NCBI GenBank assembly: GCA_001464055.1
Contig: LNET01000029.1
Span: 30,254-94,253, forward strand
DNA from: Burkholderiales bacterium Ga0077543
Lineage (GTDB): Bacteria; Pseudomonadota; Gammaproteobacteria; Burkholderiales; Burkholderiaceae_C
Length of the DNA stretch: 64,000 nt
Direction of reading: 5' to 3'
Shown here piece after piece: positions 1-64,000 of this stretch. Below the pieces are notes generated by a model, which was given only the letters and a program-made list of their open reading frames with translations, ran no database searches and was not told the origin of the DNA. The position numbers and the translations under genes are program-made. Numbering within the stretch: the first letter of the stretch is position 1; the number at the start of each line of letters is the position of its first letter.

Positions 1-248
1 TGGACTACATGATGGCGCGCGTGCCGGTGCTGCACGCCGTGGAAGCCGGCAACGACCCGGTGGCCGAAAGCGGCTGCGGCCTGTCGGTGGCGCCCGAGGA
101 CGCCGCCGCCAGCGCCGATGGGCTGCGCCGTCTGGCGGCCTTGCCGGCCGGGGAACGCCGCGCGATGGGTGAACGCGGCCGCGCCTTCGTGCTCGCCCGG
201 CACACCTACCCGGTGCTGGCGCAGCGCTTCATCCAGGCGGTGCAATGA
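1..248 (+). CDS. glycosyltransferase (GT1/GT4-type), 3' end only; the 5' end lies outside the window
   Basis: Frame is open from the window edge to TGA 246-248. The tail ...PVLHAVEAGNDPVAESGCGL...ERGRAFVLARHTYPVLAQRF resembles C-termini of GT4 enzymes. Confidence 0.65.
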   Translation, partial: DYMMARVPVLHAVEAGNDPVAESGCGLSVAPEDAAASADGLRRLAALPAGERRAMGERGRAFVLARHTYPVLAQRFIQAVQ

Positions 249-306
249 CTGCCATCGGCCGCCACGGGGCAGTCATCGCGCGCCATGCGGTACGCGGGGA
301 GCTCCA

Positions 307-1023
307 TTGACCCCGGGCGACGAAACCTCTGCCCTGGCCGCGCGTTATGCACGCCGGCAGGCCGCTGGCCTGTCCGACCGCTACAGCCCGCTGCGGCCCG
401 ACGTCTGGCAGACGCTGCAGGAACGCCAGCGCGGGCTGATCGCCCTGCTTTTGCAGGCGGGCTGGTCCGACCCGGCCCCGTTGCGCCTGACCGAGGTGGG
501 CTGCGGTGGCGGCGGCAACCTGCTCGAACTGCTGCGCTTGGGCTTTCGGCCGGAACATCTGCAGGGCATCGAACTGCTGCCCGAACGCCATGCCCAGGCC
601 CGCGCCGTGCTGCCCGCCACAACGCAGTTGTGGCTGGGCGATGCGGCCGACCCGGTCCAGGCCCCGGTGGCCGCCAACAGCCAGGACCTGGTGCTGCAGT
701 CCACCGTCTTCTCATCGCTGCTCGACGACGCCTTCCAGCAGCGGCTGGCGCAGACGATGTGGCATTGGCTGCGGCCGGGTGGGGCCGTGGTCTGGTACGA
801 CTTCGCGGTGGACAATCCGCGCAACCCCGACGTGCGCGGCGTGCCCCTGTCCCGCGTGCGGCAACTGTTCCCGCAGGCCCGCCGCTTCATGGCCCGGCGC
901 GTGACGCTGGCGCCGCCGCTGGCCCGCAGGGTGTGCCGGCTGCACCCGGCGCTGTACGGCCTGTGCAACGCGCTGCCGCTGCTGCGCACGCACCGGCTGG
1001 CCTGGATCGAGAAGCCCGAATGA
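307..1023 (+). CDS. class I SAM-dependent methyltransferase
   Basis: Motif [14 protein letters not shown] and a later [12 protein letters not shown]. The ORF is open from 118 but overlaps the upstream gene, so TTG 307 is my guess for the start (uncertain). Stop overlaps the next start (ATGA at 1020-1023). Confidence 0.7.
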
Positions 1024-2216
1024 ATGCACCCTTGAGCAAGCCCGAATCGCCGTTCCTGCCGTCCCTGCCGTTCCTCCCCTTCGCCCTGCCCGAGATCGGC
1101 GAAGAAGAGATCGCCGAGGTCGTCGATGCGTTGCGTTCCGGTTGGGTCACCACCGGCCCGAAGACGCGCCGCTTCGAGGACGACTTCAGAGCCTTCCTGG
1201 GCGACCCCGGCCTGCACGCGATTGCCGTGAACTCGGCCACCGCCGGGCTGCACCTGGCGCTGGAAGCACTCGGCATCGGCGCGGGCGACGAAGTCATCAC
1301 CACCACCCACACCTTCACCGCCACCGCCGAAGTCGTGCGCTATCTGGGCGCCGACGTGAAGCTGGTCGACATCGACCCGGCCACGCTGAACATCGATGTG
1401 GCCGCGGTCGAAGCCGCGATCACGCCGCGCACCAAGGCCATCATGCCGGTGCACTACGCCGGCCTGGCCGCCGACATGCCGGCATTGCTGGCCTTGGCGC
1501 AGCGCCATGGCCTGAAGGTGGTGGAAGACGCCGCGCATGCGCTGCCCACCACGGTGGCCGGGCGGCTGGTGGGTACGCTGGCCAGCGACGCCACGGTGTT
1601 CAGTTTCTACGCCAACAAGACCATCACGACGGGCGAAGGCGGCATGCTCGTCACGCGCGACGCGGCGCTGGCGCAGCGCGCCCGCACCATGCGCCTGCAC
1701 GGCATGAACCGCGACGCCTTCGACCGCTTCACCGCCAAGGTGCCCAGCTGGTACTACGAAGTGGTGGCCCCGGGCTTCAAGTACAACCTGACCGACATTG
1801 CCGCCGCGCTGGGCATTCACCAGCTGCGCCGGGCGCACGACTTCCAGAAGAAGCGCGTGGCCCTGGCTGCGGCCTACGACGAAGCCCTGGCCGGGCTGCC
1901 GCTGGTGCTGCCGCCGCGCGCGCCGGCGGGCGAGTTGCACGCCTGGCACCTGTACGTGGTGCGCCTGGCCGAAGGCGCTGCCATCCACCGCGACCGCTTC
2001 ATCGAACGGCTGTTCGACGCCGGCATCGGCTGCAGCGTGCACTACATCCCGCTGCACCTGCACCCCTACTGGCGCGAGCGTTATGCCCTGAAGCCCGAGG
2101 CCTTCCCGCACAGCCAGCACGCCTACGAGCGCATGGTAAGCCTGCCGCTGTACACCCGCATGGACCTGCCCGACGTGCGGCGCGTGGCCGCCGCGGTGCG
2201 CGCCGCGCTGGCCTGA
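1020..2216 (+). CDS. DegT/DnrJ/EryC1/StrS-family sugar aminotransferase (PglE/WbpE-like)
   Basis: Starts MNAPLSK at ATG 1020. Motifs [21 protein letters not shown] and [16 protein letters not shown] (PLP-lysine context). The 643-aa ORF from 285 is an upstream extension. Confidence 0.9.
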
Positions 2217-2869
2217 TGCCGGCGATGGCCAAGCGGCTGTTCGATCTGATCGTGTCCGGCCTGGCCTTGCTGCTGCTGTCGCCCCTGCTGCTGGCGGTGG
2301 CGCTGTGGATCAAGCTCGACTCCCCCGGGCCGGTGTTCTTCCGCCAGCAGCGGGTGGGCCGGCACGGCGTGCCTTTTGCCATCCACAAGTTCCGCAGCAT
2401 GCGCGTGGACGCGCCACTGCAGGGCCCGCTGCTGACGGTGGGCGCCGACCCGCGCATCACCCGCGCGGGCGGCTTCCTTCGCCGCACGCGCATCGACGAA
2501 TTGCCGCAGCTCATCGACGTGTTGCGCGGCTGCATGAGTCTGGTCGGCCCGCGGCCCGAGGTGCCGCGCTACGTTGCCCACTACCCGGGTAGCTTGCGCG
2601 ACCGGGTGCTGGCGGTGCGCCCGGGCATCACCGACCCGGCCTCGCTGGACTTCATCGACGAAGCCACGCTGCTGGCTGCGGCCGTGGACGCCGAGCGTGA
2701 ATACATCGACCACATCCTGCCGCGCAAGCTGCAGAGCGCCGCAGCCTATGCCGAACGCGCGACGCTGGCCACCGACCTGGCTGTGCTGGGCCGCACCGTC
2801 GTGGCCCTGTTGCGGCAGGCTTTCGCCAGGCCTTCCGCCGCGAGACGCCCCGAAGAACCCAGGCGATGA
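2216..2869 (+). CDS. small monotopic phosphoglycosyl (sugar) transferase, PglC/WbaP-C-terminal type
   Basis: [26 protein letters not shown] membrane hairpin, RVGRHGVPFAIHKFRSM, DELPQLIDVLRGCMSLVGPRP. ATG 2216 overlaps the upstream TGA by 1 nt. Confidence 0.9.
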   Translation: MPAMAKRLFDLIVSGLALLLLSPLLLAVALWIKLDSPGPVFFRQQRVGRHGVPFAIHKFRSMRVDAPLQGPLLTVGADPRITRAGGFLRRTRIDELPQLIDVLRGCMSLVGPRPEVPRYVAHYPGSLRDRVLAVRPGITDPASLDFIDEATLLAAAVDAEREYIDHILPRKLQSAAAYAERATLATDLAVLGRTVVALLRQAFARPSAARRPEEPRR

Positions 2870-4818
2870 ACACGCCCGACGACTCCAGCGCTGACGCCGC
2901 CGCCGAAGGCTTCTGGCAGCGGCTGGACCTGCTGCTGGCGCGGCTGCGCGTCCATCGGCAGCCCCTGTCGCTGCTGGTCGACGCCAGCGTGATCGCGCTG
3001 TGCTGGAACATCACCTACCTGTTCCGGCTGGGCTTCGAGCGCTGGGTTTCGGCGCGGCCGGCCTATGACGGCTGGGTGCTCGCCGGTGTGGTGCTGGCCT
3101 ACCTGATGGCGCTGCTGCTGCTGCGCGTGCCGCAGAGCCTGTGGCGCTTCTCGGGTTTCGGTGAAGTGAAGCGGCTGACCCTGGCCTGCGCGCTGGCGGG
3201 CACGCTGGCCGCACTGGTGGTGGTTTCGCTGGGCCTGAGCAAGGTGCCGCGGGCGGTGCTGGCGCTGCACCCGGTGGTCAGCCTGATGGGGCTGTGCATC
3301 GTGCGCATCGTCTACCGCATGCTGTACGAACACATGCGTGGCCAGGTCGCTGGCGGCGCCGGTGAAGTGCGGCGGGCCCTGGTGATGGGTGCCGGTGCCG
3401 CGGCCCGGCTGCTGCTGGCCAGCATCCGCGCCCAGGGCTGGGTGGTGCTGGGCTTGCTGGACGACGACCCGGCCAAGCAGGGCGCGCGCATCGGCGGGGT
3501 GCCGGTGCTGGGGGCGCTGGACGCCGTCACCGAACAGGCCCAGCGCGGTCTGGCCACGCATGTCGTCGTCGCCTTGCCGGGGGCCACGGCGGCGCAGCGC
3601 CGGCGCGCCCTGGAACTGGCCAGCGGCACCGGGCTGCCGGTGCTGACGGTGCCGTCGGTAGACGAACTGCGCACCGGCCGCAGCCGGGTGGAGCGATTGC
3701 GCGACATCGAACCCGAAGACCTGCTCGGCCGCGAACCAGTGCAGCTGGACGAGACCTGCCTGCGCGAGACCCTGGCCGGCCGCACCGTGCTCATCACCGG
3801 CGCCGGCGGCAGCATCGGCAGCGAACTGAGCCGCCAACTCGCGCAGCAAGGGCCGTCGCGGCTGGTGTTGCTGGAGCAGTCGGAATTCAACCTGTACAGC
3901 ATCGAACAGGAACTCGGTCACGACTTCCCGGCGTTGCCGCTGGTGCGCTTGCTGGGCGACGTGAAAGACCTGGCGCAGATGCGCCAGGTGTTCGCGCAGT
4001 GGCGCCCGCAGGTCGTGTTCCACGCCGCGGCCTACAAGCACGTGCCCTTGATGGAAGACCACAACGCCGCGGCCGCGCTGCGCAACAACACCCTGGGCAC
4101 CTACCACGCCGCCCTGGCCGCGGCCGAGTCCGGCGCCGAGCGTTTCGTGCTCATCAGCACCGACAAGGCCGTCAACCCGACCAACGTGATGGGTGCCAGC
4201 AAGCGCGCCGCCGAGCGTGTGCTGTCGGCGATGGCCGTCACCCATCCCGGAACGCGCTTCATGGCCGTGCGCTTCGGCAACGTGCTGGGCAGCAGTGGCA
4301 GCGTCATCCCGAAGTTCAAGGACCAGATCGCCCGCGGCGGCCCGGTCACGGTCACGCATCCGGACATCATCCGCTACTTCATGACCATCCCCGAGGCAGC
4401 GCGCCTGGTGCTGCAGGCCGCTGCGGTGGGTGAAAGCGGCCAGGTGCTGGTGCTGGACATGGGTGAGCCGGTGCGCATCGTCGACCTGGCGCGTTCGCTG
4501 ATCCGGCTGGCCGGGCACACGCCCGACGAGATCGAGATCCGCTTCGTCGGACTGCGTCCGGGCGAGAAGCTCTACGAGGAATTGCTGGCCCACGACGACA
4601 ACACCCAGCCCACCAGCACGCCGCGCCTGCACGTGGCTCTGTTGGGCGAAGAGGCCGAGCCGCTGGCGCCGCTGCTGGCCCTGGCCGCCAGCGCCCAGGC
4701 GCTGGACGATGCGCGGGTGCGTGCCGAACTGATGAAGGTGGTGCCGGAGTACCGGCCTGCGCCTGCGTTGCACGAGCCCCAGGCGTCGCAGGCCGGCCTG
4801 CGGAGTGGCCGCTCTTGA
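2866..4818 (+). CDS. membrane-bound nucleotide-sugar 4,6-dehydratase/epimerase (CapD/PglF/WbpM family)
   Basis: N-terminal TM segments, Rossmann motif VLITGAGGSIGSEL, FHAAAYKHVPLME, LISTDKAVNPTNVMGASKR. ATGA overlap with the upstream gene. Confidence 0.9.
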   Translation: MNTPDDSSADAAAEGFWQRLDLLLARLRVHRQPLSLLVDASVIALCWNITYLFRLGFERWVSARPAYDGWVLAGVVLAYLMALLLLRVPQSLWRFSGFGEVKRLTLACALAGTLAALVVVSLGLSKVPRAVLALHPVVSLMGLCIVRIVYRMLYEHMRGQVAGGAGEVRRALVMGAGAAARLLLASIRAQGWVVLGLLDDDPAKQGARIGGVPVLGALDAVTEQAQRGLATHVVVALPGATAAQRRRALELASGTGLPVLTVPSVDELRTGRSRVERLRDIEPEDLLGREPVQLDETCLRETLAGRTVLITGAGGSIGSELSRQLAQQGPSRLVLLEQSEFNLYSIEQELGHDFPALPLVRLLGDVKDLAQMRQVFAQWRPQVVFHAAAYKHVPLMEDHNAAAALRNNTLGTYHAALAAAESGAERFVLISTDKAVNPTNVMGASKRAAERVLSAMAVTHPGTRFMAVRFGNVLGSSGSVIPKFKDQIARGGPVTVTHPDIIRYFMTIPEAARLVLQAAAVGESGQVLVLDMGEPVRIVDLARSLIRLAGHTPDEIEIRFVGLRPGEKLYEELLAHDDNTQPTSTPRLHVALLGEEAEPLAPLLALAASAQALDDARVRAELMKVVPEYRPAPALHEPQASQAGLRSGRS

Positions 4819-5675
4819 CCCAGCCGCTGCTCAGCGTGCTGATCCCGGCCTACAACCAGCCGGCTGGCGTCGAACGCATCCTGGCGCGCCTGCACGCCCT
4901 GGGGCTGCCCGGCGAGATCGAGTTGCTGGTCTCGGACGACTCCACCGAAGACACCGCCGCTGCGCGTATCGCCGCGGCGGTGCAGGCCCTGCCGGCGGCA
5001 CACTTCGCGGCCCGTCAATACCAGCGCAACCGGCCGTCGCTGGGCGCGGTGCCGAACTGGAACGCGCTGCTGGCCCAGGCCCGCGGGCGCTATGTCTGGC
5101 TGCTGCACCACGACGAGGAGCCCGACGAAGCCCGGCTGCTGGCCCCCTTGCTGGCCGAGTTGCGACGCGACACGGCCGAGGTCTGGATCCTGCGATGCCG
5201 CGTCCAGCACCGCGTGGGCGAGGCGCCCCGCCTGCACTTCCCGCCGCGTTGGGCGGCGGCGGTGCTGCGCCGCTGGCCGGGTGTGCTGCTGCACCGCAAT
5301 CTGATCGGGCCGCCGTCGGCGTTGATCGTCCGCGACCATGCCGTCGTGCGCTTCGACGAGAGCCTGGTCTGGCTGGTGGACGTGGAGGCGTTTGTTCGCC
5401 TGCTGGTCGGCGGTGTCCGGGTGGCGGCCTGGTCGCAGGGCGGCGTGATGTCCCGTGTCGATGCGGCGAACTCGATCACCGCGACGCTGCGGCCCGGCCT
5501 TCGGGCCACGGCGGAACGCGAACTGGCGCAGGTGGTCACAGGCGCGCAGGCTCTGCGCGTGCGGCCCTGGGCTGGCCTGACGCTGCGATCGCGTCTGTTG
5601 CGCATGGCGGAAACCATGCTGTGGGCGGGCTGGCGCATCGGCCAGCGGCTGTTTCTTCGAGCCGACAGGTCCTGA
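4815..5675 (+). CDS. family 2 glycosyltransferase
   Basis: LLSVLIPAYNQPAGVERIL and LLVSDDSTED (DxD region). TTG start overlaps the upstream stop (TTGA). Confidence 0.8.
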   Translation: MTQPLLSVLIPAYNQPAGVERILARLHALGLPGEIELLVSDDSTEDTAAARIAAAVQALPAAHFAARQYQRNRPSLGAVPNWNALLAQARGRYVWLLHHDEEPDEARLLAPLLAELRRDTAEVWILRCRVQHRVGEAPRLHFPPRWAAAVLRRWPGVLLHRNLIGPPSALIVRDHAVVRFDESLVWLVDVEAFVRLLVGGVRVAAWSQGGVMSRVDAANSITATLRPGLRATAERELAQVVTGAQALRVRPWAGLTLRSRLLRMAETMLWAGWRIGQRLFLRADRS

Positions 5676-5711
5676 TTTGGGTCAGCCCGCTTCACCGCCC
5701 TGCGTGACCCG

Positions 5712-6914
5712 ATGAGCCGGCTCATGCGCGCCACGGTGCTGGAAACGGCCGTGTTCATCGGTCTGCGGCTGTTCACCGGCCTGGTGTCGTTTGCGCTGTT
5801 CGCGCTGATCGCGCGCTGGCTGCTGCCTGCCGACGCCAAGGGCCTGTACTACTTCCTCTTTGTCGCCGGGTTCTTGATGTCGGCCTGGCGCCTGCTGTGT
5901 TCGCAGGCGGCGGCGCTGCACGGACCGGAGCGCCGCGCCGACAAACTGCGCAGGGCGCTGCGCGCCTATGCGCTGGTGCTGTGTTCGGCCATGCTCGGGC
6001 TGCCGGTGGCTGTCGCGCTGCTGGCCGGACCGTCGCCAGCGCTGTGGGGGCTGCCGCTGGTGGCGCTGGTGATCGTTCTCTGGGGCCTGGACCTGGACCT
6101 GCTGCGTGCGGCGGTCGGTCGGCGCAGCCTGGTCGCGCCAGCGGCGGCCGTGGGGGCTGTCTGCGCCATCGCCTGCCTCGCAGCGTTCCGCACGCCGGAA
6201 GGTGCCCTGGTCGCCCTGCTGCTGCAGTGGCTGCCCCTGGCCTTGATGCAGGCCAGGCTGGCGTGGCGACTGCGGCGGCGCCTGTGGCCGGCCTTGGGGT
6301 CGGTGTGGCGCAGCCGGGGCCAGGGGCTGCCCAGCCTGATGGCGATGGCGCTGTTCGACGGGCTGGTGATCAACGCCCCTTTCTTCCTCGACGCGCGGAC
6401 TCCGGCCGACGTCGGCATCAGCATCGGCGTCGTCACGCGCATCTTTGTCTCTTCGTTGATGCTCATGCCGCTGGTGATGTTCTGGTCGAACGGTCGGGTG
6501 CTCAGCGCGGCCGGGCGGCGGCTGGGCCTGTCGCCGGCCTGGGTGTTCTGGGGGCTGGCACTGGCTTCGGGCATCGTGGCCGGACTGGGGCTGGCGGCCT
6601 GCTTCACCTGGCTGGCTGGCCAGCCGCCGCAGAGGGTGGAACTGCTGGCTGCGCTGGCACTGCTGGTGGGTTACTGCAGCTTCGCCACCGTCAGCCGTTA
6701 CCGCGGTGCTGCTGGCGTGGCTGGTGGCGGGCGGCCAGCCTGGCCACTGCTGTTGCTGCTGGCCCTGGGCAACTTGCTGGCCGTGTCCTGGGCGGTGAGC
6801 TTGCCGCAGCCGGCCCTGGCCACGGCCCTGGTGCAGGCCGCAAGCCTGCTGCTGGGCGCGGGGCTGCTCGCTGTCTGGCCCCGACGCCAGGAACTGCCGC
6901 GGGGAGCCTCATGA
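5712..6914 (+). CDS. polytopic inner-membrane protein, candidate Wzx-type flippase
   Basis: 400 aa, hydrophobic throughout (about 10-12 predicted helices by eye). Sits in a glycan cluster and its stop overlaps the next start. Function inferred from context only. Confidence 0.5.
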   Translation: MSRLMRATVLETAVFIGLRLFTGLVSFALFALIARWLLPADAKGLYYFLFVAGFLMSAWRLLCSQAAALHGPERRADKLRRALRAYALVLCSAMLGLPVAVALLAGPSPALWGLPLVALVIVLWGLDLDLLRAAVGRRSLVAPAAAVGAVCAIACLAAFRTPEGALVALLLQWLPLALMQARLAWRLRRRLWPALGSVWRSRGQGLPSLMAMALFDGLVINAPFFLDARTPADVGISIGVVTRIFVSSLMLMPLVMFWSNGRVLSAAGRRLGLSPAWVFWGLALASGIVAGLGLAACFTWLAGQPPQRVELLAALALLVGYCSFATVSRYRGAAGVAGGGRPAWPLLLLLALGNLLAVSWAVSLPQPALATALVQAASLLLGAGLLAVWPRRQELPRGAS

Positions 6915-7801
6915 AAGGCATCGTCAGCAACCTCATTGGCGGGCTGGGCAACCAGCTTTTCCAGTTCGCCTGTGGCCAGGCCCTGGCCTGGCGCAGCGGG
7001 CTGCCGCTGTCGCTGGCGCTGGACCAGTTCGAGGCTTACCGCCTGCACCAGGGTTACGAACTGGCGCGGGTGTTCACGGTCCAGGTGCCGACGGCGCCGC
7101 CCGAGCAGCTCCAGGCCTTGCTCGGCTTCGCCCGTCACCCGCTTGCGCGCCGGCTGCTGGCGCGGCTGGCTCCGGGTCGGCGACTGGGCGGCCGTGCCTG
7201 GTTCGAGCCCGCCGACGGCCGCTTCCTGCCGGGTGTGCTGCAGAACCCGGGGCCAGCCTACCTGCACGGCTATTGGCAAAGCGAGCGTTATTTCGCCGAC
7301 GCGCAGGCGCCGCTGCGTGCGCTGCTGCAGTTTCGCCAGGCGCCTTCGCCCTTGAATGCCCAGTGGCTGGCTCGCATTTCGGCGTGCACCGCAGTCAGTC
7401 TGCATCTGCGGCGCGGGGACTATGTGAGCAACCCCAAGAATCAGCGCATCTATGCCGTCTGCACGCCCGAGTACTACCGCGCGGCGATGGACCGGCTGCT
7501 GGGCGCGCACCCGCAGGCGAACTTCTTCGTCTTCTCCGACGAGCCTGCCTGGGCGCGCGAGGTGCTGGCCGGTCGTCGCGAGCCCCTGCACTTCATCGAG
7601 CACAACCGCCATGCAGACAGCTGGAACGACCTGCGGCTGATGAGCCACTGCCAGCACCACGTCATCGCCAACAGCAGCTTCAGCTGGTGGGGCGCATGGC
7701 TGGGGCAGCGGGCAGGGCAGGTGGTGGTGGCGCCGCAGCGCTGGTTCGTCGACCCGGACCGGGGCGCCGACATCGTGCCGGCAAGTTGGGAAAGGCTCTA
7801 G
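6911..7801 (+). CDS. GT11-family alpha-1,2-fucosyltransferase-like glycosyltransferase
   Basis: NLIGGLGNQLFQFACGQALA, VSLHLRRGDYVSNP and VIANSSFSWWGAWLG match the three GT11 signature motifs. Start ATG 6911 (ATGA overlap). Confidence 0.85.
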   Translation: MKGIVSNLIGGLGNQLFQFACGQALAWRSGLPLSLALDQFEAYRLHQGYELARVFTVQVPTAPPEQLQALLGFARHPLARRLLARLAPGRRLGGRAWFEPADGRFLPGVLQNPGPAYLHGYWQSERYFADAQAPLRALLQFRQAPSPLNAQWLARISACTAVSLHLRRGDYVSNPKNQRIYAVCTPEYYRAAMDRLLGAHPQANFFVFSDEPAWAREVLAGRREPLHFIEHNRHADSWNDLRLMSHCQHHVIANSSFSWWGAWLGQRAGQVVVAPQRWFVDPDRGADIVPASWERL

Positions 7802-7845
7802 ACAGGCCGTTGCTTACACTGCGCACCATTGTCCAGGAGCACCCC

Positions 7846-8355
7846 ATGAGCGAAGAAACCCCCATCACGTCGGAATCCGGCGACCTGTTCGGCATCGCCG
7901 AAAACACCAGCAACAATTTCCGCGCCATCGTGCATTTCCTGGCGGAACTGCCGATCTATGCCCATCTGCCCCTGTATCGCGTGTTCGACCTGGACCGCGC
8001 GCTGCAGCAGGGGCGCGTGATGTGCGCCCGCCGCGACGGCAAGCTCGCGGGCGTGGCCGCGTGGACGCATCTTTCCGACGAGATGGCCCTGCGCTGCATC
8101 GCTCAGCGCAGGCTGCCCACCCGTGCCGAGGTCGCCCACATGGGTGATGCCGTGCTGCTGATGGTGCTGGGCACCAACATCGAAGGCCTGGCGGCACCAC
8201 TGTCGCGTGCGGTCTTTGCAGTGCATGCCGGCCGCATCGTCCTTTACGAGAGCATGCAGGACAGTGCGAACCCCGCTGACCGCTTCATCTGGCTCGACCG
8301 TCGTGGCGTGCGCCTGGGTGACGCGCTGGCGCCAGACGCCAGCAAGATGCACTGA
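7846..8355 (+). CDS. 169-aa hypothetical protein, with a weak by-eye resemblance to HlyC/CyaC-type toxin-activating acyltransferases
   Basis: ATG 7846 is preceded by AGGAG (7835-7839). Sequence ...FRAIVHFLAELPIYAHLPLYRV...QQGRVMCARRDGKLAGVAAWTHLSDEMAL... (see findings). The function call is tentative. Confidence 0.55.
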   Translation: MSEETPITSESGDLFGIAENTSNNFRAIVHFLAELPIYAHLPLYRVFDLDRALQQGRVMCARRDGKLAGVAAWTHLSDEMALRCIAQRRLPTRAEVAHMGDAVLLMVLGTNIEGLAAPLSRAVFAVHAGRIVLYESMQDSANPADRFIWLDRRGVRLGDALAPDASKMH

Positions 8356-8370
8356 AGCCCCCGCTGCTGC

Positions 8371-9021
8371 TCAGGCCTGGCCGGGCCGCCGCGCCACCAG
8401 GTAAGTGATGGCGCCGCGGCCGTGTACGAACAGGTGGCCCAGCGGCTGGCCACGCAGCAGCGCCAGCAATGCCCGTGGCAAAGACGCCAGGGTCTTCAGC
8501 GGCGTTCCGGCAGCGCCGCATTCAAGCACCTTGCCGCCAGCGTCGAACACGGCATTGCAAAGTTCTTCGCGTGAGTAAAGGCGCTTGTGCGTCGGGTCGT
8601 CGTGGAAGTGGTAGCTGAAGCGGCTGGATGCACGCGCCAGGCTCAAGGCATTCGGAACTTCCAGATACAGCGTGCCGCCAGGGCGCAGGCAGGCCACCGC
8701 GTGCTGCACCACCTGCAGCCCGTTGTTCACGTGCTCGAGCACGTGGTTGATGACGATCAGGTCGTAGGCCCCGCGCTCGGCCGACGCCAGCGGGTCCTGC
8801 TCCAGGTCCATCAGCGTGAAGCGTTGCATCAGCCCGCGCTCCTGCGCGTCGAAGACTGCTTCGCGGTCCACCCCGTGGTAGCGGCACTGGGGCAGTACCT
8901 GCTTCATCTCGAAGGCGCTGCGGTTGGCCACGCCGACGTCGAGCACATCGACGGCGCCGGGGGCAAAGCGCTGGATGTTGAAGAACTTGCTCTTCAGCTG
9001 AACGAGCATGAATCGATTCAT
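8371..9021 (-). CDS. class I SAM-dependent methyltransferase
   Basis: Starts MNRFMLVQ at 9021. Motifs VDVLDVGVANRS, DLIVINHVLEHVNNG, LRPGGTLYLEVPN. The 531-aa ORF running up to 9966 is an extension over the neighbouring gene. Confidence 0.8.
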   Translation of the reverse strand: MNRFMLVQLKSKFFNIQRFAPGAVDVLDVGVANRSAFEMKQVLPQCRYHGVDREAVFDAQERGLMQRFTLMDLEQDPLASAERGAYDLIVINHVLEHVNNGLQVVQHAVACLRPGGTLYLEVPNALSLARASSRFSYHFHDDPTHKRLYSREELCNAVFDAGGKVLECGAAGTPLKTLASLPRALLALLRGQPLGHLFVHGRGAITYLVARRPGQA

Positions 9022-9083
9022 GGAAACGGCAGCTCGCGCCACGCTGTTCGTGACCGTGTTCGAGGATACAGAACGATACGAGT

Positions 9084-9926
9084 CTACCCAGACGCGGGTG
9101 GTTCCAGCGTGCCGCCGCGCCGCCAAGGCAGGTTGTAGGCCCAGCGCGACACGCCAGCGGGCATCAGGCGCAGGCCGAAGCGCAGCACCGGCACGGCGTA
9201 GGCCAGCGTGAACAGGCCGCGCAGCTGGAAGATGCCGCGCAGGTAGCACACCAGCTCGGAGCGCGCCTTGCCCAGGCCGCGGCGGCGCCAGAAATCCGGG
9301 GCCACGCGGTACACCAAGAGTGGTTCGGCCAGATTGTCGAAGCGCAGGCCCAGGCTCGCGCACAGGAACCACATCGCAACGTCCTCGTTGGTGCCTTTCA
9401 CCGGATAACCGCCCGCCAGCGTCAGCACGCGCGCCCGCATGCACACCGTGGGGTGGGCCACGGGCACACGCCAGTGCATGCGGCGCAGCGCTTCGTCCGG
9501 GCCGGCGGCGTAGCGCACCAGGCGCGTGCGGCCGCTGGCTTCGTCGCGTTCGGTGATCGCGGTACCCAGGATGTCGACGTCCGGGTGGGACTGCAGGTGC
9601 GCGAGCTGGGCGCGATAGCGTTGCGGCAGCGACAGGTCGTCGGCATCCATCCTGAAGATGAAGGCTTCGCCCTGCAGCCGCGCGATCAACGCATTGAGCA
9701 TGCGTGCCAGGCCCAGGTTGTGGGCGCTGCGATGCACCTGGAACAGCTTCGGTTCGACGGCCGCCACGGCGTCGGCCAGTGCCCGCGGCAGCGGGCCGTC
9801 GACGCCCAGGTAGATGCGCGAGACCACGTCCGCCGGCAGGTCCTGGTCCAGCACCGACTGCACGGCAGCGGTGAATGCCGCCGGGTCGTCGCGTCCGTAC
9901 ACGGACATCAGCGTGGCCACGACCAT
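9084..9926 (-). CDS. family 2 glycosyltransferase
   Basis: MVVATLMSVYGRDDPAAFTAAVQSVLDQ and IFRMDADDLSLPQR (DxD). Start chosen at ATG 9926; the ORF is open further upstream to 10481. Confidence 0.8.
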   Translation of the reverse strand: MVVATLMSVYGRDDPAAFTAAVQSVLDQDLPADVVSRIYLGVDGPLPRALADAVAAVEPKLFQVHRSAHNLGLARMLNALIARLQGEAFIFRMDADDLSLPQRYRAQLAHLQSHPDVDILGTAITERDEASGRTRLVRYAAGPDEALRRMHWRVPVAHPTVCMRARVLTLAGGYPVKGTNEDVAMWFLCASLGLRFDNLAEPLLVYRVAPDFWRRRGLGKARSELVCYLRGIFQLRGLFTLAYAVPVLRFGLRLMPAGVSRWAYNLPWRRGGTLEPPASG

Positions 9927-9946
9927 CGGCGGCGAACCGTCGCGCG

Positions 9947-11095
9947 TCACAGGGCCTCGACGGCACCGGTGCCGAGCACCGACTCGACGATCACGCGCGC
10001 CTGATCGACCAGCACGAGCAGGCAAAACAAGCCCAGGCGCAGGTTCAGGCCGCCCCGCAGCGCCAGCATCAGCAGGCTCACCGACAAGAGCATGTTCATC
10101 ATCCGCGCAGCGCCCGACACCACGATGGCCGGCATGCCTGCGCCCAGCAGCATCAAGGCAGTGACGTAGATGGCCGGCAGCATCACCAGCGTCACCATGC
10201 CCAGCACGGGTCGCAGGTCGCCAGGCAACTGGCCGCGCTGGTAAAGCGAGCGCACCCGTCCCGCCAGGGCCAGCACGCCCAGGCCGTACAGGCCCCAGTA
10301 AGCCCACTTCGCGGCCGATATCGTGGCTTCTTCGTCGGCCAGCAGCCCGTACCACTCGTCGACCAGCGCCCGCCCCGCTGGGGTGCCCAGGCCCAGGGTC
10401 GAGAGCACGGCCGTGCCCGCCACCGCCAGCATGCCCAGGCTGAGCAGCAGCCACAACTCCAGCCGCACCGCGCCGGCACACATGTGGCGCACGGCCAGCC
10501 CGGTCAGCAGCGCCAGCAGCAGCACCACCGTGCCCGAGTGCAGGGCCACGGCGGCAACGAACAGCAAGACCGTGGGCAAGACGCCTGAACGTGCCGGGCT
10601 GAGGCTGGTACCGGTGGCAGCGTCGGCGCTGGTGCCAGCCGCAGCCGCGGGATTCGGCCGGTTCAGCAGGACCAGCCCGATCAGCACCAGGGTCAGCGCC
10701 AGCCCTTCGCGGATCTGGATCGTGAAGCGCGGTGCCACGAAGGGCAGCAGCCCCAGCAGCAGCAGCGGCCAGCGGTGGCCATGTCCGTCGGCGGGCACGT
10801 GGCGGCCGCGCAGCAGCAGGTAGGTGAAGACCGCGAAATACGCCGCCAGCACGAAGCGGAAGGTGTCGTAGCCGTCGGGGCCGAACAGGGTCGACATCGC
10901 GCCCATCAGCAGCAGGAACAGCGGGTCGCGGCCCTGGTCGGCCAGCCAGGCGCCGCCGTCCTGGTAGATGGCGGCGTAGCCCAGCCAGTCGGGGTTCAGT
11001 TCATCCTGCAGCCAGGCCATGAGCCCCAGCACGAGGCCCACACCCAGCAGGGCCGCCCCCGGCCCGGCCGCCCTGCGCAGGGGGGCGTTCGGCAT
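9947..11095 (-). CDS. polytopic membrane protein, EpsG/Wzy-like polysaccharide polymerase candidate
   Basis: Hydrophobic throughout. The N-terminal ...NPDWLGYAAIYQDGG... resembles EpsG-type polymerases. Start ATG 11095 lies just downstream of the Wzz-like stop (11103). Confidence 0.55.
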   Translation of the reverse strand: MPNAPLRRAAGPGAALLGVGLVLGLMAWLQDELNPDWLGYAAIYQDGGAWLADQGRDPLFLLLMGAMSTLFGPDGYDTFRFVLAAYFAVFTYLLLRGRHVPADGHGHRWPLLLLGLLPFVAPRFTIQIREGLALTLVLIGLVLLNRPNPAAAAGTSADAATGTSLSPARSGVLPTVLLFVAAVALHSGTVVLLLALLTGLAVRHMCAGAVRLELWLLLSLGMLAVAGTAVLSTLGLGTPAGRALVDEWYGLLADEEATISAAKWAYWGLYGLGVLALAGRVRSLYQRGQLPGDLRPVLGMVTLVMLPAIYVTALMLLGAGMPAIVVSGAARMMNMLLSVSLLMLALRGGLNLRLGLFCLLVLVDQARVIVESVLGTGAVEAL

Positions 11096-11102
11096 GGGGC
11101 TT

Positions 11103-12284
11103 TCAGGCGCCGCGCCAGAGGGCGCGCAGCCGTGCGGCGCTGGCCGCGGTTTCCGGGGCGGCTTGCGCCAGGTGCCAGGCATGGCGGATCACAACGCCCA
11201 CCAGCAGCAGCAGCAGCGCTGCGCCGGCGCCGGCCAGGGCCGTGCGCAAGCGTCGCGGCTTGCTCTTCTTCTCTGGCGGCGTGGCGCTGTCCACCACCTG
11301 GATCAGCGCGCCTTCGCGGCTTTCGTCCAGACGCGCCAGTTCGAACTGGCGCGCCAGCAGTTCGAACAGCGTTTCCTGGTACTTGAACTCGCGATAGCGG
11401 CCGACATAGTCGCCCTGGCCGGCGGCGGCGGTGGCGGTGTCGGTGGCTTCCAGTCGCGCCAATTCGCTGCGCAGCGAACCGAGCACGGCCAACTGCTGCG
11501 CAATCTCGGGTGCGCTGTCGGTGAGCGTGCGGCGCAGGATCTGCAGGCGAACTTCGCCGGCGCTCAACTCGGCCTTCAGCCGCGCAAAACCCTCGGCCAC
11601 GGCCCTGGGTTCGGCGCGCAAGGCACTGGCATTGAAGCCGCTGGCCTGAAGCGACTGCTGCGCCTGCTCGAGCAGCTTGCGCGTCTGCTGCATCTGGCCT
11701 TCGAAGAACGCCCGGCGTTGCTGGGCTTCCGTCAACGCCAGTTGCGAAGACAGGCTGCGCAGTTCCTCGACATGGCGGTTGGCCAGCGCAGCGGCGCGGG
11801 CCGGGTCGGTGTCGTCCACCTCGACGCTGATCAGGCCGTCCTTCTTGCCGATGGCAATGCGCACGTTCCTGGCCAGTTCTTCGCGTGTGTCGCTGCGGTA
11901 TTTCTCGCCATACGCCTGCATCAGCTTGAAGTCGTCGATCAGCTTGTCGGTGATCGTGACGCTTTGCATCAGCGCGACGTACTGGTCGGCTGGCGTGCGC
12001 AGCGTGCCGCCTGCGCCGACCAGGCCCGACAACGCTCCCAGCGAGGCCAGCGCCGCCGTGGCCGCGCTCTGCGCCTGCTGTGGCGGCACGAAGCTGGTTC
12101 GCGCGGTGAACACCGGGGTGATGGCATAGGTGGCGCCCAGGGCCAGCAGCGCTGCCAGCAGTGGGCCCAGCAGCAGCAGCCAGCGGTGGCGCGCCACCAA
12201 CAGAACCAGGTCTACCCAGTTCGGGCCGCCCTCGGCGACCGGATGTTCCTGAACGGGGCTCACGTCAGTTCCTGAAGGTGGCAA
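11103..12284 (-). CDS. polysaccharide co-polymerase (Wzz/GumC-type chain-length determinant), no kinase domain
   Basis: N-terminal Wzz motif region VDLVLLVARHRWLLLLGPLLAALLALGATYAITPVFTA, a long central coiled-coil region, and a C-terminal TM ALAGAGAALLLLLVGVVI. An alternative GTG start at 12263 would avoid overlap with wza. Confidence 0.8.
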   Translation of the reverse strand: MPPSGTDVSPVQEHPVAEGGPNWVDLVLLVARHRWLLLLGPLLAALLALGATYAITPVFTARTSFVPPQQAQSAATAALASLGALSGLVGAGGTLRTPADQYVALMQSVTITDKLIDDFKLMQAYGEKYRSDTREELARNVRIAIGKKDGLISVEVDDTDPARAAALANRHVEELRSLSSQLALTEAQQRRAFFEGQMQQTRKLLEQAQQSLQASGFNASALRAEPRAVAEGFARLKAELSAGEVRLQILRRTLTDSAPEIAQQLAVLGSLRSELARLEATDTATAAAGQGDYVGRYREFKYQETLFELLARQFELARLDESREGALIQVVDSATPPEKKSKPRRLRTALAGAGAALLLLLVGVVIRHAWHLAQAAPETAASAARLRALWRGA

Positions 12285-14253
12285 CCGCCGCCAGGCCGAT
12301 GCCCAGCTGGTAGATGATCTGGGTCCAGTCCTTGGCGCTCTGCACGAAGGTCGTCTTGTTGATTTCCTCGGGCACGAAGATGGTGTCGCCCGGCATGGCC
12401 GGAATGCCCTTCAGTTCGCCGCTGCGCCAGAAACTGCTGCTCTGCAGGCCGCTGATGACGCTGCCGTTGGCACGGATGACGAATGCACTTTCGGTGTCGG
12501 CGCCACGGGTGGGGCCGCCGGCCAGGCGGAGATAGTCTTCGACCATGCGGCCTTCGTTGAACAGGTAGCTGCCGCCGTTGAAGACGCTGCCGAACACGCC
12601 GATGGTGGTGGCGCGCGGCGGGATGTAGAGGCGGTCGCCGTCTTCCAGCGCCAGGTCGGGCAGTTCGGCCTGGCCGGGTTGCATCTGCAGCACCACGCGG
12701 CCCGTGGGCTTGATGGCCCGCAAGCGTTCGATGAGCCGGCCCGAGGCGCTGCCCCGGGCCGTCGCGGCCGCAGCCTCGTCGGCGTTGGACGTGCGCTGCG
12801 TGGTGGCGGCTCGCGTGAATTCGGTTTCCAGGTCGCGCAGTGCGCGTTCGTAGTTGTCCTGCTGCGTCACGCGCACGCTCTCGCGGCTGAACTCCGCACC
12901 GAACAGGAAGGCTGCAGGGGTCAGCCCGCCTGCCGCGCGCATGGCGTCGGCGATCGAGCTGTTCGGTGGTAGCACGTATTCGCCCGGCCTTTGCACTTCG
13001 CCGTCGATGCGCACACGCTTGTTCTGGCGCTGGATGGGCAGGCTGGCTTCGACCGCGCTGAAGGCGCGCATCACGTCGCCGTGGGTCAGCGGGGTGTCTT
13101 CGCTGGCGGGCAGGGCAAATTCGCGAATGCGCACGTCGCTGCGGTCGCCCAGACGTTCCAGCGTCAGCCGGCTGCGGTCGGCCAGCGCCGAAAAGCCGCC
13201 AGCCATGGCGACCACGTCCTTGATCGTCTCGCCCGCCTTGATCTCGAAGATGGCCGGCTGGTTGATGCTGCCGATCAGCGCCACCTGGGGGCCCACCGGC
13301 CCGACCTGGATCACGTCGTCGGGTTGCAGCACGCGGTCGGCGCTGCGGTCGCCCTTCAAGAGGAAGTCGTACAGGTCGAAGGTGGCCAGCACCTTGCCGT
13401 CGCGCCGCAGCACGACGTTGCGGAAGCTGCCGGCCGGGCTGGGGCCACCCGCATTCATGAGCGCCGCAGTCAGTGTCGACAGGCTGGTGACGCTGTAGGA
13501 CCCGGGTCGCGCGACATAGCCTGTGACGAAGACGCGCAGGCCACGCAGCCGCCCCAGCGACGCGCTGAGCTCGAAGTTGCGGAAGACCTGGGCCACGCGC
13601 CTGGAGATCGTGTCCGACAGGTCGGCATAACGCACGCCCGACACGAAGATCGGGCCGACGCGTGGAATCGCGATCCGGCCGCTGCGGTCCACCACGGCCC
13701 GCACTTCGGCGTCGACCGAGCCCCAGAGCGTGACCAGGATTTCATCGCCAGGCTTGATCAGATAGTCGGGCGGGACCAGCGGGTTGTCTTCGGCAGCGCT
13801 GGTGTCGTCGGCGCGATTCAGGAAGTCGACACCAAAACGCCTGATGCGCGGCACGCGGGCGAGGTCCTGGCCCGCCTGGGCATCGCCGTCGCCGCGCGAT
13901 GCGCGTGCCGTGCCCGAACTCGGGTCCAGCAACCTCTGCACGTAGCGTTCGAACTCGCTCGGCGGTGCTTCGGCCGCAGGCGTGGGCATCACTGGCTGGA
14001 GCGGCAAATAACCCGGTGCATAGAAGCCAGGTGCGGCCGGCTGGCTGGTCCCACCCGCGTTGCCCGTGCTGGCTGGGGGGACAGCCGGCAGCGCAGGCCG
14101 CAGGCGCACCGGACCGCTGGGGTTGACGCTGGCCTCGGGTGTTCCGGTCGTGGCCGTCTGGGCATGCGCCGCTGGCAGGCTCAGGCCCAGCGCCATCGAT
14201 AGCGCCATCAAGAGCGCCAGGGCCGGGCGCAGGCGGGAGGTGGAGGTCGGCAT
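12265..14253 (-). CDS. outer-membrane polysaccharide export protein (OPX; Wza/KpsD family)
   Basis: Signal peptide ...LSLPAAHAQ, export motif YLIKPGDEILVTLWGSVD, and several repeats of the G.V..PG.Y SLBB-like pattern. Confidence 0.85.
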   Translation of the reverse strand: MPTSTSRLRPALALLMALSMALGLSLPAAHAQTATTGTPEASVNPSGPVRLRPALPAVPPASTGNAGGTSQPAAPGFYAPGYLPLQPVMPTPAAEAPPSEFERYVQRLLDPSSGTARASRGDGDAQAGQDLARVPRIRRFGVDFLNRADDTSAAEDNPLVPPDYLIKPGDEILVTLWGSVDAEVRAVVDRSGRIAIPRVGPIFVSGVRYADLSDTISRRVAQVFRNFELSASLGRLRGLRVFVTGYVARPGSYSVTSLSTLTAALMNAGGPSPAGSFRNVVLRRDGKVLATFDLYDFLLKGDRSADRVLQPDDVIQVGPVGPQVALIGSINQPAIFEIKAGETIKDVVAMAGGFSALADRSRLTLERLGDRSDVRIREFALPASEDTPLTHGDVMRAFSAVEASLPIQRQNKRVRIDGEVQRPGEYVLPPNSSIADAMRAAGGLTPAAFLFGAEFSRESVRVTQQDNYERALRDLETEFTRAATTQRTSNADEAAAATARGSASGRLIERLRAIKPTGRVVLQMQPGQAELPDLALEDGDRLYIPPRATTIGVFGSVFNGGSYLFNEGRMVEDYLRLAGGPTRGADTESAFVIRANGSVISGLQSSSFWRSGELKGIPAMPGDTIFVPEEINKTTFVQSAKDWTQIIYQLGIGLAAVATFRN

Positions 14254-14378
14254 TCGAAAGAGGAGGACGGGCTGTCGGTGAACGCAGCGGCGCAGTGTAC
14301 CGGCGGCCCAGGAGTGTTCGACCGGTGGTCTGGCGCCCCCGTCAAGGGGGCCGAACGGGCCATGCCTACAATGAGCAA

Positions 14379-15494
14379 ATGGTCATGTTCGTCACCTGCC
14401 TGCTGGCTTTGCTTGCTTCACTGGTCGTGACGACCTGGGTGGTGCGCATCGGCAGCAACGAACCAGGGCGCATGGCCGACACCGATTTTTCAGGGCCGCA
14501 GAAATTTCACGAACGGCCTGTGCCGCGCATCGGCGGCCTGGGCATTGCAGCAGGGCTGTGGCTGGCGGCAGGCTGGCTGTGGCTGCAGAACCCGAAAGAC
14601 CTGGGCACGCCGGCGCTGCTGCTGCTGGCCTGCGGGCTGCCCGCCTTCCTGGCCGGGCTGGCCGAAGACGTCACCAAGCAGGTCAGTCCCGCGCAGCGCC
14701 TTTTCTGCACGGCGTTTTCTGCCGGGCTGGCCATCATCGTGCTGGACAACGCCATCACGCGCACCGACCTGCCCGGGTTGGACCTGCTGGTGGTCTACAC
14801 CCCTTTCGCCGCAGTACTGACCGTGGTAGCGGTGGCCGGCGTGGCAAATTCCATCAACCTCATCGACGGTTTCAACGGCCTGGCCTCGACCTGCGTGGCC
14901 ATCATGCTGGCCGGCCTGGCCTTCGTCGCCTGGCGGGTCGGCGACACCCTGGTGCTGTCGCTGGCACTGGCCGGCGTGGGTGCGGTGCTGGGCTTCCTGG
15001 TCTGGAACTTCCCGCGTGGCCTGGTGTTCCTGGGTGACGGCGGGGCCTACTTCCTGGGCTTTTATCTGGCGCAACTGGCCTTGCTGCTGCTGGCGCGCAA
15101 CCCGGCGGTGTCGCCGCTGTTTCCGCTGCTGCTGGTCATCTACCCGATTTTCGAAACGGTGTTCAGCATGTACCGGCGCAAGGTGCTGAAGGGCCGGCCC
15201 GTCGGCCAACCCGACGGCGCCCACCTGCACAGCCTGATCTTCAGGCGCTTCCTGCGCAGCGATTTCGCCAACCTCGACGTCGAAGAACGCACCCGCCGCA
15301 ATTCGATGACCTCGCCTTACCTGTGGCTGCTGTCGCTGCTGTCGGTGCTGCCGGCCGTGGTGTTCTGGGACAGCTCGGGCTGGCTGCTGGCGGGGGTGGT
15401 GCTGTTCGGTTTCAGCTACCTGGCGCTGTACTGGCGCATCGTGCGCTTCCGCGGGCCGCGCTGGCTGGCAGCAGCGCGCAGCGCCTCGCGCTGA
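14379..15494 (+). CDS. polyprenyl-phosphate HexNAc-1-phosphate transferase (WecA/MraY superfamily, GT4)
   Basis: MVMFVTCLL start at 14379. Motifs RIGGLGIAAGLW, VANSINLIDGFNGLAS, VFLGDGGAYFLGFYLA. Polytopic. Confidence 0.85.
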   Translation: MVMFVTCLLALLASLVVTTWVVRIGSNEPGRMADTDFSGPQKFHERPVPRIGGLGIAAGLWLAAGWLWLQNPKDLGTPALLLLACGLPAFLAGLAEDVTKQVSPAQRLFCTAFSAGLAIIVLDNAITRTDLPGLDLLVVYTPFAAVLTVVAVAGVANSINLIDGFNGLASTCVAIMLAGLAFVAWRVGDTLVLSLALAGVGAVLGFLVWNFPRGLVFLGDGGAYFLGFYLAQLALLLLARNPAVSPLFPLLLVIYPIFETVFSMYRRKVLKGRPVGQPDGAHLHSLIFRRFLRSDFANLDVEERTRRNSMTSPYLWLLSLLSVLPAVVFWDSSGWLLAGVVLFGFSYLALYWRIVRFRGPRWLAAARSASR

Positions 15495-15515
15495 GCCCCG
15501 GAACTTCCCGAACCG

Positions 15516-16211
15516 CTACTTCGTGGGCGTCACCTTGCCGTCGGCGGCTTGCTGAAGCTGGTCGGGCTGGTGCACGCTCAGCATGTCGCCGGTTCGCGTG
15601 ATCACCTTCATGCCCTGAAGGAATTGCAGCGTGCGCGTCACGGTTTCACGGCTGGTGTTCACCATGATGGCGATTTCCTGGTGCGTGGGCGGCGTCACGA
15701 TCTCGACAGTCCCGTCCTTGCCTTGACGGGCCAGCAGCAGCAGTTGTGCGCAGACGCGCTGGAACGAGCTGGGCAGGGCCAGCAGTGCGCGGTGACCCGC
15801 CGCGCGCCGCATGCGGTCTGCCAGGCGGGTGGCCACGGCCTCGGCGCCGCGGGGTGTCGAGAACATCAGGTCCCGGGCTTGTTCCCGGTCCAGGAAAGTC
15901 ACCCTGGAGGGCGCCACCGCGATCACGTATTCCGGCGCTGGTTTGCCGTCGATCACCGACAGTTCACCGAAAAAGTCGCCTTCGGTGATGAAGTCAGCGC
16001 CTACTTCCTTTCCGTCCAGCGTGAAATTGACGGTTTGAAGGCGGCCTTCGATCAGGAAGCCCAGGCCGGCGTCAGACTCGCCGCGGCGCACGATGACCTC
16101 CCGACGCTCCACGCGGCGCTCGGTCATGGTCTGCGCCACTTGAGCCAGCTTGTCGACAGGCAGCTGCTCGAAGAGGCGCAGCCCCTGGAGGATCGGTATC
16201 AGAATGGTCAT
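15516..16211 (-). CDS. Crp/Fnr-family transcriptional regulator
   Basis: cNMP-binding-like fold (FGELSVIDGKPAPEYVIAV) and a C-terminal HTH VNTSRETVTRTLQFLQ. Start MTILIP at 16211. Confidence 0.85.
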   Translation of the reverse strand: MTILIPILQGLRLFEQLPVDKLAQVAQTMTERRVERREVIVRRGESDAGLGFLIEGRLQTVNFTLDGKEVGADFITEGDFFGELSVIDGKPAPEYVIAVAPSRVTFLDREQARDLMFSTPRGAEAVATRLADRMRRAAGHRALLALPSSFQRVCAQLLLLARQGKDGTVEIVTPPTHQEIAIMVNTSRETVTRTLQFLQGMKVITRTGDMLSVHQPDQLQQAADGKVTPTK

Positions 16212-16249
16212 GAGGCGCCGGAACTGTGCCCGCAGGCAAACCTGGCCGT

Positions 16250-16265
16250 TGTGACGCACAACACA
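16250..16265. promoter_or_regulatory. CRP-like box TGTGA-N6-ACACA (9/10 to TGTGA-N6-TCACA)
   Basis: Read directly: tgtgacgcacaacaca, in the 128-bp divergent region between the Crp-like gene and the FecR-domain gene. Confidence 0.4.
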
Positions 16266-16339
16266 ACAGCTTGCCCAAAGCCGGTGCAAGATGCATTGTG
16301 ACGGCGTGCGGCATGATCGCCTTGCGCGCCCTGCAGGAG

Positions 16340-17704
16340 ATGACCATGAGCTTTCGAACTTCCTTGAACGCCTTGCCGCTGGCCGCAGCGCTGTTGGGGC
16401 TGATGGCTGCTTCAGTGAGCGCGCCCGTATTTGCGCGTGACGCCGTCGAGGTCGGCCATGTCAGCCTGCTCATCGGCCAGGCGCGCGTTTTCCGCCCCGA
16501 CGGTTCTTACCAGACACTGCAGCGTGGCAGCCAGGTGCACGTGGGCGACCGCATCGAGACCTCGGCCAACGGGCATGTGCACATGCGTTTTGTCGACAAT
16601 GCGGCGGTCAGCGTGCGGCCGCAAAGCAGCCTGGAGGTTCAGGCCTACCACTACAACGCTGCCCGCCCCGAACTCAGCGAAGTCCGCCTGCGGGTGGAAA
16701 AAGGCGTGACCCGGTCGATTTCCGGCGCCGCCACCGAAGTCGACAAGTCCCGCTTCAGGCTGAACACGCCGCTGGCCGCCATCGGCGTTCGCGGCACCGA
16801 CTTCATCGTGCAGACCGACGCCACGGGTGTTCGGGCCACCGTGTCAGACGGCGCCATCGTGGTCGGCGCCCTGGGCGACGGCTGTCTGGCAGCCGGGCTG
16901 GGCCCATGCGCCGGGGCCCAGGTGCTGTCGACCGACATGAGCGGCCTGATGGCCGAAATCCGCCAGGGCGAAACCGGCACGCGGCTGGTCCCTGCCGTCG
17001 ACCTGTCCGTGGCCCAGGCCGGCTCGCGCCGTGAGGCCGATGGCAGCGTTCCGGCCCTGCAGATGGCCCAGGTCCGTGCCTCGGGTCTGGCCGCCGCGAA
17101 GCCGACCAGCCTGGAAGTGGAGCGCGGCAACGACACGGCCGCGGCCGAATTGCTGACGCTGGCCGCCGTGCGTGTGCCCAATCTGAACCGCAGCAGCGAC
17201 CTGGGCGACCAGCTCATCTGGGGCCGCTGGGGCGTGATGCCCGAAGAAGGCGACAAGCTCAGCATGCCCTTTGCGCTGGCCCGACTGGGCCGCCACGTCA
17301 CCGTGGCCGACGAAGCCGCCGGCCTGTTCCGCGCCGACCAGACCGTTCCCGGCCAGTTGTTCCCCGCGTCGCTGCAAGGCACCGTCGAATTCAGCCTGAA
17401 CCGCGCCACGGCCGTGTTCGAGCAAGGCAACGTCGTCCAGCCTGCACTCATCAGCGCCAGCAACCTGACGGTCGACTTCACCCGCCGCACCTTCGCCACC
17501 GGTCTCGACCTCACCTCGGCTTCGGGTTTGAAGGGCGAGCTTCGGGTCGCTGGCGGAATCCGACCCGACGGCATCTTCACCGTGGCCGACTCCAACCAGT
17601 TCGTGTCGGGTGCCTTGTCGCTCGATGGCAAGGAAGCCGGCTATCTGTTCGAACGCCAGACCGAAGGCGGCCTGTTCCGGGGCCGGACGCTCTGGGGTCG
17701 CTGA
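16340..17704 (+). CDS. secreted FecR-domain protein with a C-terminal TbpB-like beta-barrel signature
   Basis: Signal peptide MSFRTSLNALPLAAALLGLMAASVSAPVFA. FecR motifs IETSANGHVHMRFVDNAAVSVRPQSSL and AAIGVRGTDFIVQ. C-terminus NLTVDFTRRTFATGLDL...VSGALSLDGKEAGYLFERQTEGGLFRGRTLWGR. The start is ATG 16340 or 16346. Confidence 0.8.
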   Translation: MTMSFRTSLNALPLAAALLGLMAASVSAPVFARDAVEVGHVSLLIGQARVFRPDGSYQTLQRGSQVHVGDRIETSANGHVHMRFVDNAAVSVRPQSSLEVQAYHYNAARPELSEVRLRVEKGVTRSISGAATEVDKSRFRLNTPLAAIGVRGTDFIVQTDATGVRATVSDGAIVVGALGDGCLAAGLGPCAGAQVLSTDMSGLMAEIRQGETGTRLVPAVDLSVAQAGSRREADGSVPALQMAQVRASGLAAAKPTSLEVERGNDTAAAELLTLAAVRVPNLNRSSDLGDQLIWGRWGVMPEEGDKLSMPFALARLGRHVTVADEAAGLFRADQTVPGQLFPASLQGTVEFSLNRATAVFEQGNVVQPALISASNLTVDFTRRTFATGLDLTSASGLKGELRVAGGIRPDGIFTVADSNQFVSGALSLDGKEAGYLFERQTEGGLFRGRTLWGR

Positions 17705-17748
17705 GCCTGAAGCCCACCCCTCCTGACTGAAGCCGGCAATTCACCACC

Positions 17749-19881
17749 ATGCAGCTCTGGCGCAAGCATCCCAGCCTGCTGCGTGTGGCTGCATTGCTGC
17801 TTTCCGCGGTGGCGGCCCTGCTGCCGACGGTCCTGGCGCCCACGGCTGTCGTCGGCGTCGAGGAAATCGTCGGTGACGCCTCCTGGCGCTGGGGAGCCAG
17901 CAGCCGCGCCGAGAAACGCATCGTCCTCGTCGACATCGACGAAAAAAGCCTGAGGGCCGTCGGTCCCTGGCCCTGGCCCCGGTCGACGGTGGCCGAGTTG
18001 TCGTCGCGCCTGTCTGCGGCAGGCGCTGCCGTGCAGGCCTACGACATCATCTTCTCCGACCCCCGTGCCGGTGACGACGCGCTTGTGGCGGCCTGGACCC
18101 GTCCACGGTCCCCGGTGGTCGCGGCGCAGCTGTTTGCCATCGAGTCCGGCGCTGCATCGAGCACTGGCGTGGTGTCGGGTGCAGTCAGCACGCCAGGCTG
18201 CCCGGCTTTTGCGCCCACGGCTTTCGGCTCCTACGGGCTGGCCCCTGAACTGCTGGCGGCGCGCCCCTCGCTCGGTCACATCACGCCGCGCGTCGACGAC
18301 GACGGCGTCATCCGGCATGTGCCGGCCCTGATCTGCGACCAAGGGCGCGCCTACCCGACCCTGGCTTTGAGCACCCTGTGGCAGTTGGCGCAGCCCGCAG
18401 ACCTGGCTTCCGCCCGTTCCAACGCCCCCGACTGGGAGTGGCACCGGGCTGGCGCGGGAGTTCCCAGCCCGTTTCCGGCGGGCCTGGCGCCTGCGGCCTG
18501 GCTCAGCTCGCGCAGCCTGCCCGGCGTGGCCGTGCCGCTGGACGGGCAGGGCAACATCCGCGTGCCCTATGCACTGAAGCGCGATGCCTTCATCGCCATT
18601 TCGGCCGTCGACGTTCTGCAAGGCAGCGCCGACCTGGCCTTGCTGCGCGGTGCCGTGGCGCTGGTGGGTGCCACGGCCTTCGGCATGGGAGACACCGTCG
18701 CCACCCCGCATGGTGCCGTGGCCTCCGGCATCGAGGTGCACACCCAGGGCCTGGTGGGCCTGCTCGACAACCGGCTGGCCTACACGCCCGCGCTGTGGCC
18801 CCTTTGGCAGCTGGTCCTGATGAGCGTGTTCGCGCTCTTGCTGCTGGCCCTGGCCAGTCGCAGCAAGGGCGTGCCTGCCAAACGCCTGCCGCTGGTCGGG
18901 CTCGTCCTGTCGGTGGGCATCGTCGTGGCGGCGGGGCTGGTGCTGCTGAAGACCAGCCTGTGGTTGCCGTGGCTGCCGCTGGCGGCTTTTGTGCTGCTGG
19001 CGTCGATCAGCCTGGCCACCGTCGAACACGCGCTGACCCGGGCCCAGCGCGAACGCCTGTCGGCCCATCTCGGGGCCTACCTGCCGGCGCCGGTGGCCAC
19101 ACGCCTGATGGCCACCGAGCCCAGCGGCCAGCTGCAGCTCGAGGCCAGAACCGTCAGCGTGCTGGTTGCCGACATCCGCAACTTCACGGCCCTGGCCACG
19201 CATGGCCAGCCCGACGAAGTGGCCGCCTTGCTGCACGCCTTCTGCTGCCAGGCCGTGGACGTGGTCGAACGCCACGGCGGCGTGGTGGAGAATGTCGTCG
19301 GTGACTCCATCCTTGCGGTCTGGCCTGAATCAGGCGGTTCCGAACAGCAGCATGCCCGGCAAGCGCTGGCGGCGGCCCAGGAACTGGTGCGCAGCACGCG
19401 CCAGCTCCTGGCCAGCCGCGAGCCGGTTGCCGAGCACAGCCCGATCCAGCCCCTGGCCCTGGGCATCGGGCTCGAGACCGGGGTCGCCATCGTCGGATCG
19501 TTCGGGCCGGCGCGCAGGCGCGCGCACGCCGCCCTGGGCGAACCCGTGAGCGTTGCCCACCGCCTTCAGCAGATGACCGCCGACCTTTCCATGCCCATCA
19601 TCCTTGGTCCGCAACTCGCGGCCCTGCTCGAACCCGATGCCACCGAACCCCTGGGCGAATACCTGCTGGAGGGCTTGGCCAAGCACTACCGGCTGTATGC
19701 GCCGCTGGGCTGGTCCGACCTGATTGCCGTCGATTCGCAGTGGGCCAGCACGGCGGCGGGCACAGCTGACAAACAGGCCGAGCCCGCGGAATGGTCGAAA
19801 TGGGGGGCCACCAGCAGCCCCATCTGGCCGCATTCGACATCCAGCCGACTGCAACAGGTTCTCGGGCGCAGGGGCGCGTGA
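17749..19881 (+). CDS. CHASE2-domain membrane sensor fused to a class III adenylate/guanylate cyclase domain
   Basis: CHASE2 start IVLVDIDEKSLRAVGPWPWPRSTVAEL, hydrophobic helices around aa 330-420, and cyclase motifs VSVLVADIRNFTAL and VVGDSILAVW. Confidence 0.85.
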   Translation: MQLWRKHPSLLRVAALLLSAVAALLPTVLAPTAVVGVEEIVGDASWRWGASSRAEKRIVLVDIDEKSLRAVGPWPWPRSTVAELSSRLSAAGAAVQAYDIIFSDPRAGDDALVAAWTRPRSPVVAAQLFAIESGAASSTGVVSGAVSTPGCPAFAPTAFGSYGLAPELLAARPSLGHITPRVDDDGVIRHVPALICDQGRAYPTLALSTLWQLAQPADLASARSNAPDWEWHRAGAGVPSPFPAGLAPAAWLSSRSLPGVAVPLDGQGNIRVPYALKRDAFIAISAVDVLQGSADLALLRGAVALVGATAFGMGDTVATPHGAVASGIEVHTQGLVGLLDNRLAYTPALWPLWQLVLMSVFALLLLALASRSKGVPAKRLPLVGLVLSVGIVVAAGLVLLKTSLWLPWLPLAAFVLLASISLATVEHALTRAQRERLSAHLGAYLPAPVATRLMATEPSGQLQLEARTVSVLVADIRNFTALATHGQPDEVAALLHAFCCQAVDVVERHGGVVENVVGDSILAVWPESGGSEQQHARQALAAAQELVRSTRQLLASREPVAEHSPIQPLALGIGLETGVAIVGSFGPARRRAHAALGEPVSVAHRLQQMTADLSMPIILGPQLAALLEPDATEPLGEYLLEGLAKHYRLYAPLGWSDLIAVDSQWASTAAGTADKQAEPAEWSKWGATSSPIWPHSTSSRLQQVLGRRGA

Positions 19882-21368
19882 ATCGGCGGTCCCGACGGGA
19901 CGGCGCCCTTCGCAGGCGTCAGGTTCCTTTCGTGGTGCGTGCGGCGGCCGCAGTGTCGACCCTGGGGCTGGCGTCGATCTCGGCCGTGCTGGCCCAGACG
20001 CCCGCCCAGGTGGCCCCCGAACCAGCTGCTGCGCCCAGCCCGCAAGCAGCCGACCCGCGCAGCGAGTGCGCGCGGCTGGCGCCAGCCGCCTGGCCTGGCG
20101 GCACCGCCACACGCCGGCTTCACATTGCCAGAATGCGCCTGGGCTTGCGCGCATGCATCGGCGACGCCGACTTCCTGGCCGCTTTCGGCGGCCTGCTGCT
20201 CGAAGACGGCGAACACGCCGAGGCGCTGACCTGGCTGGAACGGGCGGTGCTGCTGGACCCAGGAAACCTGGGCGTGCAGGCCGACCATGCGCTGGCGCTG
20301 GACGCCCTGGGCGAACCGGCCGCGCTGCGCGAGCTGGCGGCCCGGCTGCTGGTGCGCAGCGACCTGCCGGCGGCGCTGCGCGCCAAGCTCAGCCCGCCTG
20401 ACGATGCCTCTCGCTTCCAGCTGCCACAGGCCCGACTGGGCGCGCCCCTTGCGCAGCGCCAGACCTGGGGTTTCCAGGGCGAAGTCCAGCTGCAGCTGGG
20501 GTACGAAAGCAATCTCGACCGCTCGCCCAGCCTGACGGAACTGACACTGTCCATCCCGGAAGGGCCGCTGGTGCTGCCCGTCATCAGCACACCCCGCAAG
20601 GCGGCCGCAAGCCTGGCGTCGGCAGCCCTGCAACTGGGCTATGCGCCAGTCGCGGGCGTGGTGCTGCGCTCGGGTCTGAACATGAATTCGCGACGTTCGC
20701 TGGCGGAGCCCGAGACCGACTGGCGCCAGGTCCAGTGGGTACAGCAGCTGGCCATCGGCGGCAAAAGCTGGAGCGGCCTGCTCGACGGCAGTGCATCCTG
20801 GGTCAGCGGGCCGCTGAACGAACCTTATCGGCTGCTGCGGCTGGGTGCAGCGTTGGACGCGGCGTCCAACGGCTGCCGGGGGCGGCTGTCCTATGTGCAC
20901 GAACAGAGGGAGCAGGCGCAAAGCACCCAGCTCGACGCCTCGACCTCCGTCTGGGCAGCCGACATCCGCTGCGCGCTGCCCTTCGCACCGACCTGGGCCC
21001 TGTCTGCAGCCTACAGCCAGGGGCAGGACCGTCCGGAATCCGCGACGCGCCCGGGCGGCATGCAACGCTTGCAGGGTGCAGGCCTGCGGCTGGCAGGCCC
21101 CGTGGCCGGGCGCACCCAGCTCGACCTGGGCCTGCGTCTGAGCCGCGTCAAGGACGAAACGGGTTTCAGCGCGCTGCTGGAGCAAAACGCCGTGCGCTGG
21201 CTGCGGCTGCACCAGTTCAGCGCCGAACTGCAGCAGCCGCTGGACGATTTCGGCTGGAAGGGCTTGTCGGCAACGCTTCAATGGCAGCAGGTGAACCAGG
21301 AAAGCAACCTCAAGCTTTTCAGCTACCGCGCCGATAGCGTTTACGCCGGTCTGCGATGGGCATGGTGA
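19878..21368 (+). CDS. outer-membrane protein with N-terminal TPR and C-terminal beta-barrel; Slam/DUF560-like candidate
   Basis: GTG 19878 overlaps the cyclase stop (GTGA). Signal-like AAAAVSTLGLASISAVLAQ, TPR GEHAEALTWLERAVLLDPGNLGVQADHALAL, barrel onset FQGEVQLQLGYESNLDRSP, and an aromatic C-terminus YAGLRWAW. Confidence 0.6.
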   Translation: MNRRSRRDGALRRRQVPFVVRAAAAVSTLGLASISAVLAQTPAQVAPEPAAAPSPQAADPRSECARLAPAAWPGGTATRRLHIARMRLGLRACIGDADFLAAFGGLLLEDGEHAEALTWLERAVLLDPGNLGVQADHALALDALGEPAALRELAARLLVRSDLPAALRAKLSPPDDASRFQLPQARLGAPLAQRQTWGFQGEVQLQLGYESNLDRSPSLTELTLSIPEGPLVLPVISTPRKAAASLASAALQLGYAPVAGVVLRSGLNMNSRRSLAEPETDWRQVQWVQQLAIGGKSWSGLLDGSASWVSGPLNEPYRLLRLGAALDAASNGCRGRLSYVHEQREQAQSTQLDASTSVWAADIRCALPFAPTWALSAAYSQGQDRPESATRPGGMQRLQGAGLRLAGPVAGRTQLDLGLRLSRVKDETGFSALLEQNAVRWLRLHQFSAELQQPLDDFGWKGLSATLQWQQVNQESNLKLFSYRADSVYAGLRWAW

Positions 21369-21541
21369 TCCGGGCTCAAACCGTTGCCGTTTTGCAACAA
21401 AAGCACGGTAAACCTGCACTTCCTGCCCCCACGAACACGTGGGGAAGCCAGTTACACGGTGCCATAATCGCGCGGCGAAAGGTAGGAGGTGGTCGTCTTG
21501 CAGATGCGTTTCGCGTGTGCATTTCAAAACCAGCTCCTTCT

Positions 21542-21557
21542 TGTGATCGGCATCACA
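21542..21557. promoter_or_regulatory. perfect CRP-type box TGTGA-N6-TCACA
   Basis: Read directly: tgtgatcggcatcaca. Its centre lies about 186 bp upstream of ATG 21736, in the 367-bp AT-richer intergenic region. Confidence 0.5.
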
Positions 21558-21680
21558 TCGACAAACAGCCGGCCACGGGAAACTCTCAGCAGACGATCAA
21601 GGCTTGCACTTCATTCGGTTCAGCGCCAACGCACGCGGGCTCTGAGTCGAGTGTGAGCAGGACAAAGGTCAGTCACATTC

Positions 21681-21700
21681 GATTTCTTTGCAAAGAAATC
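21681..21700. promoter_or_regulatory. perfect 20-bp palindrome (operator or 5'-UTR hairpin)
   Basis: gatttctttg/caaagaaatc is self-complementary over all 20 nt. It ends 36 nt before the ATG and 23 nt before SD AGGAG (21723-21727). Confidence 0.5.
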
Positions 21701-21735
21701 TGCATCCGTCAGGTAACTATCTAGGAGCTTCATAA

Positions 21736-24700
21736 ATGGCATTTATCAATACCGTAGTCGCACGCGCCGCAGCCGGGATCTGGGGTCTGAAGTTGGGCTA
21801 CGCCACGACGCAAGCCGTGCTGGGTCAGTTCAACGCGAACGGTGGCAACCTCGACGTCATCATCAACAACGCGTTCAACGCCAGCTACACGGGCGTGAGC
21901 AACGCTGCCGTTGCAGCGATGGTCGTGGGCAACCTGGGTCTGACGGGTGCAGCCGCCACCGAAGCCACCACATTCCTGGTGGCGCAGATGGACTCCGTGG
22001 CGCCTACCGCCCGTGGTGCCATCCTGACCAACGCCATCAACCTGTTCGCCGGTCTGGGCACCAACCCCGCCTTCGGCGCTTCGGCCAACGACTTCAACGC
22101 CAAGGTCGCCGCTGCCGCTGCCTACTCGGGCACCATCGGCAACCCCGACGCCGTCCTGGGCAACCTGCCTTCGGCCACCAGCTTCTTCATGCTGACCGGC
22201 CAGGACAACATCACCGCCACGGCCGGCAACGATACGATCAACGCCTACATCTTCGACAACGCCAACACGCTGCAAAGCGGTGACTTCGTCGACGGTGGTG
22301 CCGGTACCGACACGCTGTACGCCGACATGGGGAACTCAGCCACTCAGGCGGTCACCCCCATCACGCGAAACATCGAAACCTTTGTTGTCCGTGCACAGTC
22401 CCGTGCAACCGAATCTGGCGACAACAACGTTTCCAACGAGAACCGCGTCACCATCGATGCCGAGCGCATGGTCGGCGTGAACCGCTTCGAGTCGAACAAC
22501 AGCCGCGCCGACCTCATCGTCGAAGACGTGCGCATCCTGCCGGCGCAGATCACGAAGGACATCACGATCGCCTTCACGCAAAGCGATCCGGGTAACGTCG
22601 ACTTCGGCGTGTACTTCGACCAGGCTTCGCTGCGTGCCAACAGCACCAGCAGCTCGTCGCTGACCCTGCAGGTCATCGACCTGAAGGCCGCCGGTGCTGC
22701 CGCCACTGCCGCCACCCCGCTGCTGGACTCGCCGTACGACGGCATCAGCTTCACGCTGAACGGCACCCTGGTCTTCCTGACCAGCCCGGCCATCGGCAAT
22801 GCCACCACCTACCCGGCACTGCTGTCCGCCATCCAGGCGCAGCTGGCTGCCAACGTCCTGACCGCGGGTGTCGTCACCGCCGCCCTGGGCAGCACCTTCA
22901 CGGTGAATGACTCGCAGACCCTGGCTGCCGTCACCGGCACCTCGATCGTGCTGTCGGCCACCAATGCCACCTTCGGCATCGGCAACTGGATCGCCTCGCA
23001 AGGCGTGCCGGCCAACTCCAACCTGTTCACCAACCAGTTCGCCGGTTCTTCGGCCACGAACGACCTCGTGACCAGCACCATCATCCTGGACGACGTGGGC
23101 CGTGGCAGCACGGGCGGCGACCTGGTCATCGGTGGCCTGTCGGTCGGTGAAACCTCGACCTCGCGTGGTGTCGACCGCTTCGAAATCACCGTTGAGCGCA
23201 CCAGCCGCCTGCAGAACGTCGACTCGACCAACAACTGGCTGAAGGAAGTCGTTCTGAAGAACGGCACTGCCAGCGGCAACGTGTCGATTCTGGGCAATGC
23301 CGGCGGCGCCGTCACCGGTGCCCCCAACAACGCCGCCAGCCAGGCCGGCGCGCTGCCTGGTGCTGTCGCTCAGCACGACGACTTCGGCTTCAACGACGTT
23401 CGCCTGATCGACGCTTCCGCGATGCGCGGCACGGTCACGTTCGACGCCGCTGTTACGGCCGCTTCGTTCGCCAAGTACATCCTGACCCGCGACACCCAGC
23501 CGAACCCGGCCGGCGACAACACCTCCACCCCGGGCCAGACCACGCAAGTGGCTGACTTCATCTACACCGGTGGTGTGGGCAACGACAGCATGACGGTCGC
23601 CATCGACTCTGGCATTGCCAGCAGCCGCAACACCATCATGTCCGGCCGTGAAGACTTCACGTTCAACCTGGCAGGTGGTGCCGGCAACGACACCATCAGC
23701 GTCCGCATCGACCCGCTGAATGGTGGCTTCCAGAACTGGTACAACAACCAGAAGCTGAACGCCAACGTCCGCATCGACGGCGGTGACGGCAACGACACCA
23801 TCCGTACCCCGGGTGCTGGCGACGCCATCATCTTCGGCGGTTCGGGCACGGACACCATCTACGTCGACAACACCGGCACCCAGGCCATCAACCAGGGTTC
23901 GGAGAACGACGCAGGTCGCGTCTACGCTGCTGCCGCCGCCGCTGAACTGGCTGCTGCCAACGCTGCGCGCGCGCTGTCGAACAGCACCAGCGCCGCCGTG
24001 CTGCAGGCCCGTGAAGTCGCGCTGAACACGCTGAACCTGGTGACGCCCGTCAGCTTCACCGACCCGGCTGTTCCCGCCAACCCGAACCCGGCACTGCCCA
24101 CCAAGGGCGACCTGGAGACGGCCATCCTTGCCGCGTACAACGCCGGCATCACCGTCGCCGCCCCTGGCGCGCTGACGGCCGACCAGGTGGTGGCCCTGTT
24201 CACCGCCTACGGCACGCGGGTTGGATCGGCAGTCACCCCGGCAACGACGGTGATTGGCAACGCCACCTTCACGGCAGGCACGGCACCGGCATCCGCCACG
24301 CTGACGCTGGCCGAGTTCACTGCAGGCAACAACCTGCTGGAGTCGTACATCAATGCCAACCGCTCGGCTGCTGCAACCGCTGCTGCTGCTGATGCGGCCG
24401 TGGGCACGTACGCTCCGCTGCTGAACGCAACGCAGACCGACGTGGTGAACAACACCGTATTGGTCAGCGGTGCTTACGACGGCGCCGCCAGCGCTGCCGG
24501 TACTGCCACCATCCTGTCTGGTCTGCAAGCACTGAATGCGGCTCTGGTCCTGGGTGCGGCGCAGCCGGCCTGGATCGCTGCGCTGAAGACCGCAGTTGCG
24601 AACGGTTCGCGCACGGTGGCCGAGGCGCAGGCTCTCGAGACTGCAATCGGTGCCGGCGCTATCGACGCCGCTGACGTGACTGCCATCCAGCTCATCCTGG

Positions 24701-26382
24701 CTCCGGCGATCAACGCGGCAACGAACGCCAACACCACGGCCCAGGCCAACCTGACCGCTGCGATCAACGCCGACAACGCCGCTGTTCGTACGGCAGCGAA
24801 CTTTGCCGGTATCGACCCCGTCCTCGCGGACGCTGAGGCGGTTGCTCAGGACGCGGTGGGTTCGGCAGAGGCTATTGCCGCAGCCACTGCAGCAGCCAAC
24901 GCTGTCACCACGTTCACCGGCACGCCGACCACCGGCACGCTGGGTCCTTTGCTGGCTCAACAGTCGGGCCTCACGGCCCTGAGCGCAGCGCTGGCAGTGG
25001 GCGTGAGCGACCTGGACTTCCAGATCATCACCACCAACGCGGTGTTCAACAACGTCATCAACGGTGCGGCCAAGATCGCACTGGACGCTGTTGCAACGGG
25101 CGCTGCCGGCGTGCTGACACTGGTCGAAAAGGTCAACCAGGTCGACGTGCAAATCGCGGCGCTGCAACGCACCAGCAACGTTGCGGTGGCCGATGCACAG
25201 GCCCAACTGGCGACTCTGCAGTCCATCGCTGCGGCTACGGCATTCGCCCGTGACCAGGCGGTTTCTGCCGCCGAAGGCTTTGTCGCAGGCACCACGGCTG
25301 GTACCAGCAACGCTGTCTGGGTGTTGAACACTTCCAACCAGTTGGCAGTGTCGACCGCACCGGGCTCGGGCTACGCACTGGCTGTGAACGATGAGCGCAA
25401 CATCTTCGATCTGCGCTCGGATCTGAACAACTCGTACAACCTGTTCGCGACCCGCCTGACGGTGGACTTCAAGGGCCTGACTTCGGTGGTGACGGTGCCC
25501 AGCACCAACTACCGTACCAGCGACCTGCAGGTGAACCAGGCCATTAAGGACGCCATCAACAACAACGCGGTGCTGAACAAGCTCATCGTTGCGGCTGACG
25601 GCCCCGCGAACAGCCTGACCATCACCTCGCTGATCGACGGTCAGGCGACTGAAGCCAACCTGAGCATCACGATTGCTGTCCCCGTCGTGGGTGCTGTGGC
25701 TCCTTCCGACATCTCGGCTGCAGCCGCCGTTTACGGCGTTGCTGCAAACGAAGGTGCGGTTCTGGCTGCGATGGCCACTGCGAAGCAGGCTTTCGACACC
25801 AAGGGCGACTACACCGACCGCTTCGCCGAAACCGGCGCACTGGGTGGCAACACCGAAGTGCGCGGTGCGGCCAGCGTCAGCACCAGCGACAACACCGTCA
25901 CCCCGGGTGCTGACAACGACGTCATCGTTCTGGGCACGACTTCGGGCAGCACGGCCCTGTTGTCGAGCAACGACATGGTGGTGTTCGGTGCGGCCTTCGG
26001 CAACGACACGATCGTTCACTTCCGCGCCGGCTCGCTGGCTACGGGTGGTGACGTCCTGAACTTCGCTGCGCTGGGTGGCACGACCCTGTCGACCGCGTTC
26101 GACGTGAACCGCTCGGTGAACGTGGCTGAAGAAGTCGCGGCCACCAACGGCACGGCCGCACTGGTTGCAGCCCTGTTCACCGACTCGGCCACTGCGAAGA
26201 CGCACGTGTACATCGCTTTCGACGCTGCCACCAACGTCGGCAAGGTCTATGCCGTGACCGACGCCGCTGGCGTGGGCGCAGGCAGCGTTTCGGCCACCCT
26301 GGCCGGCACGATCGACCTGGCCGATACGCTGTGGTCTTCGTTGACCACCGACAACTTCGGCAGCGTCCTGATGGGCGGCTGA
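21736..26382 (+). CDS. 1548-aa secreted repeat protein with RTX-type Ca-binding motifs; S-layer protein candidate (RsaA-like) and T1SS substrate
   Basis: No Cys and very few Lys/Arg/His; Ala/Thr/Asn/Gly/Val-rich. GGxGxD motifs (DGGAGTDTLYAD, TGGVGNDSM, AGGAGNDTI, DGGDGNDTI, GGSGTDTIY). C-terminus ...AKTHVYIAFDAATNVGKVYAVTDAAGVGAGSVSATLAGTIDLADTLWSSLTTDNF is typical of uncleaved T1SS signals. Strong SD, strong terminator, and a T1SS immediately downstream. Confidence 0.85.
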   Translation: MAFINTVVARAAAGIWGLKLGYATTQAVLGQFNANGGNLDVIINNAFNASYTGVSNAAVAAMVVGNLGLTGAAATEATTFLVAQMDSVAPTARGAILTNAINLFAGLGTNPAFGASANDFNAKVAAAAAYSGTIGNPDAVLGNLPSATSFFMLTGQDNITATAGNDTINAYIFDNANTLQSGDFVDGGAGTDTLYADMGNSATQAVTPITRNIETFVVRAQSRATESGDNNVSNENRVTIDAERMVGVNRFESNNSRADLIVEDVRILPAQITKDITIAFTQSDPGNVDFGVYFDQASLRANSTSSSSLTLQVIDLKAAGAAATAATPLLDSPYDGISFTLNGTLVFLTSPAIGNATTYPALLSAIQAQLAANVLTAGVVTAALGSTFTVNDSQTLAAVTGTSIVLSATNATFGIGNWIASQGVPANSNLFTNQFAGSSATNDLVTSTIILDDVGRGSTGGDLVIGGLSVGETSTSRGVDRFEITVERTSRLQNVDSTNNWLKEVVLKNGTASGNVSILGNAGGAVTGAPNNAASQAGALPGAVAQHDDFGFNDVRLIDASAMRGTVTFDAAVTAASFAKYILTRDTQPNPAGDNTSTPGQTTQVADFIYTGGVGNDSMTVAIDSGIASSRNTIMSGREDFTFNLAGGAGNDTISVRIDPLNGGFQNWYNNQKLNANVRIDGGDGNDTIRTPGAGDAIIFGGSGTDTIYVDNTGTQAINQGSENDAGRVYAAAAAAELAAANAARALSNSTSAAVLQAREVALNTLNLVTPVSFTDPAVPANPNPALPTKGDLETAILAAYNAGITVAAPGALTADQVVALFTAYGTRVGSAVTPATTVIGNATFTAGTAPASATLTLAEFTAGNNLLESYINANRSAAATAAAADAAVGTYAPLLNATQTDVVNNTVLVSGAYDGAASAAGTATILSGLQALNAALVLGAAQPAWIAALKTAVANGSRTVAEAQALETAIGAGAIDAADVTAIQLILAPAINAATNANTTAQANLTAAINADNAAVRTAANFAGIDPVLADAEAVAQDAVGSAEAIAAATAAANAVTTFTGTPTTGTLGPLLAQQSGLTALSAALAVGVSDLDFQIITTNAVFNNVINGAAKIALDAVATGAAGVLTLVEKVNQVDVQIAALQRTSNVAVADAQAQLATLQSIAAATAFARDQAVSAAEGFVAGTTAGTSNAVWVLNTSNQLAVSTAPGSGYALAVNDERNIFDLRSDLNNSYNLFATRLTVDFKGLTSVVTVPSTNYRTSDLQVNQAIKDAINNNAVLNKLIVAADGPANSLTITSLIDGQATEANLSITIAVPVVGAVAPSDISAAAAVYGVAANEGAVLAAMATAKQAFDTKGDYTDRFAETGALGGNTEVRGAASVSTSDNTVTPGADNDVIVLGTTSGSTALLSSNDMVVFGAAFGNDTIVHFRAGSLATGGDVLNFAALGGTTLSTAFDVNRSVNVAEEVAATNGTAALVAALFTDSATAKTHVYIAFDAATNVGKVYAVTDAAGVGAGSVSATLAGTIDLADTLWSSLTTDNFGSVLMGG
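23563..23880 (+). repeat. cluster of RTX-like nonapeptide (GGxGxDxUx) repeats inside the large protein
   Basis: YTGGVGNDSMTVAID...LAGGAGNDTISVRID...IDGGDGNDTIRTPGAGDAIIFGGSGTDTIYVDNTG. A further single motif lies at about 22279-22335. Confidence 0.6.
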
Positions 26383-26431
26383 TCCCGACCGTGATGTCGC
26401 CCTCTCCGCCAGGCGGGGGCGACTCACTACA

Positions 26432-26461
26432 AACCGCGCTGTTCACAGCGCGGTTTTTTTT
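26432..26461 (+). terminator. Rho-independent terminator of the S-layer-like gene
   Basis: 10-bp perfect stem aaccgcgctg/cagcgcggtt with loop ttca, followed by a run of T's (26454-26461), 50 nt after the stop. Confidence 0.85.
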
Positions 26462-26560
26462 CGCCTGCTCATTGACCGCGCTCAGAGCCCAAGTCGGACC
26501 ATCGAAAACGAGGCTGATCACGCGCCAGCCGTTCGTTTGAAACACACAACAGTTTGGAGC

Positions 26561-26603
26561 AATTCATATAGGAAGCCGTTACACTTGGCTTCCTATATGA
26601 ATT
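26561..26603 (+). promoter_or_regulatory. 17-bp perfect AT-rich inverted repeat (hairpin) enclosing the start codon of the next ORF
   Basis: aattcatataggaagcc - gttacactt - ggcttcctatatgaatt. The right arm contains ATG 26597 and the left arm contains AGGAAG. Confidence 0.6.
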
Positions 26604-27316
26604 CCGTGCTCCACATCCGCCTGCAAACCACGCCGGCCCAGCATGCCCGGCTGCTGGAGCTACAGGCTGCCTTCGCGCAGGTCTGCAATGCGCTGGCACC
26701 CGTGGTGCAGCAAACCGGCTGCTGGAATCGCGTGGGTCTGCATCACCTGGCTTACCGGGCCATGCGCGAACAATTTCCGGCCCTGGGCTCGCAGATGATC
26801 TGCAATGCCCTCTATTCGGTGTCCCGGGCTTCGCGCTGGGTCTATCAGCATCCCAGCAGCCCCTTCAACCTCACCCGTCTGGCGGGCAGGCCTCTGCCCA
26901 GGCTGCAGTTCCTGCCGCAGTCGCCGGTCTACTTCGACCGCCACACGCTGAGCCTGCGCGACGGCGTTGCGTCGATGTACACGCTGGACGGACGCATGCG
27001 CTTCAACCTGCCTCTGGCACCCGTCGACGAACAGCGTTTTCGTACCGCCCGCCTGCGCGAAGTGGTACTGCTGTTCCGCGACAACCAGTTCCAGCTGAGC
27101 TTCACCTTCGGCGACGGCGCCGAGCCATCTGCCAGCGTGCCTGGCGCCGAAGGCGAGGAGGGCGCCGCCCTGTCCACGTCCGAACGCGAAGCTGCAGCCG
27201 ACGAAATGCCCCATTACCTGCTTGTCCTGCACGGCCCCACCGTGCCTGAAAGCCCGATCCCTGAAGCCGCCAGGCTGCCTGCCGCGCCCCCCCGACAGAA
27301 CCGAACTGCCCCATGA
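26597..27316 (+). CDS. hypothetical protein resembling the N-terminal (WED/REC, HTH_OrfB_IS605-like) part of IS200/IS605 TnpB; no RuvC or Zn-ribbon region
   Basis: VLHIRLQTTPAQHARLLELQAAFAQVCNAL; LGSQMICNALYSVSRASRWVY; ARLREVVLLFRDNQFQLSFTF, followed by an acidic/Pro-rich tail. Host-like GC-rich codons. Stop overlaps the ABC start (ATGA 27313-27316). Alternative starts are TTG 26537 and TTG 26585. Confidence 0.55.
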   Translation: MNSVLHIRLQTTPAQHARLLELQAAFAQVCNALAPVVQQTGCWNRVGLHHLAYRAMREQFPALGSQMICNALYSVSRASRWVYQHPSSPFNLTRLAGRPLPRLQFLPQSPVYFDRHTLSLRDGVASMYTLDGRMRFNLPLAPVDEQRFRTARLREVVLLFRDNQFQLSFTFGDGAEPSASVPGAEGEEGAALSTSEREAAADEMPHYLLVLHGPTVPESPIPEAARLPAAPPRQNRTAP

Positions 27317-29106
27317 AACTAGCCTCCACCCCCGAGAGCCGCGCCAGTGGCACGCGCCAATTGCGCGGCGTGCTGTCCGGCCCGCGTCCGCAGTACTGGC
27401 AGGCCATTCGCCTGAGCCTCGTCACCGGTGTCCTGGTGCTGGCACCTTCCTGGTACATGTTCGAGGTCTACGGCCGCGTGCTGAACAGCCGCAATGTCGG
27501 GACCATGGGCTGGCTGTTGCTGGCTGCCCTGTGCATCTACGTGGTGCTGGAACTGCTGGAACTGGCCCGGTCCAGGGCGCTGCGCCGCGCCGCGGCGGAT
27601 GTCAATGCAAAGCTGTTGCCGCGGGTCTTCCATGCCAGCTTCACCGCCAACCTGCGCAAGCTGCCCAGCGGCAGCGTGCAGGCGGTCTCCGACGTGAAGA
27701 CGCTGGCGGATTTCGTGCACTCCCCTGCGGTGACGGGCGTGATGGACCTGCCCTCGTCGCTGCTCTGCCTGGCCTTGTTGTACGCCATGAACATCTGGGT
27801 GGGATTGCTCGCCACCGTGCTGGCCTTGTTGCAGCTGGGCATCGGCTGGCTGCAGCATGTGCGCGGCGCGCGGCCTTATGGTGAAGCCAATGGCGCCCAG
27901 GCCGCAGCACAGTTGAAGGCATCAGCCACCCTGCGCAACGCCCAGGTCATCGAAGCCATGGGCATGCAGCACACCATGTTCACGCGCTGGATGGCCACGC
28001 AGCGGCGCTTCCTGGGCAAGCTGTCGGACGCCTCCGACAGCGCCTCGGCCATGGGCACGCAATCCAAGCTGATCGGGCTGCTGATGGGTTCCCTGCTGCT
28101 GGGCCTGGCCACCTGGGCGGCCCTGGGCAACAGCTTGAACGGCGGCATGGCCATGGTCATCGTTGCCAGCATCCTGGGCGGAAGGGTGATGGCGCCGATG
28201 GCGCAGATCGTCGGCCAGTGGCGGCAGATCGGGGGCGTGATGTCGGCTCACACACGGCTGGCACAGCTGCTGTCGGATGTCCCTGCACCTGAATTCCAGC
28301 TGCCGCTGCCCGCGCCGCAAGGCCACCTCAGCGTCGAGGCCCTGACGCTCACCCCGCCTGGAGCCGAGGCGCCGGTGCTGAAGAACGTCAGCTTCTTCGC
28401 CAGGCCTGGTGAGCTGCTCACGGTGGTGGGCCCGTCTGCCGCGGGCAAGAGCACCCTGGCCCGGGCCCTGATCGGCGTGTGGGGCGGGCAAGTCGGCAAG
28501 GTTCGCCTGGACGGAGCCGATGTCTACACCTGGCCCAAGTGGGAACTGGGTGCCCATGTGGGCTACCTGTCCCAAGGCGTCGAGCTGTTCGACGGCAGCG
28601 TGGCCGAGAACATCGCCCGCTTTGGCCGGGTCGACCTGGACAAGGTGCGCGAAGCCGCCAACCGGGTGGGCATCACGGCCATGATCGAAGCGCTGCCCGA
28701 GGGCTTCGACACCCAGATTGGCGCCGACGGTGCCGTGTTGTCAGGCGGCCAGCGGCAACGCCTGGGCCTGGCCCGCGCCATCTACGGTTCACCCAAATTC
28801 ATCGTGCTGGACGAGCCGAACGCCAGTCTGGACGAAGCCGGCGACCGCGAACTGCAGGCGCTGCTGAAGGAACTGAAGTCCGAGAAGGTGACCATCGTGG
28901 CCATCACCCACCGCAGCAACCTGCTGATGGCCGCCGACCGCCTGCTGGTGCTGCAGGACGGCGCGGTGCTGCAGTTCGGCACGAAGGACGAAGTCCTGAA
29001 CGCCGTCAAGGCCGCCAACGAACAGGCCCTGCGCGCGCAGGCCGCGCGCATGGTGGCAGCGCAGCCTGCGCAGCCCGCGCTGACGACACAGGGAGCCTCG
29101 GCATGA
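27313..29106 (+). CDS. type I secretion system ABC permease/ATPase (PrtD/RsaD type, no C39 domain), copy 1
   Basis: N-terminal TMD, Walker A GPSAAGKST, signature LSGGQRQRLGLARA, Walker B FIVLDEPNASLD, H-loop VAITHR. Confidence 0.9.
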   Translation: MKLASTPESRASGTRQLRGVLSGPRPQYWQAIRLSLVTGVLVLAPSWYMFEVYGRVLNSRNVGTMGWLLLAALCIYVVLELLELARSRALRRAAADVNAKLLPRVFHASFTANLRKLPSGSVQAVSDVKTLADFVHSPAVTGVMDLPSSLLCLALLYAMNIWVGLLATVLALLQLGIGWLQHVRGARPYGEANGAQAAAQLKASATLRNAQVIEAMGMQHTMFTRWMATQRRFLGKLSDASDSASAMGTQSKLIGLLMGSLLLGLATWAALGNSLNGGMAMVIVASILGGRVMAPMAQIVGQWRQIGGVMSAHTRLAQLLSDVPAPEFQLPLPAPQGHLSVEALTLTPPGAEAPVLKNVSFFARPGELLTVVGPSAAGKSTLARALIGVWGGQVGKVRLDGADVYTWPKWELGAHVGYLSQGVELFDGSVAENIARFGRVDLDKVREAANRVGITAMIEALPEGFDTQIGADGAVLSGGQRQRLGLARAIYGSPKFIVLDEPNASLDEAGDRELQALLKELKSEKVTIVAITHRSNLLMAADRLLVLQDGAVLQFGTKDEVLNAVKAANEQALRAQAARMVAAQPAQPALTTQGASA

Positions 29107-30860
29107 GCACGCTGACACCGCGCGCAACCTTGGGTACAGCCGGCGACACGCGCCCTGCTGCGCCCGCCTCGGGCCGGCGCAACAGCATCGACCAGGTGCT
29201 GTGGACATTCCGTGGCGAGGTGCTCTGGATCGTCGTGTTCAGCGCTTTTGCCAACGTGCTGATGCTCACCCCCATCATCTACATGCTGCAGGTCTTCGAC
29301 CGTGTCATGTTCAGCGGCAACATGCTCACGCTGGTGGCCGTCACGGTGTTCATGGTGCTGTTCCTGTGCATCATGTCCTTCGCCGAATGGCTGCGTTCGC
29401 GGTTGCTGGTGCGCGCCGGCAACCGCTTCGACGAAGTCCTGAACGAACGTGTGTTCACGGCCGGCTTCACCGCGCAGCTGAACCAGCAGCGCCAGCTGCC
29501 CACGCAGCCCCTGAGCGACCTGAACGCACTGCGTCAGTTCCTCACCGGCAACGGTGTCTTCGCCGTCGTCGACACGCCCTGGACCCTGGTGTTCATCGGC
29601 GCGCTGTTCCTGCTGCACCCCTGGCTGGGCTGGTTGTCGGTGGTGTTTGCCGTCGTCCAGCTGGTGATGGGCTTTGGCGCTCACCGCATGCAGATGCGAA
29701 GCATCAAGGCCGGACAGAAGCTGGGCCTGGAGGCCTCGCAGTACCTGCAGGCCAAGTTCAGGAACGCCGAGACGGTCGAAGCCATGGGCATGCAGTCGAA
29801 TCTGCGCACGCAGTGGATGGCGCTGAACGAGCGTTTCCTGGAACAGCAGGCGCAGTCGCAGGAAATGGCCGCCCGGGTGCAGTCGGCGATGAAGTGGATG
29901 CAATACACCCAGCAGGGCCTGATGCTGTCGCTGGGCGCCCTGCTGGTCATCGACGGCAAGATCAGCGCTGGCGCGATGGTGGCCGCGAACTCGCTGATGG
30001 GCATCGCGCTGCGTCCGGTCGGGCTCATCGTGCAAAGCTGGAGCCAGTTCGCCGACGCTCAGGCCTCCTACCGCCGCCTGAACGAGCTGCTCGACGCCCA
30101 GACGACGCAGCCGGTCGATCCGCCCCTGCCCGAAGTGCGTGGCCAGATCAGCCTGAAAGGCTTGACGGCCACGGCCCCCGGCCGCAAGACCCCCATCCTG
30201 CACGGCATCGACCTGGAATTCCGCGCCGGCGAAGTCGTGGCCATCGTCGGTCCTTCAGGGGCTGGCAAGTCGACGCTGGCGCGCTGCCTGCTGGGCATCT
30301 GGCCCGGCGCCACGGGGCAGGTGCTCATTGATGGCCACGACATCCGCGCCTGGCCGCGGGCATCGCTGGGTCCGCAGATCGGTTACCTGCCGCAGGACGT
30401 TGAACTGTTCGAAGGCAGCATCGCCGACAACATCGCGCGCTTCGAAAAGATCGACTCGGGCGAAGTCATCCTCGCGGCCCAGGCGGCCGGCATTCACGAC
30501 ATGGTGCTGCGCATGCCCAAGGGTTACGACACGCCCGTGGGCGAGGCCGGCGACACGCTTTCCGGTGGCCAGCGCCAGCGCCTGGGCCTGGCCCGCGCGC
30601 TCTTGCGCCAGCCCGCCATCGTGGTGCTGGACGAACCCAGCGCCAACCTCGACGACCAGGGCGAGGCGGCCCTGGGTCGCGCCGTCCAGGCCCTGAAAGC
30701 CAAGGGTCGTACCGTCTTCATGATCGTCCACCAGAAAAACCTGCTCAGCCTGGCCGACCGAGTGCTCGTGCTCGACGCCGGGCGCGTCGCGCAGTTCGGC
30801 CCGGTCACGGCCGCGCCAGCGCCCGGCCAGCAGGTTCCCGCAGTCAACGCAAAGCCATGA
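29103..30860 (+). CDS. type I secretion system ABC permease/ATPase (PrtD/RsaD type), copy 2
   Basis: MSTLTPRA start at ATG 29103 (ATGA overlap). Walker A GPSGAGKST, signature LSGGQRQRLGLARA, Walker B IVVLDEPSANLD, H-loop MIVHQ. Confidence 0.9.
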   Translation: MSTLTPRATLGTAGDTRPAAPASGRRNSIDQVLWTFRGEVLWIVVFSAFANVLMLTPIIYMLQVFDRVMFSGNMLTLVAVTVFMVLFLCIMSFAEWLRSRLLVRAGNRFDEVLNERVFTAGFTAQLNQQRQLPTQPLSDLNALRQFLTGNGVFAVVDTPWTLVFIGALFLLHPWLGWLSVVFAVVQLVMGFGAHRMQMRSIKAGQKLGLEASQYLQAKFRNAETVEAMGMQSNLRTQWMALNERFLEQQAQSQEMAARVQSAMKWMQYTQQGLMLSLGALLVIDGKISAGAMVAANSLMGIALRPVGLIVQSWSQFADAQASYRRLNELLDAQTTQPVDPPLPEVRGQISLKGLTATAPGRKTPILHGIDLEFRAGEVVAIVGPSGAGKSTLARCLLGIWPGATGQVLIDGHDIRAWPRASLGPQIGYLPQDVELFEGSIADNIARFEKIDSGEVILAAQAAGIHDMVLRMPKGYDTPVGEAGDTLSGGQRQRLGLARALLRQPAIVVLDEPSANLDDQGEAALGRAVQALKAKGRTVFMIVHQKNLLSLADRVLVLDAGRVAQFGPVTAAPAPGQQVPAVNAKP

Positions 30861-32239
30861 ACATCAAAACATCCGAAGGCGGAACGATCGACGTCCGCAT
30901 GCCCGCCCCTGCCGTTGCCGGCAAGGGTGCCGAAGCCATCGAAGCCGAACGCCTGACCGACACGCGCACGCCCATCCGGCTGGGCTTCTGGTCGCTGATC
31001 GTCGGCTTTGGCCTGTTCATGGCCTGGGCCATCTGGGCGCCGCTGGACGAAGGCGTGCCGGCGCCGGCCACGGTGGCGGTGGAATCGCGGCGTACGACCA
31101 TCCAGCACATCCAGGGTGGCGTGGTGCGCGAACGACTGGTCAAGGACGGCGACATCGTCAAGGCTGGCGACGTGCTGGTCGAACTCGACCCCGCCACTAC
31201 CCGGGCCAGTTTCCAGAGCATCCGCCAGAACTACCTGTCGCAGCGCGCCATGGAAAGCCGGCTGCTGGCCGAGATCTCGGGCGCCCGCACGCTGGAGTTC
31301 CACCCCGACCTGCTCAAGCCCGACGACGCCATGAGCCAGCAGTTCATGACCGTGCAGAAGCAGCTGTTCGAGGCGCGCCGCGCCGCGCACACGGCCGAGC
31401 TTGCCGCCATGCGCGAGGCCATCACGAACAACGAGCTTCAGCTGGCCGGCCTGCGCCAGGTGGTGCAGGCGCGCCGTGCCCAGCAGGGCCTGCAGACGCA
31501 GCAGCTGGCGGGCGTCAGGGCCTTGGCAGACGAAGGCTTTGCACCGCGCAACCAGGCCTTGCAACTGGAACAGTCGCAGGCCGAGCTGCGCTCTTCGCTG
31601 GCCGACCTGGAAGCCAACATCCTGCGTCTGCAGAGCACGGTGGCCGAAGCCCGGCTGCGCATCGCCCAGCGCCAGCAGGAGTACGCGCGTGAGGCCTCGG
31701 GCATGCTGGCGGAACTGCGCAGCGAAGTGCAGGCGAACGAGGAGAAGCTGAACGCGGTCACCATCGAGCTCGACCGCATGCAGATCAAGACGCCGGTGGC
31801 TGGCCAGGTCATCGGGCTGGCCGTCGGCGGGCCGGGCAGCGTCGTCAGTTCGGGCCAGCAACTGATGGACATCCTGCCGGCCGATGCCACGCTGAAACTC
31901 GACGTGAAGATTCCGCCCCAGGTCATCGACCGCGTGAAAGTCGGCAACGAGGTCGAGGTGCGCTTCTCGGCCTTCGCCGCGACTCCGCACCTGGTTGTGC
32001 TGGGCCGGATGATCTCGCTGTCGGGCGACGTCGTCACCGAGACCCACAACGGTGTCTCCAACTCCTTCTACACGGCGCGTGTCGAGCTCACGCCCGAAGG
32101 CCTGAAGGCCCTGGGCAACAACGTCGTACTGCCCGGCATGACGGCCGACATCCTGATCAAGTCAGGCGAGCGTTCGCTGATGACTTACCTGCTGCAGCCG
32201 CTGGTCAAGCGCATCGCAGCGTCGATGACCGAGCAATGA
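30857..32239 (+). CDS. HlyD-family type I secretion membrane fusion protein
   Basis: Single N-terminal TM IRLGFWSLIVGFGLFMAWAIW, TIQHIQGGVVRERLVKDGDIVKAGDVLVELD, a long coiled-coil, and C-terminal MTADILIKSGERSLMTYLLQPL. Confidence 0.9.
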   Translation: MNIKTSEGGTIDVRMPAPAVAGKGAEAIEAERLTDTRTPIRLGFWSLIVGFGLFMAWAIWAPLDEGVPAPATVAVESRRTTIQHIQGGVVRERLVKDGDIVKAGDVLVELDPATTRASFQSIRQNYLSQRAMESRLLAEISGARTLEFHPDLLKPDDAMSQQFMTVQKQLFEARRAAHTAELAAMREAITNNELQLAGLRQVVQARRAQQGLQTQQLAGVRALADEGFAPRNQALQLEQSQAELRSSLADLEANILRLQSTVAEARLRIAQRQQEYAREASGMLAELRSEVQANEEKLNAVTIELDRMQIKTPVAGQVIGLAVGGPGSVVSSGQQLMDILPADATLKLDVKIPPQVIDRVKVGNEVEVRFSAFAATPHLVVLGRMISLSGDVVTETHNGVSNSFYTARVELTPEGLKALGNNVVLPGMTADILIKSGERSLMTYLLQPLVKRIAASMTEQ

Positions 32240-33633
32240 TGAAGCACCGCCAACCCCGGGTGCCCCGGCGCCTGCTGTCCATCCGTACCCTGGCCACGGC
32301 ACTGCTGCTGCTGTGGGCCGCCCAGGCCCAGGCCATGAGCTTCAGCGAAGCCCTGCAGGCGGCGCAGATGAACGACGCTCCGTTCCGTGCGGCGGGCTTC
32401 GAGTACGACGCCGCGCGCTACGGCGTGCCGATCGCGCGGGCCCAGCTGCTGCCCGTGGTGGCCTTGACGGCCAACGAATCTGCCGTGGCCGGCTCGCGCA
32501 GTTTTCCCAACGCTCAGAACCAGGAAGTGCGCGTACCGCTGGACTACAGAGCACCCCAGGTCAGCCTGAACATGCGCATGCCGCTGTTCAACTTCGACGC
32601 AATCAGCGGTTTCCGCCAGGCCCAGGCCCAGTCTGAGGTGGCCGAGGCGGTGTTCCGCAGCCAGGGGCTGGACCTGGTCGAGCGGCTTGCAACGGTCTAT
32701 GTGCAGGTGCTGGTGGCCGAAGACACGCGTCGCCTGACCGAATCGCAGGTGCAGGCCTATGCCATGCAGGCCGAACAGGCGGTGCGGCGCCTGGACCGGG
32801 GCGAAGGCACGCGTGTCCAGGTGGCACAGGCCCAGGCCACCGTCGACGTGGCCCGCACCCGCCTGATCGAGGCCGTCGACCTGGTCGACGTGACCCGCAG
32901 CCGGCTGGAGCGACTGACGGGCATCGTCCAGCCCAAGACGCAGATGCTGCCCCCGGCGCATGCGACCGTGCCCCTGTTTCCGGAACGCCTGGGCGACTGG
33001 ATCGAGCTGGCCATGCGCCAGAGCCCCAACCTGCAGGCCCAGGAGCGCGCGCGCGAAGTGGCGCGCCAGTTCACGCGCCGCCAGACCGCCGGCCACCTGC
33101 CCAAGCTCGACCTCGTGGCCAGCGTCGGGCGCAACGAAAACGACGCGTCCAACACCGTGGGGCAGGTCACCTCGATCCGCTCCATCGGTGTCCAGCTGAG
33201 CGTGCCCCTGTTCAACGGTGGTGGGGTCGACGCCAGCGTCAAGCAAGCCACCCTGCGCGAGGCGCAGGTCGCCGAGGAACTGCGCCAGGAACGGGAGACC
33301 ATCGAGGTCGATATCCAGCGTCACTACCAGGCCGTGGTCAATGGCGAAAAGCGGGTGGCCTCGTACCTGAGGGCGCTGGAGTCCACGGCCCTGGCGGTGC
33401 AGGGCGCGCGCCGCGCTCTGGAAACCGGACTGGGCACGAACAGCGAGCTGGCCGAAGCCCAGGCCGTGTATTTCTCGGCTGCACGCGACCTGACCCAGGC
33501 GCGCAGCGAAACCCTGCTGTCCCGCGTGCGCCTGATGCTGCGCGCGGGCATGCCGATGCAGGAAGTGGCGGCCGACGTCGACCGCTTCCTCGTCGGCGCC
33601 GCCGCAGATGCCACCGAACCGAAGAAGCCATGA
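32236..33633 (+). CDS. TolC-family outer-membrane efflux/secretion protein
   Basis: Signal peptide LATALLLLWAAQAQA and a two-repeat alpha/beta TolC-like organisation. ATGA overlaps on both sides. Confidence 0.85.
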   Translation: MMKHRQPRVPRRLLSIRTLATALLLLWAAQAQAMSFSEALQAAQMNDAPFRAAGFEYDAARYGVPIARAQLLPVVALTANESAVAGSRSFPNAQNQEVRVPLDYRAPQVSLNMRMPLFNFDAISGFRQAQAQSEVAEAVFRSQGLDLVERLATVYVQVLVAEDTRRLTESQVQAYAMQAEQAVRRLDRGEGTRVQVAQAQATVDVARTRLIEAVDLVDVTRSRLERLTGIVQPKTQMLPPAHATVPLFPERLGDWIELAMRQSPNLQAQERAREVARQFTRRQTAGHLPKLDLVASVGRNENDASNTVGQVTSIRSIGVQLSVPLFNGGGVDASVKQATLREAQVAEELRQERETIEVDIQRHYQAVVNGEKRVASYLRALESTALAVQGARRALETGLGTNSELAEAQAVYFSAARDLTQARSETLLSRVRLMLRAGMPMQEVAADVDRFLVGAAADATEPKKP

Positions 33634-34490
33634 GCACAGCACAGCGATTCATCACCCGCGGCGGTTTCCTGTTGATCCTGGGCCTGGTCCTCAGCGCCTG
33701 CGGTGGCGGCGGCAACGGCCCGTCGATCAGCACCATCTCGGCCAGTGGCCTGGCCTATGCCCGCACGGCCACCATCACCGCCAACGGTTCCGGCCTGGCC
33801 GACCCGACGTTGTTCATGACCGTGGAGGGCCTGCCCTGCGAGAACGTCACCCGCTCCAACGGTGCCACCGACTCGCAGGTTCAGTTCAGCTGCCTGGTGC
33901 GCGGCGTGGGCGAGATGTCGCCGCGCATCCGCATGTCCGACGGCAAGGAACTGGGCCGGGTGTCGCTGAACGTGCCCCTGCCGCGGGTGTCGTTCGCGAT
34001 CAGGCGCGATGGCAGCACCGGCAACGTCCTGGTCGAGATCGACCCGCGGCAGGCGCCGCTGACGGCCGCGAATTTCATGGCCTACGTCGAAGCCGGCTTC
34101 TACCGCGACACCCTCATCCACCGCGTGCTGCGGGGGCAGATCGCCCAGGGCGGCGGCTACACCTCCGGCCCCACGCCGAAGGCACCGATATTCCCGCCCA
34201 TTGCGCTGGAGTCGAACAACGGCCTGAAGAACCTGCGCGGCACCATCGCAATGGCGCGCACGGCGCAGCCGAATTCGGCCCAGGCGCAGTACTACTTCAA
34301 CCTCAGGGACAACCCCGAATTCGACCGCATCAGCGACGAACAACCGGGCTACGCCGTGTTCGGCACGGTCATCGAAGGGCAGGACGTCCTCGACGCCGTG
34401 GGCCAGGTGGCGACGACCGCGGCCGACCCCATCCTGCAGAACCTGCCGGTGAACAACGTCGTCGTGACCTCGGTCCTGCAGGTGCGCTGA
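33630..34490 (+). CDS. lipoprotein cyclophilin-type peptidyl-prolyl cis-trans isomerase with an N-terminal Ig-like domain
   Basis: Lipobox LVLSAC. Cyclophilin motifs APLTAANFMAYVEAGFYRDTLIHRV, GTIAMARTAQPNSAQAQYYFNL, YAVFGTVIEGQDVLDAV. Confidence 0.85.
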   Translation: MSTAQRFITRGGFLLILGLVLSACGGGGNGPSISTISASGLAYARTATITANGSGLADPTLFMTVEGLPCENVTRSNGATDSQVQFSCLVRGVGEMSPRIRMSDGKELGRVSLNVPLPRVSFAIRRDGSTGNVLVEIDPRQAPLTAANFMAYVEAGFYRDTLIHRVLRGQIAQGGGYTSGPTPKAPIFPPIALESNNGLKNLRGTIAMARTAQPNSAQAQYYFNLRDNPEFDRISDEQPGYAVFGTVIEGQDVLDAVGQVATTAADPILQNLPVNNVVVTSVLQVR

Positions 34491-34497
34491 ACACGCC

Positions 34498-35292
34498 ATG
34501 GCCGCCACCGGATTCGCCCACCTGATGCTCGCCTGGCCCCTGGCCAAGCGCGACATCCTGGCGCGTTACCGTGGCAGCGTCGCCGGTGTCGCCTGGGCAC
34601 TTTTGGCGCCGCTGGCCATGGTGGCGGTGTACACCCTGGTGTTCCGCGGCGTCTTCCAGGCGCGCTGGGGCGGCGCCTTGCCCGGGCAGGCCGACGGCTT
34701 CGGGTTCGTGATGCGCCTGTTTGCCGGGCTGGCGGTGTTTTCGGCGGTGGCCGAAGTGGCCGGGCGGGCCACGCGGCTGATCCAGGACAACGCCAATCTC
34801 GTCAAGCGGGTGGTGTTCCCGCTGGACCTGTTGTGCGTGGGCCTGCTCATGCAGGTGGCGCTGCACATGCTGCTGCAGTTGGGCGTGCTGGCGCTGATGG
34901 TGCTGGTGCTGGGCGAAGGCGTGCGCGCCAGCTGGCTGTGGCTACCGCTGGCGCTGGCCTGGACACTGCTGCTGCAGTACACCGTGGCCCTGTTGCTGGC
35001 GGCGTTCGGCTGCTACCTGCGCGACCTGCAGCATCTGGTGCCGCTGGCGATGACCGGGCTGCTGTTCCTGTCGCCGGTGTTCTACCCCGTCAACGCCGCG
35101 CCGCCGGCACTGGCCTTCATCCTCATGATCAACCCGCTGTCGGCGCCGATCGAACTCTTCCGCATGGCCTGGTTCGGCGACGCCCTGAACCTGCAGGTGG
35201 CGGTGGTGCAGGCGGTGGTGCTGGTGCTGGCCTTCTTCTTCGCACGCTGGGCCTTTGCCAGGCTGCGCCCGGGTTTCGCCGACCTGGTATGA
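34498..35292 (+). CDS. wzm: ABC-2 type polysaccharide/O-antigen export permease
   Basis: ILARYRGSVAGVAWALLAPLAMVAVYTLVF and six hydrophobic segments. Stop overlaps the wzt start. Confidence 0.85.
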   Translation: MAATGFAHLMLAWPLAKRDILARYRGSVAGVAWALLAPLAMVAVYTLVFRGVFQARWGGALPGQADGFGFVMRLFAGLAVFSAVAEVAGRATRLIQDNANLVKRVVFPLDLLCVGLLMQVALHMLLQLGVLALMVLVLGEGVRASWLWLPLALAWTLLLQYTVALLLAAFGCYLRDLQHLVPLAMTGLLFLSPVFYPVNAAPPALAFILMINPLSAPIELFRMAWFGDALNLQVAVVQAVVLVLAFFFARWAFARLRPGFADLV

Positions 35293-36503
35293 GCTTGGCG
35301 CCCACCACCGACGACGTCGTGATCGATCTGCGCGACGTGGCCAAGAGCTATTCGCTGGAGTCTCAACCCTGGCGCCGGCTGTGGCAGCAGCTCAGCGGGC
35401 GCACGGCCCAGGGCCGGCAATACGACGCGCTGCACCGGGTGGACCTGCGCATCCGGCGGGGCGAGGTGGTGGGCATCGTCGGCCGCAACGGCGCCGGCAA
35501 GTCCACGCTGTTGCAGATCGTCTGCGGCGTGCTGCAGCCCAGCCGCGGCGAACGCCGGGTGCAGGGCCGCGTGGCGGCGCTGCTGGAGCTGGGCGCAGGC
35601 TTCAACCCCGAACTGACCGGGCGCGAGAACGTGCGCCTGAACGGCCCCCTGCTGGGCCTGTCGGCGGCCGAGGTGAATCGGCGCATGGACGGCATCGTGG
35701 AATTTGCCGGCATCGCCGAATTCATCGACCAGCCGGTGCGCAGCTATTCCAGCGGCATGTTCGTGCGCCTGGCCTTTTCCATGGCCACCAGCGTCGACCC
35801 GGAGATCCTGGTCGTCGACGAAGCGCTCTCGGTGGGCGACGGTGCCTTCGCGCGCAAGTCCTACGAGCGCATCATGGCGCTGAAGGATCGCGGCACGACG
35901 ATCCTGTTCTGTTCGCATTCGATGTTCCAGGTCGAGGCACTGTGCACGCGGGCCTTGTGGCTGGAAGGCGGCACGGTGCGCCTGGACGGACCGGCGCATG
36001 CGGTGACGGTGGAGTATTCGGAATGGCTGGCGCGGCGCGAACAGGGCGGCAGCGGCGACATGCCGGCCCAGGCGCAGCGCTTCGATTCACCATCGGCCGC
36101 GTTGCAGCAGGTGCAAGTGCGCCCGCCGCCCGACGGCCAGGCCTTCCGCAACGGCGTCGACGACCTCGTCGTCACCACCAGCTTCCGCAGCGATCCCGGC
36201 ATTCCTTGCCCGACCGTGGGCGTGGTGCTGCACGGCGCCGACGGGCGGGCCCTGGCCAGCGTGGGCAACTGGATCGACGGCGCTGCGCTCAAGCGCGACG
36301 CGGCCGGGCTGGTGCGCGTGGGCGTCACCTTCCCGGCGCTGCCCTTGCTGAAAGGGCGCTACACGGTGTCGGTGTATGTGCTGTGCGACCGTGCGATCCA
36401 CGTCTATGCATCGGCCGAACACGTGGCCACGGTCGAGGTGGTGCAGGACCATGTCGAGCAAGGCGTGGTGTCACTGCCGCATCGCTGGCATGACGGTGGC
36501 TGA
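35289..36503 (+). CDS. wzt: O-antigen/polysaccharide export ABC ATPase with a C-terminal carbohydrate-binding-type domain
   Basis: GIVGRNGAGKSTLLQ, YSSGMFVRLAFS, ILVVDEALSVGD, plus a ~150-aa beta-rich C-terminal extension. Confidence 0.9.
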   Translation: MSLAPTTDDVVIDLRDVAKSYSLESQPWRRLWQQLSGRTAQGRQYDALHRVDLRIRRGEVVGIVGRNGAGKSTLLQIVCGVLQPSRGERRVQGRVAALLELGAGFNPELTGRENVRLNGPLLGLSAAEVNRRMDGIVEFAGIAEFIDQPVRSYSSGMFVRLAFSMATSVDPEILVVDEALSVGDGAFARKSYERIMALKDRGTTILFCSHSMFQVEALCTRALWLEGGTVRLDGPAHAVTVEYSEWLARREQGGSGDMPAQAQRFDSPSAALQQVQVRPPPDGQAFRNGVDDLVVTTSFRSDPGIPCPTVGVVLHGADGRALASVGNWIDGAALKRDAAGLVRVGVTFPALPLLKGRYTVSVYVLCDRAIHVYASAEHVATVEVVQDHVEQGVVSLPHRWHDGG

Positions 36504-38049
36504 GTTGCCCTGGCCTTTGCCTGCGCCGGAAATGGGTTTGTTCGGTGTCGATCCGTTCGCGACGCCACCGCCCGGCTGCCTGCAGGGGTGCACGCTGCCG
36601 CACCATGGGCTGTTCCTGCACCCTGGCGAGGACGTGGATGCGGCACTGGCGCGCCCGCTGGCGCTTCTGCGCGAAGCGGGTTCCAGCGCCCTGGTGCTGC
36701 ACGACGGCCTGCAGCACCAAAGCTCGCTGGTCTGGTTCGAGGCCGCCGACCGGCTGGGCCTGGACGTGGGCGCACAGATGCGGGTGCTGGACCTGTTCGC
36801 CCTGCGCACCGGCGGTCCGGAGCACACCGTGGCGCCCCGGCTGGATGAGTTCACGGCGCTGGCCAGGCGTTTCGGCTGGCGCTTGCAGGCCGAACAAGAC
36901 CTGAGCCGCGAAGCCCTGCCCAGCTACCCCCTGCTGCAGCGCCGGCTGGCCCATGCCGGCCGCGGCCCGGCGCCGCGCCAGGCGGCCATCGCGGCTGCGG
37001 AAGCGCGCGCCCGGCTGCTGGCCGAAGGCGTGCTGGCCTACCGCCTGCTGCGGCTGCAGCGCACCAGCGTGCCGGCGCTGCGCCTGGCGCGGGTGGAAGC
37101 CGCCGATGCGCCGGCCATGCGCCAGCTGTTCGAGCGTGTCTTCGGCCACCCGATGACCGCGCCCGAATGGCAGTGGAAGTACGGCCATGGCCAAGGCGTG
37201 GCGGTGGGCCTGTACCGCGGCAGCGAGATGCTGGCCCACTACGGCGGGCTGACGCGGACGCTGCTGCTGATGGGCCAGCCTGGCCTGGGCTGCCAGGTGG
37301 GTGACGTGATGGTGGCGCCCGCGGCCAACGGTGGCCTGGGCCGGCGCCTGCCGCTGCACGACGTCGCCGCCACGCTGCTGGAATGCGAGATCGGCTGGGG
37401 CCGCCGCCATGCCGTGGGTTTCGGCTTCCCCAGTTCCCGCCACATGCAGGTGGCCGAACGGCTGGGCCTGTACGCCCCGGTTGACGGCATCACCCAGCTC
37501 AGCTGGCCGGCGCTGGCCTTCGAAGGCGATGGCTGGGATGCGGTCGAGGTCGTCGACGCGGCTTCGATCGATGCCTCGTCGGCCACGGGGTCGGCACTGC
37601 AGGGCTTGTGGGCCGAGATGGCGCACGCGCTGGCGGCTTCGGTGCTGGGCGTTCGCGACCCCGCCTGGCTGCGCTATCGCTATGGCCAGCGGCCCGGTGT
37701 GCCTTACCGGCTGCTGCTGTGGCGCGAGCCGGGCTCGGGGCAGGCGCTGGGCGCCGTCGTTTTGCGCGCCCATGCCGACCGGCTCGAGCTGATGGACCTG
37801 GTGGCGCATCCTTCCCGCTTCGCCGGCCTGGTGCAGCTGGCCAAGGCCGACGCTGCGCGCCTGGGGCTGCCGCAGGTTCAGGCCTGGGTGAGCAGCTCGC
37901 ACGCCGCGCTGTTGCAAGATCCTGCCCAGCCGGCCCACGCCGAAGCCCTGGACGTGACCGTGCCCGCCAACGTGCACACCCCTGGCATGGCGCCGGCCGA
38001 CCTGCAGGGCCGCTGGTTCCTGATGGGCGGCGACACCGACTTCCGCTGA
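36490..38049 (+). CDS. two-domain protein: unknown N-terminal ~210 aa plus a GNAT-like acetyltransferase region
   Basis: MTVAELPW start overlaps wzt by 14 nt. The C-terminal half (APAMRQLFERVFGHPMTAPEWQWKYG ... WFLMGGDTDFR) resembles GNAT-type acetyltransferases of glycan clusters. Tentative. Confidence 0.55.
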   Translation: MTVAELPWPLPAPEMGLFGVDPFATPPPGCLQGCTLPHHGLFLHPGEDVDAALARPLALLREAGSSALVLHDGLQHQSSLVWFEAADRLGLDVGAQMRVLDLFALRTGGPEHTVAPRLDEFTALARRFGWRLQAEQDLSREALPSYPLLQRRLAHAGRGPAPRQAAIAAAEARARLLAEGVLAYRLLRLQRTSVPALRLARVEAADAPAMRQLFERVFGHPMTAPEWQWKYGHGQGVAVGLYRGSEMLAHYGGLTRTLLLMGQPGLGCQVGDVMVAPAANGGLGRRLPLHDVAATLLECEIGWGRRHAVGFGFPSSRHMQVAERLGLYAPVDGITQLSWPALAFEGDGWDAVEVVDAASIDASSATGSALQGLWAEMAHALAASVLGVRDPAWLRYRYGQRPGVPYRLLLWREPGSGQALGAVVLRAHADRLELMDLVAHPSRFAGLVQLAKADAARLGLPQVQAWVSSSHAALLQDPAQPAHAEALDVTVPANVHTPGMAPADLQGRWFLMGGDTDFR

Positions 38050-38062
38050 CACCCGCACGGCC

Positions 38063-40090
38063 ATGAATTCCCCGAGCCCGCCCGCACTGCCCGACGAACC
38101 CACGGTCTACCCCTACACCGCACTGCCGCACCTGCCGGCCCGGTCCGCACTGGTGTTCGCGCCGCACCCGGACGACGAGATCTTCGGCTGCGGCGGTCTC
38201 ATCGCCGCCTGGCTGGCCGCTGGCACGGCCGTGAAGGTGGTGATCGTCAGCGATGGCGCGGCGGGTGGCGACATGGCCACGCGCGAACAGGAAAGCCGCG
38301 CCGCGGCGCAGGCGCTGGCCGGGCCGGGGGGTCAGCCTGCGGCGCTGGAGTTCTGGCGCCTGCCCGACCGCGGCGTGCGCGCCGACGCCCCCCTGGTGCA
38401 GCGCATGGGCGCGGCCATGGCCGGCAGCGGCGCCGACTGCGTGCTGGCGCCTTCGGCTTACGAGATCCACCCCGACCACCGAGGCGTTTCCTGCGCCGCG
38501 ACCGCGGCTTTCGCTCAGGTGTTCGGTGAAGGCAGCTCGACACAGCTGGTGTATTTCGAGATCGGCCACCCGCTGTTCGCCAACCGCCTGGTGGACATCA
38601 CCCCGGTGCTGGCGCGCAAGCGCGCGGCCATCGACTGCTTCCCTTCGCAGCTGCAGGTGCAGGACTACGGCGAACAGGTGCTGGCGCTGAACCGCTTCCG
38701 GTCTTACACCCTGGGCCCGAAGGTCAGCCATGCCGAGGCCTACCAGGTGGCCGACGGGGCGGCGCTGCGGGCGGGCCTGGCCGGCATCGTCGCACACGAC
38801 GCGGCGCAGGTGGGCTGGCGGTTGGGCCTGGCCGAGTCAGTGCCCGCGCCTGTGCCTGTGCCTGTACCTGTGCCCGTTCCGGTTCATGCCGCTGCCTGGA
38901 ACACTCGCAGTGCAGCCGTGGCGGCCATGGACGCTTCAGCGCCGTTGCTCGTGCACCTGGCGTCGACCGAAGGCCTGGGCGTGGCCGAGGCCGACTACGC
39001 CTGGCGCGACCTGCTGTCCAGCCTGGGGCCGGGTGTGCAGCTGCTGATGGGTGCCGAAGGCGCTGGGCAACTGGCGCAGTGGAACGGCCCCGACGACACC
39101 CTGGTGCTGGTGCTGGCCAGCCCCTGGTTCACGCTGGAAGCGCGCTGCCTGGCGCGGCTGCAGGCGGCGCTGAAAGCGGGGCACGACCGGGCCCTGGCCT
39201 GCGACTCGCGCCGGCCCGGCCCGATGGGCGGCGTGGCCTATATGACGCTGCGCGGCATGGAACGCTTCGTCGACGCGGCGCCGGTGCAACTGCTGCCGCT
39301 GCCCGGGAACACCGACTTCGGCGTGATGCTGACGACGCTGGGCGCCTGGCGCCGCAGCACCCAGGGCGGGGCGGGCAGCTGCGTGCAGGTGGCCGGCGCC
39401 TGGGCCCACGACGCCGACGGCTACTTCGGCTTTGCGCGCGAAGAACTGCTGCCGCTGCTGCCGCCCGCGCTGCAGCAGGTGCTGGACGTGGGCGGCGGTG
39501 GCGGTGGCTTCCTGGCCGCCGTGAAGGCCGCGCAGCCACAGGCCCGAACCTGCCTGGTGGAGCTGACGGCCGAAGGCGCCGCGGTGGCCCGGCGCAACCC
39601 CGCCATCGACGAAGTCTGGCAGGGCGACTTCCTGGCCTACGACACGCCCCGGCGCTTCGACTGCATCAGTTTCCTCGACGTGCTGGAGCACATGGCCGAG
39701 CCCGAAGCTGCGCTGCAGCAGGCCAGGCGCCTGCTGGCGCCGGGCGGCGTGGTTCTGGCGTCGATTCCGAACGTGGGCCACTGGTCGGTGCTGGCCGACC
39801 TGCTGGAGGGCCGCTGGGACTGGGCTTCCGTGGGCATCCACTGCGTCACCCACCTGCGTTTCTTTACCCGGCTGACGATCGCGCAGATGTTCCAGCGCTG
39901 CGGCTACGAGGTACAGGCCTGGCAGCCGGTGCTGCTGCCCGGCAGCACCGAGCGGCTGGGCGCGCTGCAGGGCTCGGGGCTGAGCCTGGACCGCGACAGC
40001 CTGGACACCTTCGCCTATCTGCTGCGCGCGGCGCCAGTGAGCCCGGCTGGCCCACCCTGCCCACCGAGCCCAGGCGGTACGGCCGGCTGA
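38063..40090 (+). CDS. fusion protein: PIG-L/LmbE-family deacetylase (N-terminal) plus class I SAM methyltransferase (C-terminal)
   Basis: LVFAPHPDDEIFGCGGLIA and PSAYEIHPDHRGV (PIG-L). VLDVGGGGGGFLAAV, DCISFLDVLEHM and LAPGGVVLASIPN (methyltransferase). Confidence 0.75.
   Translation: MNSPSPPALPDEPTVYPYTALPHLPARSALVFAPHPDDEIFGCGGLIAAWLAAGTAVKVVIVSDGAAGGDMATREQESRAAAQALAGPGGQPAALEFWRLPDRGVRADAPLVQRMGAAMAGSGADCVLAPSAYEIHPDHRGVSCAATAAFAQVFGEGSSTQLVYFEIGHPLFANRLVDITPVLARKRAAIDCFPSQLQVQDYGEQVLALNRFRSYTLGPKVSHAEAYQVADGAALRAGLAGIVAHDAAQVGWRLGLAESVPAPVPVPVPVPVPVHAAAWNTRSAAVAAMDASAPLLVHLASTEGLGVAEADYAWRDLLSSLGPGVQLLMGAEGAGQLAQWNGPDDTLVLVLASPWFTLEARCLARLQAALKAGHDRALACDSRRPGPMGGVAYMTLRGMERFVDAAPVQLLPLPGNTDFGVMLTTLGAWRRSTQGGAGSCVQVAGAWAHDADGYFGFAREELLPLLPPALQQVLDVGGGGGGFLAAVKAAQPQARTCLVELTAEGAAVARRNPAIDEVWQGDFLAYDTPRRFDCISFLDVLEHMAEPEAALQQARRLLAPGGVVLASIPNVGHWSVLADLLEGRWDWASVGIHCVTHLRFFTRLTIAQMFQRCGYEVQAWQPVLLPGSTERLGALQGSGLSLDRDSLDTFAYLLRAAPVSPAGPPCPPSPGGTAG
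38846..38885 (+). repeat. short in-frame (Pro-Val)n-encoding repeat (linker)
   Basis: gcgcctgtgcctgtgcctgtacctgtgcccgttccggtt encodes APVPVPVPVPVPV between the domains of the fusion protein. Confidence 0.5.
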
Positions 40091-41166
40091 TGGACGCCTG
40101 CGCCGTCCTCGTCAACTTCCGCGGGGCGCAGGACATCGCGGCGGCTGCGGCGTCGGTGCTGGCCGACAGCCCCGGCGTCGAACTGGTGGTGGTGGACAAC
40201 AGCGAGAGCGAAGTCGAGGCCGCGCAGCTGCGTGCGCTGCTGCCGCCGCAGGCGCGGCTGGTCGTGGCCAGCCACAACCTGGGTTTCGGTGCCGCCTGCA
40301 ACCTGGCGCTGGAGCACAGCAGCGCCGCGGCGGCCTGGCTGGTGAACCCGGACGTGCGTGTGCTGCCGGGCTGCCTGCAGGCCCTGCTGGCCGCGCTGCA
40401 GGCCGACCCGCGCCTGGCCGCCGTGGCGCCCCGGCAGACGCTGGACCTGGAACAGGCCTGGCAGCTGCCGCCTTCGACCCTGCCCACGGCCATCGACCGC
40501 TGGGCGCGTGCGCAGGCGCTGTCGTCGCTGCGCTCGCGCCGGCGTTTCGTGGGCGCGGCGCGCGCGCTGGCCGTGCGGCTGTGGACAGCGGCCGATGGCG
40601 AGGTCGTGCCGCAGCGCGCCTTGTCGGGCGGCGCGATGCTGGTGCGCCGGGCCTGCCTGGACCCTCGCGAGAGCCTGTTCGACCCGCGCTACTTCATGTA
40701 CTACGAAGACAGCGACTTCTGCCTGCGCATGCGCCGACGCGGCTGGCGGCTGGCGGCCGTGCCGGCGGCACGCGCGGTGCACTTGTGGCGGCTGGGATCG
40801 CACAAGGACGGTTTGATGGCGCAGTCGGAACCGCTGTACTTTGCGCGGCATTTTGCGGGCAGCCGCTGGCTGGGGCGCGAGCCTGCGGCTGCGGCCCAGG
40901 TGCTGCCGCCGTTCAGGCCGGTCACGTCCACTGCTGACCTGCAGGTGCCACCCGCGCTGCAGCGCGCCTGGGTGTTCGAACTCAGCCCCACGCCTTTGCT
41001 GGACCCGGCTGCAGCCTTCGTGGGCAGTGGTGCAGTGCTGCCCTGGCCAGCAGCCGTGATGGCGGCTTGCGGGCCGGTGCCGCTGTTCGCGCGGGTGGGG
41101 CCGAGTCGGGCTGATGTGCAGGAGGACAGTGGCCTGTTGCTGCGCTTCGACAGCAAAGACCGTTGA
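40090..41166 (+). CDS. family 2 glycosyltransferase (rhamnosyltransferase-like)
   Basis: ACAVLVNFRGAQD, LVVVDNSES, SGGAMLVRRACL, FMYYEDSDFCLRMRRRGW. ATG 40090 overlaps the upstream TGA. Confidence 0.8.
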   Translation: MDACAVLVNFRGAQDIAAAAASVLADSPGVELVVVDNSESEVEAAQLRALLPPQARLVVASHNLGFGAACNLALEHSSAAAAWLVNPDVRVLPGCLQALLAALQADPRLAAVAPRQTLDLEQAWQLPPSTLPTAIDRWARAQALSSLRSRRRFVGAARALAVRLWTAADGEVVPQRALSGGAMLVRRACLDPRESLFDPRYFMYYEDSDFCLRMRRRGWRLAAVPAARAVHLWRLGSHKDGLMAQSEPLYFARHFAGSRWLGREPAAAAQVLPPFRPVTSTADLQVPPALQRAWVFELSPTPLLDPAAAFVGSGAVLPWPAAVMAACGPVPLFARVGPSRADVQEDSGLLLRFDSKDR

Positions 41167-41192
41167 TGCCGGGCCTGTAGCAAAAAAGGGGC

Positions 41193-42266
41193 ATGGCACA
41201 CTGCAGCAGCATGCATGTGCGGTACCTCCGATCTCTTTGTCGCCGAATCCTGCCGGAGAGGAAATTGAACCCAGAACGCTTCATCCGCGCCCTGTACCGC
41301 GGCTTCCTTCTCCGTGAACCCGAACCCGGCGCCGTTGCCAACTGGACGCAGGCCCTGGCGGACGGTGCCTCGCCCGATCAGATTGCCGAGCAGTTCCTCG
41401 ATTCGGCCGAATTCAGGCAGCGCCACAGCCCGGGTGCCGTGGCCTTCGTTCCGCCAGGCCACTTCTACAGTCCGGTCGTCGACCCCGAGGCGGTCGCGCA
41501 TCTGTTCGCCGAGCCGCGCGAAGTCAGCGCGATTGCTGGCGTCGACATGAACGAGGCAGGGCAGTTGCAGACCTGGCAACAGCTGTTGCCGTACCTGGCC
41601 GAAGTGCCGTTCACGCGGGAGCGGCAACCCGGCTTTCGCTACTTCTTCGACAACCCGGCTTACGGCGTGGGCGACGCCAGCATCTACTTCGCGATGCTGC
41701 GCCTGAATCGGCCGCGGCGGCTCATCGAGGTCGGTTCCGGCTTCTCTTCGGCCTGTGCGCTGGACACCATCGAGAAGTATTTCGACCATCCTGTCGAAAT
41801 GAGCTTCATCGAGCCTTACCCGCAGTTGCTGGAGTCCTTGCTGAAGGACACCGACCGCAGCGCGACCCAGATCCTGAACTGCGGGGTGCAGGCTGTCGAC
41901 CGGGAAGTCTTTCGAAGCCTGCAGGCCAACGACATCCTGTTCATCGACTCCACCCACGTGCTGAAGACGGGTAGCGACGTGCACTACGAATTCCTGGAAG
42001 TGCTGCCCGTGTTGCGCCCCGGCGTGCTGATTCACTTTCACGACATCTTCTGGCCCTTCGAATACCCGAAGTACTGGGTCATCGACGAGAACCGGTCGTG
42101 GAACGAGCTTTACGCCCTGCGGGCTTTCCTGATGTTCAACAAGAGCTTCCGCATCGAGTTCTTCAACGACCACTTCGCCCAGGCCAGGCGGCCATGGGTC
42201 GAGCGGGATTGTCCAGCCCTGTTGCAGAACCCGGGTGGCGGCATCTGGCTGCGCAAGCTGGACTGA
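41193..42266 (+). CDS. DUF4214-like N-terminal domain plus class I SAM-dependent methyltransferase
   Basis: FIRALYRGFLLREPEPGAVANWTQAL...FLDSAEF (DUF4214 pattern). LIEVGSGFSS motif I. Confidence 0.7.
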   Translation: MAHCSSMHVRYLRSLCRRILPERKLNPERFIRALYRGFLLREPEPGAVANWTQALADGASPDQIAEQFLDSAEFRQRHSPGAVAFVPPGHFYSPVVDPEAVAHLFAEPREVSAIAGVDMNEAGQLQTWQQLLPYLAEVPFTRERQPGFRYFFDNPAYGVGDASIYFAMLRLNRPRRLIEVGSGFSSACALDTIEKYFDHPVEMSFIEPYPQLLESLLKDTDRSATQILNCGVQAVDREVFRSLQANDILFIDSTHVLKTGSDVHYEFLEVLPVLRPGVLIHFHDIFWPFEYPKYWVIDENRSWNELYALRAFLMFNKSFRIEFFNDHFAQARRPWVERDCPALLQNPGGGIWLRKLD

Positions 42267-42292
42267 GCATTTGCTGGCGCGTCAGCCCTGCA

Positions 42293-43354
42293 TCAAGAGC
42301 CTTCACGCTGCTGCAACCGTGTTTCGGCGACGCTGTCATCAACCAACACCGTCGCGCCGCCTGCAGCCATCTTGCGCCTGGGCTTCAACCGCAGTGCCGG
42401 TTGTTCGACCAGCCGCCACGAGCCATAGGCCAGCACCGTCGTGATGGCGAAGGCCAGCAGCATCGTCATCCAGAAGCCCAGCGGCTTGGCCAGGGCAATC
42501 AGCGATTGCTGCACCGGGTAGGCATACAGGTAGAGGCCGTAAGACACATCGTTGCGCAGCACATGGCTGGGCCGGTATTCGCCGACCACCACCGCCATCA
42601 GCGGAATGGCCAGGATCATGATGGCCTGGCGAATCACGGCGTCGTCGAACACGGCGTACAGACCCAGCAGCCAGACCAGCACATGAAGCCGCGGCAAGCG
42701 GTCGTTCCAGAGCGCGATGCACGACCCGGCCAGGAAGTACCCCATGAAGCGCGGAACATGGCGCAGGTCGTTGTAGTAGACGACGACGGGATCCACCGGC
42801 CGCCACTGGACAGCCACCGCGATGGATACCACCAGCAGCAAGGGCACGGCCCAGCGCAGCGGGCGGCCGCCGAACACGGCCATCAGCGTGGCCAGCAGCA
42901 GGTAGGCCAGCACCTCGAACGGAAGGGTCCACAGCGATCCGTTCACGGCGTAGGGCATGGGCGCATCGACCAGCACCGCGGGCAAGGCATAACGCGGGCT
43001 GAAGGCCAGGTTCCAGAAGTAGCTGGCAAAGTTCTCGTGGCTGAAGTAGTCGTGCAGCGGCAGGGTGGTGAGCACGCCGCCCACCAGCACGGCACAGAAC
43101 ACGACATTGGCCGTCAGCCCCGGCATGATGCGCAAGGCCCGGCGCCACAGGAAGTTCAGGGCGCTGGGGTCCTGCTCGATGCTCCTGGAAACCAGGTAGC
43201 CCGAGATCCCGAAGAAGATGGCCACGCCCAGTCCGCCCAGGCTGACCCCCAGGGTTCCTGGCTCGGGCCTGCCCCACAGCGCGAAGTGGTGTGAGTAAAG
43301 CACCAGGGCCGCAGCGAACAGCCGCAGGTGGCTGAAGGCGTTCGCGTGACTCAA
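42293..43354 (-). CDS. acyltransferase family 3 membrane protein (O-acetyltransferase type)
   Basis: HLRLFAAALVLYSHHF and GVAIFFGISGYLVSRS; polytopic. TTG 43354 overlaps the upstream stop (TTGA). The longer 516-aa ORF is an extension. Confidence 0.8.
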   Translation of the reverse strand: MSHANAFSHLRLFAAALVLYSHHFALWGRPEPGTLGVSLGGLGVAIFFGISGYLVSRSIEQDPSALNFLWRRALRIMPGLTANVVFCAVLVGGVLTTLPLHDYFSHENFASYFWNLAFSPRYALPAVLVDAPMPYAVNGSLWTLPFEVLAYLLLATLMAVFGGRPLRWAVPLLLVVSIAVAVQWRPVDPVVVYYNDLRHVPRFMGYFLAGSCIALWNDRLPRLHVLVWLLGLYAVFDDAVIRQAIMILAIPLMAVVVGEYRPSHVLRNDVSYGLYLYAYPVQQSLIALAKPLGFWMTMLLAFAITTVLAYGSWRLVEQPALRLKPRRKMAAGGATVLVDDSVAETRLQQREGS

Positions 43355-46300
43355 GCGTCGAACTCGAGGGCAGGCTCGGAAGCGGGTCTGGGGCTGGGCT
43401 TGGCGGCTTGCAGTGCGGAGTCCAGGGCATGCCTGAACGCGGCGGGGGAACATTCCCTGGAAACGGCAGCAAGAAGCGTGGCCCGGGTGGAGGCCCAGCG
43501 TTCCGCGTCGGCGTGCAGGGCCAGGCAGGCCTGCGCGAAAGCCGCGGCGTCTTCGGCCACGGCCACCTCGCCCTTGCTCCAGCCCAGTTGCCGGGCGATC
43601 AGCGACGACACGACCATGGGCAGTCCGCGGGCTGCAGCCTCGTGGGCCTTGTGGGGGATGCCTGCGGCATAGCGCGTCGGGACGACGAAGACACGTGCCG
43701 CGTCGAGCTTGGGGCCGAGGTCGGGAACCCGGCCATGGATGACGATGCCCGGGGCCTGGAGCGCGAGCACGCTGGGAGCGGTGCATTCGCCGACGATGTC
43801 GAAGCGGGCCTCGCTGCCCTGGGCTTGCACGATCAGGGGCCACACCTCGCGTACGAACCAGACCACGCTGTCGCTGTTCGGGGTGTCGTCCTCGGTCAAC
43901 GCACCCAGGAAGAGGAAGCCCCTGCGTGCCTCGAAGCCGGGTGTGTGAAGCGCTGGCTCCAGCGCATGCCCGAGCACCTGCACGTTGGTGTAGCCCGCGC
44001 CGCGGTAATGGCGGGCTTCCAGTTCGGACACGGCCAGCACGCTGTCGGCGCCCTGTGCCAGAGCCAGTTCCTGGGCAATGCGCTGCTCCTGCTCGGGCCG
44101 GTCCAGCGGTGTCCCGTCCAGGGCGGCCTTTTCGATGTCGCGCACCGAGAACATGGCTTCGGCGTCGTAAACGACGCGCACGCCCGCCAGACGTCGGCTG
44201 TCTTGCTCAAGCACGGTGCGCAGCATGCCCATGTTGTGCGGGCGACTCACGATGACGCAGTCGTACAGACCGGTACGCTCGTCGAGGAAGCGCGCGAGTC
44301 CCGGCAGCCCGAGGTTGAGCATCACTTCCACCGTCTCCGGCAGTGCGCGGTAGACGTCGTGCCAGTCTTCCTGCGGAAACTGCAGCGGGTAGTGCGTGAC
44401 CGCATGGCCCCGGTCCGCGAGTGCCTTGACGATGCTGGCGGCCCGGGGGTAGCCCTGGCCCAGCCAGGGCAGCGGAACCCGGTCGTCGATCACCAGCACC
44501 CGCAGCGCACCGCGGGGGATGCGCTGGCGCGCCATGGGAATGGCGGCCACGGCGGGCGCGGGGCGCGCTGCCAGGAAGTCGGGGTGTCGCTGCACGAACA
44601 GGGCGCGGTTGCGGCGCTGCAGTTCGATGGCCTGGCCCGAGGCGGTCTCGCTGGCGAATTCGAAGTGGCGCACGCGCACCTGCGGGTCGTAGACGATGCG
44701 ATGCCCCTGTTCCCACAGACGTGCGCAGAAGTCGCTTTCCTCGTAGTAGGCCGGTGCAAAGGCCTCGTCGAAGCGACCCATGCTCTCGAACAGCGCCCGT
44801 CGCACCATCAGGAAGGCGCCCGAGCAGTAGTCGACGTCACGCACGTAGCGATAGCTGGGCAGTTCGGGCGCGTCACCGCGGCCATAGCCCAGGCAACTGC
44901 CGTCGGCCCAGATGATGCTGCCGGCTTCCTGCAGGCTGCCCCCCCAGAGCAGGATCGGCCCGCCCACTGCGCCGGCGGTGGGCTCCCGCTCCAGCCTGGC
45001 AACGGCCCGGGCCAGGCTGCCCGGCTCGACCAGGGCGTCGTTGTTCAGCAGCAGCAGGTAGCGCCCCCGCGCCTGTTCGGCCGCCAGGTTGACGGCGCGC
45101 AGGAAGCCGAGATTGCTGCCCGGGCGCAGGATCGTGGCGCCGTCCACGCGGCCCAGCAGTTCTGGGATGCGGTCGCTGGAGCCGTTGTCGACGATCAAGG
45201 TCTCGAAGCAGGTTCCCTGGCTGGCAGCCAGCGCGTCCAGGCACAAGCGGCTCAGGCCCGCCTGGTTGAAGACCACGACGATGACACTCACCACGGGCTG
45301 CGGGTCGGTGCAGCGCAGCTCGATGCGCCGGCCTTCGGTCAGGAACTGGCCCAACGAGGATTCGGCTTCGGCCCGGATGCGTTGCTTCTCGTCCAGCGTG
45401 GGCGGCGGCGGTGCCATGGGCGGCGGTGCCGCTGCGGGCATGCTCAGGGGCGCCACCCAGCGGAGTGCCGGATGGGCCCAGGGCCGCGCGAACATCCACG
45501 TCTTGATTTCCTGGCGCTTCGCCCCCGACACCGGCAGCGCCCTGACCGCGTCCCGCAGCCAGGCCAAGGGCTTCATGCCTCTGAGTGCGCGCAAGGGTGC
45601 CGTCATGCGCCAGGACAACGAGCGCTCCATGTTCCTGTAACCAGCTTCCAGCTGCGCGTAGACCGCATGCGCATGGGCCAGTTGCTGCTGTAGCGATTGA
45701 TCGGTGGCCGCCGCCTCGGCCAGTTGCTGCCGTGCTTGTTCGAGCTGTCCCAGCCTTTGTTCGTGTTCCTGCCGGGCAGCTTCGAGCCGGGCTTGAAGCT
45801 GCAGCCGGTCCGCATCCAGCCCAGCCTGCAGATCGAGCGCGGCATGCAGTTCCCGACGGGACGCCGCGAGCTGCTCCTGAAGCTGTTCCGCGGTGCGGGC
45901 CTGCTGCCGAGCGGCAGACCCCAGCTGGTCCAGCGCCGCCTGCTTCAGGTCGGTAATCTCGCGGGCCTGTGCGGCCAGCTGATGCGCCAAGGCGGCCGAG
46001 GCCATGGCCTCCCTGGCCGTCGCGCCCTGGTGCTCGAGCTGGTGCGCGAGATCGCTGCCGCGTGCTTCGGCCGTGGCAGCATGCTGCAAGGCAGCCTGCA
46101 ATTGCTCTGCCTGGACCCGGATCTGGTGCTCGAGCTGTCGCTGGGATTGTTCCCGGGCGGCCAGCCAGGCGCGCTGGACTTCCGCGTAGCGCGCAACCCC
46201 TTCCAGCGTGTCCGAAGAAATCATCGTGAACCACTTGCGGTAGACCTGCTGCCGCCTGCGGATGCTGTCGACCTCGTCGCGCTGCGCACTCAGCCCTGAA

Positions 46301-46962
46301 TCGCCGACCAGCCGGTAGGTGGCCGACACACCCGGCACGTGCAGGAAGGCATGGCGCTGTGCCAGCTGCAGCCAGAAGTCCCAGTCCTCGTAGGCGTCGA
46401 ACGATTCGTCGAAACGGTACCCTTGCTGCAGCAGTTGCCTGGCGAACAGCACGCCGTGGATCGGCAGGAAATTGGCCAGCCACAGCCGCTGCAGGCTGAA
46501 GGGTTCATCCAGCACGCCGGCCGGCTGGTCGTCGGCGTTCAGCATGCGAACGCCGGCGTAGGCCACCTGGAAGCCGGGCTGGTCCAGCACGGCGTACAGC
46601 AAGCGGGAAAGATGATCTGGATCGAGCAGGTCGTCGTCGTCCAGGAACAGCAGCCAATCGCCCCTGGCTGCCATCAGCGCCGCGTTGGCCGCCGCCGACC
46701 GGCCCAGTGGCTGGCCGGGCTCGACGCGGACGATGGGCATGGAGCGGCTGAGTTCCGGCAAAGGCGGGTGTCCGGTGCCCGATGCATTGACCAGTACCAC
46801 TTCGACATGGGGGTGCGTCTGCGCCGCCACCGACTGCAGGGCCTCAACCAGCTGCGGCCGCCCCATGCTGCGGATCAGCACGCTCACCAGGCCGGTGAGC
46901 GGGCTGGATCCACCGTGATCGGAAACGGGGCTTGGCTTGGCAGCAAGGCTGGACGAGGACAT
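43351..46962 (-). CDS. 1203-aa multidomain glycosyltransferase: GT2 - coiled coil - GT2 - GT1/GT4
   Basis: VSVLIRSMGRPQLVEALQSVAAQTH/LLFLDDDDLL. About 190 aa of Q/A/L/E/R-rich heptad-like sequence. VSVIVVVFNQAGLSRLCLDAL/LIVDNGSSD/LLLLNNDAL. C-terminal RVFVVPTRYAAGIPHKAHEAAARGLPMVVS. Confidence 0.85.
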   Translation of the reverse strand: MSSSSLAAKPSPVSDHGGSSPLTGLVSVLIRSMGRPQLVEALQSVAAQTHPHVEVVLVNASGTGHPPLPELSRSMPIVRVEPGQPLGRSAAANAALMAARGDWLLFLDDDDLLDPDHLSRLLYAVLDQPGFQVAYAGVRMLNADDQPAGVLDEPFSLQRLWLANFLPIHGVLFARQLLQQGYRFDESFDAYEDWDFWLQLAQRHAFLHVPGVSATYRLVGDSGLSAQRDEVDSIRRRQQVYRKWFTMISSDTLEGVARYAEVQRAWLAAREQSQRQLEHQIRVQAEQLQAALQHAATAEARGSDLAHQLEHQGATAREAMASAALAHQLAAQAREITDLKQAALDQLGSAARQQARTAEQLQEQLAASRRELHAALDLQAGLDADRLQLQARLEAARQEHEQRLGQLEQARQQLAEAAATDQSLQQQLAHAHAVYAQLEAGYRNMERSLSWRMTAPLRALRGMKPLAWLRDAVRALPVSGAKRQEIKTWMFARPWAHPALRWVAPLSMPAAAPPPMAPPPPTLDEKQRIRAEAESSLGQFLTEGRRIELRCTDPQPVVSVIVVVFNQAGLSRLCLDALAASQGTCFETLIVDNGSSDRIPELLGRVDGATILRPGSNLGFLRAVNLAAEQARGRYLLLLNNDALVEPGSLARAVARLEREPTAGAVGGPILLWGGSLQEAGSIIWADGSCLGYGRGDAPELPSYRYVRDVDYCSGAFLMVRRALFESMGRFDEAFAPAYYEESDFCARLWEQGHRIVYDPQVRVRHFEFASETASGQAIELQRRNRALFVQRHPDFLAARPAPAVAAIPMARQRIPRGALRVLVIDDRVPLPWLGQGYPRAASIVKALADRGHAVTHYPLQFPQEDWHDVYRALPETVEVMLNLGLPGLARFLDERTGLYDCVIVSRPHNMGMLRTVLEQDSRRLAGVRVVYDAEAMFSVRDIEKAALDGTPLDRPEQEQRIAQELALAQGADSVLAVSELEARHYRGAGYTNVQVLGHALEPALHTPGFEARRGFLFLGALTEDDTPNSDSVVWFVREVWPLIVQAQGSEARFDIVGECTAPSVLALQAPGIVIHGRVPDLGPKLDAARVFVVPTRYAAGIPHKAHEAAARGLPMVVSSLIARQLGWSKGEVAVAEDAAAFAQACLALHADAERWASTRATLLAAVSRECSPAAFRHALDSALQAAKPSPRPASEPALEFDA

Positions 46963-47102
46963 CGTGACGCGGGATCAGGAAGATGTGAACGGTGCGCAGG
47001 CAAGGCTGCAGGCAGTCAGGCGGTCCCGCGCGGGGCACGGCCTCGGGGTTCGGGTGGCCTCCAGCGGGCCGGTGCTGCCGACGCGGATTGTCGCGGAAGA
47101 AT

Positions 47103-48389
47103 TCAAGGGGCTTGCCGATCCTGGGTGCCGGCGTCGGGCAAGGACGCGGCCGGTCCTTGCGCCTGCACCGGGTCGGCTCGCAGCCGACGAACGGTCAATG
47201 CGCCGGCAATGCCGGCCAGCAGCCACAGCGGCAAGGCCCACTTCGCGTCCCGCATCACGGCATTGGCCAGCGCCCCTGCGGCCAACGTCAGCCACAGCAT
47301 CAACGCCGGCACGCCGTTGGCACCCGCCCGCAGCGCCGCCACCGCCATCGCCAGCCACCAGCCTGCCAGCAGCAGCGCCGCGGGCAGGCCGGCCTGGGTG
47401 GCGACCAGCAGGTACTCGTTGTGCGGCGTGCTGTTGTCGGCAGCGCGTGTGCCGGCGGGCACGCGCTGCGTCCACAGCAGCTGCCAGCTGCCCAGGCCGT
47501 GGCCGGCCCAGGGGCGTTCCTGCACCATCTGCGCCGTGACTTCGGCCAAGCGCAGGCGCAGGCCCCAGCTGGTGTCGACCGCGGTCTGGCCGCTGCTGTA
47601 GGCCAGCACTTCTCGCCGGCCTTCGTCGAAGCGGGCGCGCACGCCGTCGGACAGCAACCAGGTGGCGCCAGCCGCGGCCAGCACGCCGATGGCCAGCAGC
47701 GCCTTGAGGTCGGCACGCCGGGGTGCCGCCAGGGCCCAGGCCAGCAGCAGCAGCGGCAACAGCAGCATGCCGGTGCGGCGGTCCTGTGCCGTCAGGCCGG
47801 CCGTGGCCAGCACCACCAGCGCCAAGGCCAGCCAGCGCTGGCGCGGGCTGGCGGCCTGGCTGGCCTGCCAGCAGCCCAGCGCCGCGCCCACCGCAAGCAG
47901 GGTCGACGAGGCGATGCGTTCGTTGCCGCTGGCGTCGATGGTGCTGGTCCACAGCAGCGAGTCCGGCAGGCCGACATGGCGATCCAGCCACCACAGTGCG
48001 CCCACGGTGCCCGAAGCCAGCACGAAGTGCCAGATGAAGCGCCTGGCCGCAGCCGGCGTGCAGGCCTGGGCCAGCAGCACGGTGCTCAGCGGCAGCAGAT
48101 GGGTCCAGGCGTGGGCGACGATGCGGTCGGCCGGCGCGGCTGTCCAGAGTGCCGATGCCCACATCCACAAGCACAGCGCCAGCAGCAGCCGCGGCCCCGG
48201 GGCGGCGAAGGCGTCGTGCCAGGCGCCCTGGCGGCGCACCACGGCCACTGCCAGGGCGCTGGCCAGCAGCCAGGTGAAGTACTTGGCGCCCAGTGGCGCG
48301 TAGGTGCACCAGGCAGCCAGGGGCATCAGAGCCGCCAGGGCCGCTTCGGCGCGGGCTGGCGTGGCTCGGGTCCCGGTCGTGGCCATCAT
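47103..48389 (-). CDS. O-antigen ligase (WaaL/Wzy_C family) membrane protein
   Basis: MMATTG start at 48389 (ATGA overlap with the upstream GT2). Polytopic. STPHNEYLLVATQAGLPA matches the O-antigen ligase loop motif. Confidence 0.75.
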   Translation of the reverse strand: MMATTGTRATPARAEAALAALMPLAAWCTYAPLGAKYFTWLLASALAVAVVRRQGAWHDAFAAPGPRLLLALCLWMWASALWTAAPADRIVAHAWTHLLPLSTVLLAQACTPAAARRFIWHFVLASGTVGALWWLDRHVGLPDSLLWTSTIDASGNERIASSTLLAVGAALGCWQASQAASPRQRWLALALVVLATAGLTAQDRRTGMLLLPLLLLAWALAAPRRADLKALLAIGVLAAAGATWLLSDGVRARFDEGRREVLAYSSGQTAVDTSWGLRLRLAEVTAQMVQERPWAGHGLGSWQLLWTQRVPAGTRAADNSTPHNEYLLVATQAGLPAALLLAGWWLAMAVAALRAGANGVPALMLWLTLAAGALANAVMRDAKWALPLWLLAGIAGALTVRRLRADPVQAQGPAASLPDAGTQDRQAP

Positions 48390-49309
48390 TTCGGGCGCAG
48401 ACTTGCCGTCAGGCCCGAGGCGGCGCCGCGCAGCAAGGCCCAGAGCTTGGCACCGGCCTGGTCTTCCACCATCGCGATGCCGATGGCCTCGTAGCTCAGG
48501 CGCAGCAGGCACAGTGCCGCGAAGGCCGGTTCGCGCCACAGCCACTGGCGCGCCAGCCACATCGTGTTGCGGCCGATCAGGTGGCGGCGCGCGGGGCCGT
48601 GGCCGCCGCTCTGCACTTCCATGCCCAGGAAACGGTAGCGCCGACGTTCGCCGATGGCGTGGGGGAACTCGTGGCTGCCGTGCACGTGCACGTGCAAGCC
48701 GCAGGCGCGGGCGCGCAGGCAGTATTCGGTGTCGACATGGTCGATGGCCAGGCCTTCGTTGAACGGGCCGATGCGTTGCAGGGCTTCGGCGCGCCAGACC
48801 GACATCGAGTTGATGACGAAGGCGACTTCGCGCACGCCCTCGAACTCGCGCGGGTTGAAGCCCAGCCTGAAACGGCGCAGCCACATGTAGCGCCCGCGCA
48901 GCCCGGTGGCCCGGTCGCGATAGGCCGGGCTGATGGCGGCGGTGTCGGGCTGCGCCAGGATGTGGCGGGTATCGGGGTCGGCCAGGAAGGCGGGCAGGGT
49001 GCCGATGTCGGAGTCCTCGTCCAGGAACAGCACCGTGGGCGGCGGCAAGGGCATGGCCAGCAGATGGCGCTGCGCCAGGTTGTAGGCGCCGGCCAGACCA
49101 CCGGCGTTGGCGCCGTGCAAGTAGACCGCGCCCAGCGTTTTGCAAAGCTGCTGAAGACCTGTGCTCGTCTGCGGGCCGTTGTCGACGACCACGACCAGCG
49201 GCAGCCAGCCGGACAGCTGGCGCAAGGCAGCTTCGACCTGGTCCTGCCGCCGATAGACCACCATGACGGCCGCTGGCCGGGCCGTGGCGCCGGGTGGGGG
49301 CGGGTGCAT
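48386..49309 (-). CDS. family 2 glycosyltransferase
   Basis: VMVVYRRQDQVEAAL, VVVVDNGPQ, VLFLDEDSD, IDHVDTEYCLRARACG. Confidence 0.8.
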   Translation of the reverse strand: MHPPPPGATARPAAVMVVYRRQDQVEAALRQLSGWLPLVVVVDNGPQTSTGLQQLCKTLGAVYLHGANAGGLAGAYNLAQRHLLAMPLPPPTVLFLDEDSDIGTLPAFLADPDTRHILAQPDTAAISPAYRDRATGLRGRYMWLRRFRLGFNPREFEGVREVAFVINSMSVWRAEALQRIGPFNEGLAIDHVDTEYCLRARACGLHVHVHGSHEFPHAIGERRRYRFLGMEVQSGGHGPARRHLIGRNTMWLARQWLWREPAFAALCLLRLSYEAIGIAMVEDQAGAKLWALLRGAASGLTASLRPK

Positions 49310-49360
49310 GGGGCCCGGGACGGGTCCTGGGCCGGGGGCCTGGAGGTGGCCCGCTGACGC

Positions 49361-50422
49361 CTACAGGCGGTTGATGGTGGTGGCCGCGAGCAGGCCCAGG
49401 TTGCCCAGCACGGTCTGGCGGAATACGCCGGTGCGGCGCAACTCGACCAGGCGGCGCAGCAGGTGGCGCTGGCGGGCTCGCACGAAGTTGTCGAGCACCT
49501 CGCGGTTTTCCTCGGTCATCATGTGCTGCACACGCTGCAGGGCACTGACGTTGGCGTCGACCCAGCCGCGGAAGCGGCCTTGCAGCAGCAAGCGCGCACG
49601 CAGCATGTGCGCGGCCACCGACTGGTTCGCGCCGAACTGGTTGCTCGAGTGCTGGCGATAGCGCACGGTGGGGTAGGGGTCGTAGTGCACCTGGCCACCG
49701 CAGCCGGTGACCAGCATATAGGCCCACCAGTCGTGGGTGATGGCGGCGACGTTTTCACCGGCCTGGCGCAGCAGGTCGCGGGCGGCGCGATTGAAGACCA
49801 TGGTGTTGCCGCCGGCAATGCTTTGCACCAGTGCGTTGCGGAAGCTGGGCGCCTTGGTGAACAGCGGCGAATAGCCCAGGTGCTGGTTGCGCGCGTCTAC
49901 GAGCAGGGTGCGTGAACCGTAGAGCGCGGGCACGTCTTCGGGCACCGTCTTGAGCCAGGCGACGGCGCGTTCCAGCTTGTCGGCTTCCCAGATGTCGTCC
50001 TGGTCGGCGTAGGCGAAATAGTCGGCGTCGATGTCGGCACGACAGGTCAATGACAGGAAGTTGGCGGTGGACCCGACGGCCGGGCCGGCGTGGATGGACA
50101 GCCGTTCCTCGCCCCAATGGCCCTGGTAGTACTCCAGGATGGCGTGGGTGTGATCATCCGATCCGTCGTCGCTGGCCCAGATGGCCCAGGCCGGATGGGT
50201 TTGCGTGGCGATGGAGTTGAGTTGGTGCGCCAGGAAGTGCTGGGCTTGCATCGTGCAAAGCAGAACCGCCACCTTCGGCACCGCCGGATGCTGGCGGTGC
50301 AGCAAGGACTTCAGCGACACCAAGGGAATGATGCGCCGGAACTCTTCCCATGGGGACAGAAGATCCTGGATAGGTGAGCGTTGCAAGCGCGAACGTGGGG
50401 GCTCCGCAGTGGTTTGGGCCAT
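49361..50422 (-). CDS. family 2 glycosyltransferase
   Basis: VAVLLCTMQAQHFLAHQLNSIATQTH, IWASDDGSDD, FAYADQDDIW. ATG 50422 is preferred over GTG 50500, which would leave only 23 bp to the divergent rhlE. Confidence 0.8.
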   Translation of the reverse strand: MAQTTAEPPRSRLQRSPIQDLLSPWEEFRRIIPLVSLKSLLHRQHPAVPKVAVLLCTMQAQHFLAHQLNSIATQTHPAWAIWASDDGSDDHTHAILEYYQGHWGEERLSIHAGPAVGSTANFLSLTCRADIDADYFAYADQDDIWEADKLERAVAWLKTVPEDVPALYGSRTLLVDARNQHLGYSPLFTKAPSFRNALVQSIAGGNTMVFNRAARDLLRQAGENVAAITHDWWAYMLVTGCGGQVHYDPYPTVRYRQHSSNQFGANQSVAAHMLRARLLLQGRFRGWVDANVSALQRVQHMMTEENREVLDNFVRARQRHLLRRLVELRRTGVFRQTVLGNLGLLAATTINRL

Positions 50423-50485
50423 CGCCTTGTTTACTCTTGTCGTGGGCACAGAACAGATCATTCTAGACGAGCACTTCCGGTGGTC

Positions 50486-50501
50486 TGTGACGGCTGTCAC
50501 G
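50486..50501. promoter_or_regulatory. CRP-like box TGTGA-N6-TCACG (9/10)
   Basis: Read directly: tgtgacggctgtcacg, in the divergent region between the last O-antigen-cluster GT2 gene and rhlE. Confidence 0.35.
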
Positions 50502-50523
50502 GCGATGTTGGATACTCACCACC

Positions 50524-51996
50524 GTGAACGAAAGCCAAAATCCCCTGCCCGAAGAGCCGCCGCCGCTCTTCAACACCCTTCCCCTGGATCCAAAGTTGCT
50601 CCGCGCCGTGGCCGAATCTGGCTACGTGGCGATGACGCCGATCCAGGCCAAGGCCATCCCCATCGTCCTGGCAGGACGTGACGTGATGGGCGCCGCCCAG
50701 ACTGGAACCGGCAAGACGGCGGCCTTCACGATTCCGCTGCTGCAGAAGATGTTGCGCCACGAAACTGGCAATACATCTCCGGCCCGACACCCGGTCCGGG
50801 CGCTGGTGCTGGCCCCCACGCGCGAGTTGGCAGATCAGGTCGCAAACAACGTCAAGAATTACGCCAAACACACGCAGTTACGTTCGGCGGTGGTTTTCGG
50901 CGGGATTGACATGAAGCCGCAGACATTGCAGCTGAAAGCGGGTGTCGAAGTACTCATCGCCACGCCCGGACGTTTGCTCGACCATATCGAAGCAAAGAAT
51001 GCAGTGCTGAACCATGTCGAATATGTCGTGCTCGACGAAGCCGATCGCATGCTCGACATCGGCTTCCTGCCCGACCTGCAACGCATCCTGTCCTACCTGC
51101 CGAAGGCGCGGCAGACGCTGCTGTTCTCGGCCACCTTCTCGCCCGAGATCAAGCGCCTGGCGAACAGCTACCTGCAGGACCCGGTGCTGGTCGAGGTGGC
51201 CCGCCCGAATGCCACGGCCAGCACCGTCGAGCAGCGCTTCTACAGCTGCGACGACGACGACAAGCGGGCGCTCATCCGCCAGTTGCTGCGCACGCGTGAA
51301 CTCAGCCAGGCCATCATCTTCGTCAACAGCAAGCTGGGTGCGGCGCGGCTGGCGCGCAGTTTCGAGCGCGACGGCATGAAGACCCAGGCCCTGCACGGCG
51401 ACAAGAGCCAGGACGAGCGGCTGAAGGCGCTGGCGGCGTTCAAGGCCGGCGAGGTCGACCTGCTGGTGGCAACAGACGTGGCCGCGCGCGGCCTGGACAT
51501 CGCCGACCTGCCGGCGGTCTTCAATTTCGACGTGCCTTATCACGCCGAGGACTACATCCACCGCATCGGCCGCACTGGCCGCGCCGGGGCTTCGGGCGTG
51601 GCCATCACGCTGGTGGCTCGCGATGACATGCGGTTGCTCGGCGAGATCGAGAAACTGCTGAAGATGAAGATCGAGCTCGAGGCGCTGCAGATCGACGACG
51701 ACCGCCCGGCCCGTCGTCCGCGCCCGGCACGCGATGACGAGCGTTCCTTCGACAGGTCCGAAAGCTCTGAGCGTGCGGAACGGCCTGAACGCCCGGCAAC
51801 GCCCAGGCGCGCGCCGGCGCCCAGTCGCTCGGCCGACCCGTTCTTCGACCAGCCCTACGAACCCAAGCCACCCAGTTCACCCGAGGCCGCGCCGGCCTGG
51901 GAGAAGACCACAGCACCAGCTTCCGGCAAGCTGCCTTCGCCGAACATCCGACCGAAGAAGAAAGTGGCCGCCTTGCTGGGCGGTGGCAGTCGCTGA
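50524..51996 (+). CDS. rhlE: ATP-dependent DEAD-box RNA helicase
   Basis: Q-motif/TPIQ, AQTGTGKTAAF, VLDEADRMLD, SAT, HRIGRTGRAG, and a basic C-terminal tail. GTG start. Confidence 0.9.
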   Translation: MNESQNPLPEEPPPLFNTLPLDPKLLRAVAESGYVAMTPIQAKAIPIVLAGRDVMGAAQTGTGKTAAFTIPLLQKMLRHETGNTSPARHPVRALVLAPTRELADQVANNVKNYAKHTQLRSAVVFGGIDMKPQTLQLKAGVEVLIATPGRLLDHIEAKNAVLNHVEYVVLDEADRMLDIGFLPDLQRILSYLPKARQTLLFSATFSPEIKRLANSYLQDPVLVEVARPNATASTVEQRFYSCDDDDKRALIRQLLRTRELSQAIIFVNSKLGAARLARSFERDGMKTQALHGDKSQDERLKALAAFKAGEVDLLVATDVAARGLDIADLPAVFNFDVPYHAEDYIHRIGRTGRAGASGVAITLVARDDMRLLGEIEKLLKMKIELEALQIDDDRPARRPRPARDDERSFDRSESSERAERPERPATPRRAPAPSRSADPFFDQPYEPKPPSSPEAAPAWEKTTAPASGKLPSPNIRPKKKVAALLGGGSR

Positions 51997-52012
51997 ACCG
52001 GCGCGGTTCAGC
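51992..52012. terminator. 9-bp GC-rich hairpin spanning both convergent stop codons (possible bidirectional terminator)
   Basis: gctgaaccg-gcg-cggttcagc. It includes TGA 51994-51996 and tca 52008-52010. There is no T-run. Confidence 0.3.
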
Positions 52013-52772
52013 CCAGCCAGCAAAAGACCGCCGGCTCGCGGTCGCTCATCGCGGTGTCGCGGCGTCGCCAGTCGGCAACGCTGGCGGTGCGGGTCCAGGC
52101 TGCCGGTCCGGTCAGACCGCTGCTGACGGACAGCCGGGTGCCGGGCTGCAGGCCCGCCAGCAGCGCGGCCAGCAGAGCGGCGTTGCGGTAGGGGGTTTCG
52201 ATCACGATCTGGGTCTGCTGCAGGCGCCGCGACACGGCTTCCAGTTCACGCAGGCGGGCCGTGCGTGCACCGCTGTCCTGCGGCAGGTAGCCGACGAAAG
52301 AAAAACTCTGGCCGTTCAGGCCGCTGGCGGCCAGCGCCAGCAGCAGCGAACTGGCCCCGGCCAGCGGCAGCACGGTCACACCGGCGGCGTGCGCGGCCTC
52401 CACCAGCGCTGCGCCGGGGTCGGCCACGGCCGGCAGACCGGCTTCAGACAGCAGCCCGACATCGTGCCCGGCCAGCGCCGGTGCGAGCAGCGCGGCCCAT
52501 TCGGCAGCCGGAACGGCAGACGCGCTGCCCTTGCGCGGCCGCGGCAGTTCACGCATATCAATGGCCTGCAGCGGCAGCACCAGCGGCGTGACGGCGTGAA
52601 CGCGCTTGAGGAAGGCGCGGGCGCTGCGCGCGTCCTCGACAGCCCAGTGCTGCAGGGCGGCCGCCTGGCGCAGCACGCCCAGCGGCAGCAGGTCCTGGAT
52701 GTCGACGGCCTCGGCGCCCAGGTCCAGGGTGTTGGGCACCAGCAACAGCCGGCCCGCGGCCAGGGATGTCAT
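52008..52772 (-). CDS. SAM-dependent methyltransferase of the tetrapyrrole-methylase (TP_methylase) fold
   Basis: LLLVPNTLD..., VGLLSEAGLPAVADPGAALV, and FSFVGYLP...IVIETPYR are typical of this family. ATGA-type overlap with maf. Confidence 0.7.
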   Translation of the reverse strand: MTSLAAGRLLLVPNTLDLGAEAVDIQDLLPLGVLRQAAALQHWAVEDARSARAFLKRVHAVTPLVLPLQAIDMRELPRPRKGSASAVPAAEWAALLAPALAGHDVGLLSEAGLPAVADPGAALVEAAHAAGVTVLPLAGASSLLLALAASGLNGQSFSFVGYLPQDSGARTARLRELEAVSRRLQQTQIVIETPYRNAALLAALLAGLQPGTRLSVSSGLTGPAAWTRTASVADWRRRDTAMSDREPAVFCWLG

Positions 52773-53359
52773 GGCTGCAAGGGGTCGACCCCTGCGGCCC
52801 GCAGCATGCGCGCGGTGCGGATCAGCGGCAGGCCGACCAGGGCTGTCGGGTCGTCGCTGTCGATGGCCTCGAGCAGGGTGATGCCCAAGGCTTCGCAGCG
52901 CCCGCTGCCGGCGCAGTCATAGGGTTCGTCCAGGCGCAGGTAGCGTTCGATCTCGGCGTCGCCGAGCATGCGAAAGCGCACGCTCACGCTGGCCAGGTCT
53001 TCGGCCTGGAAGCCGGTTTGGGCGCAAACCACGGCGACGGCGGTGTGGAACAGGGCGCTGCGGCCGCGCAGCCGCTGCAGTTGTGCGGTGGCGCGTTCAT
53101 GGTTGCCGGGCTTGCCGATCGACTGGCCTTCGAGGTCGCAGACCTGGTCGGAGCCGATCACCACCGCGTCGGGGTGCTGCCGCGAGACGGCCTGGGCCTT
53201 GGCGAGGGCAAGGCGGCGGGCCAGGGCCACAGGGGCTTCGCCTGGCAGGGGCGATTCGTCGACTTCAGGGGCGACGACTTCGAATGGCAGGCGCAGGCGC
53301 GTCATCAGTTCGCGCCGATAGCGCGAGGTCGAGCCGAGAATGATGCGGGGTGCTGGCAT
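52769..53359 (-). CDS. maf: Maf-family nucleoside triphosphate pyrophosphatase
   Basis: IILGSTSRYRRELMTRL, VIGSDQV, DCAGSGRCEALGITLLEAI. Confidence 0.9.
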   Translation of the reverse strand: MPAPRIILGSTSRYRRELMTRLRLPFEVVAPEVDESPLPGEAPVALARRLALAKAQAVSRQHPDAVVIGSDQVCDLEGQSIGKPGNHERATAQLQRLRGRSALFHTAVAVVCAQTGFQAEDLASVSVRFRMLGDAEIERYLRLDEPYDCAGSGRCEALGITLLEAIDSDDPTALVGLPLIRTARMLRAAGVDPLQP

Positions 53360-53415
53360 GGTGGGGATTGTCGCGGCAATGCCGGCTGCGGATGGCCGCT
53401 TACACTGGCGCAGCT

Positions 53416-53982
53416 ATGACTGGCCGCTCACCCGACAAGACCCAGGACAAGGCCCCCGACCTGCGCCGCATCGATCTGCGCACACTCGCGCGCCAGGGCG
53501 GCACGCTGGCCGGCGCCTTGCTGGCACAGGCGCTGCCAAGGCTTGCGCAGAGTGTCGAGTCGATCGAGCCAGCGCGGTGGTCGGCGAAAGGCGAACTGCG
53601 CCCCGTGAAGGGGGCCGAGCCGCAGGTCTGGCTGCACCTGCAGGCCGACGCTGCGGTCAGGCTGGTCTGCCAGCGCTGCCTGCAGACTCTGGAACATCCC
53701 CTGCGCTGCGAGCGCAGTTTCCTGTTCCTGGCCGACGAGTCCGAGGTCGAGCGGCTGGACGAGGAACTGGAAGACGATGTGCTGCTGCTCCCGCGGTTCT
53801 TCGACCTGCTGGAATTGGTCGAGGACGAACTCATCCTGGCCCTGCCCATCGTGCCCAGGCACGACGACTGCCCGCAACCGCTGCCCTTGTTCCTGGACCT
53901 GGAGGTGGCCGATGCGGGCGAAGAGACCCCGCATCCCTTTGCCGCCCTGGCAGCGCTGAAGAAGACGCCGCGACCGAACTGA
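53416..53982 (+). CDS. yceD: YceD/DUF177 family protein (large-subunit ribosomal accumulation protein)
   Basis: CQRCLQTLEHPL..., an acidic C-terminal half, and the conserved position upstream of rpmF-plsX. Start ATG 53416. Confidence 0.85.
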   Translation: MTGRSPDKTQDKAPDLRRIDLRTLARQGGTLAGALLAQALPRLAQSVESIEPARWSAKGELRPVKGAEPQVWLHLQADAAVRLVCQRCLQTLEHPLRCERSFLFLADESEVERLDEELEDDVLLLPRFFDLLELVEDELILALPIVPRHDDCPQPLPLFLDLEVADAGEETPHPFAALAALKKTPRPN

Positions 53983-54205
53983 ACACGCTTCGTTCGGCAC
54001 CCGGTGCTATACTCGCGGGCTTTGCGAATCGGGCTGCTGGCGCCGAATGCCGTTCGAAGACGGGTCGGGTAGTGTCGGGGGTTGCAAACAGAGTCTGGTT
54101 TTTTGATGATCAGACCTTGCACCCCGGCCTTCAGCTGAGTCAGCCTGCCGCGCAGCGTGCGTTTTGCACCGTTCGTGGCCCGCGCCCCGTCCCCAGGAGA
54201 TATTC

Positions 54206-54388
54206 ATGGCCGTTCAGCAGAACAAGAAGTCGCCCTCGAAGCGCGGCATGCACCGCTCGCACAATGCCGTGGCGGCGCCCGGCACTGGCATCGAGCCGAC
54301 CACGGGCGAGGTGCATCTGCGCCACCACATCAGCCCCACCGGCTTTTACCGTGGCCGCAAGGTCCTGAAGACCAAGGCCGACGCCTGA
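54206..54388 (+). CDS. rpmF: 50S ribosomal protein L32
   Basis: [19 protein letters not shown]... with SD AGGAGA 8 nt upstream. Confidence 0.95.
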
Positions 54389-54458
54389 CCATGGCCGGGC
54401 GCCGGCGGTCGGCCAGGCCGCCCTGCCGGTCGGCCACGCACCGCGTCCACCGCGTCCT

Positions 54459-55580
54459 GTGAGTCTGCCCGCCGTCTTGAACGCCCTTGCCGAACCGGCG
54501 CCCCTGCATCAGGTGCGCATCGCCGTCGACTGCATGGGCGGTGACCATGGACCGAGCGTGACCTTGCCGGCATGCCAGGCCTTCCTGGCCAGCCACCCCA
54601 CTGCCGAGCTGGTGCTCGTTGGCACCGAACAGGCACTCGCTCCAGCACGAACCTGGGCGCGCTGCCAGCTCAGGTTCGCCAGCGAGGTCGTCACCATGGA
54701 CGACACGGTGGAGGTGGCTTTGCGAAAGAAGCGTGATTCGTCGATGCGCGTCGCCCTCGGCCTCCTGAAGGCAGGCTCCGACGAGGTGCAGGCATCGGCC
54801 CACGCCTGCGTTTCAGCCGGAAACACCGGCGCCCTGATGGCCGTGGCTCGCTACGTCCTGAAGACCCTGGACGGCATCGACCGGCCGGCCATCGCCACAG
54901 TATTGCCCCACCGTCAGGGCGGCTACACCACCGTGCTCGACCTTGGCGCCAACGTCGACTGCACGCCTGAACATCTGCTTCAGTTCGGCATGATGGGCAG
55001 TGCGCTGGTTGCTGCCGTCGATGGCAAGGCCCAGCCCAGCGTCGGCCTGCTCAACATCGGCGAAGAAGCCATGAAAGGCAGCGAAACCATCAAGCGCGCG
55101 GGCGAGCTGCTGCGTGCTGCTGGCGACGCCGGGCACATCAACTTCCATGGCAACGTCGAAGGCAACGACATCTTCAAGGGCACGGTCGACATCGTCGTCT
55201 GCGATGGCTTTGTCGGCAACGTGCTGCTCAAGACCAGCGAAGGGCTGGCCTCGATGCTGGGCGACTTCATCAAGCAGGAATTCACCCGCGGCCCCTACAG
55301 TTTGCTGGCCGCGCTGGTGGCACGCCCGGTGCTGCAGCGGTTCAAGGCACGCGTCGATCCTCGGCGCTACAACGGCGCGGCCTTGCTGGGCCTGCGTGGA
55401 CTGGTCTTCAAGAGCCATGGCAGTGCCGATGCTTTCGCCTTCGAACAGGCGCTGGGCCGCGCTTATGATGCGGCGCGAAACCGGCTGCTCGACCGCGTCC
55501 TCGACCGCATCGGCCACACCCTTCCGGCGCAGTTGCTGGCCGTTCCGCTGGCTGGCCAGGCCCAGGAGAAAGCGGCATGA
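54459..55580 (+). CDS. plsX: phosphate acyltransferase PlsX
   Basis: [24 protein letters not shown], and the conserved position. Confidence 0.95.
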
Positions 55581-56581
55581 ATTCGACGTCTTCCAGCAGC
55601 GGACAGCAAGCGTTCTCGCGCATCACCGGCACGGGGGGCTGCCTGCCGCCGCGGCGTCTGTCGAATGCCGACATGGTTCAGATGCTCGCCGCCCGCGGCA
55701 TCGAAAGCAGCGACGACTGGATCGTCGAACGCACCGGCATCCGCTATCGCCACTTTGCCGATGAAGGGGTGTACTGCAGCGATCTTGCCGCCACCGCTTG
55801 CCGGCATGCGCTGGAAGCTGCCGGTGTGAAGGCAGGCGCGGTCGATCTCATCATCGTTGCCACGTCCACACCGGACATGGTGTTCCCGTCCACGGCCTGC
55901 ATCCTTCAGCACAAGCTGGGCATCGCCGGCTGCGCGGCGTTCGACGTTCAGGCAGTGTGTGCCGGCTTCGTGTACGCGCTCACCGTGGCCGACGCGATGA
56001 TCCGCGCCGGCAGTGCGCGTTGCGCGCTGGTGGTGGGCTCGGAGATCTTTTCCCGCATCCTCGACTTCGACGACAGAACCACCTGCGTGCTGTTCGGCGA
56101 CGGTGCCGGCGCGGTGGTCTTGCAGGCCAGCGCCACGCCCGGCATCCTGGCCAGCGACCTGCATGCCGACGGTCGCCACACCGGCATCCTGTGTGTGCCG
56201 GGCAGCGTGGCCGGTGGCCATGTCACCGGCAGCCCGCTGCTCACGATGGACGGACCCGCAGTCTTCAAGCTGGCCGTGGGCGTGCTGGAAGCCGCAGCCC
56301 GGGCCGTGCTCGAAAAATCCGGCCGTACCGAGGCCGATGTCGACTGGCTGGTGCCCCACCAGGCCAACATCCGAATCATGCAGGGCACGGCCAGGAAACT
56401 GAAGCTGCCGCTGGACAAGCTGGTGTGCACGGTCGACGCCCATGGCAACACATCGGCAGCGTCGGTGCCGCTGGCGCTGGATGTCGCTGTCAGGCAGGGC
56501 CGGATCCAGCCTGGCGATACCGTCATGCTCGAAGGCGTGGGCGGCGGCTTCACCTGGGGCGCGGTGCTGCTCGACTACTGA
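55577..56581 (+). CDS. fabH: 3-oxoacyl-ACP synthase III
   Basis: [10 protein letters not shown] (active-site Cys), [19 protein letters not shown]. Confidence 0.95.
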
Positions 56582-56633
56582 GACCGTGCGGCCTTTCCGG
56601 CCGGCGTTCGTTCAAACGACCCATCCTCATTCC

Positions 56634-57572
56634 ATGTTCCCGTTCGCTTTTGTGTTCCCAGGCCAAGGCTCGCAATCCGTTGGCATGCTTGACGCCTGGG
56701 GTGACCACCCGGCCGTGCTGCAGACCTTGCAGGAAGCCTCTGACGCGCTGGGCGAGGATGTCGGCCGCCTGATCCATGAAGGTCCCGACGAAGCGCTGGA
56801 ACTCACCACCAACACCCAGCCGGTGATGCTGACCGCAGCGATTGCCTGCTACCGCGCCTGGCTTGCCGAGGGCGGGGCCGTGCCTGCCGCCGTGGCCGGG
56901 CATTCGCTGGGCGAGTACAGCGCACTGGTGGCCGCGGGCGCGTTGAGCCTGGCCGACGCGCTGCCACTGGTGCGTCTGCGTGCGCAGGCCATGCAGCAGG
57001 CCGTGCCGGTGGGCATGGGTGCGATGGCAGCGATCCTGGGGCTGGATGCCGAATTCGTGCGCGACACCTGCGACGAGCTGGCGGCCAGCAGCGGCGAGGT
57101 GGTGGAGGCGGCCAACTACAACGACCCGAAGCAGACCGTCATCGCCGGCAGCAAGACCGGCGTCGATGCCGCCTGCGAGGTCCTGAAGGCCGCTGGCGCC
57201 AAGCGGGCGCTGCTGCTGCCTGTGTCGGCGCCTTTCCATTCGTCGTTGATGAAGCCGGCCGCCGACGCCTTGCGCGCCCGCCTCCTGGAAGTGGTGATCG
57301 CCATGCCGGATATCCCGGTAGTCAACAACATCGATGTCGCCGTACAGTCGGCCCCGGATGCCATACGCGATGCACTCTACCGTCAGGCTTTCGGGCCTGT
57401 CCGCTGGGTCGAAGTGGTGCTGGCACTGCGGGCACGAGGGCTGGTCCACATCTTCGAATGTGGCCCGGGCAAGGTGCTGGCCGGCCTGGTCAAGCGCGTC
57501 GACGCCGACGCCATCAGCACCACCGTGCTCGACCCGGCAAGTTTGAAACAGGCACAGGAGATGCTGGCATGA
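56634..57572 (+). CDS. fabD: malonyl-CoA:ACP transacylase
   Basis: FVFPGQGSQSVGM and GHSLGEYSAL. Start ATG 56634. Confidence 0.95.
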   Translation: MFPFAFVFPGQGSQSVGMLDAWGDHPAVLQTLQEASDALGEDVGRLIHEGPDEALELTTNTQPVMLTAAIACYRAWLAEGGAVPAAVAGHSLGEYSALVAAGALSLADALPLVRLRAQAMQQAVPVGMGAMAAILGLDAEFVRDTCDELAASSGEVVEAANYNDPKQTVIAGSKTGVDAACEVLKAAGAKRALLLPVSAPFHSSLMKPAADALRARLLEVVIAMPDIPVVNNIDVAVQSAPDAIRDALYRQAFGPVRWVEVVLALRARGLVHIFECGPGKVLAGLVKRVDADAISTTVLDPASLKQAQEMLA

Positions 57573-58312
57573 CGGTACCGAATGCCCGCCACGTGGCCCT
57601 GGTCACGGGGGCATCACGTGGCATCGGTCGAGCCATTGCGTTGTCGCTTGCACAGACTGGCATGATCGTCGTCGGTTCGGCCACCACCGAGGCCGGCGCC
57701 GGCGGCATCGGCGAAGCGCTGGGGCCGACGGGCGGGCGCGGAATCGTCTTGAACGTCACCGACGGCCCTGCGCTGCAGGCTGCCGTCGACGGCATCGTTG
57801 CCGAATACGGGGCCCTGCACGTGCTGGTGAACAATGCCGGCATCACCCGCGACACCCTGGCCATGCGCATGAAGGACGATGACTGGGACGCCGTGCTCGA
57901 CACCAATCTGAAGGCCGTGTTCCGCGCCTGTCGCGCAGTGATGCGGCCGATGATGAAGCAGCGCTATGGGCGCATCGTCAACATCACCTCGGTCGTTGGC
58001 GCCAGCGGCAATGCCGGGCAGGCCAACTACGCGGCGGCCAAGGCCGGCGTGGCCGGCATGACGCGTGCGCTGGCCCGGGAACTGGGCAGCCGCGGCGTCA
58101 CCGTCAACTGTGTCGCGCCCGGCTTCATTGCCACCGACATGACCGACGGCCTCCCCGAGGCCGCGCGTACCGCGCTGCTGGCCAGCATTCCGCTGGGCCG
58201 GCTTGGCACGCCCGAAGAAGTGGCGCAAGCGGTGGCCTTCCTGGCCAGCCCGCAAGCCGGTTACGTCACCGGCACCGAACTGCATGTCAACGGCGGCATG
58301 TTCATGGCTTGA
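57569..58312 (+). CDS. fabG: 3-oxoacyl-ACP reductase
   Basis: ALVTGASRGIGRAIA and YAAAKAG (SDR family). ATGA overlap with fabD. Confidence 0.95.
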   Translation: MTVPNARHVALVTGASRGIGRAIALSLAQTGMIVVGSATTEAGAGGIGEALGPTGGRGIVLNVTDGPALQAAVDGIVAEYGALHVLVNNAGITRDTLAMRMKDDDWDAVLDTNLKAVFRACRAVMRPMMKQRYGRIVNITSVVGASGNAGQANYAAAKAGVAGMTRALARELGSRGVTVNCVAPGFIATDMTDGLPEAARTALLASIPLGRLGTPEEVAQAVAFLASPQAGYVTGTELHVNGGMFMA

Positions 58313-58402
58313 ATGCAAGCCGTCGTAGAACCCTAGAAGGCCGGTTCCTAGCCCCCCGGTAGAATCGTGGGCTGTTTTGTTGACCCCACTCCAGGAGGAG
58401 TC

Positions 58403-58642
58403 ATGAGCGATATTGAAGCGCGTGTGAAGAAGATCATTGCCGAGCAACTCGGCGTGCCCGAGTCCGACGTCACCAACGAGAAGGCCTTCGTGGCCGACCT
58501 CGGTGCCGATTCGTTGGATACCGTCGAACTGGTGATGGCGCTGGAGGACGAATTCAGCATCGAAATCCCCGACGAAGAGGCCGAGAAGATCACCACCGTG
58601 CAGCTGGCGATCGACTACGCGGTCAGCCATCAAAAGGCCTAA
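58403..58642 (+). CDS. acpP: acyl carrier protein
   Basis: [16 protein letters not shown] (phosphopantetheine Ser). SD GGAGGAG upstream. Confidence 0.97.
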
Positions 58643-58651
58643 GGCCCGCTG

Positions 58652-59896
58652 ATGACCAGACGCAGGGTCGTCGTCACGGGGTTGGGCCTCGTCAGCCCCG
58701 TGGGCAACACGGTGGCCGACGGCTGGGCCAGCCTGGTGGCCGGCCGTTCGGGCATCGGCAACATCACCAAGTTCGATGCCGCGGCTTTTGCCTGCCGGTT
58801 CGCGGGCGAAGTGAAAGGCTTCCAGGTCGAAGACTACATGCCGGCCAAGGAAGCCCGGCACATGGACACCTTCATCCATTACGGCATGGCCGCTGCTGTC
58901 CAGGCCGTTCGGGACGCGGGGCTGCCGCATGGCGATGCGCTGACCGAAGCCACGGCCGAGCGCATCGGCTGCATGGTGGGCTCGGGCATCGGCGGTCTGC
59001 CGATGATCGAGCAGACCCAGCAGGACTACGCCGAGCGCGGCCCGCGGCGCATATCGCCTTTTTTCGTTCCGGCATCGATCATCAACATGATCTCCGGCCA
59101 CATCTCCATTCGCTACGGCTACACCGGCCCGAACATGGCGATCGTGACGGCCTGCACGACAGGCCTGCACTGCATTGGCGAAGCCGGCCGCTTGATCGAG
59201 TACGGCGACGCCGACGTGATGATCGCCGGCGGCGCCGAATCAACTGTGTCTCCGCTGGGCATTGGCGGCTTCGCGGCCGCACGTGCCCTGTCGACCCGGA
59301 ACGACGACCCGCTGACGGCGTCGCGCCCCTGGGACAAGGACCGCGATGGCTTCGTCCTGGGTGAAGGCGCCGGCGTCCTGGTGCTCGAGGAATACGAACA
59401 CGCACGCAAGCGCGGCGCGAACATCTACGCCGAACTGGCTGGTTTCGGCATGGGTGCCGACGCCTTCCACATGACGGCGCCGAACGTCGATGGGCCCAAA
59501 CGCAGCATGCTGGCAGCGCTGCGCAATGCCGGGATCAACACCTCCGAGGTGCAGTACCTCAACGCCCACGGCACCAGCACGCCGCTGGGCGACCTGAACG
59601 AGACGAACGCCATCAAGCTGGCTTTCGGTGACCATGCCCGCAGGATGGTGGTCAACTCGACCAAGTCGATGACCGGCCACCTGCTTGGCGGTGCTGGCGG
59701 CATCGAATCGGTGTTCAGCGTCCTGGCCGTGCACCACCAGGTGTCTCCACCCACCATCAACATCTTCAACCAGGACCCCGAGTGCGACCTGGACTACTGT
59801 GCCAACGAGGCGCGGGACCTGAAGATCGACGTGGCAGTGAAGAACAACTTCGGTTTCGGCGGCACCAACGGCACGCTGGTGTTTCGGCGCGTCTGA
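58652..59896 (+). CDS. fabF: 3-oxoacyl-ACP synthase II
   Basis: ACTTGLHCIG (Cys), NAHGTSTPLGD, KSMTGHLLGGAG. Confidence 0.95.
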   Translation: MTRRRVVVTGLGLVSPVGNTVADGWASLVAGRSGIGNITKFDAAAFACRFAGEVKGFQVEDYMPAKEARHMDTFIHYGMAAAVQAVRDAGLPHGDALTEATAERIGCMVGSGIGGLPMIEQTQQDYAERGPRRISPFFVPASIINMISGHISIRYGYTGPNMAIVTACTTGLHCIGEAGRLIEYGDADVMIAGGAESTVSPLGIGGFAAARALSTRNDDPLTASRPWDKDRDGFVLGEGAGVLVLEEYEHARKRGANIYAELAGFGMGADAFHMTAPNVDGPKRSMLAALRNAGINTSEVQYLNAHGTSTPLGDLNETNAIKLAFGDHARRMVVNSTKSMTGHLLGGAGGIESVFSVLAVHHQVSPPTINIFNQDPECDLDYCANEARDLKIDVAVKNNFGFGGTNGTLVFRRV

Positions 59897-59902
59897 CGGG
59901 CC

Positions 59903-60346
59903 GTGCGCCACGCGCCGCCTGTCAGCGTGCTGTGCCATGGCCGGTTCTGGCGCCTGGTCCAGGCCGCGGTGTACTGCCTGACGGCCGCCATCCTGGCGGC
60001 CTGGCTGGCATCGCATCTGGCTGAAACGCCGGTCGGCCGCGTCGGGATCCTGCTCTCGGCCGTCCTGGCCGGCGGGGCCTGTCTTTTTCTGGCGCTGCGG
60101 CTGATCCGCCCGACCCCGGTCGAACTGAGCTGGGACGGGCGGCAATGGCTGCTGGACGCCAGGCCGCTGGAACCTGAGCTGATGCTTCAGTCCCGGCGGT
60201 TCTTGCTGTTGCGGCTGCGAGGCCAGGCCGCGCGCAGCACCTGGCTGGGCGTGGAGCGCGGCGAAGCCGCTGTCGCGTGGCACGGCTTGCTGGTGGCCCT
60301 GCGCGCGCGGTCCACGCCCCCTGTTGCAGAAGGGCTGGTGGGCTGA
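59903..60346 (+). CDS. small hypothetical inner-membrane protein (two predicted TM helices)
   Basis: GTG start 7 nt after the fabF stop. LVQAAVYCLTAAILAAWLA and VGILLSAVLAGGACLFLAL. Its stop overlaps the rpoE ATG by 1 nt. Confidence 0.5.
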   Translation: MRHAPPVSVLCHGRFWRLVQAAVYCLTAAILAAWLASHLAETPVGRVGILLSAVLAGGACLFLALRLIRPTPVELSWDGRQWLLDARPLEPELMLQSRRFLLLRLRGQAARSTWLGVERGEAAVAWHGLLVALRARSTPPVAEGLVG

Positions 60347-60960
60347 TGCCGATGACCCAACCCGATGCGGACGCAGAACTGGTGGAACGGGCCAAGCGTG
60401 GCGAGGTGCGTGCTTTCGAGATGCTGGTCGTGAAGTACCAGCGCCGCATCGAGCGTCTGATCGGCCGGATGGTGCGCGACACCGACCTCGTTCAGGACAT
60501 CGCGCAGGAGACCTTCATCCGTGCCTACCGGGCGCTGCCACAATTTCGTGGAGAAAGTGCGTTTTACACCTGGCTTTACCGGATTGCCGTGAACTCGGCG
60601 AAGAAGGCGCTGTCCGACTTCAAGCGTGACCCGCTGGTTCTGGAAGGCAATCGTGCGGGGCAGGAAGAAGGCGAGGAAACTTCCCGCGCCGAGAACGAAC
60701 TAACCGACGGAGAGACGCCCGAAGCCCTGCTGGCCAGCAAGGAGATTGCAGCCGCGGTGAACTCCGCGATCGATGCGCTGTCCGAAGATCTGCGACAGGC
60801 GATCACGCTGCGCGAGATCGAGGGGCTGAGTTACGAAGAAATTTCCGAAGTCATGAATTGCCCCATAGGTACCGTGCGGTCGCGCATATTCCGCGCCCGC
60901 GAGGCCATCGCAACGAAGCTACGTCCCTTGCTCGACACTCGTGACGGTGAGCGTTGGTAG
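60346..60960 (+). CDS. rpoE: ECF RNA polymerase sigma factor (sigma-E/AlgU type)
   Basis: LVERAKRGEVRAFEMLVVKYQRRI, FYTWLYRIAVNSAKK, EGLSYEEISEVMNCPIGTVRSRIFRAREAI. Confidence 0.9.
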   Translation: MPMTQPDADAELVERAKRGEVRAFEMLVVKYQRRIERLIGRMVRDTDLVQDIAQETFIRAYRALPQFRGESAFYTWLYRIAVNSAKKALSDFKRDPLVLEGNRAGQEEGEETSRAENELTDGETPEALLASKEIAAAVNSAIDALSEDLRQAITLREIEGLSYEEISEVMNCPIGTVRSRIFRAREAIATKLRPLLDTRDGERW

Positions 60961-61023
60961 CCTCCAGCAACCGCCGACCGACCTGAACCCCGATTTCACC
61001 CCGCCCCCAACAGGCAGTCCAAG

Positions 61024-61662
61024 ATGACACCGCACAACCCCGCCCCCGGCCAGCCCGCAGCGCACAACGACGACAGCCTGCGAACATGCCTGTCCGGGCT
61101 GGCCGACGGCGAAGCCGATGGCGATGCCAGCAATGCGGCCTGCAAGGCGTGGCGAGAACGTGCCGACATGCGCCAGACCTGGCATGCCTACCACCTCATC
61201 GGCGACGTGCTGCGGTCTGAAGAACTGGCTCGGCCCGCCAGCCACGACAGCGACTTCCTGGCCCGGCTGCGCTTGAAACTGGCCGACGAGCCGGTCGTTA
61301 TGGCGCCGATGCCCGAAGCCACCGTCGCCGCCACAGCCGCAGCGCCGCGGCAGCGGCGGCTGCCCTGGCTTTATTCCGCGGCGGCAGCGGCTGGCTTTGT
61401 TGCCGTGGCGGGCGTCCTGGTCGTCACGCGTTTCAGCGCTTCCGACGCGGCCAGCCCAGGCGGCCTGCAAGCTGTTGCCCCGGCGGCGCCGGTGCCGGCT
61501 GCAGCGGTGAATTTCAACGCGGGCGCCGCCATGATCCGTGACGCGCAACTGGACGCCTATCTCAACGCCCATCACGCGGCGCGCGGCAGCGGCGCGATGG
61601 CCGTCCCCGGAACCGGCTTGCGCAATGCCGACGTCGTGATGCCCGCAGGCGCCGGGCGGTGA
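61024..61662 (+). CDS. rseA: anti-sigma-E factor (RseA/MucA-like)
   Basis: N-terminal LSGLADGEADG...WHAYHLIGDVLR pattern, a central TM LYSAAAAAGFVAVAGVLVV, and its position after rpoE. Confidence 0.75.
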   Translation: MTPHNPAPGQPAAHNDDSLRTCLSGLADGEADGDASNAACKAWRERADMRQTWHAYHLIGDVLRSEELARPASHDSDFLARLRLKLADEPVVMAPMPEATVAATAAAPRQRRLPWLYSAAAAAGFVAVAGVLVVTRFSASDAASPGGLQAVAPAAPVPAAAVNFNAGAAMIRDAQLDAYLNAHHAARGSGAMAVPGTGLRNADVVMPAGAGR

Positions 61663-62702
61663 CGCCCATGGGTCGTGTTTTCATGCAGCGCTGCCTGCCA
61701 GCGCTGACACTGGTCTGCGCTTTCCTGCCTTCCCTGGCCTGTTCCCAGGTCGGTGCCTCGCCGTCACCGGATGATCCTCGGGCCTGGCTGCAGCGCATCC
61801 ATGCCGCGGCCAACAGCGGGAACTACCGCGGCACCCTGGTCTTCAGCGCTGGTGGCTCGATGTCGAGCTCTCGGGTCTGGCACTACTGCGTGGGTGACCA
61901 GACCTGGGAGAAGCTCGAATCGCTCGACGGCCGCCAGCGTCAGGTGATCCGCCACAACGATGACGTGCACACCTTGTGGCCACAGTCGCGGGTGGCCGTG
62001 ATCGAGAAGCGCGACGTGCTTCCAGGCTGGCAGGTGACACCGCAGCGGGTCGATCCGCGGGTGTTGGAGCAGTACCAGTTGCAACGCGAAGGCGAATCCC
62101 GGGTGGCCGGGCGTGAGGCCGACGTGCTGCTGCTCGAGCCCCAGGATGCGCTGCGCTATGCCCAGCGCCTGTGGGTCGACCGCCGTTCAGGACTGATGCT
62201 GCGAGCCGAGGTTCTGACCCCCCTGCCGAACCGCGTGGTGCTGGAGTCGTCGGCGTTCTCGGAAGTCGAGATTGGCGTCAAGCCGCAACCCAAGGTGCTG
62301 ATGCAGGCTGCGCAGCGCACCGAAGGCTTTCGCGTGCTGCGCCCCAGGCAGCAGCGCGTGACCCTGCAGGAAGAGGGCTGGAGCGAGGCACGGCCTGTGC
62401 CTGGATTCAAGCTCTCGGGTTGCGTCAGGCGCGAGCTCGACAGCAGCCGGGCGGGCAGCGAATTGGCAGGCGGTACTGACGCCGACAAGGTGTTGCAGGC
62501 GGTCTTTTCCGACGGTCTGGCCCATGTCTCCCTGTTCATCGAGCCCTATGACGCCAGCCGCCACAAGCGTGAAATGCAGGCCCAGCTGGGTGCCACGAGC
62601 ACGGTGACCCTGCGTCGCGACGGTCACTGGTTCACGGCCGTGGGCGACACGCCCTTGGCCACCCTGCGGCTGATTGCCGAGTCCCTGGACCGGCGCCGCT
62701 GA
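61659..62702 (+). CDS. rseB: sigma-E regulatory protein RseB/MucB
   Basis: Signal peptide, then WLQRIHAAANSGNYRGTLVFSAGGSMSSSRVWH. GTGA overlap with rseA (alternative start ATG 61668). Confidence 0.85.
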   Translation: MTPMGRVFMQRCLPALTLVCAFLPSLACSQVGASPSPDDPRAWLQRIHAAANSGNYRGTLVFSAGGSMSSSRVWHYCVGDQTWEKLESLDGRQRQVIRHNDDVHTLWPQSRVAVIEKRDVLPGWQVTPQRVDPRVLEQYQLQREGESRVAGREADVLLLEPQDALRYAQRLWVDRRSGLMLRAEVLTPLPNRVVLESSAFSEVEIGVKPQPKVLMQAAQRTEGFRVLRPRQQRVTLQEEGWSEARPVPGFKLSGCVRRELDSSRAGSELAGGTDADKVLQAVFSDGLAHVSLFIEPYDASRHKREMQAQLGATSTVTLRRDGHWFTAVGDTPLATLRLIAESLDRRR

Positions 62703-62738
62703 ATTGCATCGACCTTCTCTTTGTTTCTTCGAGGCCCC

Positions 62739-64000
62739 ATGAAAGACACTCCGATGGCCCTGGCCCTCACCCCCTGGCGTGCTGCGCAGCCCCGTGGCTT
62801 GCACAGCATGCTGGCTGCTGCGGCGTTCATCCTTGTCGCGGCTGTCTGGTCGCCGCAGGCGGCCCAGGCCCAGGCCGTGACCTTGCCCGATTTCACTGAA
62901 ATCGCCGAACGTCTGAGCCCGACGGTGGTGAACATCCGCACCGTCGAGCGCCGCGGCGGTGCCGCTGCCGGCGGCGGTGGCGGCGAAGTCGACCCCAACA
63001 TCGAAGAGTTCTTCCGCCGGTTCGGCATACCCATGCCGAACCGGCCGGAGCGCAACCCTGGGCCACGTGGCGGGCCCGACAACGAGGACGAGCCGCAACG
63101 CCAGCGCGGCGTGGGCTCGGGCTTCATCCTGACGGCCGACGGCTTCATCATGACCAACGCCCACGTCATCGACGGTGCCGACGAAGTCATCGTCACGCTC
63201 ACCGACAAGCGCGAGCTCAAGGCCCGCGTCATCGGTGCTGACCGCCGCACCGACGTGGCCGTCGTCAAGATCGACGCCACCGGCCTGCCGTTCGTCCGCA
63301 TAGGCGACGTCAACCGGTTGAAGGTCGGCGAGTGGGTCATGGCCATCGGCTCGCCTTTCGGACTGGACAACACCGTCACCGCCGGCATCGTCAGCGCGAA
63401 GCAGCGCGACACGGGTGACTACCTGAACTTCATCCAGACCGACGTGGCCATCAACCCGGGCAATTCCGGCGGGCCGTTGTTGAACCTGCGCGGCGAAGTG
63501 GTGGGCATCAACTCACAGATCTACAGCCGCAGCGGCGGCTTCCAGGGCATCAGCTTTGCGATCCCCATCGACGACGCCATGCGCGTGGCCGACCAGCTGC
63601 GCACCGTGGGCCGCGTGATCCGCGGGCGCATCGGCGTGACCATCGCGCCTGTCACGAAGGAAGTGGCCGAGTCCATCGGCCTGGGCAGGGCAGCCGGCGC
63701 GCTGGTGCAGAGCGTCGAGAAGGACGGCCCGGCCGACAAGGCGGGGGTCGAGGCGGGCGACATCATCGTCCGCGTCGACGGCAAGGCGGTTGAACGTTCC
63801 GGCGACCTGCCGCGCCTGATCGGCGCGACCAAGCCCGGCAGCAAGGCCCAGCTGCAGGTCTTCCGCCGCGGCAATACGCGAGACATCGCTGTTTCCGTGG
63901 CCGAATTCGAGCCCGACCGCCCAACCAGGCGGGCACAGGCCGAGCCCGGCAGCCCTGCGGCGCCGGTGGCCAAGAGCGCCATCGGCCTGTCCGTGAGCGA
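62739..64000 (+). CDS. degP: periplasmic serine endoprotease DegP/DegQ/MucD family, 3' end outside the window
   Basis: My own translation from ATG 62739: signal peptide ...SPQAAQAQA, GSGFILTADGFIMTNAHVI (His), DVAVVKI (Asp), GNSGGPLLN (Ser), then a PDZ region. The frame is open to the window end. Confidence 0.9.
   Translation, partial: MKDTPMALALTPWRAAQPRGLHSMLAAAAFILVAAVWSPQAAQAQAVTLPDFTEIAERLSPTVVNIRTVERRGGAAAGGGGGEVDPNIEEFFRRFGIPMPNRPERNPGPRGGPDNEDEPQRQRGVGSGFILTADGFIMTNAHVIDGADEVIVTLTDKRELKARVIGADRRTDVAVVKIDATGLPFVRIGDVNRLKVGEWVMAIGSPFGLDNTVTAGIVSAKQRDTGDYLNFIQTDVAINPGNSGGPLLNLRGEVVGINSQIYSRSGGFQGISFAIPIDDAMRVADQLRTVGRVIRGRIGVTIAPVTKEVAESIGLGRAAGALVQSVEKDGPADKAGVEAGDIIVRVDGKAVERSGDLPRLIGATKPGSKAQLQVFRRGNTRDIAVSVAEFEPDRPTRRAQAEPGSPAAPVAKSAIGLSVS

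Follow-up and report, generated by a model that had tools for sequence, protein, structure and literature searches.

Results

Gene organization of the locus

The window analysed is a stretch of 64,000 nucleotides from contig LNET01000029.1 of Burkholderiales bacterium Ga0077543 (assembly GCA_001464055.1). On its reverse strand, positions 15516–16211 encode a Crp/Fnr-family cyclic-nucleotide-binding transcription regulator, identified with Pfam (231 aa from the ATG at 16211; PF00027 cNMP_binding, E 7e-17; PF13545 HTH_Crp_2, E 3e-15). Divergent from it, the gene at 16346–17704 on the forward strand encodes the FecR-barrel protein, which has 452 aa and is predicted to be Sec-exported and non-lipidated. 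The promoter region shared by the two genes contains a Crp-box-like palindrome, TGTGACGCACAACACA, at positions 16250–16265, found by its match to the consensus. After a gap of 44 nt, the FecR-barrel gene is followed on the same strand by a gene for a CHASE2 sensor fused to a class III adenylate/guanylate cyclase (17749–19881), in which Pfam placed CHASE2 at aa 34–367 (17848–18849; PF05226, E 3e-41) and the cyclase at aa 467–613 (19147–19587; PF00211, E 4e-8). The GTG start of the next gene, ORF3 (19878–21368, forward strand; alternative start at 19932), overlaps the stop codon of the cyclase gene (GTGA). On the basis of AlphaFold2, Foldseek, hhalign and synteny, ORF3 encodes a type 11 secretion system (T11SS, Slam)-like outer-membrane protein (OMP) with a signal peptide, a TPR domain and a beta-barrel.

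Farther along the forward strand, positions 21736–26382 encode a giant repeat protein of 1548 aa, a probable type 1 secretion system (T1SS) substrate judging from GGxGxD-like repeats recognized by eye and from its synteny with the preceding genes. It had no match in Pfam, NCBIfam or PDB, and an RsaA-like identity, suggested by eye, is therefore not claimed. Pfam also identified type 1 secretion genes at 27313–33633 on the forward strand, namely an ABC transporter (27313–29106; PF00005/PF00664), an HlyD-family protein (30857–32239; PF13437) and a TolC-like protein (32236–33633; PF02321). The locus is rich in polysaccharide genes, and the four genes from the Crp-like regulator to ORF3, hereafter the cassette, lie among genes for surface structures (Wza, Wzz, GT4).

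Conservation of the cassette

The order Crp-like regulator, FecR-barrel protein, CHASE2 cyclase and OMP was found in 75 of the 76 sufficiently long loci. The Crp-like gene was divergent from the FecR gene wherever enough upstream sequence was available (92/92 loci), the gene for the CHASE2 cyclase directly followed the FecR-barrel gene in 89 of 90, and an ORF3-like OMP gene lay two genes downstream in 75 of 76, so the observation from the sequence-only reading that the FecR-barrel and OMP genes are encoded together holds well beyond this genome. The palindrome was conserved as well: of 98 related loci, 92 matched TGTGA-N6-TCACA at 9 or more of its 10 consensus positions, as compared with a mean best score of 6.7 in shuffled regions. 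As determined by a metagenome scan with a sub-clade alignment as query, the cassette ranges from Burkholderiales to a marine metagenome clade, and the clades are ~33% identical in the C-terminal domain of the FecR-barrel protein. It occurs in free-living bacteria of fresh water, soil and the sea, and its cultivable carriers include Ideonella sp. A 288, Inhella proteolytica, Pseudaquabacterium terrae and Aquabacterium humicola.

Homologues of the giant protein come after ORF3 in 17 genome loci, and its marine counterparts exceed 1000 aa, some of them with RTX repeats. In the marine loci, the three T1SS genes and the Crp-like gene form one operon, which is divergent from the other cassette genes. 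The Wza, Wzz and GT4 genes of the window had no homologues within ±8 kb of the marine cassettes, in which the four-gene order was kept. The sequence-only reading had not recognized that the CHASE2 cyclase, the Crp-like regulator and its conserved box, and the giant RTX-like protein and its T1SS belong to one conserved unit, and this context makes credible the idea, put forward there, that the FecR-barrel protein is a signalling cargo.

N-terminal domains and linker of the FecR-barrel protein

Inspection of the protein sequence suggested a Sec SPI-type signal peptide without a lipobox, MSFRTSLNALPLAAALLGLMAASVSAPVFA (16346–16435, forward strand). We placed its probable cleavage site by comparison with homologues, which have AxA-type sites directly before a conserved VGxVSLLIG motif and no true lipobox, and no hydrophobic segment besides the signal peptide was seen in the sequence. 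The signal peptide is followed by a FecR-type beta domain at aa 34–173 (16445–16864, forward strand), in agreement with the domain assignment of the sequence-only reading (PF04773, E 2e-12, aa 68–171). The first ~70 residues of the mature protein resemble the retention module of LapA/MpIBP, both in NCBIfam (NF033682, E 8e-8) and in structure databases (5ix9, E 9.5e-5 in a PDB profile search and TMt 0.79 with Foldseek). The NF033682 score was 32.6 bits, as compared with a cut-off of 50, and the fold common to FecR domains may suffice to explain this match. Foldseek also matched the domain to the C-terminal cell-surface signalling domain of PupR (6ovk, TMt 0.52). The closest named FecR-domain relatives in NCBIfam were Lsa33 of Leptospira (E 4e-13) and lipoprotein LipL45 (E 2e-11), both far below their cut-offs, and no LysM domain was matched by Pfam.

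A Cys180/Cys188 pair after the FecR domain is invariant among homologues and probably forms a conserved disulfide. It is followed by a long, poorly conserved linker rich in A, P, S and T (aa 189–289; 16910–17212, forward strand), for which the predicted confidence was low over much of its length (pLDDT 38–69). Across the family, the linker has a minimum length of 71 and a median of about 105–115 residues.

The C-terminal domain is a predicted pedestal and eight-strand barrel

The conserved C-terminal domain opens with a pedestal of four short strands at aa 290–330 (17213–17335, forward strand), assigned by DSSP on the AlphaFold2 model to residues 290–294, 306–308, 316–321 and 325–330 (pLDDT 84–93). 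The pedestal carries a W292-G293-R294 motif in which W292 and G293 are invariant. Downstream of this four-stranded sheet, the model contained eight consecutive antiparallel strands, read as a soluble beta-barrel, at aa 346–452 (17381–17704 including the stop codon, forward strand; strands 346–360, 363–377, 382–391, 396–404, 410–414, 418–424, 431–439 and 442–451; pLDDT 90–96), as the sequence-only reading had anticipated. The last residue of the protein is the end of the predicted barrel, and no C-terminal helix follows. The peptide on which that reading had relied is present at 17351–17704, which translates to GQLFPASLQGTVEFSLNRATAVFEQGNVVQPALISASNLTVDFTRRTFATGLDLTSASGLKGELRVAGGIRPDGIFTVADSNQFVSGALSLDGKEAGYLFERQTEGGLFRGRTLWGR followed by a stop codon, while the start it gave, 17350, is one base out of frame.

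That reading had also named motifs typical of TbpB-type barrels. D377, F378, F383, T385, G409, F411, G422, F444, G446 and W450 were invariant in 53 homologues, and F378 and G422 were still invariant across 148 sequences at about 30–50% identity, indicating that the motif residues are under strong constraint and that the motif is more than chance. Its 'terminal' G-x-F-x-G maps to the last barrel strand, while the second G-x-F-x-G is only G-x-F here (DGIFTV). The C-terminal domain defines an unannotated family of 644 representative clusters at 50% identity; it lies at the C terminus in all of the best 150 matches listed, and a FecR domain nearly always precedes it across the family.

A Foldseek search of the PDB with the full-length model gave TbpB (E 1.6e-5), NmTbpB, the LbpB N-lobe and fHbp as the best fold matches, supporting at the fold level the resemblance that had been proposed from sequence. 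The TM-scores of these matches were low (0.15–0.23), and the domain that drives them is not separable with this search model. Lipocalins and anticalins ranked after TbpB, LbpB and fHbp in the same search, with a probability of about 1.0 and E-values from 1e-3 to 1e-2. A membrane-embedded eight-strand barrel of the OmpA/OmpX type was rejected, since several strands have only 5–7 residues, charges occur on both faces and the C-terminal residue is non-aromatic; the only such fold match was PorB, with a probability of 0.07. T11SS cargo has been described as an effector followed by a pedestal and a C-terminal barrel (PMC12282271), and in the predicted structure the pedestal and soluble barrel of the FecR-barrel protein make up the architecture that marks such cargo.

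Sequence comparisons of the barrel with TbpB-type families

The expected profile match to TbpB_B_D or lipoprotein-C-type barrels was not obtained at a significant level. Pfam gave no PF01298 (TbpB_B_D) match in the C-terminal region of the FecR-barrel protein even at E≤10, and NCBIfam gave no match to this region. Among distant relatives, PF01298 was matched below threshold in only 3 of 66 to 4 of 105 sequences (best E 0.0065), although it was the recurrent sub-threshold match among the 24,736 families of Pfam and fell in the C-terminal domain. Neither TbpB nor fHbp was recovered when PDB sequences were searched with three successively broader profiles, which returned only the N-terminal MpIBP retention module and two chance matches.

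When the C-terminal domain was compared by hhalign with the C-lobe barrels of TbpB from M982 and K454, a presumed fHbp sequence and ten published cluster-3 cargo barrels, the E-values were non-significant (0.006–0.14). The TbpB sequence used was 100% identical to 3ve1_A. In some runs the result was similar to that of a reversed control (E 0.14 against 0.12; E 0.04 in another run). The positive control failed as well, as cluster-3 cargo against TbpB gave E 0.087 and the cluster-3 cargo profile against PDB fHbp gave E 0.5. The profile tests are weak because they also fail between accepted cargo subfamilies, and we therefore treat the hhalign results on the barrel as uninformative rather than negative. 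Aligned by eye, the 'GGFYGPxAEExGG' element of TbpB corresponds to GALSLDGKEAGYLF, and hhalign set the same segments opposite each other.

ORF3 is a remote homologue of DUF560 outer-membrane proteins

The AlphaFold2 model of ORF3 (pLDDT 84) showed predicted helices of the TPR domain at aa 60–180 (20055–20417, forward strand) and a beta-barrel at aa 196–495 (20463–21362, forward strand) with 14 long strands of 13–17 residues. A short extra hairpin at residues 219–237, after strand 1, was modelled with lower confidence and makes the strand count uncertain (14 or 16). Foldseek matched the fold to BcsC, CymA, OmpG and FadL; the highest target-normalized TM-scores were obtained with the 14-strand OmpG (0.65) and with CymA (0.52–0.56), and the best E-value with the 16-strand BcsC. 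No solved Slam structure was among these fold matches.

We also compared ORF3 by hhalign with DUF560 T11SS OMPs, using 11 cluster-3 proteins from supplement 4 of PMC12282271 and about 400 aa of each. Over 307 collinear columns, the full protein reached a probability of 97.3% (E 2.7e-11); its barrel by itself reached 95.6% (E 1.2e-8), while reversed controls gave 0.5–0.7%. In contrast, ORF3 had no match to PF04575 (DUF560), and all 54 family members scanned were below the gathering threshold: among the relatives, PF04575 was detected in 1 of 36 homologues (E 0.0095) and in none of 18 divergent ones. PF24575 (TPR_Slam) gave only weak matches among these relatives, TPR families of Pfam matched 33 of 36 family members, and an iterated search with the ORF3 alignment in a word-indexed database found no distant relatives. 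By these sequence comparisons, ORF3 is a remote homologue of the DUF560 T11SS OMPs over both the TPR domain and the barrel, and since every tested member is below the Pfam threshold, it belongs to a separate, more distant DUF560-related subfamily. The Slam-like protein of the sequence-only reading is thus borne out by the TPR domain, the approximately 14 strands and the profile-profile match, while recognition by the Pfam family is not. A BcsC/PgaA-like polysaccharide porin was judged unlikely because of the short TPR domain and the number of strands, about 14, and because ORF3 keeps the company of the FecR-barrel and CHASE2 genes in marine loci that lack Wza, Wzz and GT4 homologues within ±8 kb.

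Discussion

Comparison with T11SS cargo and translocons

Like T11SS cargo (TbpB, LbpB, fHbp, HpuA, hemophilin/HrpC, NilC and Pls), the FecR-barrel protein begins with a Sec signal peptide and a variable N-terminal 'effector', continues into a predicted beta-sheet pedestal and closes with an eight-strand barrel at its very C terminus, and the gene for a TPR-barrel OMP is close by. It differs in being a non-lipoprotein, in having no significant match to the PF01298/fHbp-type barrel and in its effector, which is a FecR domain on a linker of about 100 residues; its partner genes code for a CHASE2 cyclase and a Crp-like regulator, and not for TonB-dependent receptors or metal/haem uptake. ORF3 in turn resembles the T11SS OMPs (Slam1/2, NilB and HrpB; in marine cluster 3, SPO1271 of Ruegeria) in a TPR domain of about 120–140 residues, a barrel that spans some 300 residues and has 14 predicted long strands, and two motifs, [ED]-S-N-[ILV]-[ND] following strand 1 and one like W-x-G-G halfway through the barrel, although it lies below the Pfam threshold, has the extra hairpin and is only a putative translocon.

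Taken together, the TbpB-like fold ranks, the cargo layout, the homology of the OMP and the strict synteny support a T11SS-like cargo/translocon pair that forms part of one conserved envelope-to-cytoplasm cyclic-nucleotide signalling cassette, a reading in which recognition and translocation by the OMP are presumed and which we consider about as likely to be right as wrong. The sequence-only interpretation is thus partly supported.

Comparison with envelope signalling systems

As in FecA-FecR-FecI and PupR, a periplasmic FecR-type domain would relay information from an outer-membrane protein to a transcriptional output in the cytoplasm, but the output here is a nucleotide cyclase and a Crp-like regulator. 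The FecR-barrel protein is not a canonical FecR anti-sigma factor, as it has neither a transmembrane helix nor a cytoplasmic anti-sigma domain, and neither an ECF sigma factor nor a TonB-dependent transducer is encoded nearby.

A further parallel is found in Sinorhizobium meliloti, where CHASE2 cyclases and the Crp-like regulator Clr act downstream of a barrel protein of the outer membrane (PMC7529298, PMC13001267). This barrel protein, NsrA, is needed for signal perception by the CHASE2 cyclases CyaD1/CyaD2/CyaK and is much larger than ORF3, with its barrel placed at aa 600–1200. The cAMP made by these inner-membrane cyclases activates the Crp-family regulator, and the same regulon includes a secreted FecR-domain protein, SMc02177. 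Unlike in the cassette, no T11SS-type barrel has been reported for SMc02177, and its gene is not required for signal perception.

FecR-domain proteins are also paired with CHASE2 sensors in Burkholderia (PMC5192318), where the 'BiofilmReg' operon (COG4254) has the gene for a secreted FecR-domain protein directly upstream of that for a CHASE2 sensor and is tied to surface and biofilm traits; Pseudomonas aeruginosa has a related two-gene version. 'BiofilmReg' differs in its N-terminal LysM domain (peptidoglycan binding), its histidine kinase output and a DUF4136 protein as the product of the fourth gene, whereas the cassette has a C-terminal T11SS-type barrel, a cyclase output and a DUF560-like OMP in fourth place. 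The LapA/MpIBP retention module is matched by the N-terminal ~70 mature residues, and a giant RTX-like protein with a T1SS belongs to the conserved set here, but the FecR-barrel protein is Sec-exported and not itself a T1SS substrate.

A possible route from the cell surface to cyclic nucleotides

The composition of the cassette suggests that signals reach cyclic nucleotides from the cell surface by a pathway not yet described, for which we infer the following steps. The FecR-barrel protein would first be exported by Sec. ORF3 would then recognize the C-terminal barrel and move it into or across the outer membrane, C terminus first as in Slam, which moves unfolded cargo after recognizing a C-terminal motif (PMC9090332). 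The N-terminal FecR domain, on its linker of at least 70 residues, could act on the periplasmic CHASE2 domain, and the nucleotide made by the cyclase (cAMP or cGMP) would set the activity of the Crp-like regulator. The latter may bind the conserved box in the promoter region of its own cassette, and the genes next to the cassette for the giant RTX-like protein and its T1SS, as well as those for surface polysaccharide, are probably under its control.

One point against this scheme is that known T11SS cargo is exported whole, so that the FecR domain would leave the periplasm, where CHASE2 sits. In a more specific form of the model, the T11SS-like OMP would export only the pedestal and barrel, C terminus first, and the protein would remain threaded through the outer membrane, because the FecR domain, disulfide-bonded and similar to a retention module, would fold in the periplasm and could not follow. 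The surface-exposed barrel would then be a sensor, to which the giant RTX-like protein might bind as to a receptor or an anchor, and the tethered FecR domain would switch the cyclase. This specific form of the model is tentative, and we regard it as rather unlikely.

Alternative explanations

The C-terminal barrel might instead be a lipocalin-like ligand-binding domain of a periplasmic accessory protein that presents a small molecule to FecR and CHASE2, ORF3 being an entry channel or an independent sensor. As CHASE2 is periplasmic, a periplasmic partner is the simplest arrangement; the high-probability lipocalin and anticalin matches and the missing TbpB_B_D profile match are consistent with it, and the solved barrels closest to ORF3 (the 14-strand CymA, OmpG and FadL) are uptake channels. 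Nevertheless, every lipocalin ranked below TbpB, LbpB and fHbp, and the barrel has no C-terminal helix such as lipocalins have; it runs to the final residue and follows a pedestal, as in T11SS cargo. The homology of ORF3 to DUF560 translocons over both its domains also speaks for a translocon, and the strict pairing of the C-terminal domain with the OMP in distant clades fits a cargo and its translocon, so that we consider a periplasmic accessory unlikely.

Alternatively, the FecR-barrel protein could be ordinary T11SS cargo, exported whole, with a FecR domain that acts outside the cell, for example in binding or adhesion, and with the cyclase and Crp-like regulator only controlling expression. 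Verified T11SS cargo is all exported whole and soluble, non-lipidated cargo is known (PMC12282271); in addition, surface-structure genes surround the cassette, and one of the closest named FecR relatives, Lsa33, is a 'surface adhesin' according to NCBIfam, the other being the lipoprotein LipL45. However, FecR genes occur directly upstream of CHASE2 sensor genes even without a T11SS-like OMP or barrel (PMC5192318), and this recurrent pairing argues for a direct periplasmic relationship between FecR and CHASE2. The cyclase gene, moreover, separates the gene for the cargo from that for the OMP and is coupled in translation to the OMP gene through the GTGA overlap, and the conserved, disulfide-bonded N-terminal fold would have to stay unfolded for Slam-type export. 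Export of the whole protein for a function outside the cell is therefore improbable in our estimation.

Finally, a coincidental resemblance, in which an unrelated small beta domain carries a convergent or chance motif and the OMP serves polysaccharide export or the giant protein, would agree with the non-significant sequence tests of the barrel (some of them like reversed controls), with the tendency of PF04575 to pick up PgaA-type polysaccharide porins (PMC8406197) and with BcsC as the best ORF3 match by E-value at a locus where polysaccharide genes are plentiful, but appears very improbable, since those tests also fail between accepted cargo subfamilies and so are without power, PF01298 recurs below threshold within the C-terminal domain, a confident eight-strand prediction with TbpB-family proteins in the top ranks is hard to ascribe to chance, and the four-gene order persists in the marine loci without Wza, Wzz and GT4 homologues (±8 kb).

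Implications

To our knowledge, verified T11SS cargo comes only from animal-associated bacteria and consists of nutrient binders or adhesins, and we know of no ligand or input mechanism for CHASE2, a widespread sensor domain, whose one studied pathway, that of S. meliloti, depends on an outer-membrane protein. In the literature searched, CHASE2 was not found mentioned jointly with T11SS, DUF560 or Slam. The compact and widely conserved cassette unites a putative Slam-type cargo/translocon pair, a FecR relay, a CHASE2 cyclase and a Crp-like regulator that has a conserved operator of its own, beside a giant T1SS protein, and it offers a directly testable model of how a surface event may reach a CHASE2 receptor. 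The C-terminal domain makes up a family so far without annotation, and the OMP belongs to a DUF560-related subfamily missed by Pfam. The range of T11SS-like systems now takes in free-living Burkholderiales as well as a marine metagenome clade. If the FecR-barrel protein does remain threaded through the outer membrane, a type 11 secretion system would for the first time be seen to serve signalling, and the physical connection so far missing between CHASE2 receptors and the outer membrane would be in place.

The FecR-barrel protein and its conserved C-terminal motif

The peptide in which the sequence-only reading recognized a TbpB-like barrel signature is, by translation, encoded at 17351–17704 and constitutes the C-terminus of the FecR-barrel protein; the site had been given as 17350–17704, a start one base out of frame. 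The ORF (ATG at 16346, stop at 17704) encodes 452 aa beginning with a Sec-type signal peptide, and the signal peptides of family members are likewise of SPI type and lack a true lipobox. The FecR domain claimed for this protein was recovered with Pfam (PF04773, E 2e-12, aa 68–171) and was present in 99 of 105 full-length family members, with no other recurrent domain; assignment of the protein as a FecR anti-sigma factor was rejected. At the start of the mature protein, aa 34–103 (window 16445–16654) matched the LapA/MpIBP retention module below the cut-off (NF033682, E 8e-8). The retention-module structure 5ix9 matched the N-terminus in a PDB profile search (E 9.5e-5) and the first ~63 residues in Foldseek (TMt 0.79, rmsd 0.8 Å, 63 columns), and PupR (6ovk) matched the FecR part of the model. 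C-terminal to the FecR domain lies a conserved cysteine pair, C180/C188, from which an A/P/S/T-rich linker (minimum 71 residues, median ~105–115 in family members) leads to the C-terminal domain.

Within this domain, D377, F378, F383, T385, G409, F411, G422, F444, G446 and W450 were invariant in 53 homologues (51–78% identity), and F378 and G422 were still invariant across 148 sequences (~26–55% identity). These alignments show the C-terminal motif to be genuine and conserved. Searching 1.84 billion representative proteins with a profile built from the last 170 residues retrieved 644 clusters at E≤1e-3 and 386 at E≤1e-10, a family that no public profile library covers. Two distant members, P0164 (752 aa; loci L054 and L055) and P0167 (989 aa), are far longer, and the domain profile matches two stretches in them.

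Predicted fold of the C-terminal domain

The full-length AlphaFold2 model (53-sequence alignment, mean pLDDT 76.5) contained a confident N-terminal beta domain (aa 34–173), a stretch of ~100 residues of low confidence, a confident pedestal of four short strands (aa 290–330) and, as the sequence-only reading had anticipated, an eight-strand barrel. Its strands are consecutive and antiparallel (346–360, 363–377, 382–391, 396–404, 410–414, 418–424, 431–439 and 442–451; pLDDT 90–96). The top PDB match of this model in Foldseek was TbpB (4o3z, E 1.6e-5), followed by NmTbpB, other TbpBs, the LbpB N-lobe and fHbp; TM-scores of the TbpB matches were low (0.15–0.23) because the alignments run over several domains. 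Lipocalins and anticalins ranked below this group (E 1e-3 to 1e-2). Lipocalins have a helix at the C-terminus, whereas the last strand of the FecR-barrel protein stops one residue short of the stop codon with no helix after it. A membrane-embedded eight-strand OMP is unlikely, since several strands span only 5–7 residues and both faces are charged.

Sequence comparisons did not yield a statistical TbpB_B_D (PF01298) signature. Neither Pfam nor NCBIfam had a match to the last 117 or the last 168 residues with the cut-off relaxed to E≤10, and profiles of increasing breadth from the family did not find TbpB or fHbp chains in the PDB. Using hhalign against TbpB C-lobe barrels (the TbpB sequence used being 100% identical to 3ve1_A), fHbp and ten published cluster-3 cargo barrels, the domain gave E-values of 0.006–0.14, part of which were no better than those of reversed controls. 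PF01298 recurred below threshold in relatives (4/105 full-length and 3/66 C-terminal-only sequences, best E 0.0065), mapping to their C-terminal domain. Sequence would thus leave the domain outside TbpB_B_D, by a test of little power, because accepted cargo members fail it too: the cluster-3 cargo barrels reached only E 0.087 against TbpB in hhalign, and in a PDB search their profile ranked fHbp behind GFP, at no better than E 0.5. The barrel signature proposed from sequence therefore stands as regards the peptide, its conservation and the predicted fold, but not as a profile match.

The neighbouring OMP is a remote relative of T11SS OMPs

ORF3 (19878–21368, +), the OMP gene two genes downstream, begins with a GTG overlapping the cyclase stop codon as GTGA (19878–19881), which suggests translational coupling of the two genes; an alternative start lies at 19932, and the 478-aa product recorded for this gene of the window in the protein database is consistent with this later GTG. 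The sequence-only reading had described the OMP as Slam-like. Pfam matched only TPR families in ORF3, and the DUF560 model PF04575 was found in one of 36 close homologues (E 0.0095) and in none of 18 more divergent relatives. The AlphaFold2 model (pLDDT 83.7) predicted a helical TPR domain (aa 60–180) and a barrel (aa 196–495) of 14 strands of 13–17 residues, with a short hairpin of lower confidence after strand 1. Among solved structures, BcsC gave the best E-value and the 14-strand barrels OmpG (0.65) and CymA (0.52–0.56) the highest target-normalised TM-scores; no Slam structure was among these matches.

As reference we used eleven bona fide T11SS OMPs of marine cluster 3 (PMC12282271, supplement 4), each cut at ~400 residues. 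A 36-sequence ORF3 alignment matched them in hhalign at 85% probability (E 6e-6), and an 80-sequence alignment, enlarged by syntenic genes from genome and metagenome loci, at 97.3% (E 2.7e-11) over 307 collinear columns covering TPR and barrel. The barrel alone gave 95.6% (E 1.2e-8), the alignment beginning at the first strand in both, while reversed-sequence controls gave 0.5–0.7%. The two groups also share landmarks, including [ED]-S-N-[ILV]-[ND] after strand 1. From these scores and landmarks we infer that ORF3 is a remote homologue of T11SS OMPs, by profile–profile comparison and beyond the reach of the Pfam model.

Conservation of the cassette and its surroundings

With the C-terminal domain as query, 185,579 species-representative genomes yielded 50 loci, and almost all of these bear a Burkholderiales label (Rubrivivax, Ideonella, Aquabacterium, Inhella, Pseudaquabacterium). 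A metagenome scan that took as query a distant sub-clade, whose domain shares ~33% identity with that of the window, returned 80 loci with largely marine record names. Among loci long enough to judge, the CHASE2 cyclase gene (17749–19881, + in the window) came next after the FecR-barrel gene in 40/41 genome loci and 49/49 metagenome loci, an ORF3-like OMP followed in 37/38 and 38/38, and a Crp-like gene (15516–16211, −) lay upstream and divergent in 46/46 of each; three further contigs agreed. The four genes are thus co-inherited near-invariantly. At the P0164 locus the order Crp, FecR-barrel, CHASE2 is kept, the CHASE2 protein has no recorded cyclase domain and the ORF3-like signal downstream is very weak (E 4e-4).

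A Crp-type box (TGTGA-N6-TCACA, at least 9/10 positions) was found in the divergent intergenic region of 92/98 loci (shuffled mean best 6.7). Burkholderiales have it as TGTGAYGCA-N3-CACA, the marine clade as TGTGAT-N5-ATCAC. In the window it reads TGTGACGCACAACACA (16250–16265). The conserved site suggests that the cassette is autoregulated through the cNMP regulator it encodes. In the cyclase domain (19147–19587), the nucleotide-specifying position before the G-D motif reads, by eye, E-N-V-V-G-D; in this class Lys usually specifies adenine and Glu guanine. S. meliloti Clr responds to both cAMP and cGMP.

The cassette sits within a surface-polysaccharide locus, with Wzz-like (11103–12284, −), Wza-like (Poly_export and SLBB domains; 12265–14253, −) and GT4 glycosyltransferase (14139–15494, +) genes upstream, and an ABC-2 transporter, a PIG-L/methyltransferase fusion and a DUF4214 protein downstream (within 34498–42266). 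After ORF3 come a 1548-aa repeat protein, without a Pfam, NCBIfam or PDB match, and then T1SS genes (ABC transporter, HlyD-family, TolC-like), the giant gene and the T1SS together spanning 21736–33633. In marine loci the Crp-like gene and the same three T1SS genes share one orientation and form an operon, and the OMP gene is followed by one for a protein of >1000 aa, with RTX repeats in some copies. Giant protein and T1SS are thus part of the conserved set, as noted for the window and for loci L068, L069, L092, L117 and L130. Long ORFs antisense to real genes, such as 22336–26427 (−, 1363 aa) opposite the giant gene, were rejected as genes, being the usual artefact of ~68% G+C DNA.

A possible signalling role

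We propose that the ORF3 OMP engages the C-terminal barrel and positions it within the outer membrane or on its far side; that the FecR domain adjusts the activity of the CHASE2 cyclase; and that the resulting cAMP or cGMP drives the Crp-like regulator, which would autoregulate the cassette and probably control further surface genes as well, those of the giant protein and the T1SS included. As a whole, this model has in our view an even chance of being right. FecR domains relay outer-membrane events in FecA–FecR signalling. In Burkholderia, genes for secreted FecR-domain proteins adjoin CHASE2 sensor genes (PMC5192318), and in S. meliloti activation of the Crp-like Clr by CHASE2 cyclases depends on the outer-membrane barrel protein NsrA (PMC7529298, PMC13001267); the targets of Clr include a FecR-domain protein (PMC5498481). 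The cassette resembles this NsrA-CyaD/K-Clr pathway in logic, with a different OMP. Slam recognizes a C-terminal motif of unfolded cargo and passes the cargo through its own channel (PMC9090332). The length of the linker, the disulfide bond of the N-terminal fold and its LapA/MpIBP likeness make conceivable a threaded, retained topology, in which only the C-terminal part crosses the outer membrane and the N-terminal domain stays; we consider this version improbable.

A C-terminal barrel is common to T11SS cargo, for all of which Grossman et al. (PMC12282271) describe an effector/pedestal/barrel scheme; the FecR-barrel protein has the same layout, with the barrel at the extreme C-terminus. It thus appears cargo-like by predicted fold and context, yet falls outside TbpB_B_D by sequence. 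Of the sequence-only reading, the observation was partly confirmed and the interpretation partly supported. The survey of T11SS cargo names FecR solely among regulatory elements, as a Pfam family that co-occurs, and makes no mention of CHASE2 or cyclases; our literature search returned no paper combining CHASE2 with DUF560, T11SS or Slam terms. The cassette may be a case in which cyclic-nucleotide signalling has taken over a T11SS-like pair.

Follow-up and report, generated by a model that had tools for sequence, protein, structure and literature searches.

The window (the whole 64-kb stretch of DNA that we analyzed) contains a T1SS operon headed by a gene derived from TnpB, hereafter gene X. 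The following genes and features were found in this region, all of them on the plus strand:

21736-26382, plus strand: gene for a 1548-aa Ala/Thr/Gly-rich protein, upstream of gene X and without Pfam domain
26431-26456, plus strand: intrinsic-terminator-like hairpin with a T-run, which ends the upstream 1548-aa gene
26597-27316, plus strand: gene X, encoding a 239-aa TnpB-derived protein with WED/REC only; ATG start at 26597 and TGA stop overlapping the ATG of ABC1
27313-29106, plus strand: ABC transporter 1 (ABC1) of the T1SS, translationally coupled to gene X
29103-30860, plus strand: ABC transporter 2 (ABC2) of the T1SS, with an ATG (29103) that overlaps the ABC1 stop
30857-32239, plus strand: HlyD/AprE-type membrane fusion protein (MFP), Pfam HlyD_3
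32236-33633, plus strand: TolC-like outer membrane efflux protein (OEP), Pfam OEP

ABC1 and ABC2 each match Pfam ABC_tran/ABC_membrane, and the genes downstream of gene X comprise an ABC exporter, an MFP and a TolC-like protein, which is the composition that defines a T1SS operon (PrtD/AprD-RsaD type). The upstream 1548-aa protein is probably a substrate of this T1SS, and the cargo of the operon is likely to consist of S-layer or RTX-like proteins. Since a terminator-like hairpin follows the 1548-aa gene, the operon formed by gene X and the T1SS genes needs a promoter of its own.

An open reading frame spans positions 26537-27316 of the plus strand, and an earlier note on this DNA had taken the entire frame as the gene. 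The frame and the ATGA overlap of its stop with ABC1 (27313-27316) were confirmed, but the start had been misplaced by 20 codons: gene X proper starts 60 nt inside the frame, at the ATG of position 26597 (MNS...), which is the start in all gene X homologues. A start at the TTG of position 26537 was rejected because the homologues begin at 26597 and the preceding 60 nt are noncoding and correspond to the promoter and candidate operator.

The association of gene X with the T1SS genes is conserved. ABC1, ABC2, MFP and OEP were found downstream and on the same strand in 84/85 loci (the 84 being all the loci long enough to judge), and the linkage also holds in divergent X subfamilies, which answers positively whether homologues are consistently linked to a T1SS. 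In 68/81 loci the stop of gene X overlaps the start of ABC1, leaving no 3' UTR after gene X. We did not identify any other conserved regulator gene in the gene X loci examined, and the genes called in the related loci examined include no sigma-factor gene.

Relationship of gene X to TnpB

The protein encoded by gene X presents a well-folded core and a tail, with the following layout:

26597-27112, plus strand: WED/REC core, residues 1-172 (hhalign, AF2 pLDDT >90, Foldseek and dN/dS of 0.05)
26840-26881, plus strand: insertion, residues 82-95 (VYQHPSSPFNLTRL), a gap in the TnpB profile (hhalign)
27113-27316, plus strand: acidic, Pro-rich tail, residues 173-239, modeled with low confidence and of different length among homologues
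27203-27229, plus strand: tail motif EMPHYLLVL (family consensus ELPEYxLV), the sole conserved element of the tail

The relationship to TnpB surfaced through a structure search and a large search of representative proteins that recovered full-length TnpBs; searches of Pfam, NCBIfam and PDB sequences with the single gene X sequence and with the X profile gave no match. When the X family was aligned to 19 full-length TnpBs with hhalign, residues 1-171 of X aligned to residues 1-163 of TnpB with a profile identity of 39% (probability 100; E = 1.8e-44). A tblastn search of the window with a 380-aa TnpB query likewise identified gene X (E = 1.6e-29). The AF2 model presents a pLDDT >90 over residues 1-170, and its best 44 Foldseek matches in the PDB are all Cas12f, TnpB, Cas12k or Fanzor. 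The best match is 8j3r_B (E = 6e-6; probability 1.0; query-normalized TM ~0.5), and the sequence identity of gene X to Cas12f in these structural matches is only ~9%. Cas12f proteins (AsCas12f, OsCas12f, RhCas12f and others) and dCas12f-sigmaE rank as the best structural matches of X, which lacks their RuvC and TNB. The TnpB-like order of elements that the earlier note had read over the first ~175 aa is therefore real by profile, tblastn and predicted structure, and the profile and structure comparisons that it had proposed both place gene X with the TnpB/Cas12f superfamily.

The X core is homologous to residues 1-163 of the full-length TnpB P0238, and the homology stops immediately ahead of the Asp of RuvC-I. 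Pfam OrfB_IS605 and Cas12f1-like_TNB are present in P0238 and in a second full-length relative, P0246, but do not match gene X, and the C-terminal half of P0238 matches Cas12f sequences (E ~1e-20). No remnant of RuvC, TNB or zinc ribbon was detected anywhere in the 64-kb window. The lack of RuvC and Zn ribbon noticed previously is thus confirmed by Pfam, by the endpoint of the hhalign alignment and by the window search. P0238 sits in an IS605-type element with TnpA, and P0246 and the metagenome group B elements are solo tnpB genes. Full-length relatives of gene X, whose existence had been raised as a question, were therefore found elsewhere, in genuine IS605 elements with TnpA, and not in the window.

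Gene X and the TnpBs of the P0238/P0246/group B clade have in common the N-terminal WED/REC part, the motif TTCAT beside the gene and a set of residues invariant in both the sister TnpBs and X (CN 30-31, N44, H49, Y53, R57 and the GSQM-CN motif). In contrast, these TnpBs possess a RuvC triad (D180/E263/D343 in P0238 numbering) and a CxxC...CxxC zinc ribbon, both missing from X, as well as IS ends, mobility and an omega-RNA region, which X also lacks together with TnpA. IS ends and tnpA are absent at the gene X loci examined, and TTCAT is the only IS feature retained there. Gene X adds two elements to the TnpB N-terminus and is fixed at the head of the T1SS operon. The first element is an 11-residue insertion, highly conserved, found in the gene X family only and not in its TnpB relatives, in which Q84, S88 and F90 are invariant. 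The second is the tail, which contains no Cys and is disordered with low confidence in the AF2 model, in agreement with its previous description as acidic and Pro-rich. Gene X is what remains of a domesticated IS200/IS605 TnpB, of which only the WED/REC lobe has been kept.

Gene X is under purifying selection, with a dN/dS of 0.05 relative to its nearest relative. The family comprises 4058 clusters at 90% identity and was found in the genomes of 504 species belonging to Burkholderiales and Rhodocyclales. The GC3 of gene X (0.81) equals that of the upstream gene, which matches the host-like codon usage reported for it. As a shortened transposon gene, gene X could be viewed as a merely recently truncated, decaying IS605 tnpB pseudogene, and databases do contain truncated or frameshifted tnpB fragments (P0264, P0258 and P0267). 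There is virtually no chance that this reading is correct: it conflicts with the low dN/dS, with a spread over >4000 clusters, 504 species and two orders, with the fixed gene order, with the absence of IS ends, tnpA or RuvC remnants, with the host-like composition and with the conserved insertion that the family has of its own. Conservation and synteny refute it. These results show that gene X is an integrated member of the operon, and the proposal of an exapted, nuclease-less TnpB remnant heading a T1SS operon is supported by profile, structure, selection and synteny.

The palindrome at the gene X promoter

The promoter region of gene X contains a perfect inverted repeat (inverted-repeat scan of the window, covering 26300-27400), which constitutes a candidate operator:

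26561-26603: perfect inverted repeat, two 17-nt arms around a 9-nt loop; GC-content of 35%, versus 68% for the window
26563-26573, plus strand: left half-site TTCATATAGGA, whose first five bases are TTCAT, lying within the promoter spacer at a typical distance of 6 nt upstream of the -10
26580-26585, plus strand: -10-like hexamer (TACACT) within the loop that separates the half-sites, 11 nt before the ATG
26591-26601, minus strand: right half-site (TCCTATATGAA on the plus strand, TTCATATAGGA on the minus strand), which includes the start ATG (26597-26599)

By its position, an inverted repeat over the core promoter of the gene itself, this element resembles the palindromic operators of classical autorepressors, which are a functional class and not a homology family. 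Across the family, the repeat presents the nearly invariant consensus TTCATATAGGA-N15-18-TCCTATATGAA, which brackets the -10 and spans the start codon of gene X. The full palindrome was found in 59/85 loci, where it always ends at codon 2, and the left half-site in 69/76 distinct loci. Some loci, in Thauera, Acidovorax, Ottowia and Zoogloea, present the left site only, the right site being absent. In the divergent X subfamilies, the promoter or start is occupied by a bare TTCATATATGAA palindrome, and one divergent T1SS-linked member presents no motif within 140 nt. Further half-sites were not found in the window when allowing up to one mismatch, including upstream of the 1548-aa gene, nor was a second exact half-site found in 1.25 Mb of DNA flanking related loci. 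The operator variants TTCATATATGA and ...AGGA were also compared with the residues of X; these variants are few and phylogenetically clustered.

The sequence TAnnnT occupies the -10 place in 69/76 distinct loci, with a TGn extension in 30, and the -10 ends 10-11 nt before the ATG in 48 of the 76. No good -35 was found at the gene X promoter of the window, and a strict sigma-70 scan, which requires a -35, did not call its -10. Many relatives present a TTGAC/TTGAA -35 and TGn-extended -10 boxes. No Shine-Dalgarno sequence precedes gene X. The position of the -10, only 11 nt before the ATG, implies that the mRNA of the operon would be leaderless or nearly so.

We then compared the half-sites with the insertion sites of the sister TnpBs. 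With the boundaries of the sister elements set by all-vs-all blastn, TTCAT was found directly 5' of the left end in 18 of 22 independent insertions (the others presenting CTCAT in three cases and TTCAC in one). The outer five bases of both gene X half-sites are therefore the same sequence as the insertion site (TAM) of the sister TnpBs, and CTCAT variants are also present among the X operators. We estimated the chance of the outer bases of the operator equalling the sister TAM at ~0.1-1.4%. In a copy of the sister IS on a Methylomarinovum plasmid, the left end is interrupted by an IS4, and this copy is informative for the right end only.

A candidate TAM-reading autorepressor and its alternatives

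The WED/REC lobe of TnpB and Cas12f reads the TAM on double-stranded DNA. Based on the position of the palindrome and the ancestry of the protein, we lean toward gene X being an RNA-independent, TAM-reading autorepressor derived from TnpB, a reading to which we give somewhat better than even chances. The founding event would have been the domestication of a TnpB with loss of the RuvC nuclease, the zinc ribbon and the guide-RNA gene. The X protein would then bind TTCAT-containing sites without RNA, through its inherited TAM-reading surface, and would probably sit on the operator as a dimer or as two protomers. That X, rather than another factor, binds the palindrome is what we infer from these observations. 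Of the two sites, one is located in the -35/-10 spacer and the other over the start codon and the predicted start of transcription, and bound X would therefore be expected to block RNA polymerase. Gene X would thereby regulate itself negatively and determine how strongly the X-ABC-ABC-MFP-OMP operon is expressed. The symmetry of the inverted repeat and its location at the gene X promoter imply autoregulation and a recognition that is protein-only and dimer-like, and Cas12f works as a homodimer, which fits the symmetric operator of X. The left TTCAT may be a relic of the target site used by the founding insertion. We consider a broader evolutionary scenario to be as probable as its negation: a TAM-reading WED/REC module would have turned into a free-standing transcription factor that is sequence-specific and needs no RNA, with the fossil TAM of the founding insertion, duplicated as an inverted repeat, for an operator, and this factor would have been kept for very long as the dedicated autoregulator of a heterodimeric T1SS across Betaproteobacteria.

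Alternatively, gene X could have an accessory role in secretion and not bind DNA, for instance as an adaptor, a chaperone or an assembly factor that serves the heterodimeric ABC exporter or the giant substrate of this exporter. The palindrome would then be bound by another regulator or be an RNA hairpin hiding the start codon in read-through transcripts. The linkage and translational coupling to ABC1 in every judgeable locus would fit such a structural or chaperone role, and a conserved motif is found near the C-terminus of the tail in many members. In addition, the RNA of the palindrome folds as a strong hairpin that encloses the AUG, and extra covarying inner pairs are present around the -10 in five or six lineages (run averages of 0.95, versus 0.35 in shuffles), which hints at a hairpin function, of RNA or ssDNA, beyond what the operator model needs. 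However, the -10 lies within the loop of the palindrome, so that transcripts starting from it lack the 5' arm, and the loci with the left site only cannot form the hairpin. The secretion-accessory role is also at odds with the identity between the outer bases of the operator and the TAM of the TnpB relatives, with the retention of residues invariant in the sister TnpBs and with the lack of another conserved regulator gene in these loci. We consider this alternative unlikely.

The same sites could also be used by X as a class II-type activator or promoter-opening factor that aids RNA polymerase at a weak -35. The WED domain of TnpB and Cas12 starts the unwinding of the DNA adjoining the TAM, the promoter of the window has no good -35 and the left site overlaps the -35/spacer region, all of which would suit an activator. 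In contrast, the right half-site extends over both the start codon and the predicted start of transcription, a position typical of repressors, and the good -35 and TGn-extended -10 of many relatives need no activator. Activation therefore appears quite unlikely, and repression by X remains our preferred reading.

Finally, gene X could be a minimal TldR that is still RNA-guided, with a short RNA located elsewhere or within the coding sequence and a ~6-nt guide (AUAGGA...) beside TTCAT at both half-sites. The half-site corresponds exactly to the TAM (5 nt) followed by 6 nt (ATAGGA), the length of a TldR seed; the same 6 nt are found at both half-sites, and C-terminally truncated TldRs are known. 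However, the RuvC domain of TnpB forms much of the surface that binds the omega-RNA and the heteroduplex, and gene X stops short of RuvC. There is no 3' UTR, and the intergenic space upstream of gene X is as short as 52 nt. RNAalifold did not identify conserved RNA structure in the tail-coding region (0 pairs), and no Rfam family was matched at gathering score, the only matches being three sub-threshold terminator-like ones. The associated small RNA anticipated in the earlier note thus finds no support. In the divergent subfamilies, the bare TTCATATATGAA leaves no seed after the TAM. RNA guidance of gene X is, in our view, very unlikely.

The comparison with described TldRs points in the same direction. 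TldRs are nuclease-dead, TnpB-like repressors associated with fliC and oppF, and the passages describing them report a retained bilobed TnpB fold and RNA-binding interface and a guide RNA in a long 3' UTR (Wiegand et al., 10.1101/2023.11.30.569447; Xiao et al., 10.64898/2026.09.22.753285). Their ChIP-seq motifs correspond to the TAM and a seed of ~6 nt, and some TldRs have guides of 9-11 nt (10.1101/2023.11.30.569447). Like TldRs, gene X is an immobilized descendant of TnpB whose linkage to host genes, among them those of ABC-transporter operons, is conserved; its predicted target lies over promoter elements and keeps the TAM of the related TnpBs, and it probably shares their repressor role. 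In these passages, TldRs are described with a bilobed fold that includes the dead RuvC core and with an adjoining guide-RNA gene, whereas X consists of WED/REC and a disordered tail only, without 3' noncoding space or any conserved RNA found. Unlike that of TldRs, the target of X is symmetric, an inverted repeat located at the promoter of gene X itself. The associated transporter is a T1SS exporter for X and the Opp importer for TldR, and the X lineage belongs to Betaproteobacteria, whereas TldR lineages belong to Enterobacteria or Enterococcus.

Other exapted TnpBs have been reported, namely Sigma-TnpB, SpoIIE-TnpB, RHH/MazE-TnpB and DppD-TnpB (Altae-Tran et al. 2023, PMC10691335). In the passages of that study, these proteins share with X the immobilized TnpB, the conserved neighborhood and a proposed regulatory role, but all of them are reported to be TnpBs that are either full-length or catalytically inactivated, whereas X presents WED/REC only; the same passages describe no WED/REC-only or T1SS-linked form and make no mention of secretion (PMC10691335). 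We found no description of the gene X family in the literature that we searched on TnpB, TldR, exaptation, the WED domain or the operator sequence.

If gene X is confirmed as an autorepressor, it would constitute a natural minimal TAM-reader of ~170 aa, of use for understanding and engineering TAM/PAM recognition, and it would show that the target motif of a transposon can be converted into an operator. The unannotated first gene of a T1SS operon widespread in Burkholderiales and Rhodocyclales (at least 504 species) would be its probable regulator. Known products of TnpB domestication are Cas12 effectors, RNA-guided repressors (TldR) and RNA-guided sigma-factor recruiters, all of which, to our knowledge, retain the RNA-guided core. 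The X family would represent the opposite end-point, where the programmable part was dropped and the fixed PAM/TAM-reading module was left as an ordinary DNA-binding domain.

The acidic tail may link X to the exporter. More speculatively, and with little chance of being right, the ELPEYxLV tail could let the exporter sequester or export X, which would couple transcription to secretion capacity in a FlgM-like manner. In many relatives, the tail motif is located 4-5 codons before the stop of gene X, and its VEE codons (GAGGAG) double as the Shine-Dalgarno sequence of ABC1.

Homology of X to the WED/REC lobe of TnpB

The open reading frame heading the T1SS operon spans 26537 to 27316 on the + strand, and its TGA shares the ATGA at 27313-27316 with the ATG of the next gene. 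The earlier note had started it at the TTG at 26537. We move the start to the ATG at 26597, where all homologues begin (MNS.../MK...); the 60 nt upstream of this ATG are non-coding and form a conserved promoter/operator. The product of this gene, X, is therefore 239 aa long.

Features of the X locus
21736-26382, upstream of X: 1548-aa Ala/Thr/Gly-rich protein without Pfam domain
26431-26456: terminator-like hairpin at the end of the 1548-aa gene
26597-27316, + strand: X
27313-29106, + strand: ABC exporter 1 (ABC1; Pfam)
29103-30860, + strand: ABC exporter 2 (ABC2; Pfam)
30857-32239, + strand: HlyD/AprE-type membrane fusion protein (MFP; Pfam)
32236-33633, + strand: TolC-like OEP (Pfam)
downstream of the OEP: cyclophilin-type PPIase

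Direct searches of the 239-aa X against Pfam, NCBIfam and PDB sequences gave no matches. Based on three mutually independent comparisons (structure, profile and profile-profile), residues 1-171 almost certainly correspond to the WED/REC lobe of TnpB. The AlphaFold2 model (alignment of 32 homologues) presents pLDDT >90 over residues 1-170, with beta1 followed by three long helices and a beta-barrel-like strand set. Its best 44 Foldseek matches in the PDB were all Cas12f, TnpB (ISFba1), Cas12k, Cas12n, TranC, Fanzor2 and similar proteins, headed by AsCas12f (8j3r_B; E=6e-6, probability 1.0, TM 0.53 on the query). When the X-family profile was searched against 1.84 billion representative proteins, positions 1-174 matched full-length proteins of 370-380 aa (E ~1e-30) that carry Pfam OrfB_IS605 (RuvC) and Cas12f1-like_TNB. 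One of these TnpBs adjoins a Y1 TnpA on a 1.9-kb IS605-type contig and another, on a Methylomarinovum plasmid, adjoins an annotated IS200/IS605 tnpA. Comparing the X family with 19 full-length TnpBs aligned X 1-171 with TnpB 1-163 (probability 100, E=1.8e-44, 39% identity). Searching the entire window with TnpBs by tblastn yielded a single match (26615-27145, E=1.6e-29), without trace of a RuvC domain or zinc ribbon. Together with the predicted structure, these matches confirm the TnpB-like N-terminus described in the earlier note.

The alignment with TnpB does not extend past the last WED strand, which leaves 17 residues to the invariant RuvC-I Asp (D180 in GVDVGEN). Unlike its TnpB relatives, X possesses a highly conserved 11-residue insertion (VYQHPxSPFNLxRL, residues 82-95) and an acidic, Pro-rich, low-confidence tail whose sole conserved element is ELPEYxLV.

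Distribution, selection and synteny of X

At 90% identity, the X family falls into 4058 clusters, with members of 203-255 aa among the best 120 clusters and divergent members as short as 166 aa. Relatives were found in 504 species-representative genomes of Burkholderiales (Rubrivivax, Ideonella, Inhella, Aquabacterium, Rhodoferax, Ramlibacter, Polaromonas, Acidovorax, Comamonas and others) and Rhodocyclales (Thauera, Accumulibacter, Zoogloea, Sterolibacterium), and among the matches listed none bore a name other than 'hypothetical protein'. In 84 of the 85 fetched loci, ABC1 lies +600 to +850 nt after X and precedes ABC2, MFP and OEP, all of them co-directional with X; the remaining sequence is too short to judge downstream order. 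The stop of X overlaps the ABC1 start (ATGA/GTGA) in 68/81 loci; elsewhere the two genes meet at TAATG/TGATG or are separated by at most about 25 nt. Very divergent members (166-212 aa; profile matches at E 1e-30 to 1e-40) are joined to ABC1 orthologues in like manner.

The core of X presents a dN/dS of 0.05 at dS 0.76 relative to its nearest relative, and its GC3 is host-like. The view that X is a decaying IS fragment is practically untenable: it is refuted by this conservation under selection and by the fixed synteny. Homology, truncation, selection and synteny instead support the earlier interpretation of X as a nuclease-less TnpB derivative integrated into the operon.

Several other properties of these loci were observed. 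ABC1 and ABC2 are tandem paralogues with a 4-nt overlap (ATGA at 29103-29106), an arrangement kept in all related loci, which implies a heterodimeric exporter. Just within the 5' end of ABC1, an imperfect inverted repeat (27338-27369; GCCGCGCCAGTGGC / GCCAATTGCGCGGC) has 14-nt arms, 86% complementary, and a 4-nt loop. Relatives of the C-terminal 460 aa of the 1548-aa protein lie upstream of X in some loci only (L001, L006, L007, L013, L051, L069, L079) and are replaced by HemolysinCabind-containing giants in others; the presumed substrate gene is therefore far less conserved than the X-T1SS module. In Rubrivivax/Ideonella-type loci (window 33630-34490 and beyond; L001, L003, L004 at +7000 to +10000), the T1SS is followed by the cyclophilin-type PPIase, whose N-terminus is signal-peptide-like, and then by Wzm/Wzt O-antigen ABC export genes. 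This gene order suggests that the secreted protein may be LPS-anchored, as is Caulobacter RsaA. The PPIase is absent at the equivalent position in most Comamonadaceae and Rhodocyclales loci.

Promoter and operator of X

The anatomy of the X promoter/operator is new here, and our literature search found no relevant paper on the operator sequence. A perfect inverted repeat (two 17-nt arms, 26561-26577 and 26587-26603) includes the start codon and has a GC-content of 35%, relative to 68% for the window. The core of this repeat, TTCATATAGGA-N15-18-TCCTATATGAA, is present in 59/85 related loci, and its right end falls at codon 2 of X in each of them. Across 76 distinct upstream sequences, the left half-site (the left element of the core) was found in 69, and 69 presented a TAnnnT -10 hexamer between the half-sites. 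The distance from the end of this hexamer to the ATG is 10-11 nt in 48 cases and 6-9 nt in 19. A TGn extension was present in 30/76 and TTGAC/TTGAA immediately 5' of the left half-site in many. The left half-site occupies the -35/-10 spacer and the right one covers the start of translation and the predicted transcription start. In these sequences, the few nucleotides separating the -10 from the ATG showed no Shine-Dalgarno, and we therefore predict a leaderless or near-leaderless X mRNA. Since the half-sites are conserved in sequence and their spacer is variable except for the -10, the repeat looks like a protein operator.

Thauera, Acidovorax, Ottowia and Zoogloea present the left half-site alone or in tandem. 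In four loci (L040, L067, L080, L083; 70 nt upstream of X) the left site occurs twice in tandem or is joined by an extra upstream right-type site, as exemplified by Zoogloea (TTCATATAGGAGAATTCATATAGGA) and Sterolibacterium; operator architecture therefore differs between lineages. The 11-mer half-site is otherwise absent from the window, even with one mismatch allowed, and 1.25 Mb of flanking sequence from the related loci contains no additional exact copy. Two weak matches with 2 mismatches each (39236-39246 and 20889-20899 (- strand); GTCATATAGGC and TGCACATAGGA) are probably due to chance.

Sister TnpB elements and models of X function

We fetched 76 metagenomic loci with sister-clade TnpBs and placed their left ends by all-vs-all blastn. 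For 22 independent insertions whose flanks are unrelated, the pentamer directly 5' of the left end was TTCAT (18), CTCAT (3) or TTCAC (1); in one solo tnpB (L087), TTCAT lies 12 nt ahead of a hairpin and the left end is putative. The left-flanking motif of IS200/IS605 serves TnpA as target site and TnpB as TAM, the transposon-adjacent motif (10.1101/2023.11.30.569447). In each X half-site, TTCAT likewise makes up the five outermost bases and points inward, and two X operators carry CTCAT variants. Divergent subfamilies present a bare 12-bp palindrome, TTCATATATGAA, spanning the ATG or 30-35 nt upstream of it, and one has TTCATATAGGA-N6-TCCTATATGAA. We estimate the chance of an unrelated 11-bp operator beginning with TTCAT at ~0.1%, or ~1.4% for any position or strand.

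Beyond the steps that we count as established (homology, truncation, selection, synteny, operator anatomy and TAM identity), X would bind TTCAT-containing sites directly through an inherited TAM-reading surface, probably as a dimer or two protomers. Cas12f proteins, its closest structural relatives, are homodimers. Binding would occlude the promoter, and X would then restrain its own operon, X-ABC-ABC-MFP-OMP, as a negative autoregulator. We lean slightly toward this model overall; that X acts as an activator rather than a repressor appears quite unlikely. Such a system may have originated from a TTCAT-targeting IS that landed ahead of the exporter genes, co-oriented with them. Loss of the 3' half of this IS would have joined the WED/REC ORF to ABC1, and the flanking TAM would then have turned operator. 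The operator-TAM link makes the hypothesis specific and easily testable.

The TAM followed by six conserved bases also resembles TAM plus seed (10.1101/2023.11.30.569447), as expected if X were a minimal RNA-guided TldR. We consider this improbable: X lacks the RNA-binding half and no guide gene was found. The X/ABC1 junctions of 81 loci leave no 3' UTR, the 5' intergenic region is as short as 52 nt (39 of them palindrome), the tail-coding region is variable in length and yielded no consensus RNA structure (0 pairs), and Rfam returned solely sub-threshold terminator-like matches. As TldRs are described in the survey sections consulted, X shares with them domestication, a predicted promoter target and an inherited TAM but lacks their bilobed fold, RNA interface and adjacent guide RNA. 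It likewise lacks the RuvC, zinc ribbon, IS context and omega-RNA that define TnpB. The same sections report Sigma-, SpoIIE-, flagellin-, DppD/OppF- and RHH-associated exaptations (PMC10691335; 10.1101/2023.11.30.569447) and mention no WED/REC-only or T1SS-linked form. A TnpB fragment by descent, X is predicted to work most like a classical palindromic-operator autorepressor, and represents a domestication of TnpB into a predicted regulator with the RNA-guided core discarded.

Alternatively, X could be a secretion accessory, consistent with its translational coupling to ABC1, and the palindrome could serve another factor or act as an RNA hairpin. In 5-6 lineages the repeat grows 3-4 bp inward (window 26574-26590; L007, L013, L037, L079, L081) with inner pairs that differ yet compensate (agcc/ggct, aggc/gcct, actg/cagt, gctg/cagc, agtg/cact). 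Of 55 distinct operators, 33 pair at position 12, and the mean run of extra pairs is 0.95 vs 0.35 in shuffles. This excess counts in favour of the alternative and may reflect selection for an RNA or ssDNA hairpin besides protein half-sites. However, some loci have a single half-site and the -10 lies inside the loop of the palindrome, both against an RNA hairpin, and an accessory role leaves the shared TTCAT of operator and sister TAM a coincidence. We regard this alternative as possible but unlikely.

The TTCAT-target family includes IS605-type and solo-tnpB elements (L086 160-210 and 1830-1860; L088 2630-2675; L089-L134), group A of which presents LE 'agaatctccgcaaggaaacccctgacttgagtcagggg' and RE end '...gcgacttcagtcgcgggttgtttac'. 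The RuvC/TNB half of their TnpBs is close to Cas12f (E about 1e-20), and these proteins may serve as TTCAT-TAM nucleases.
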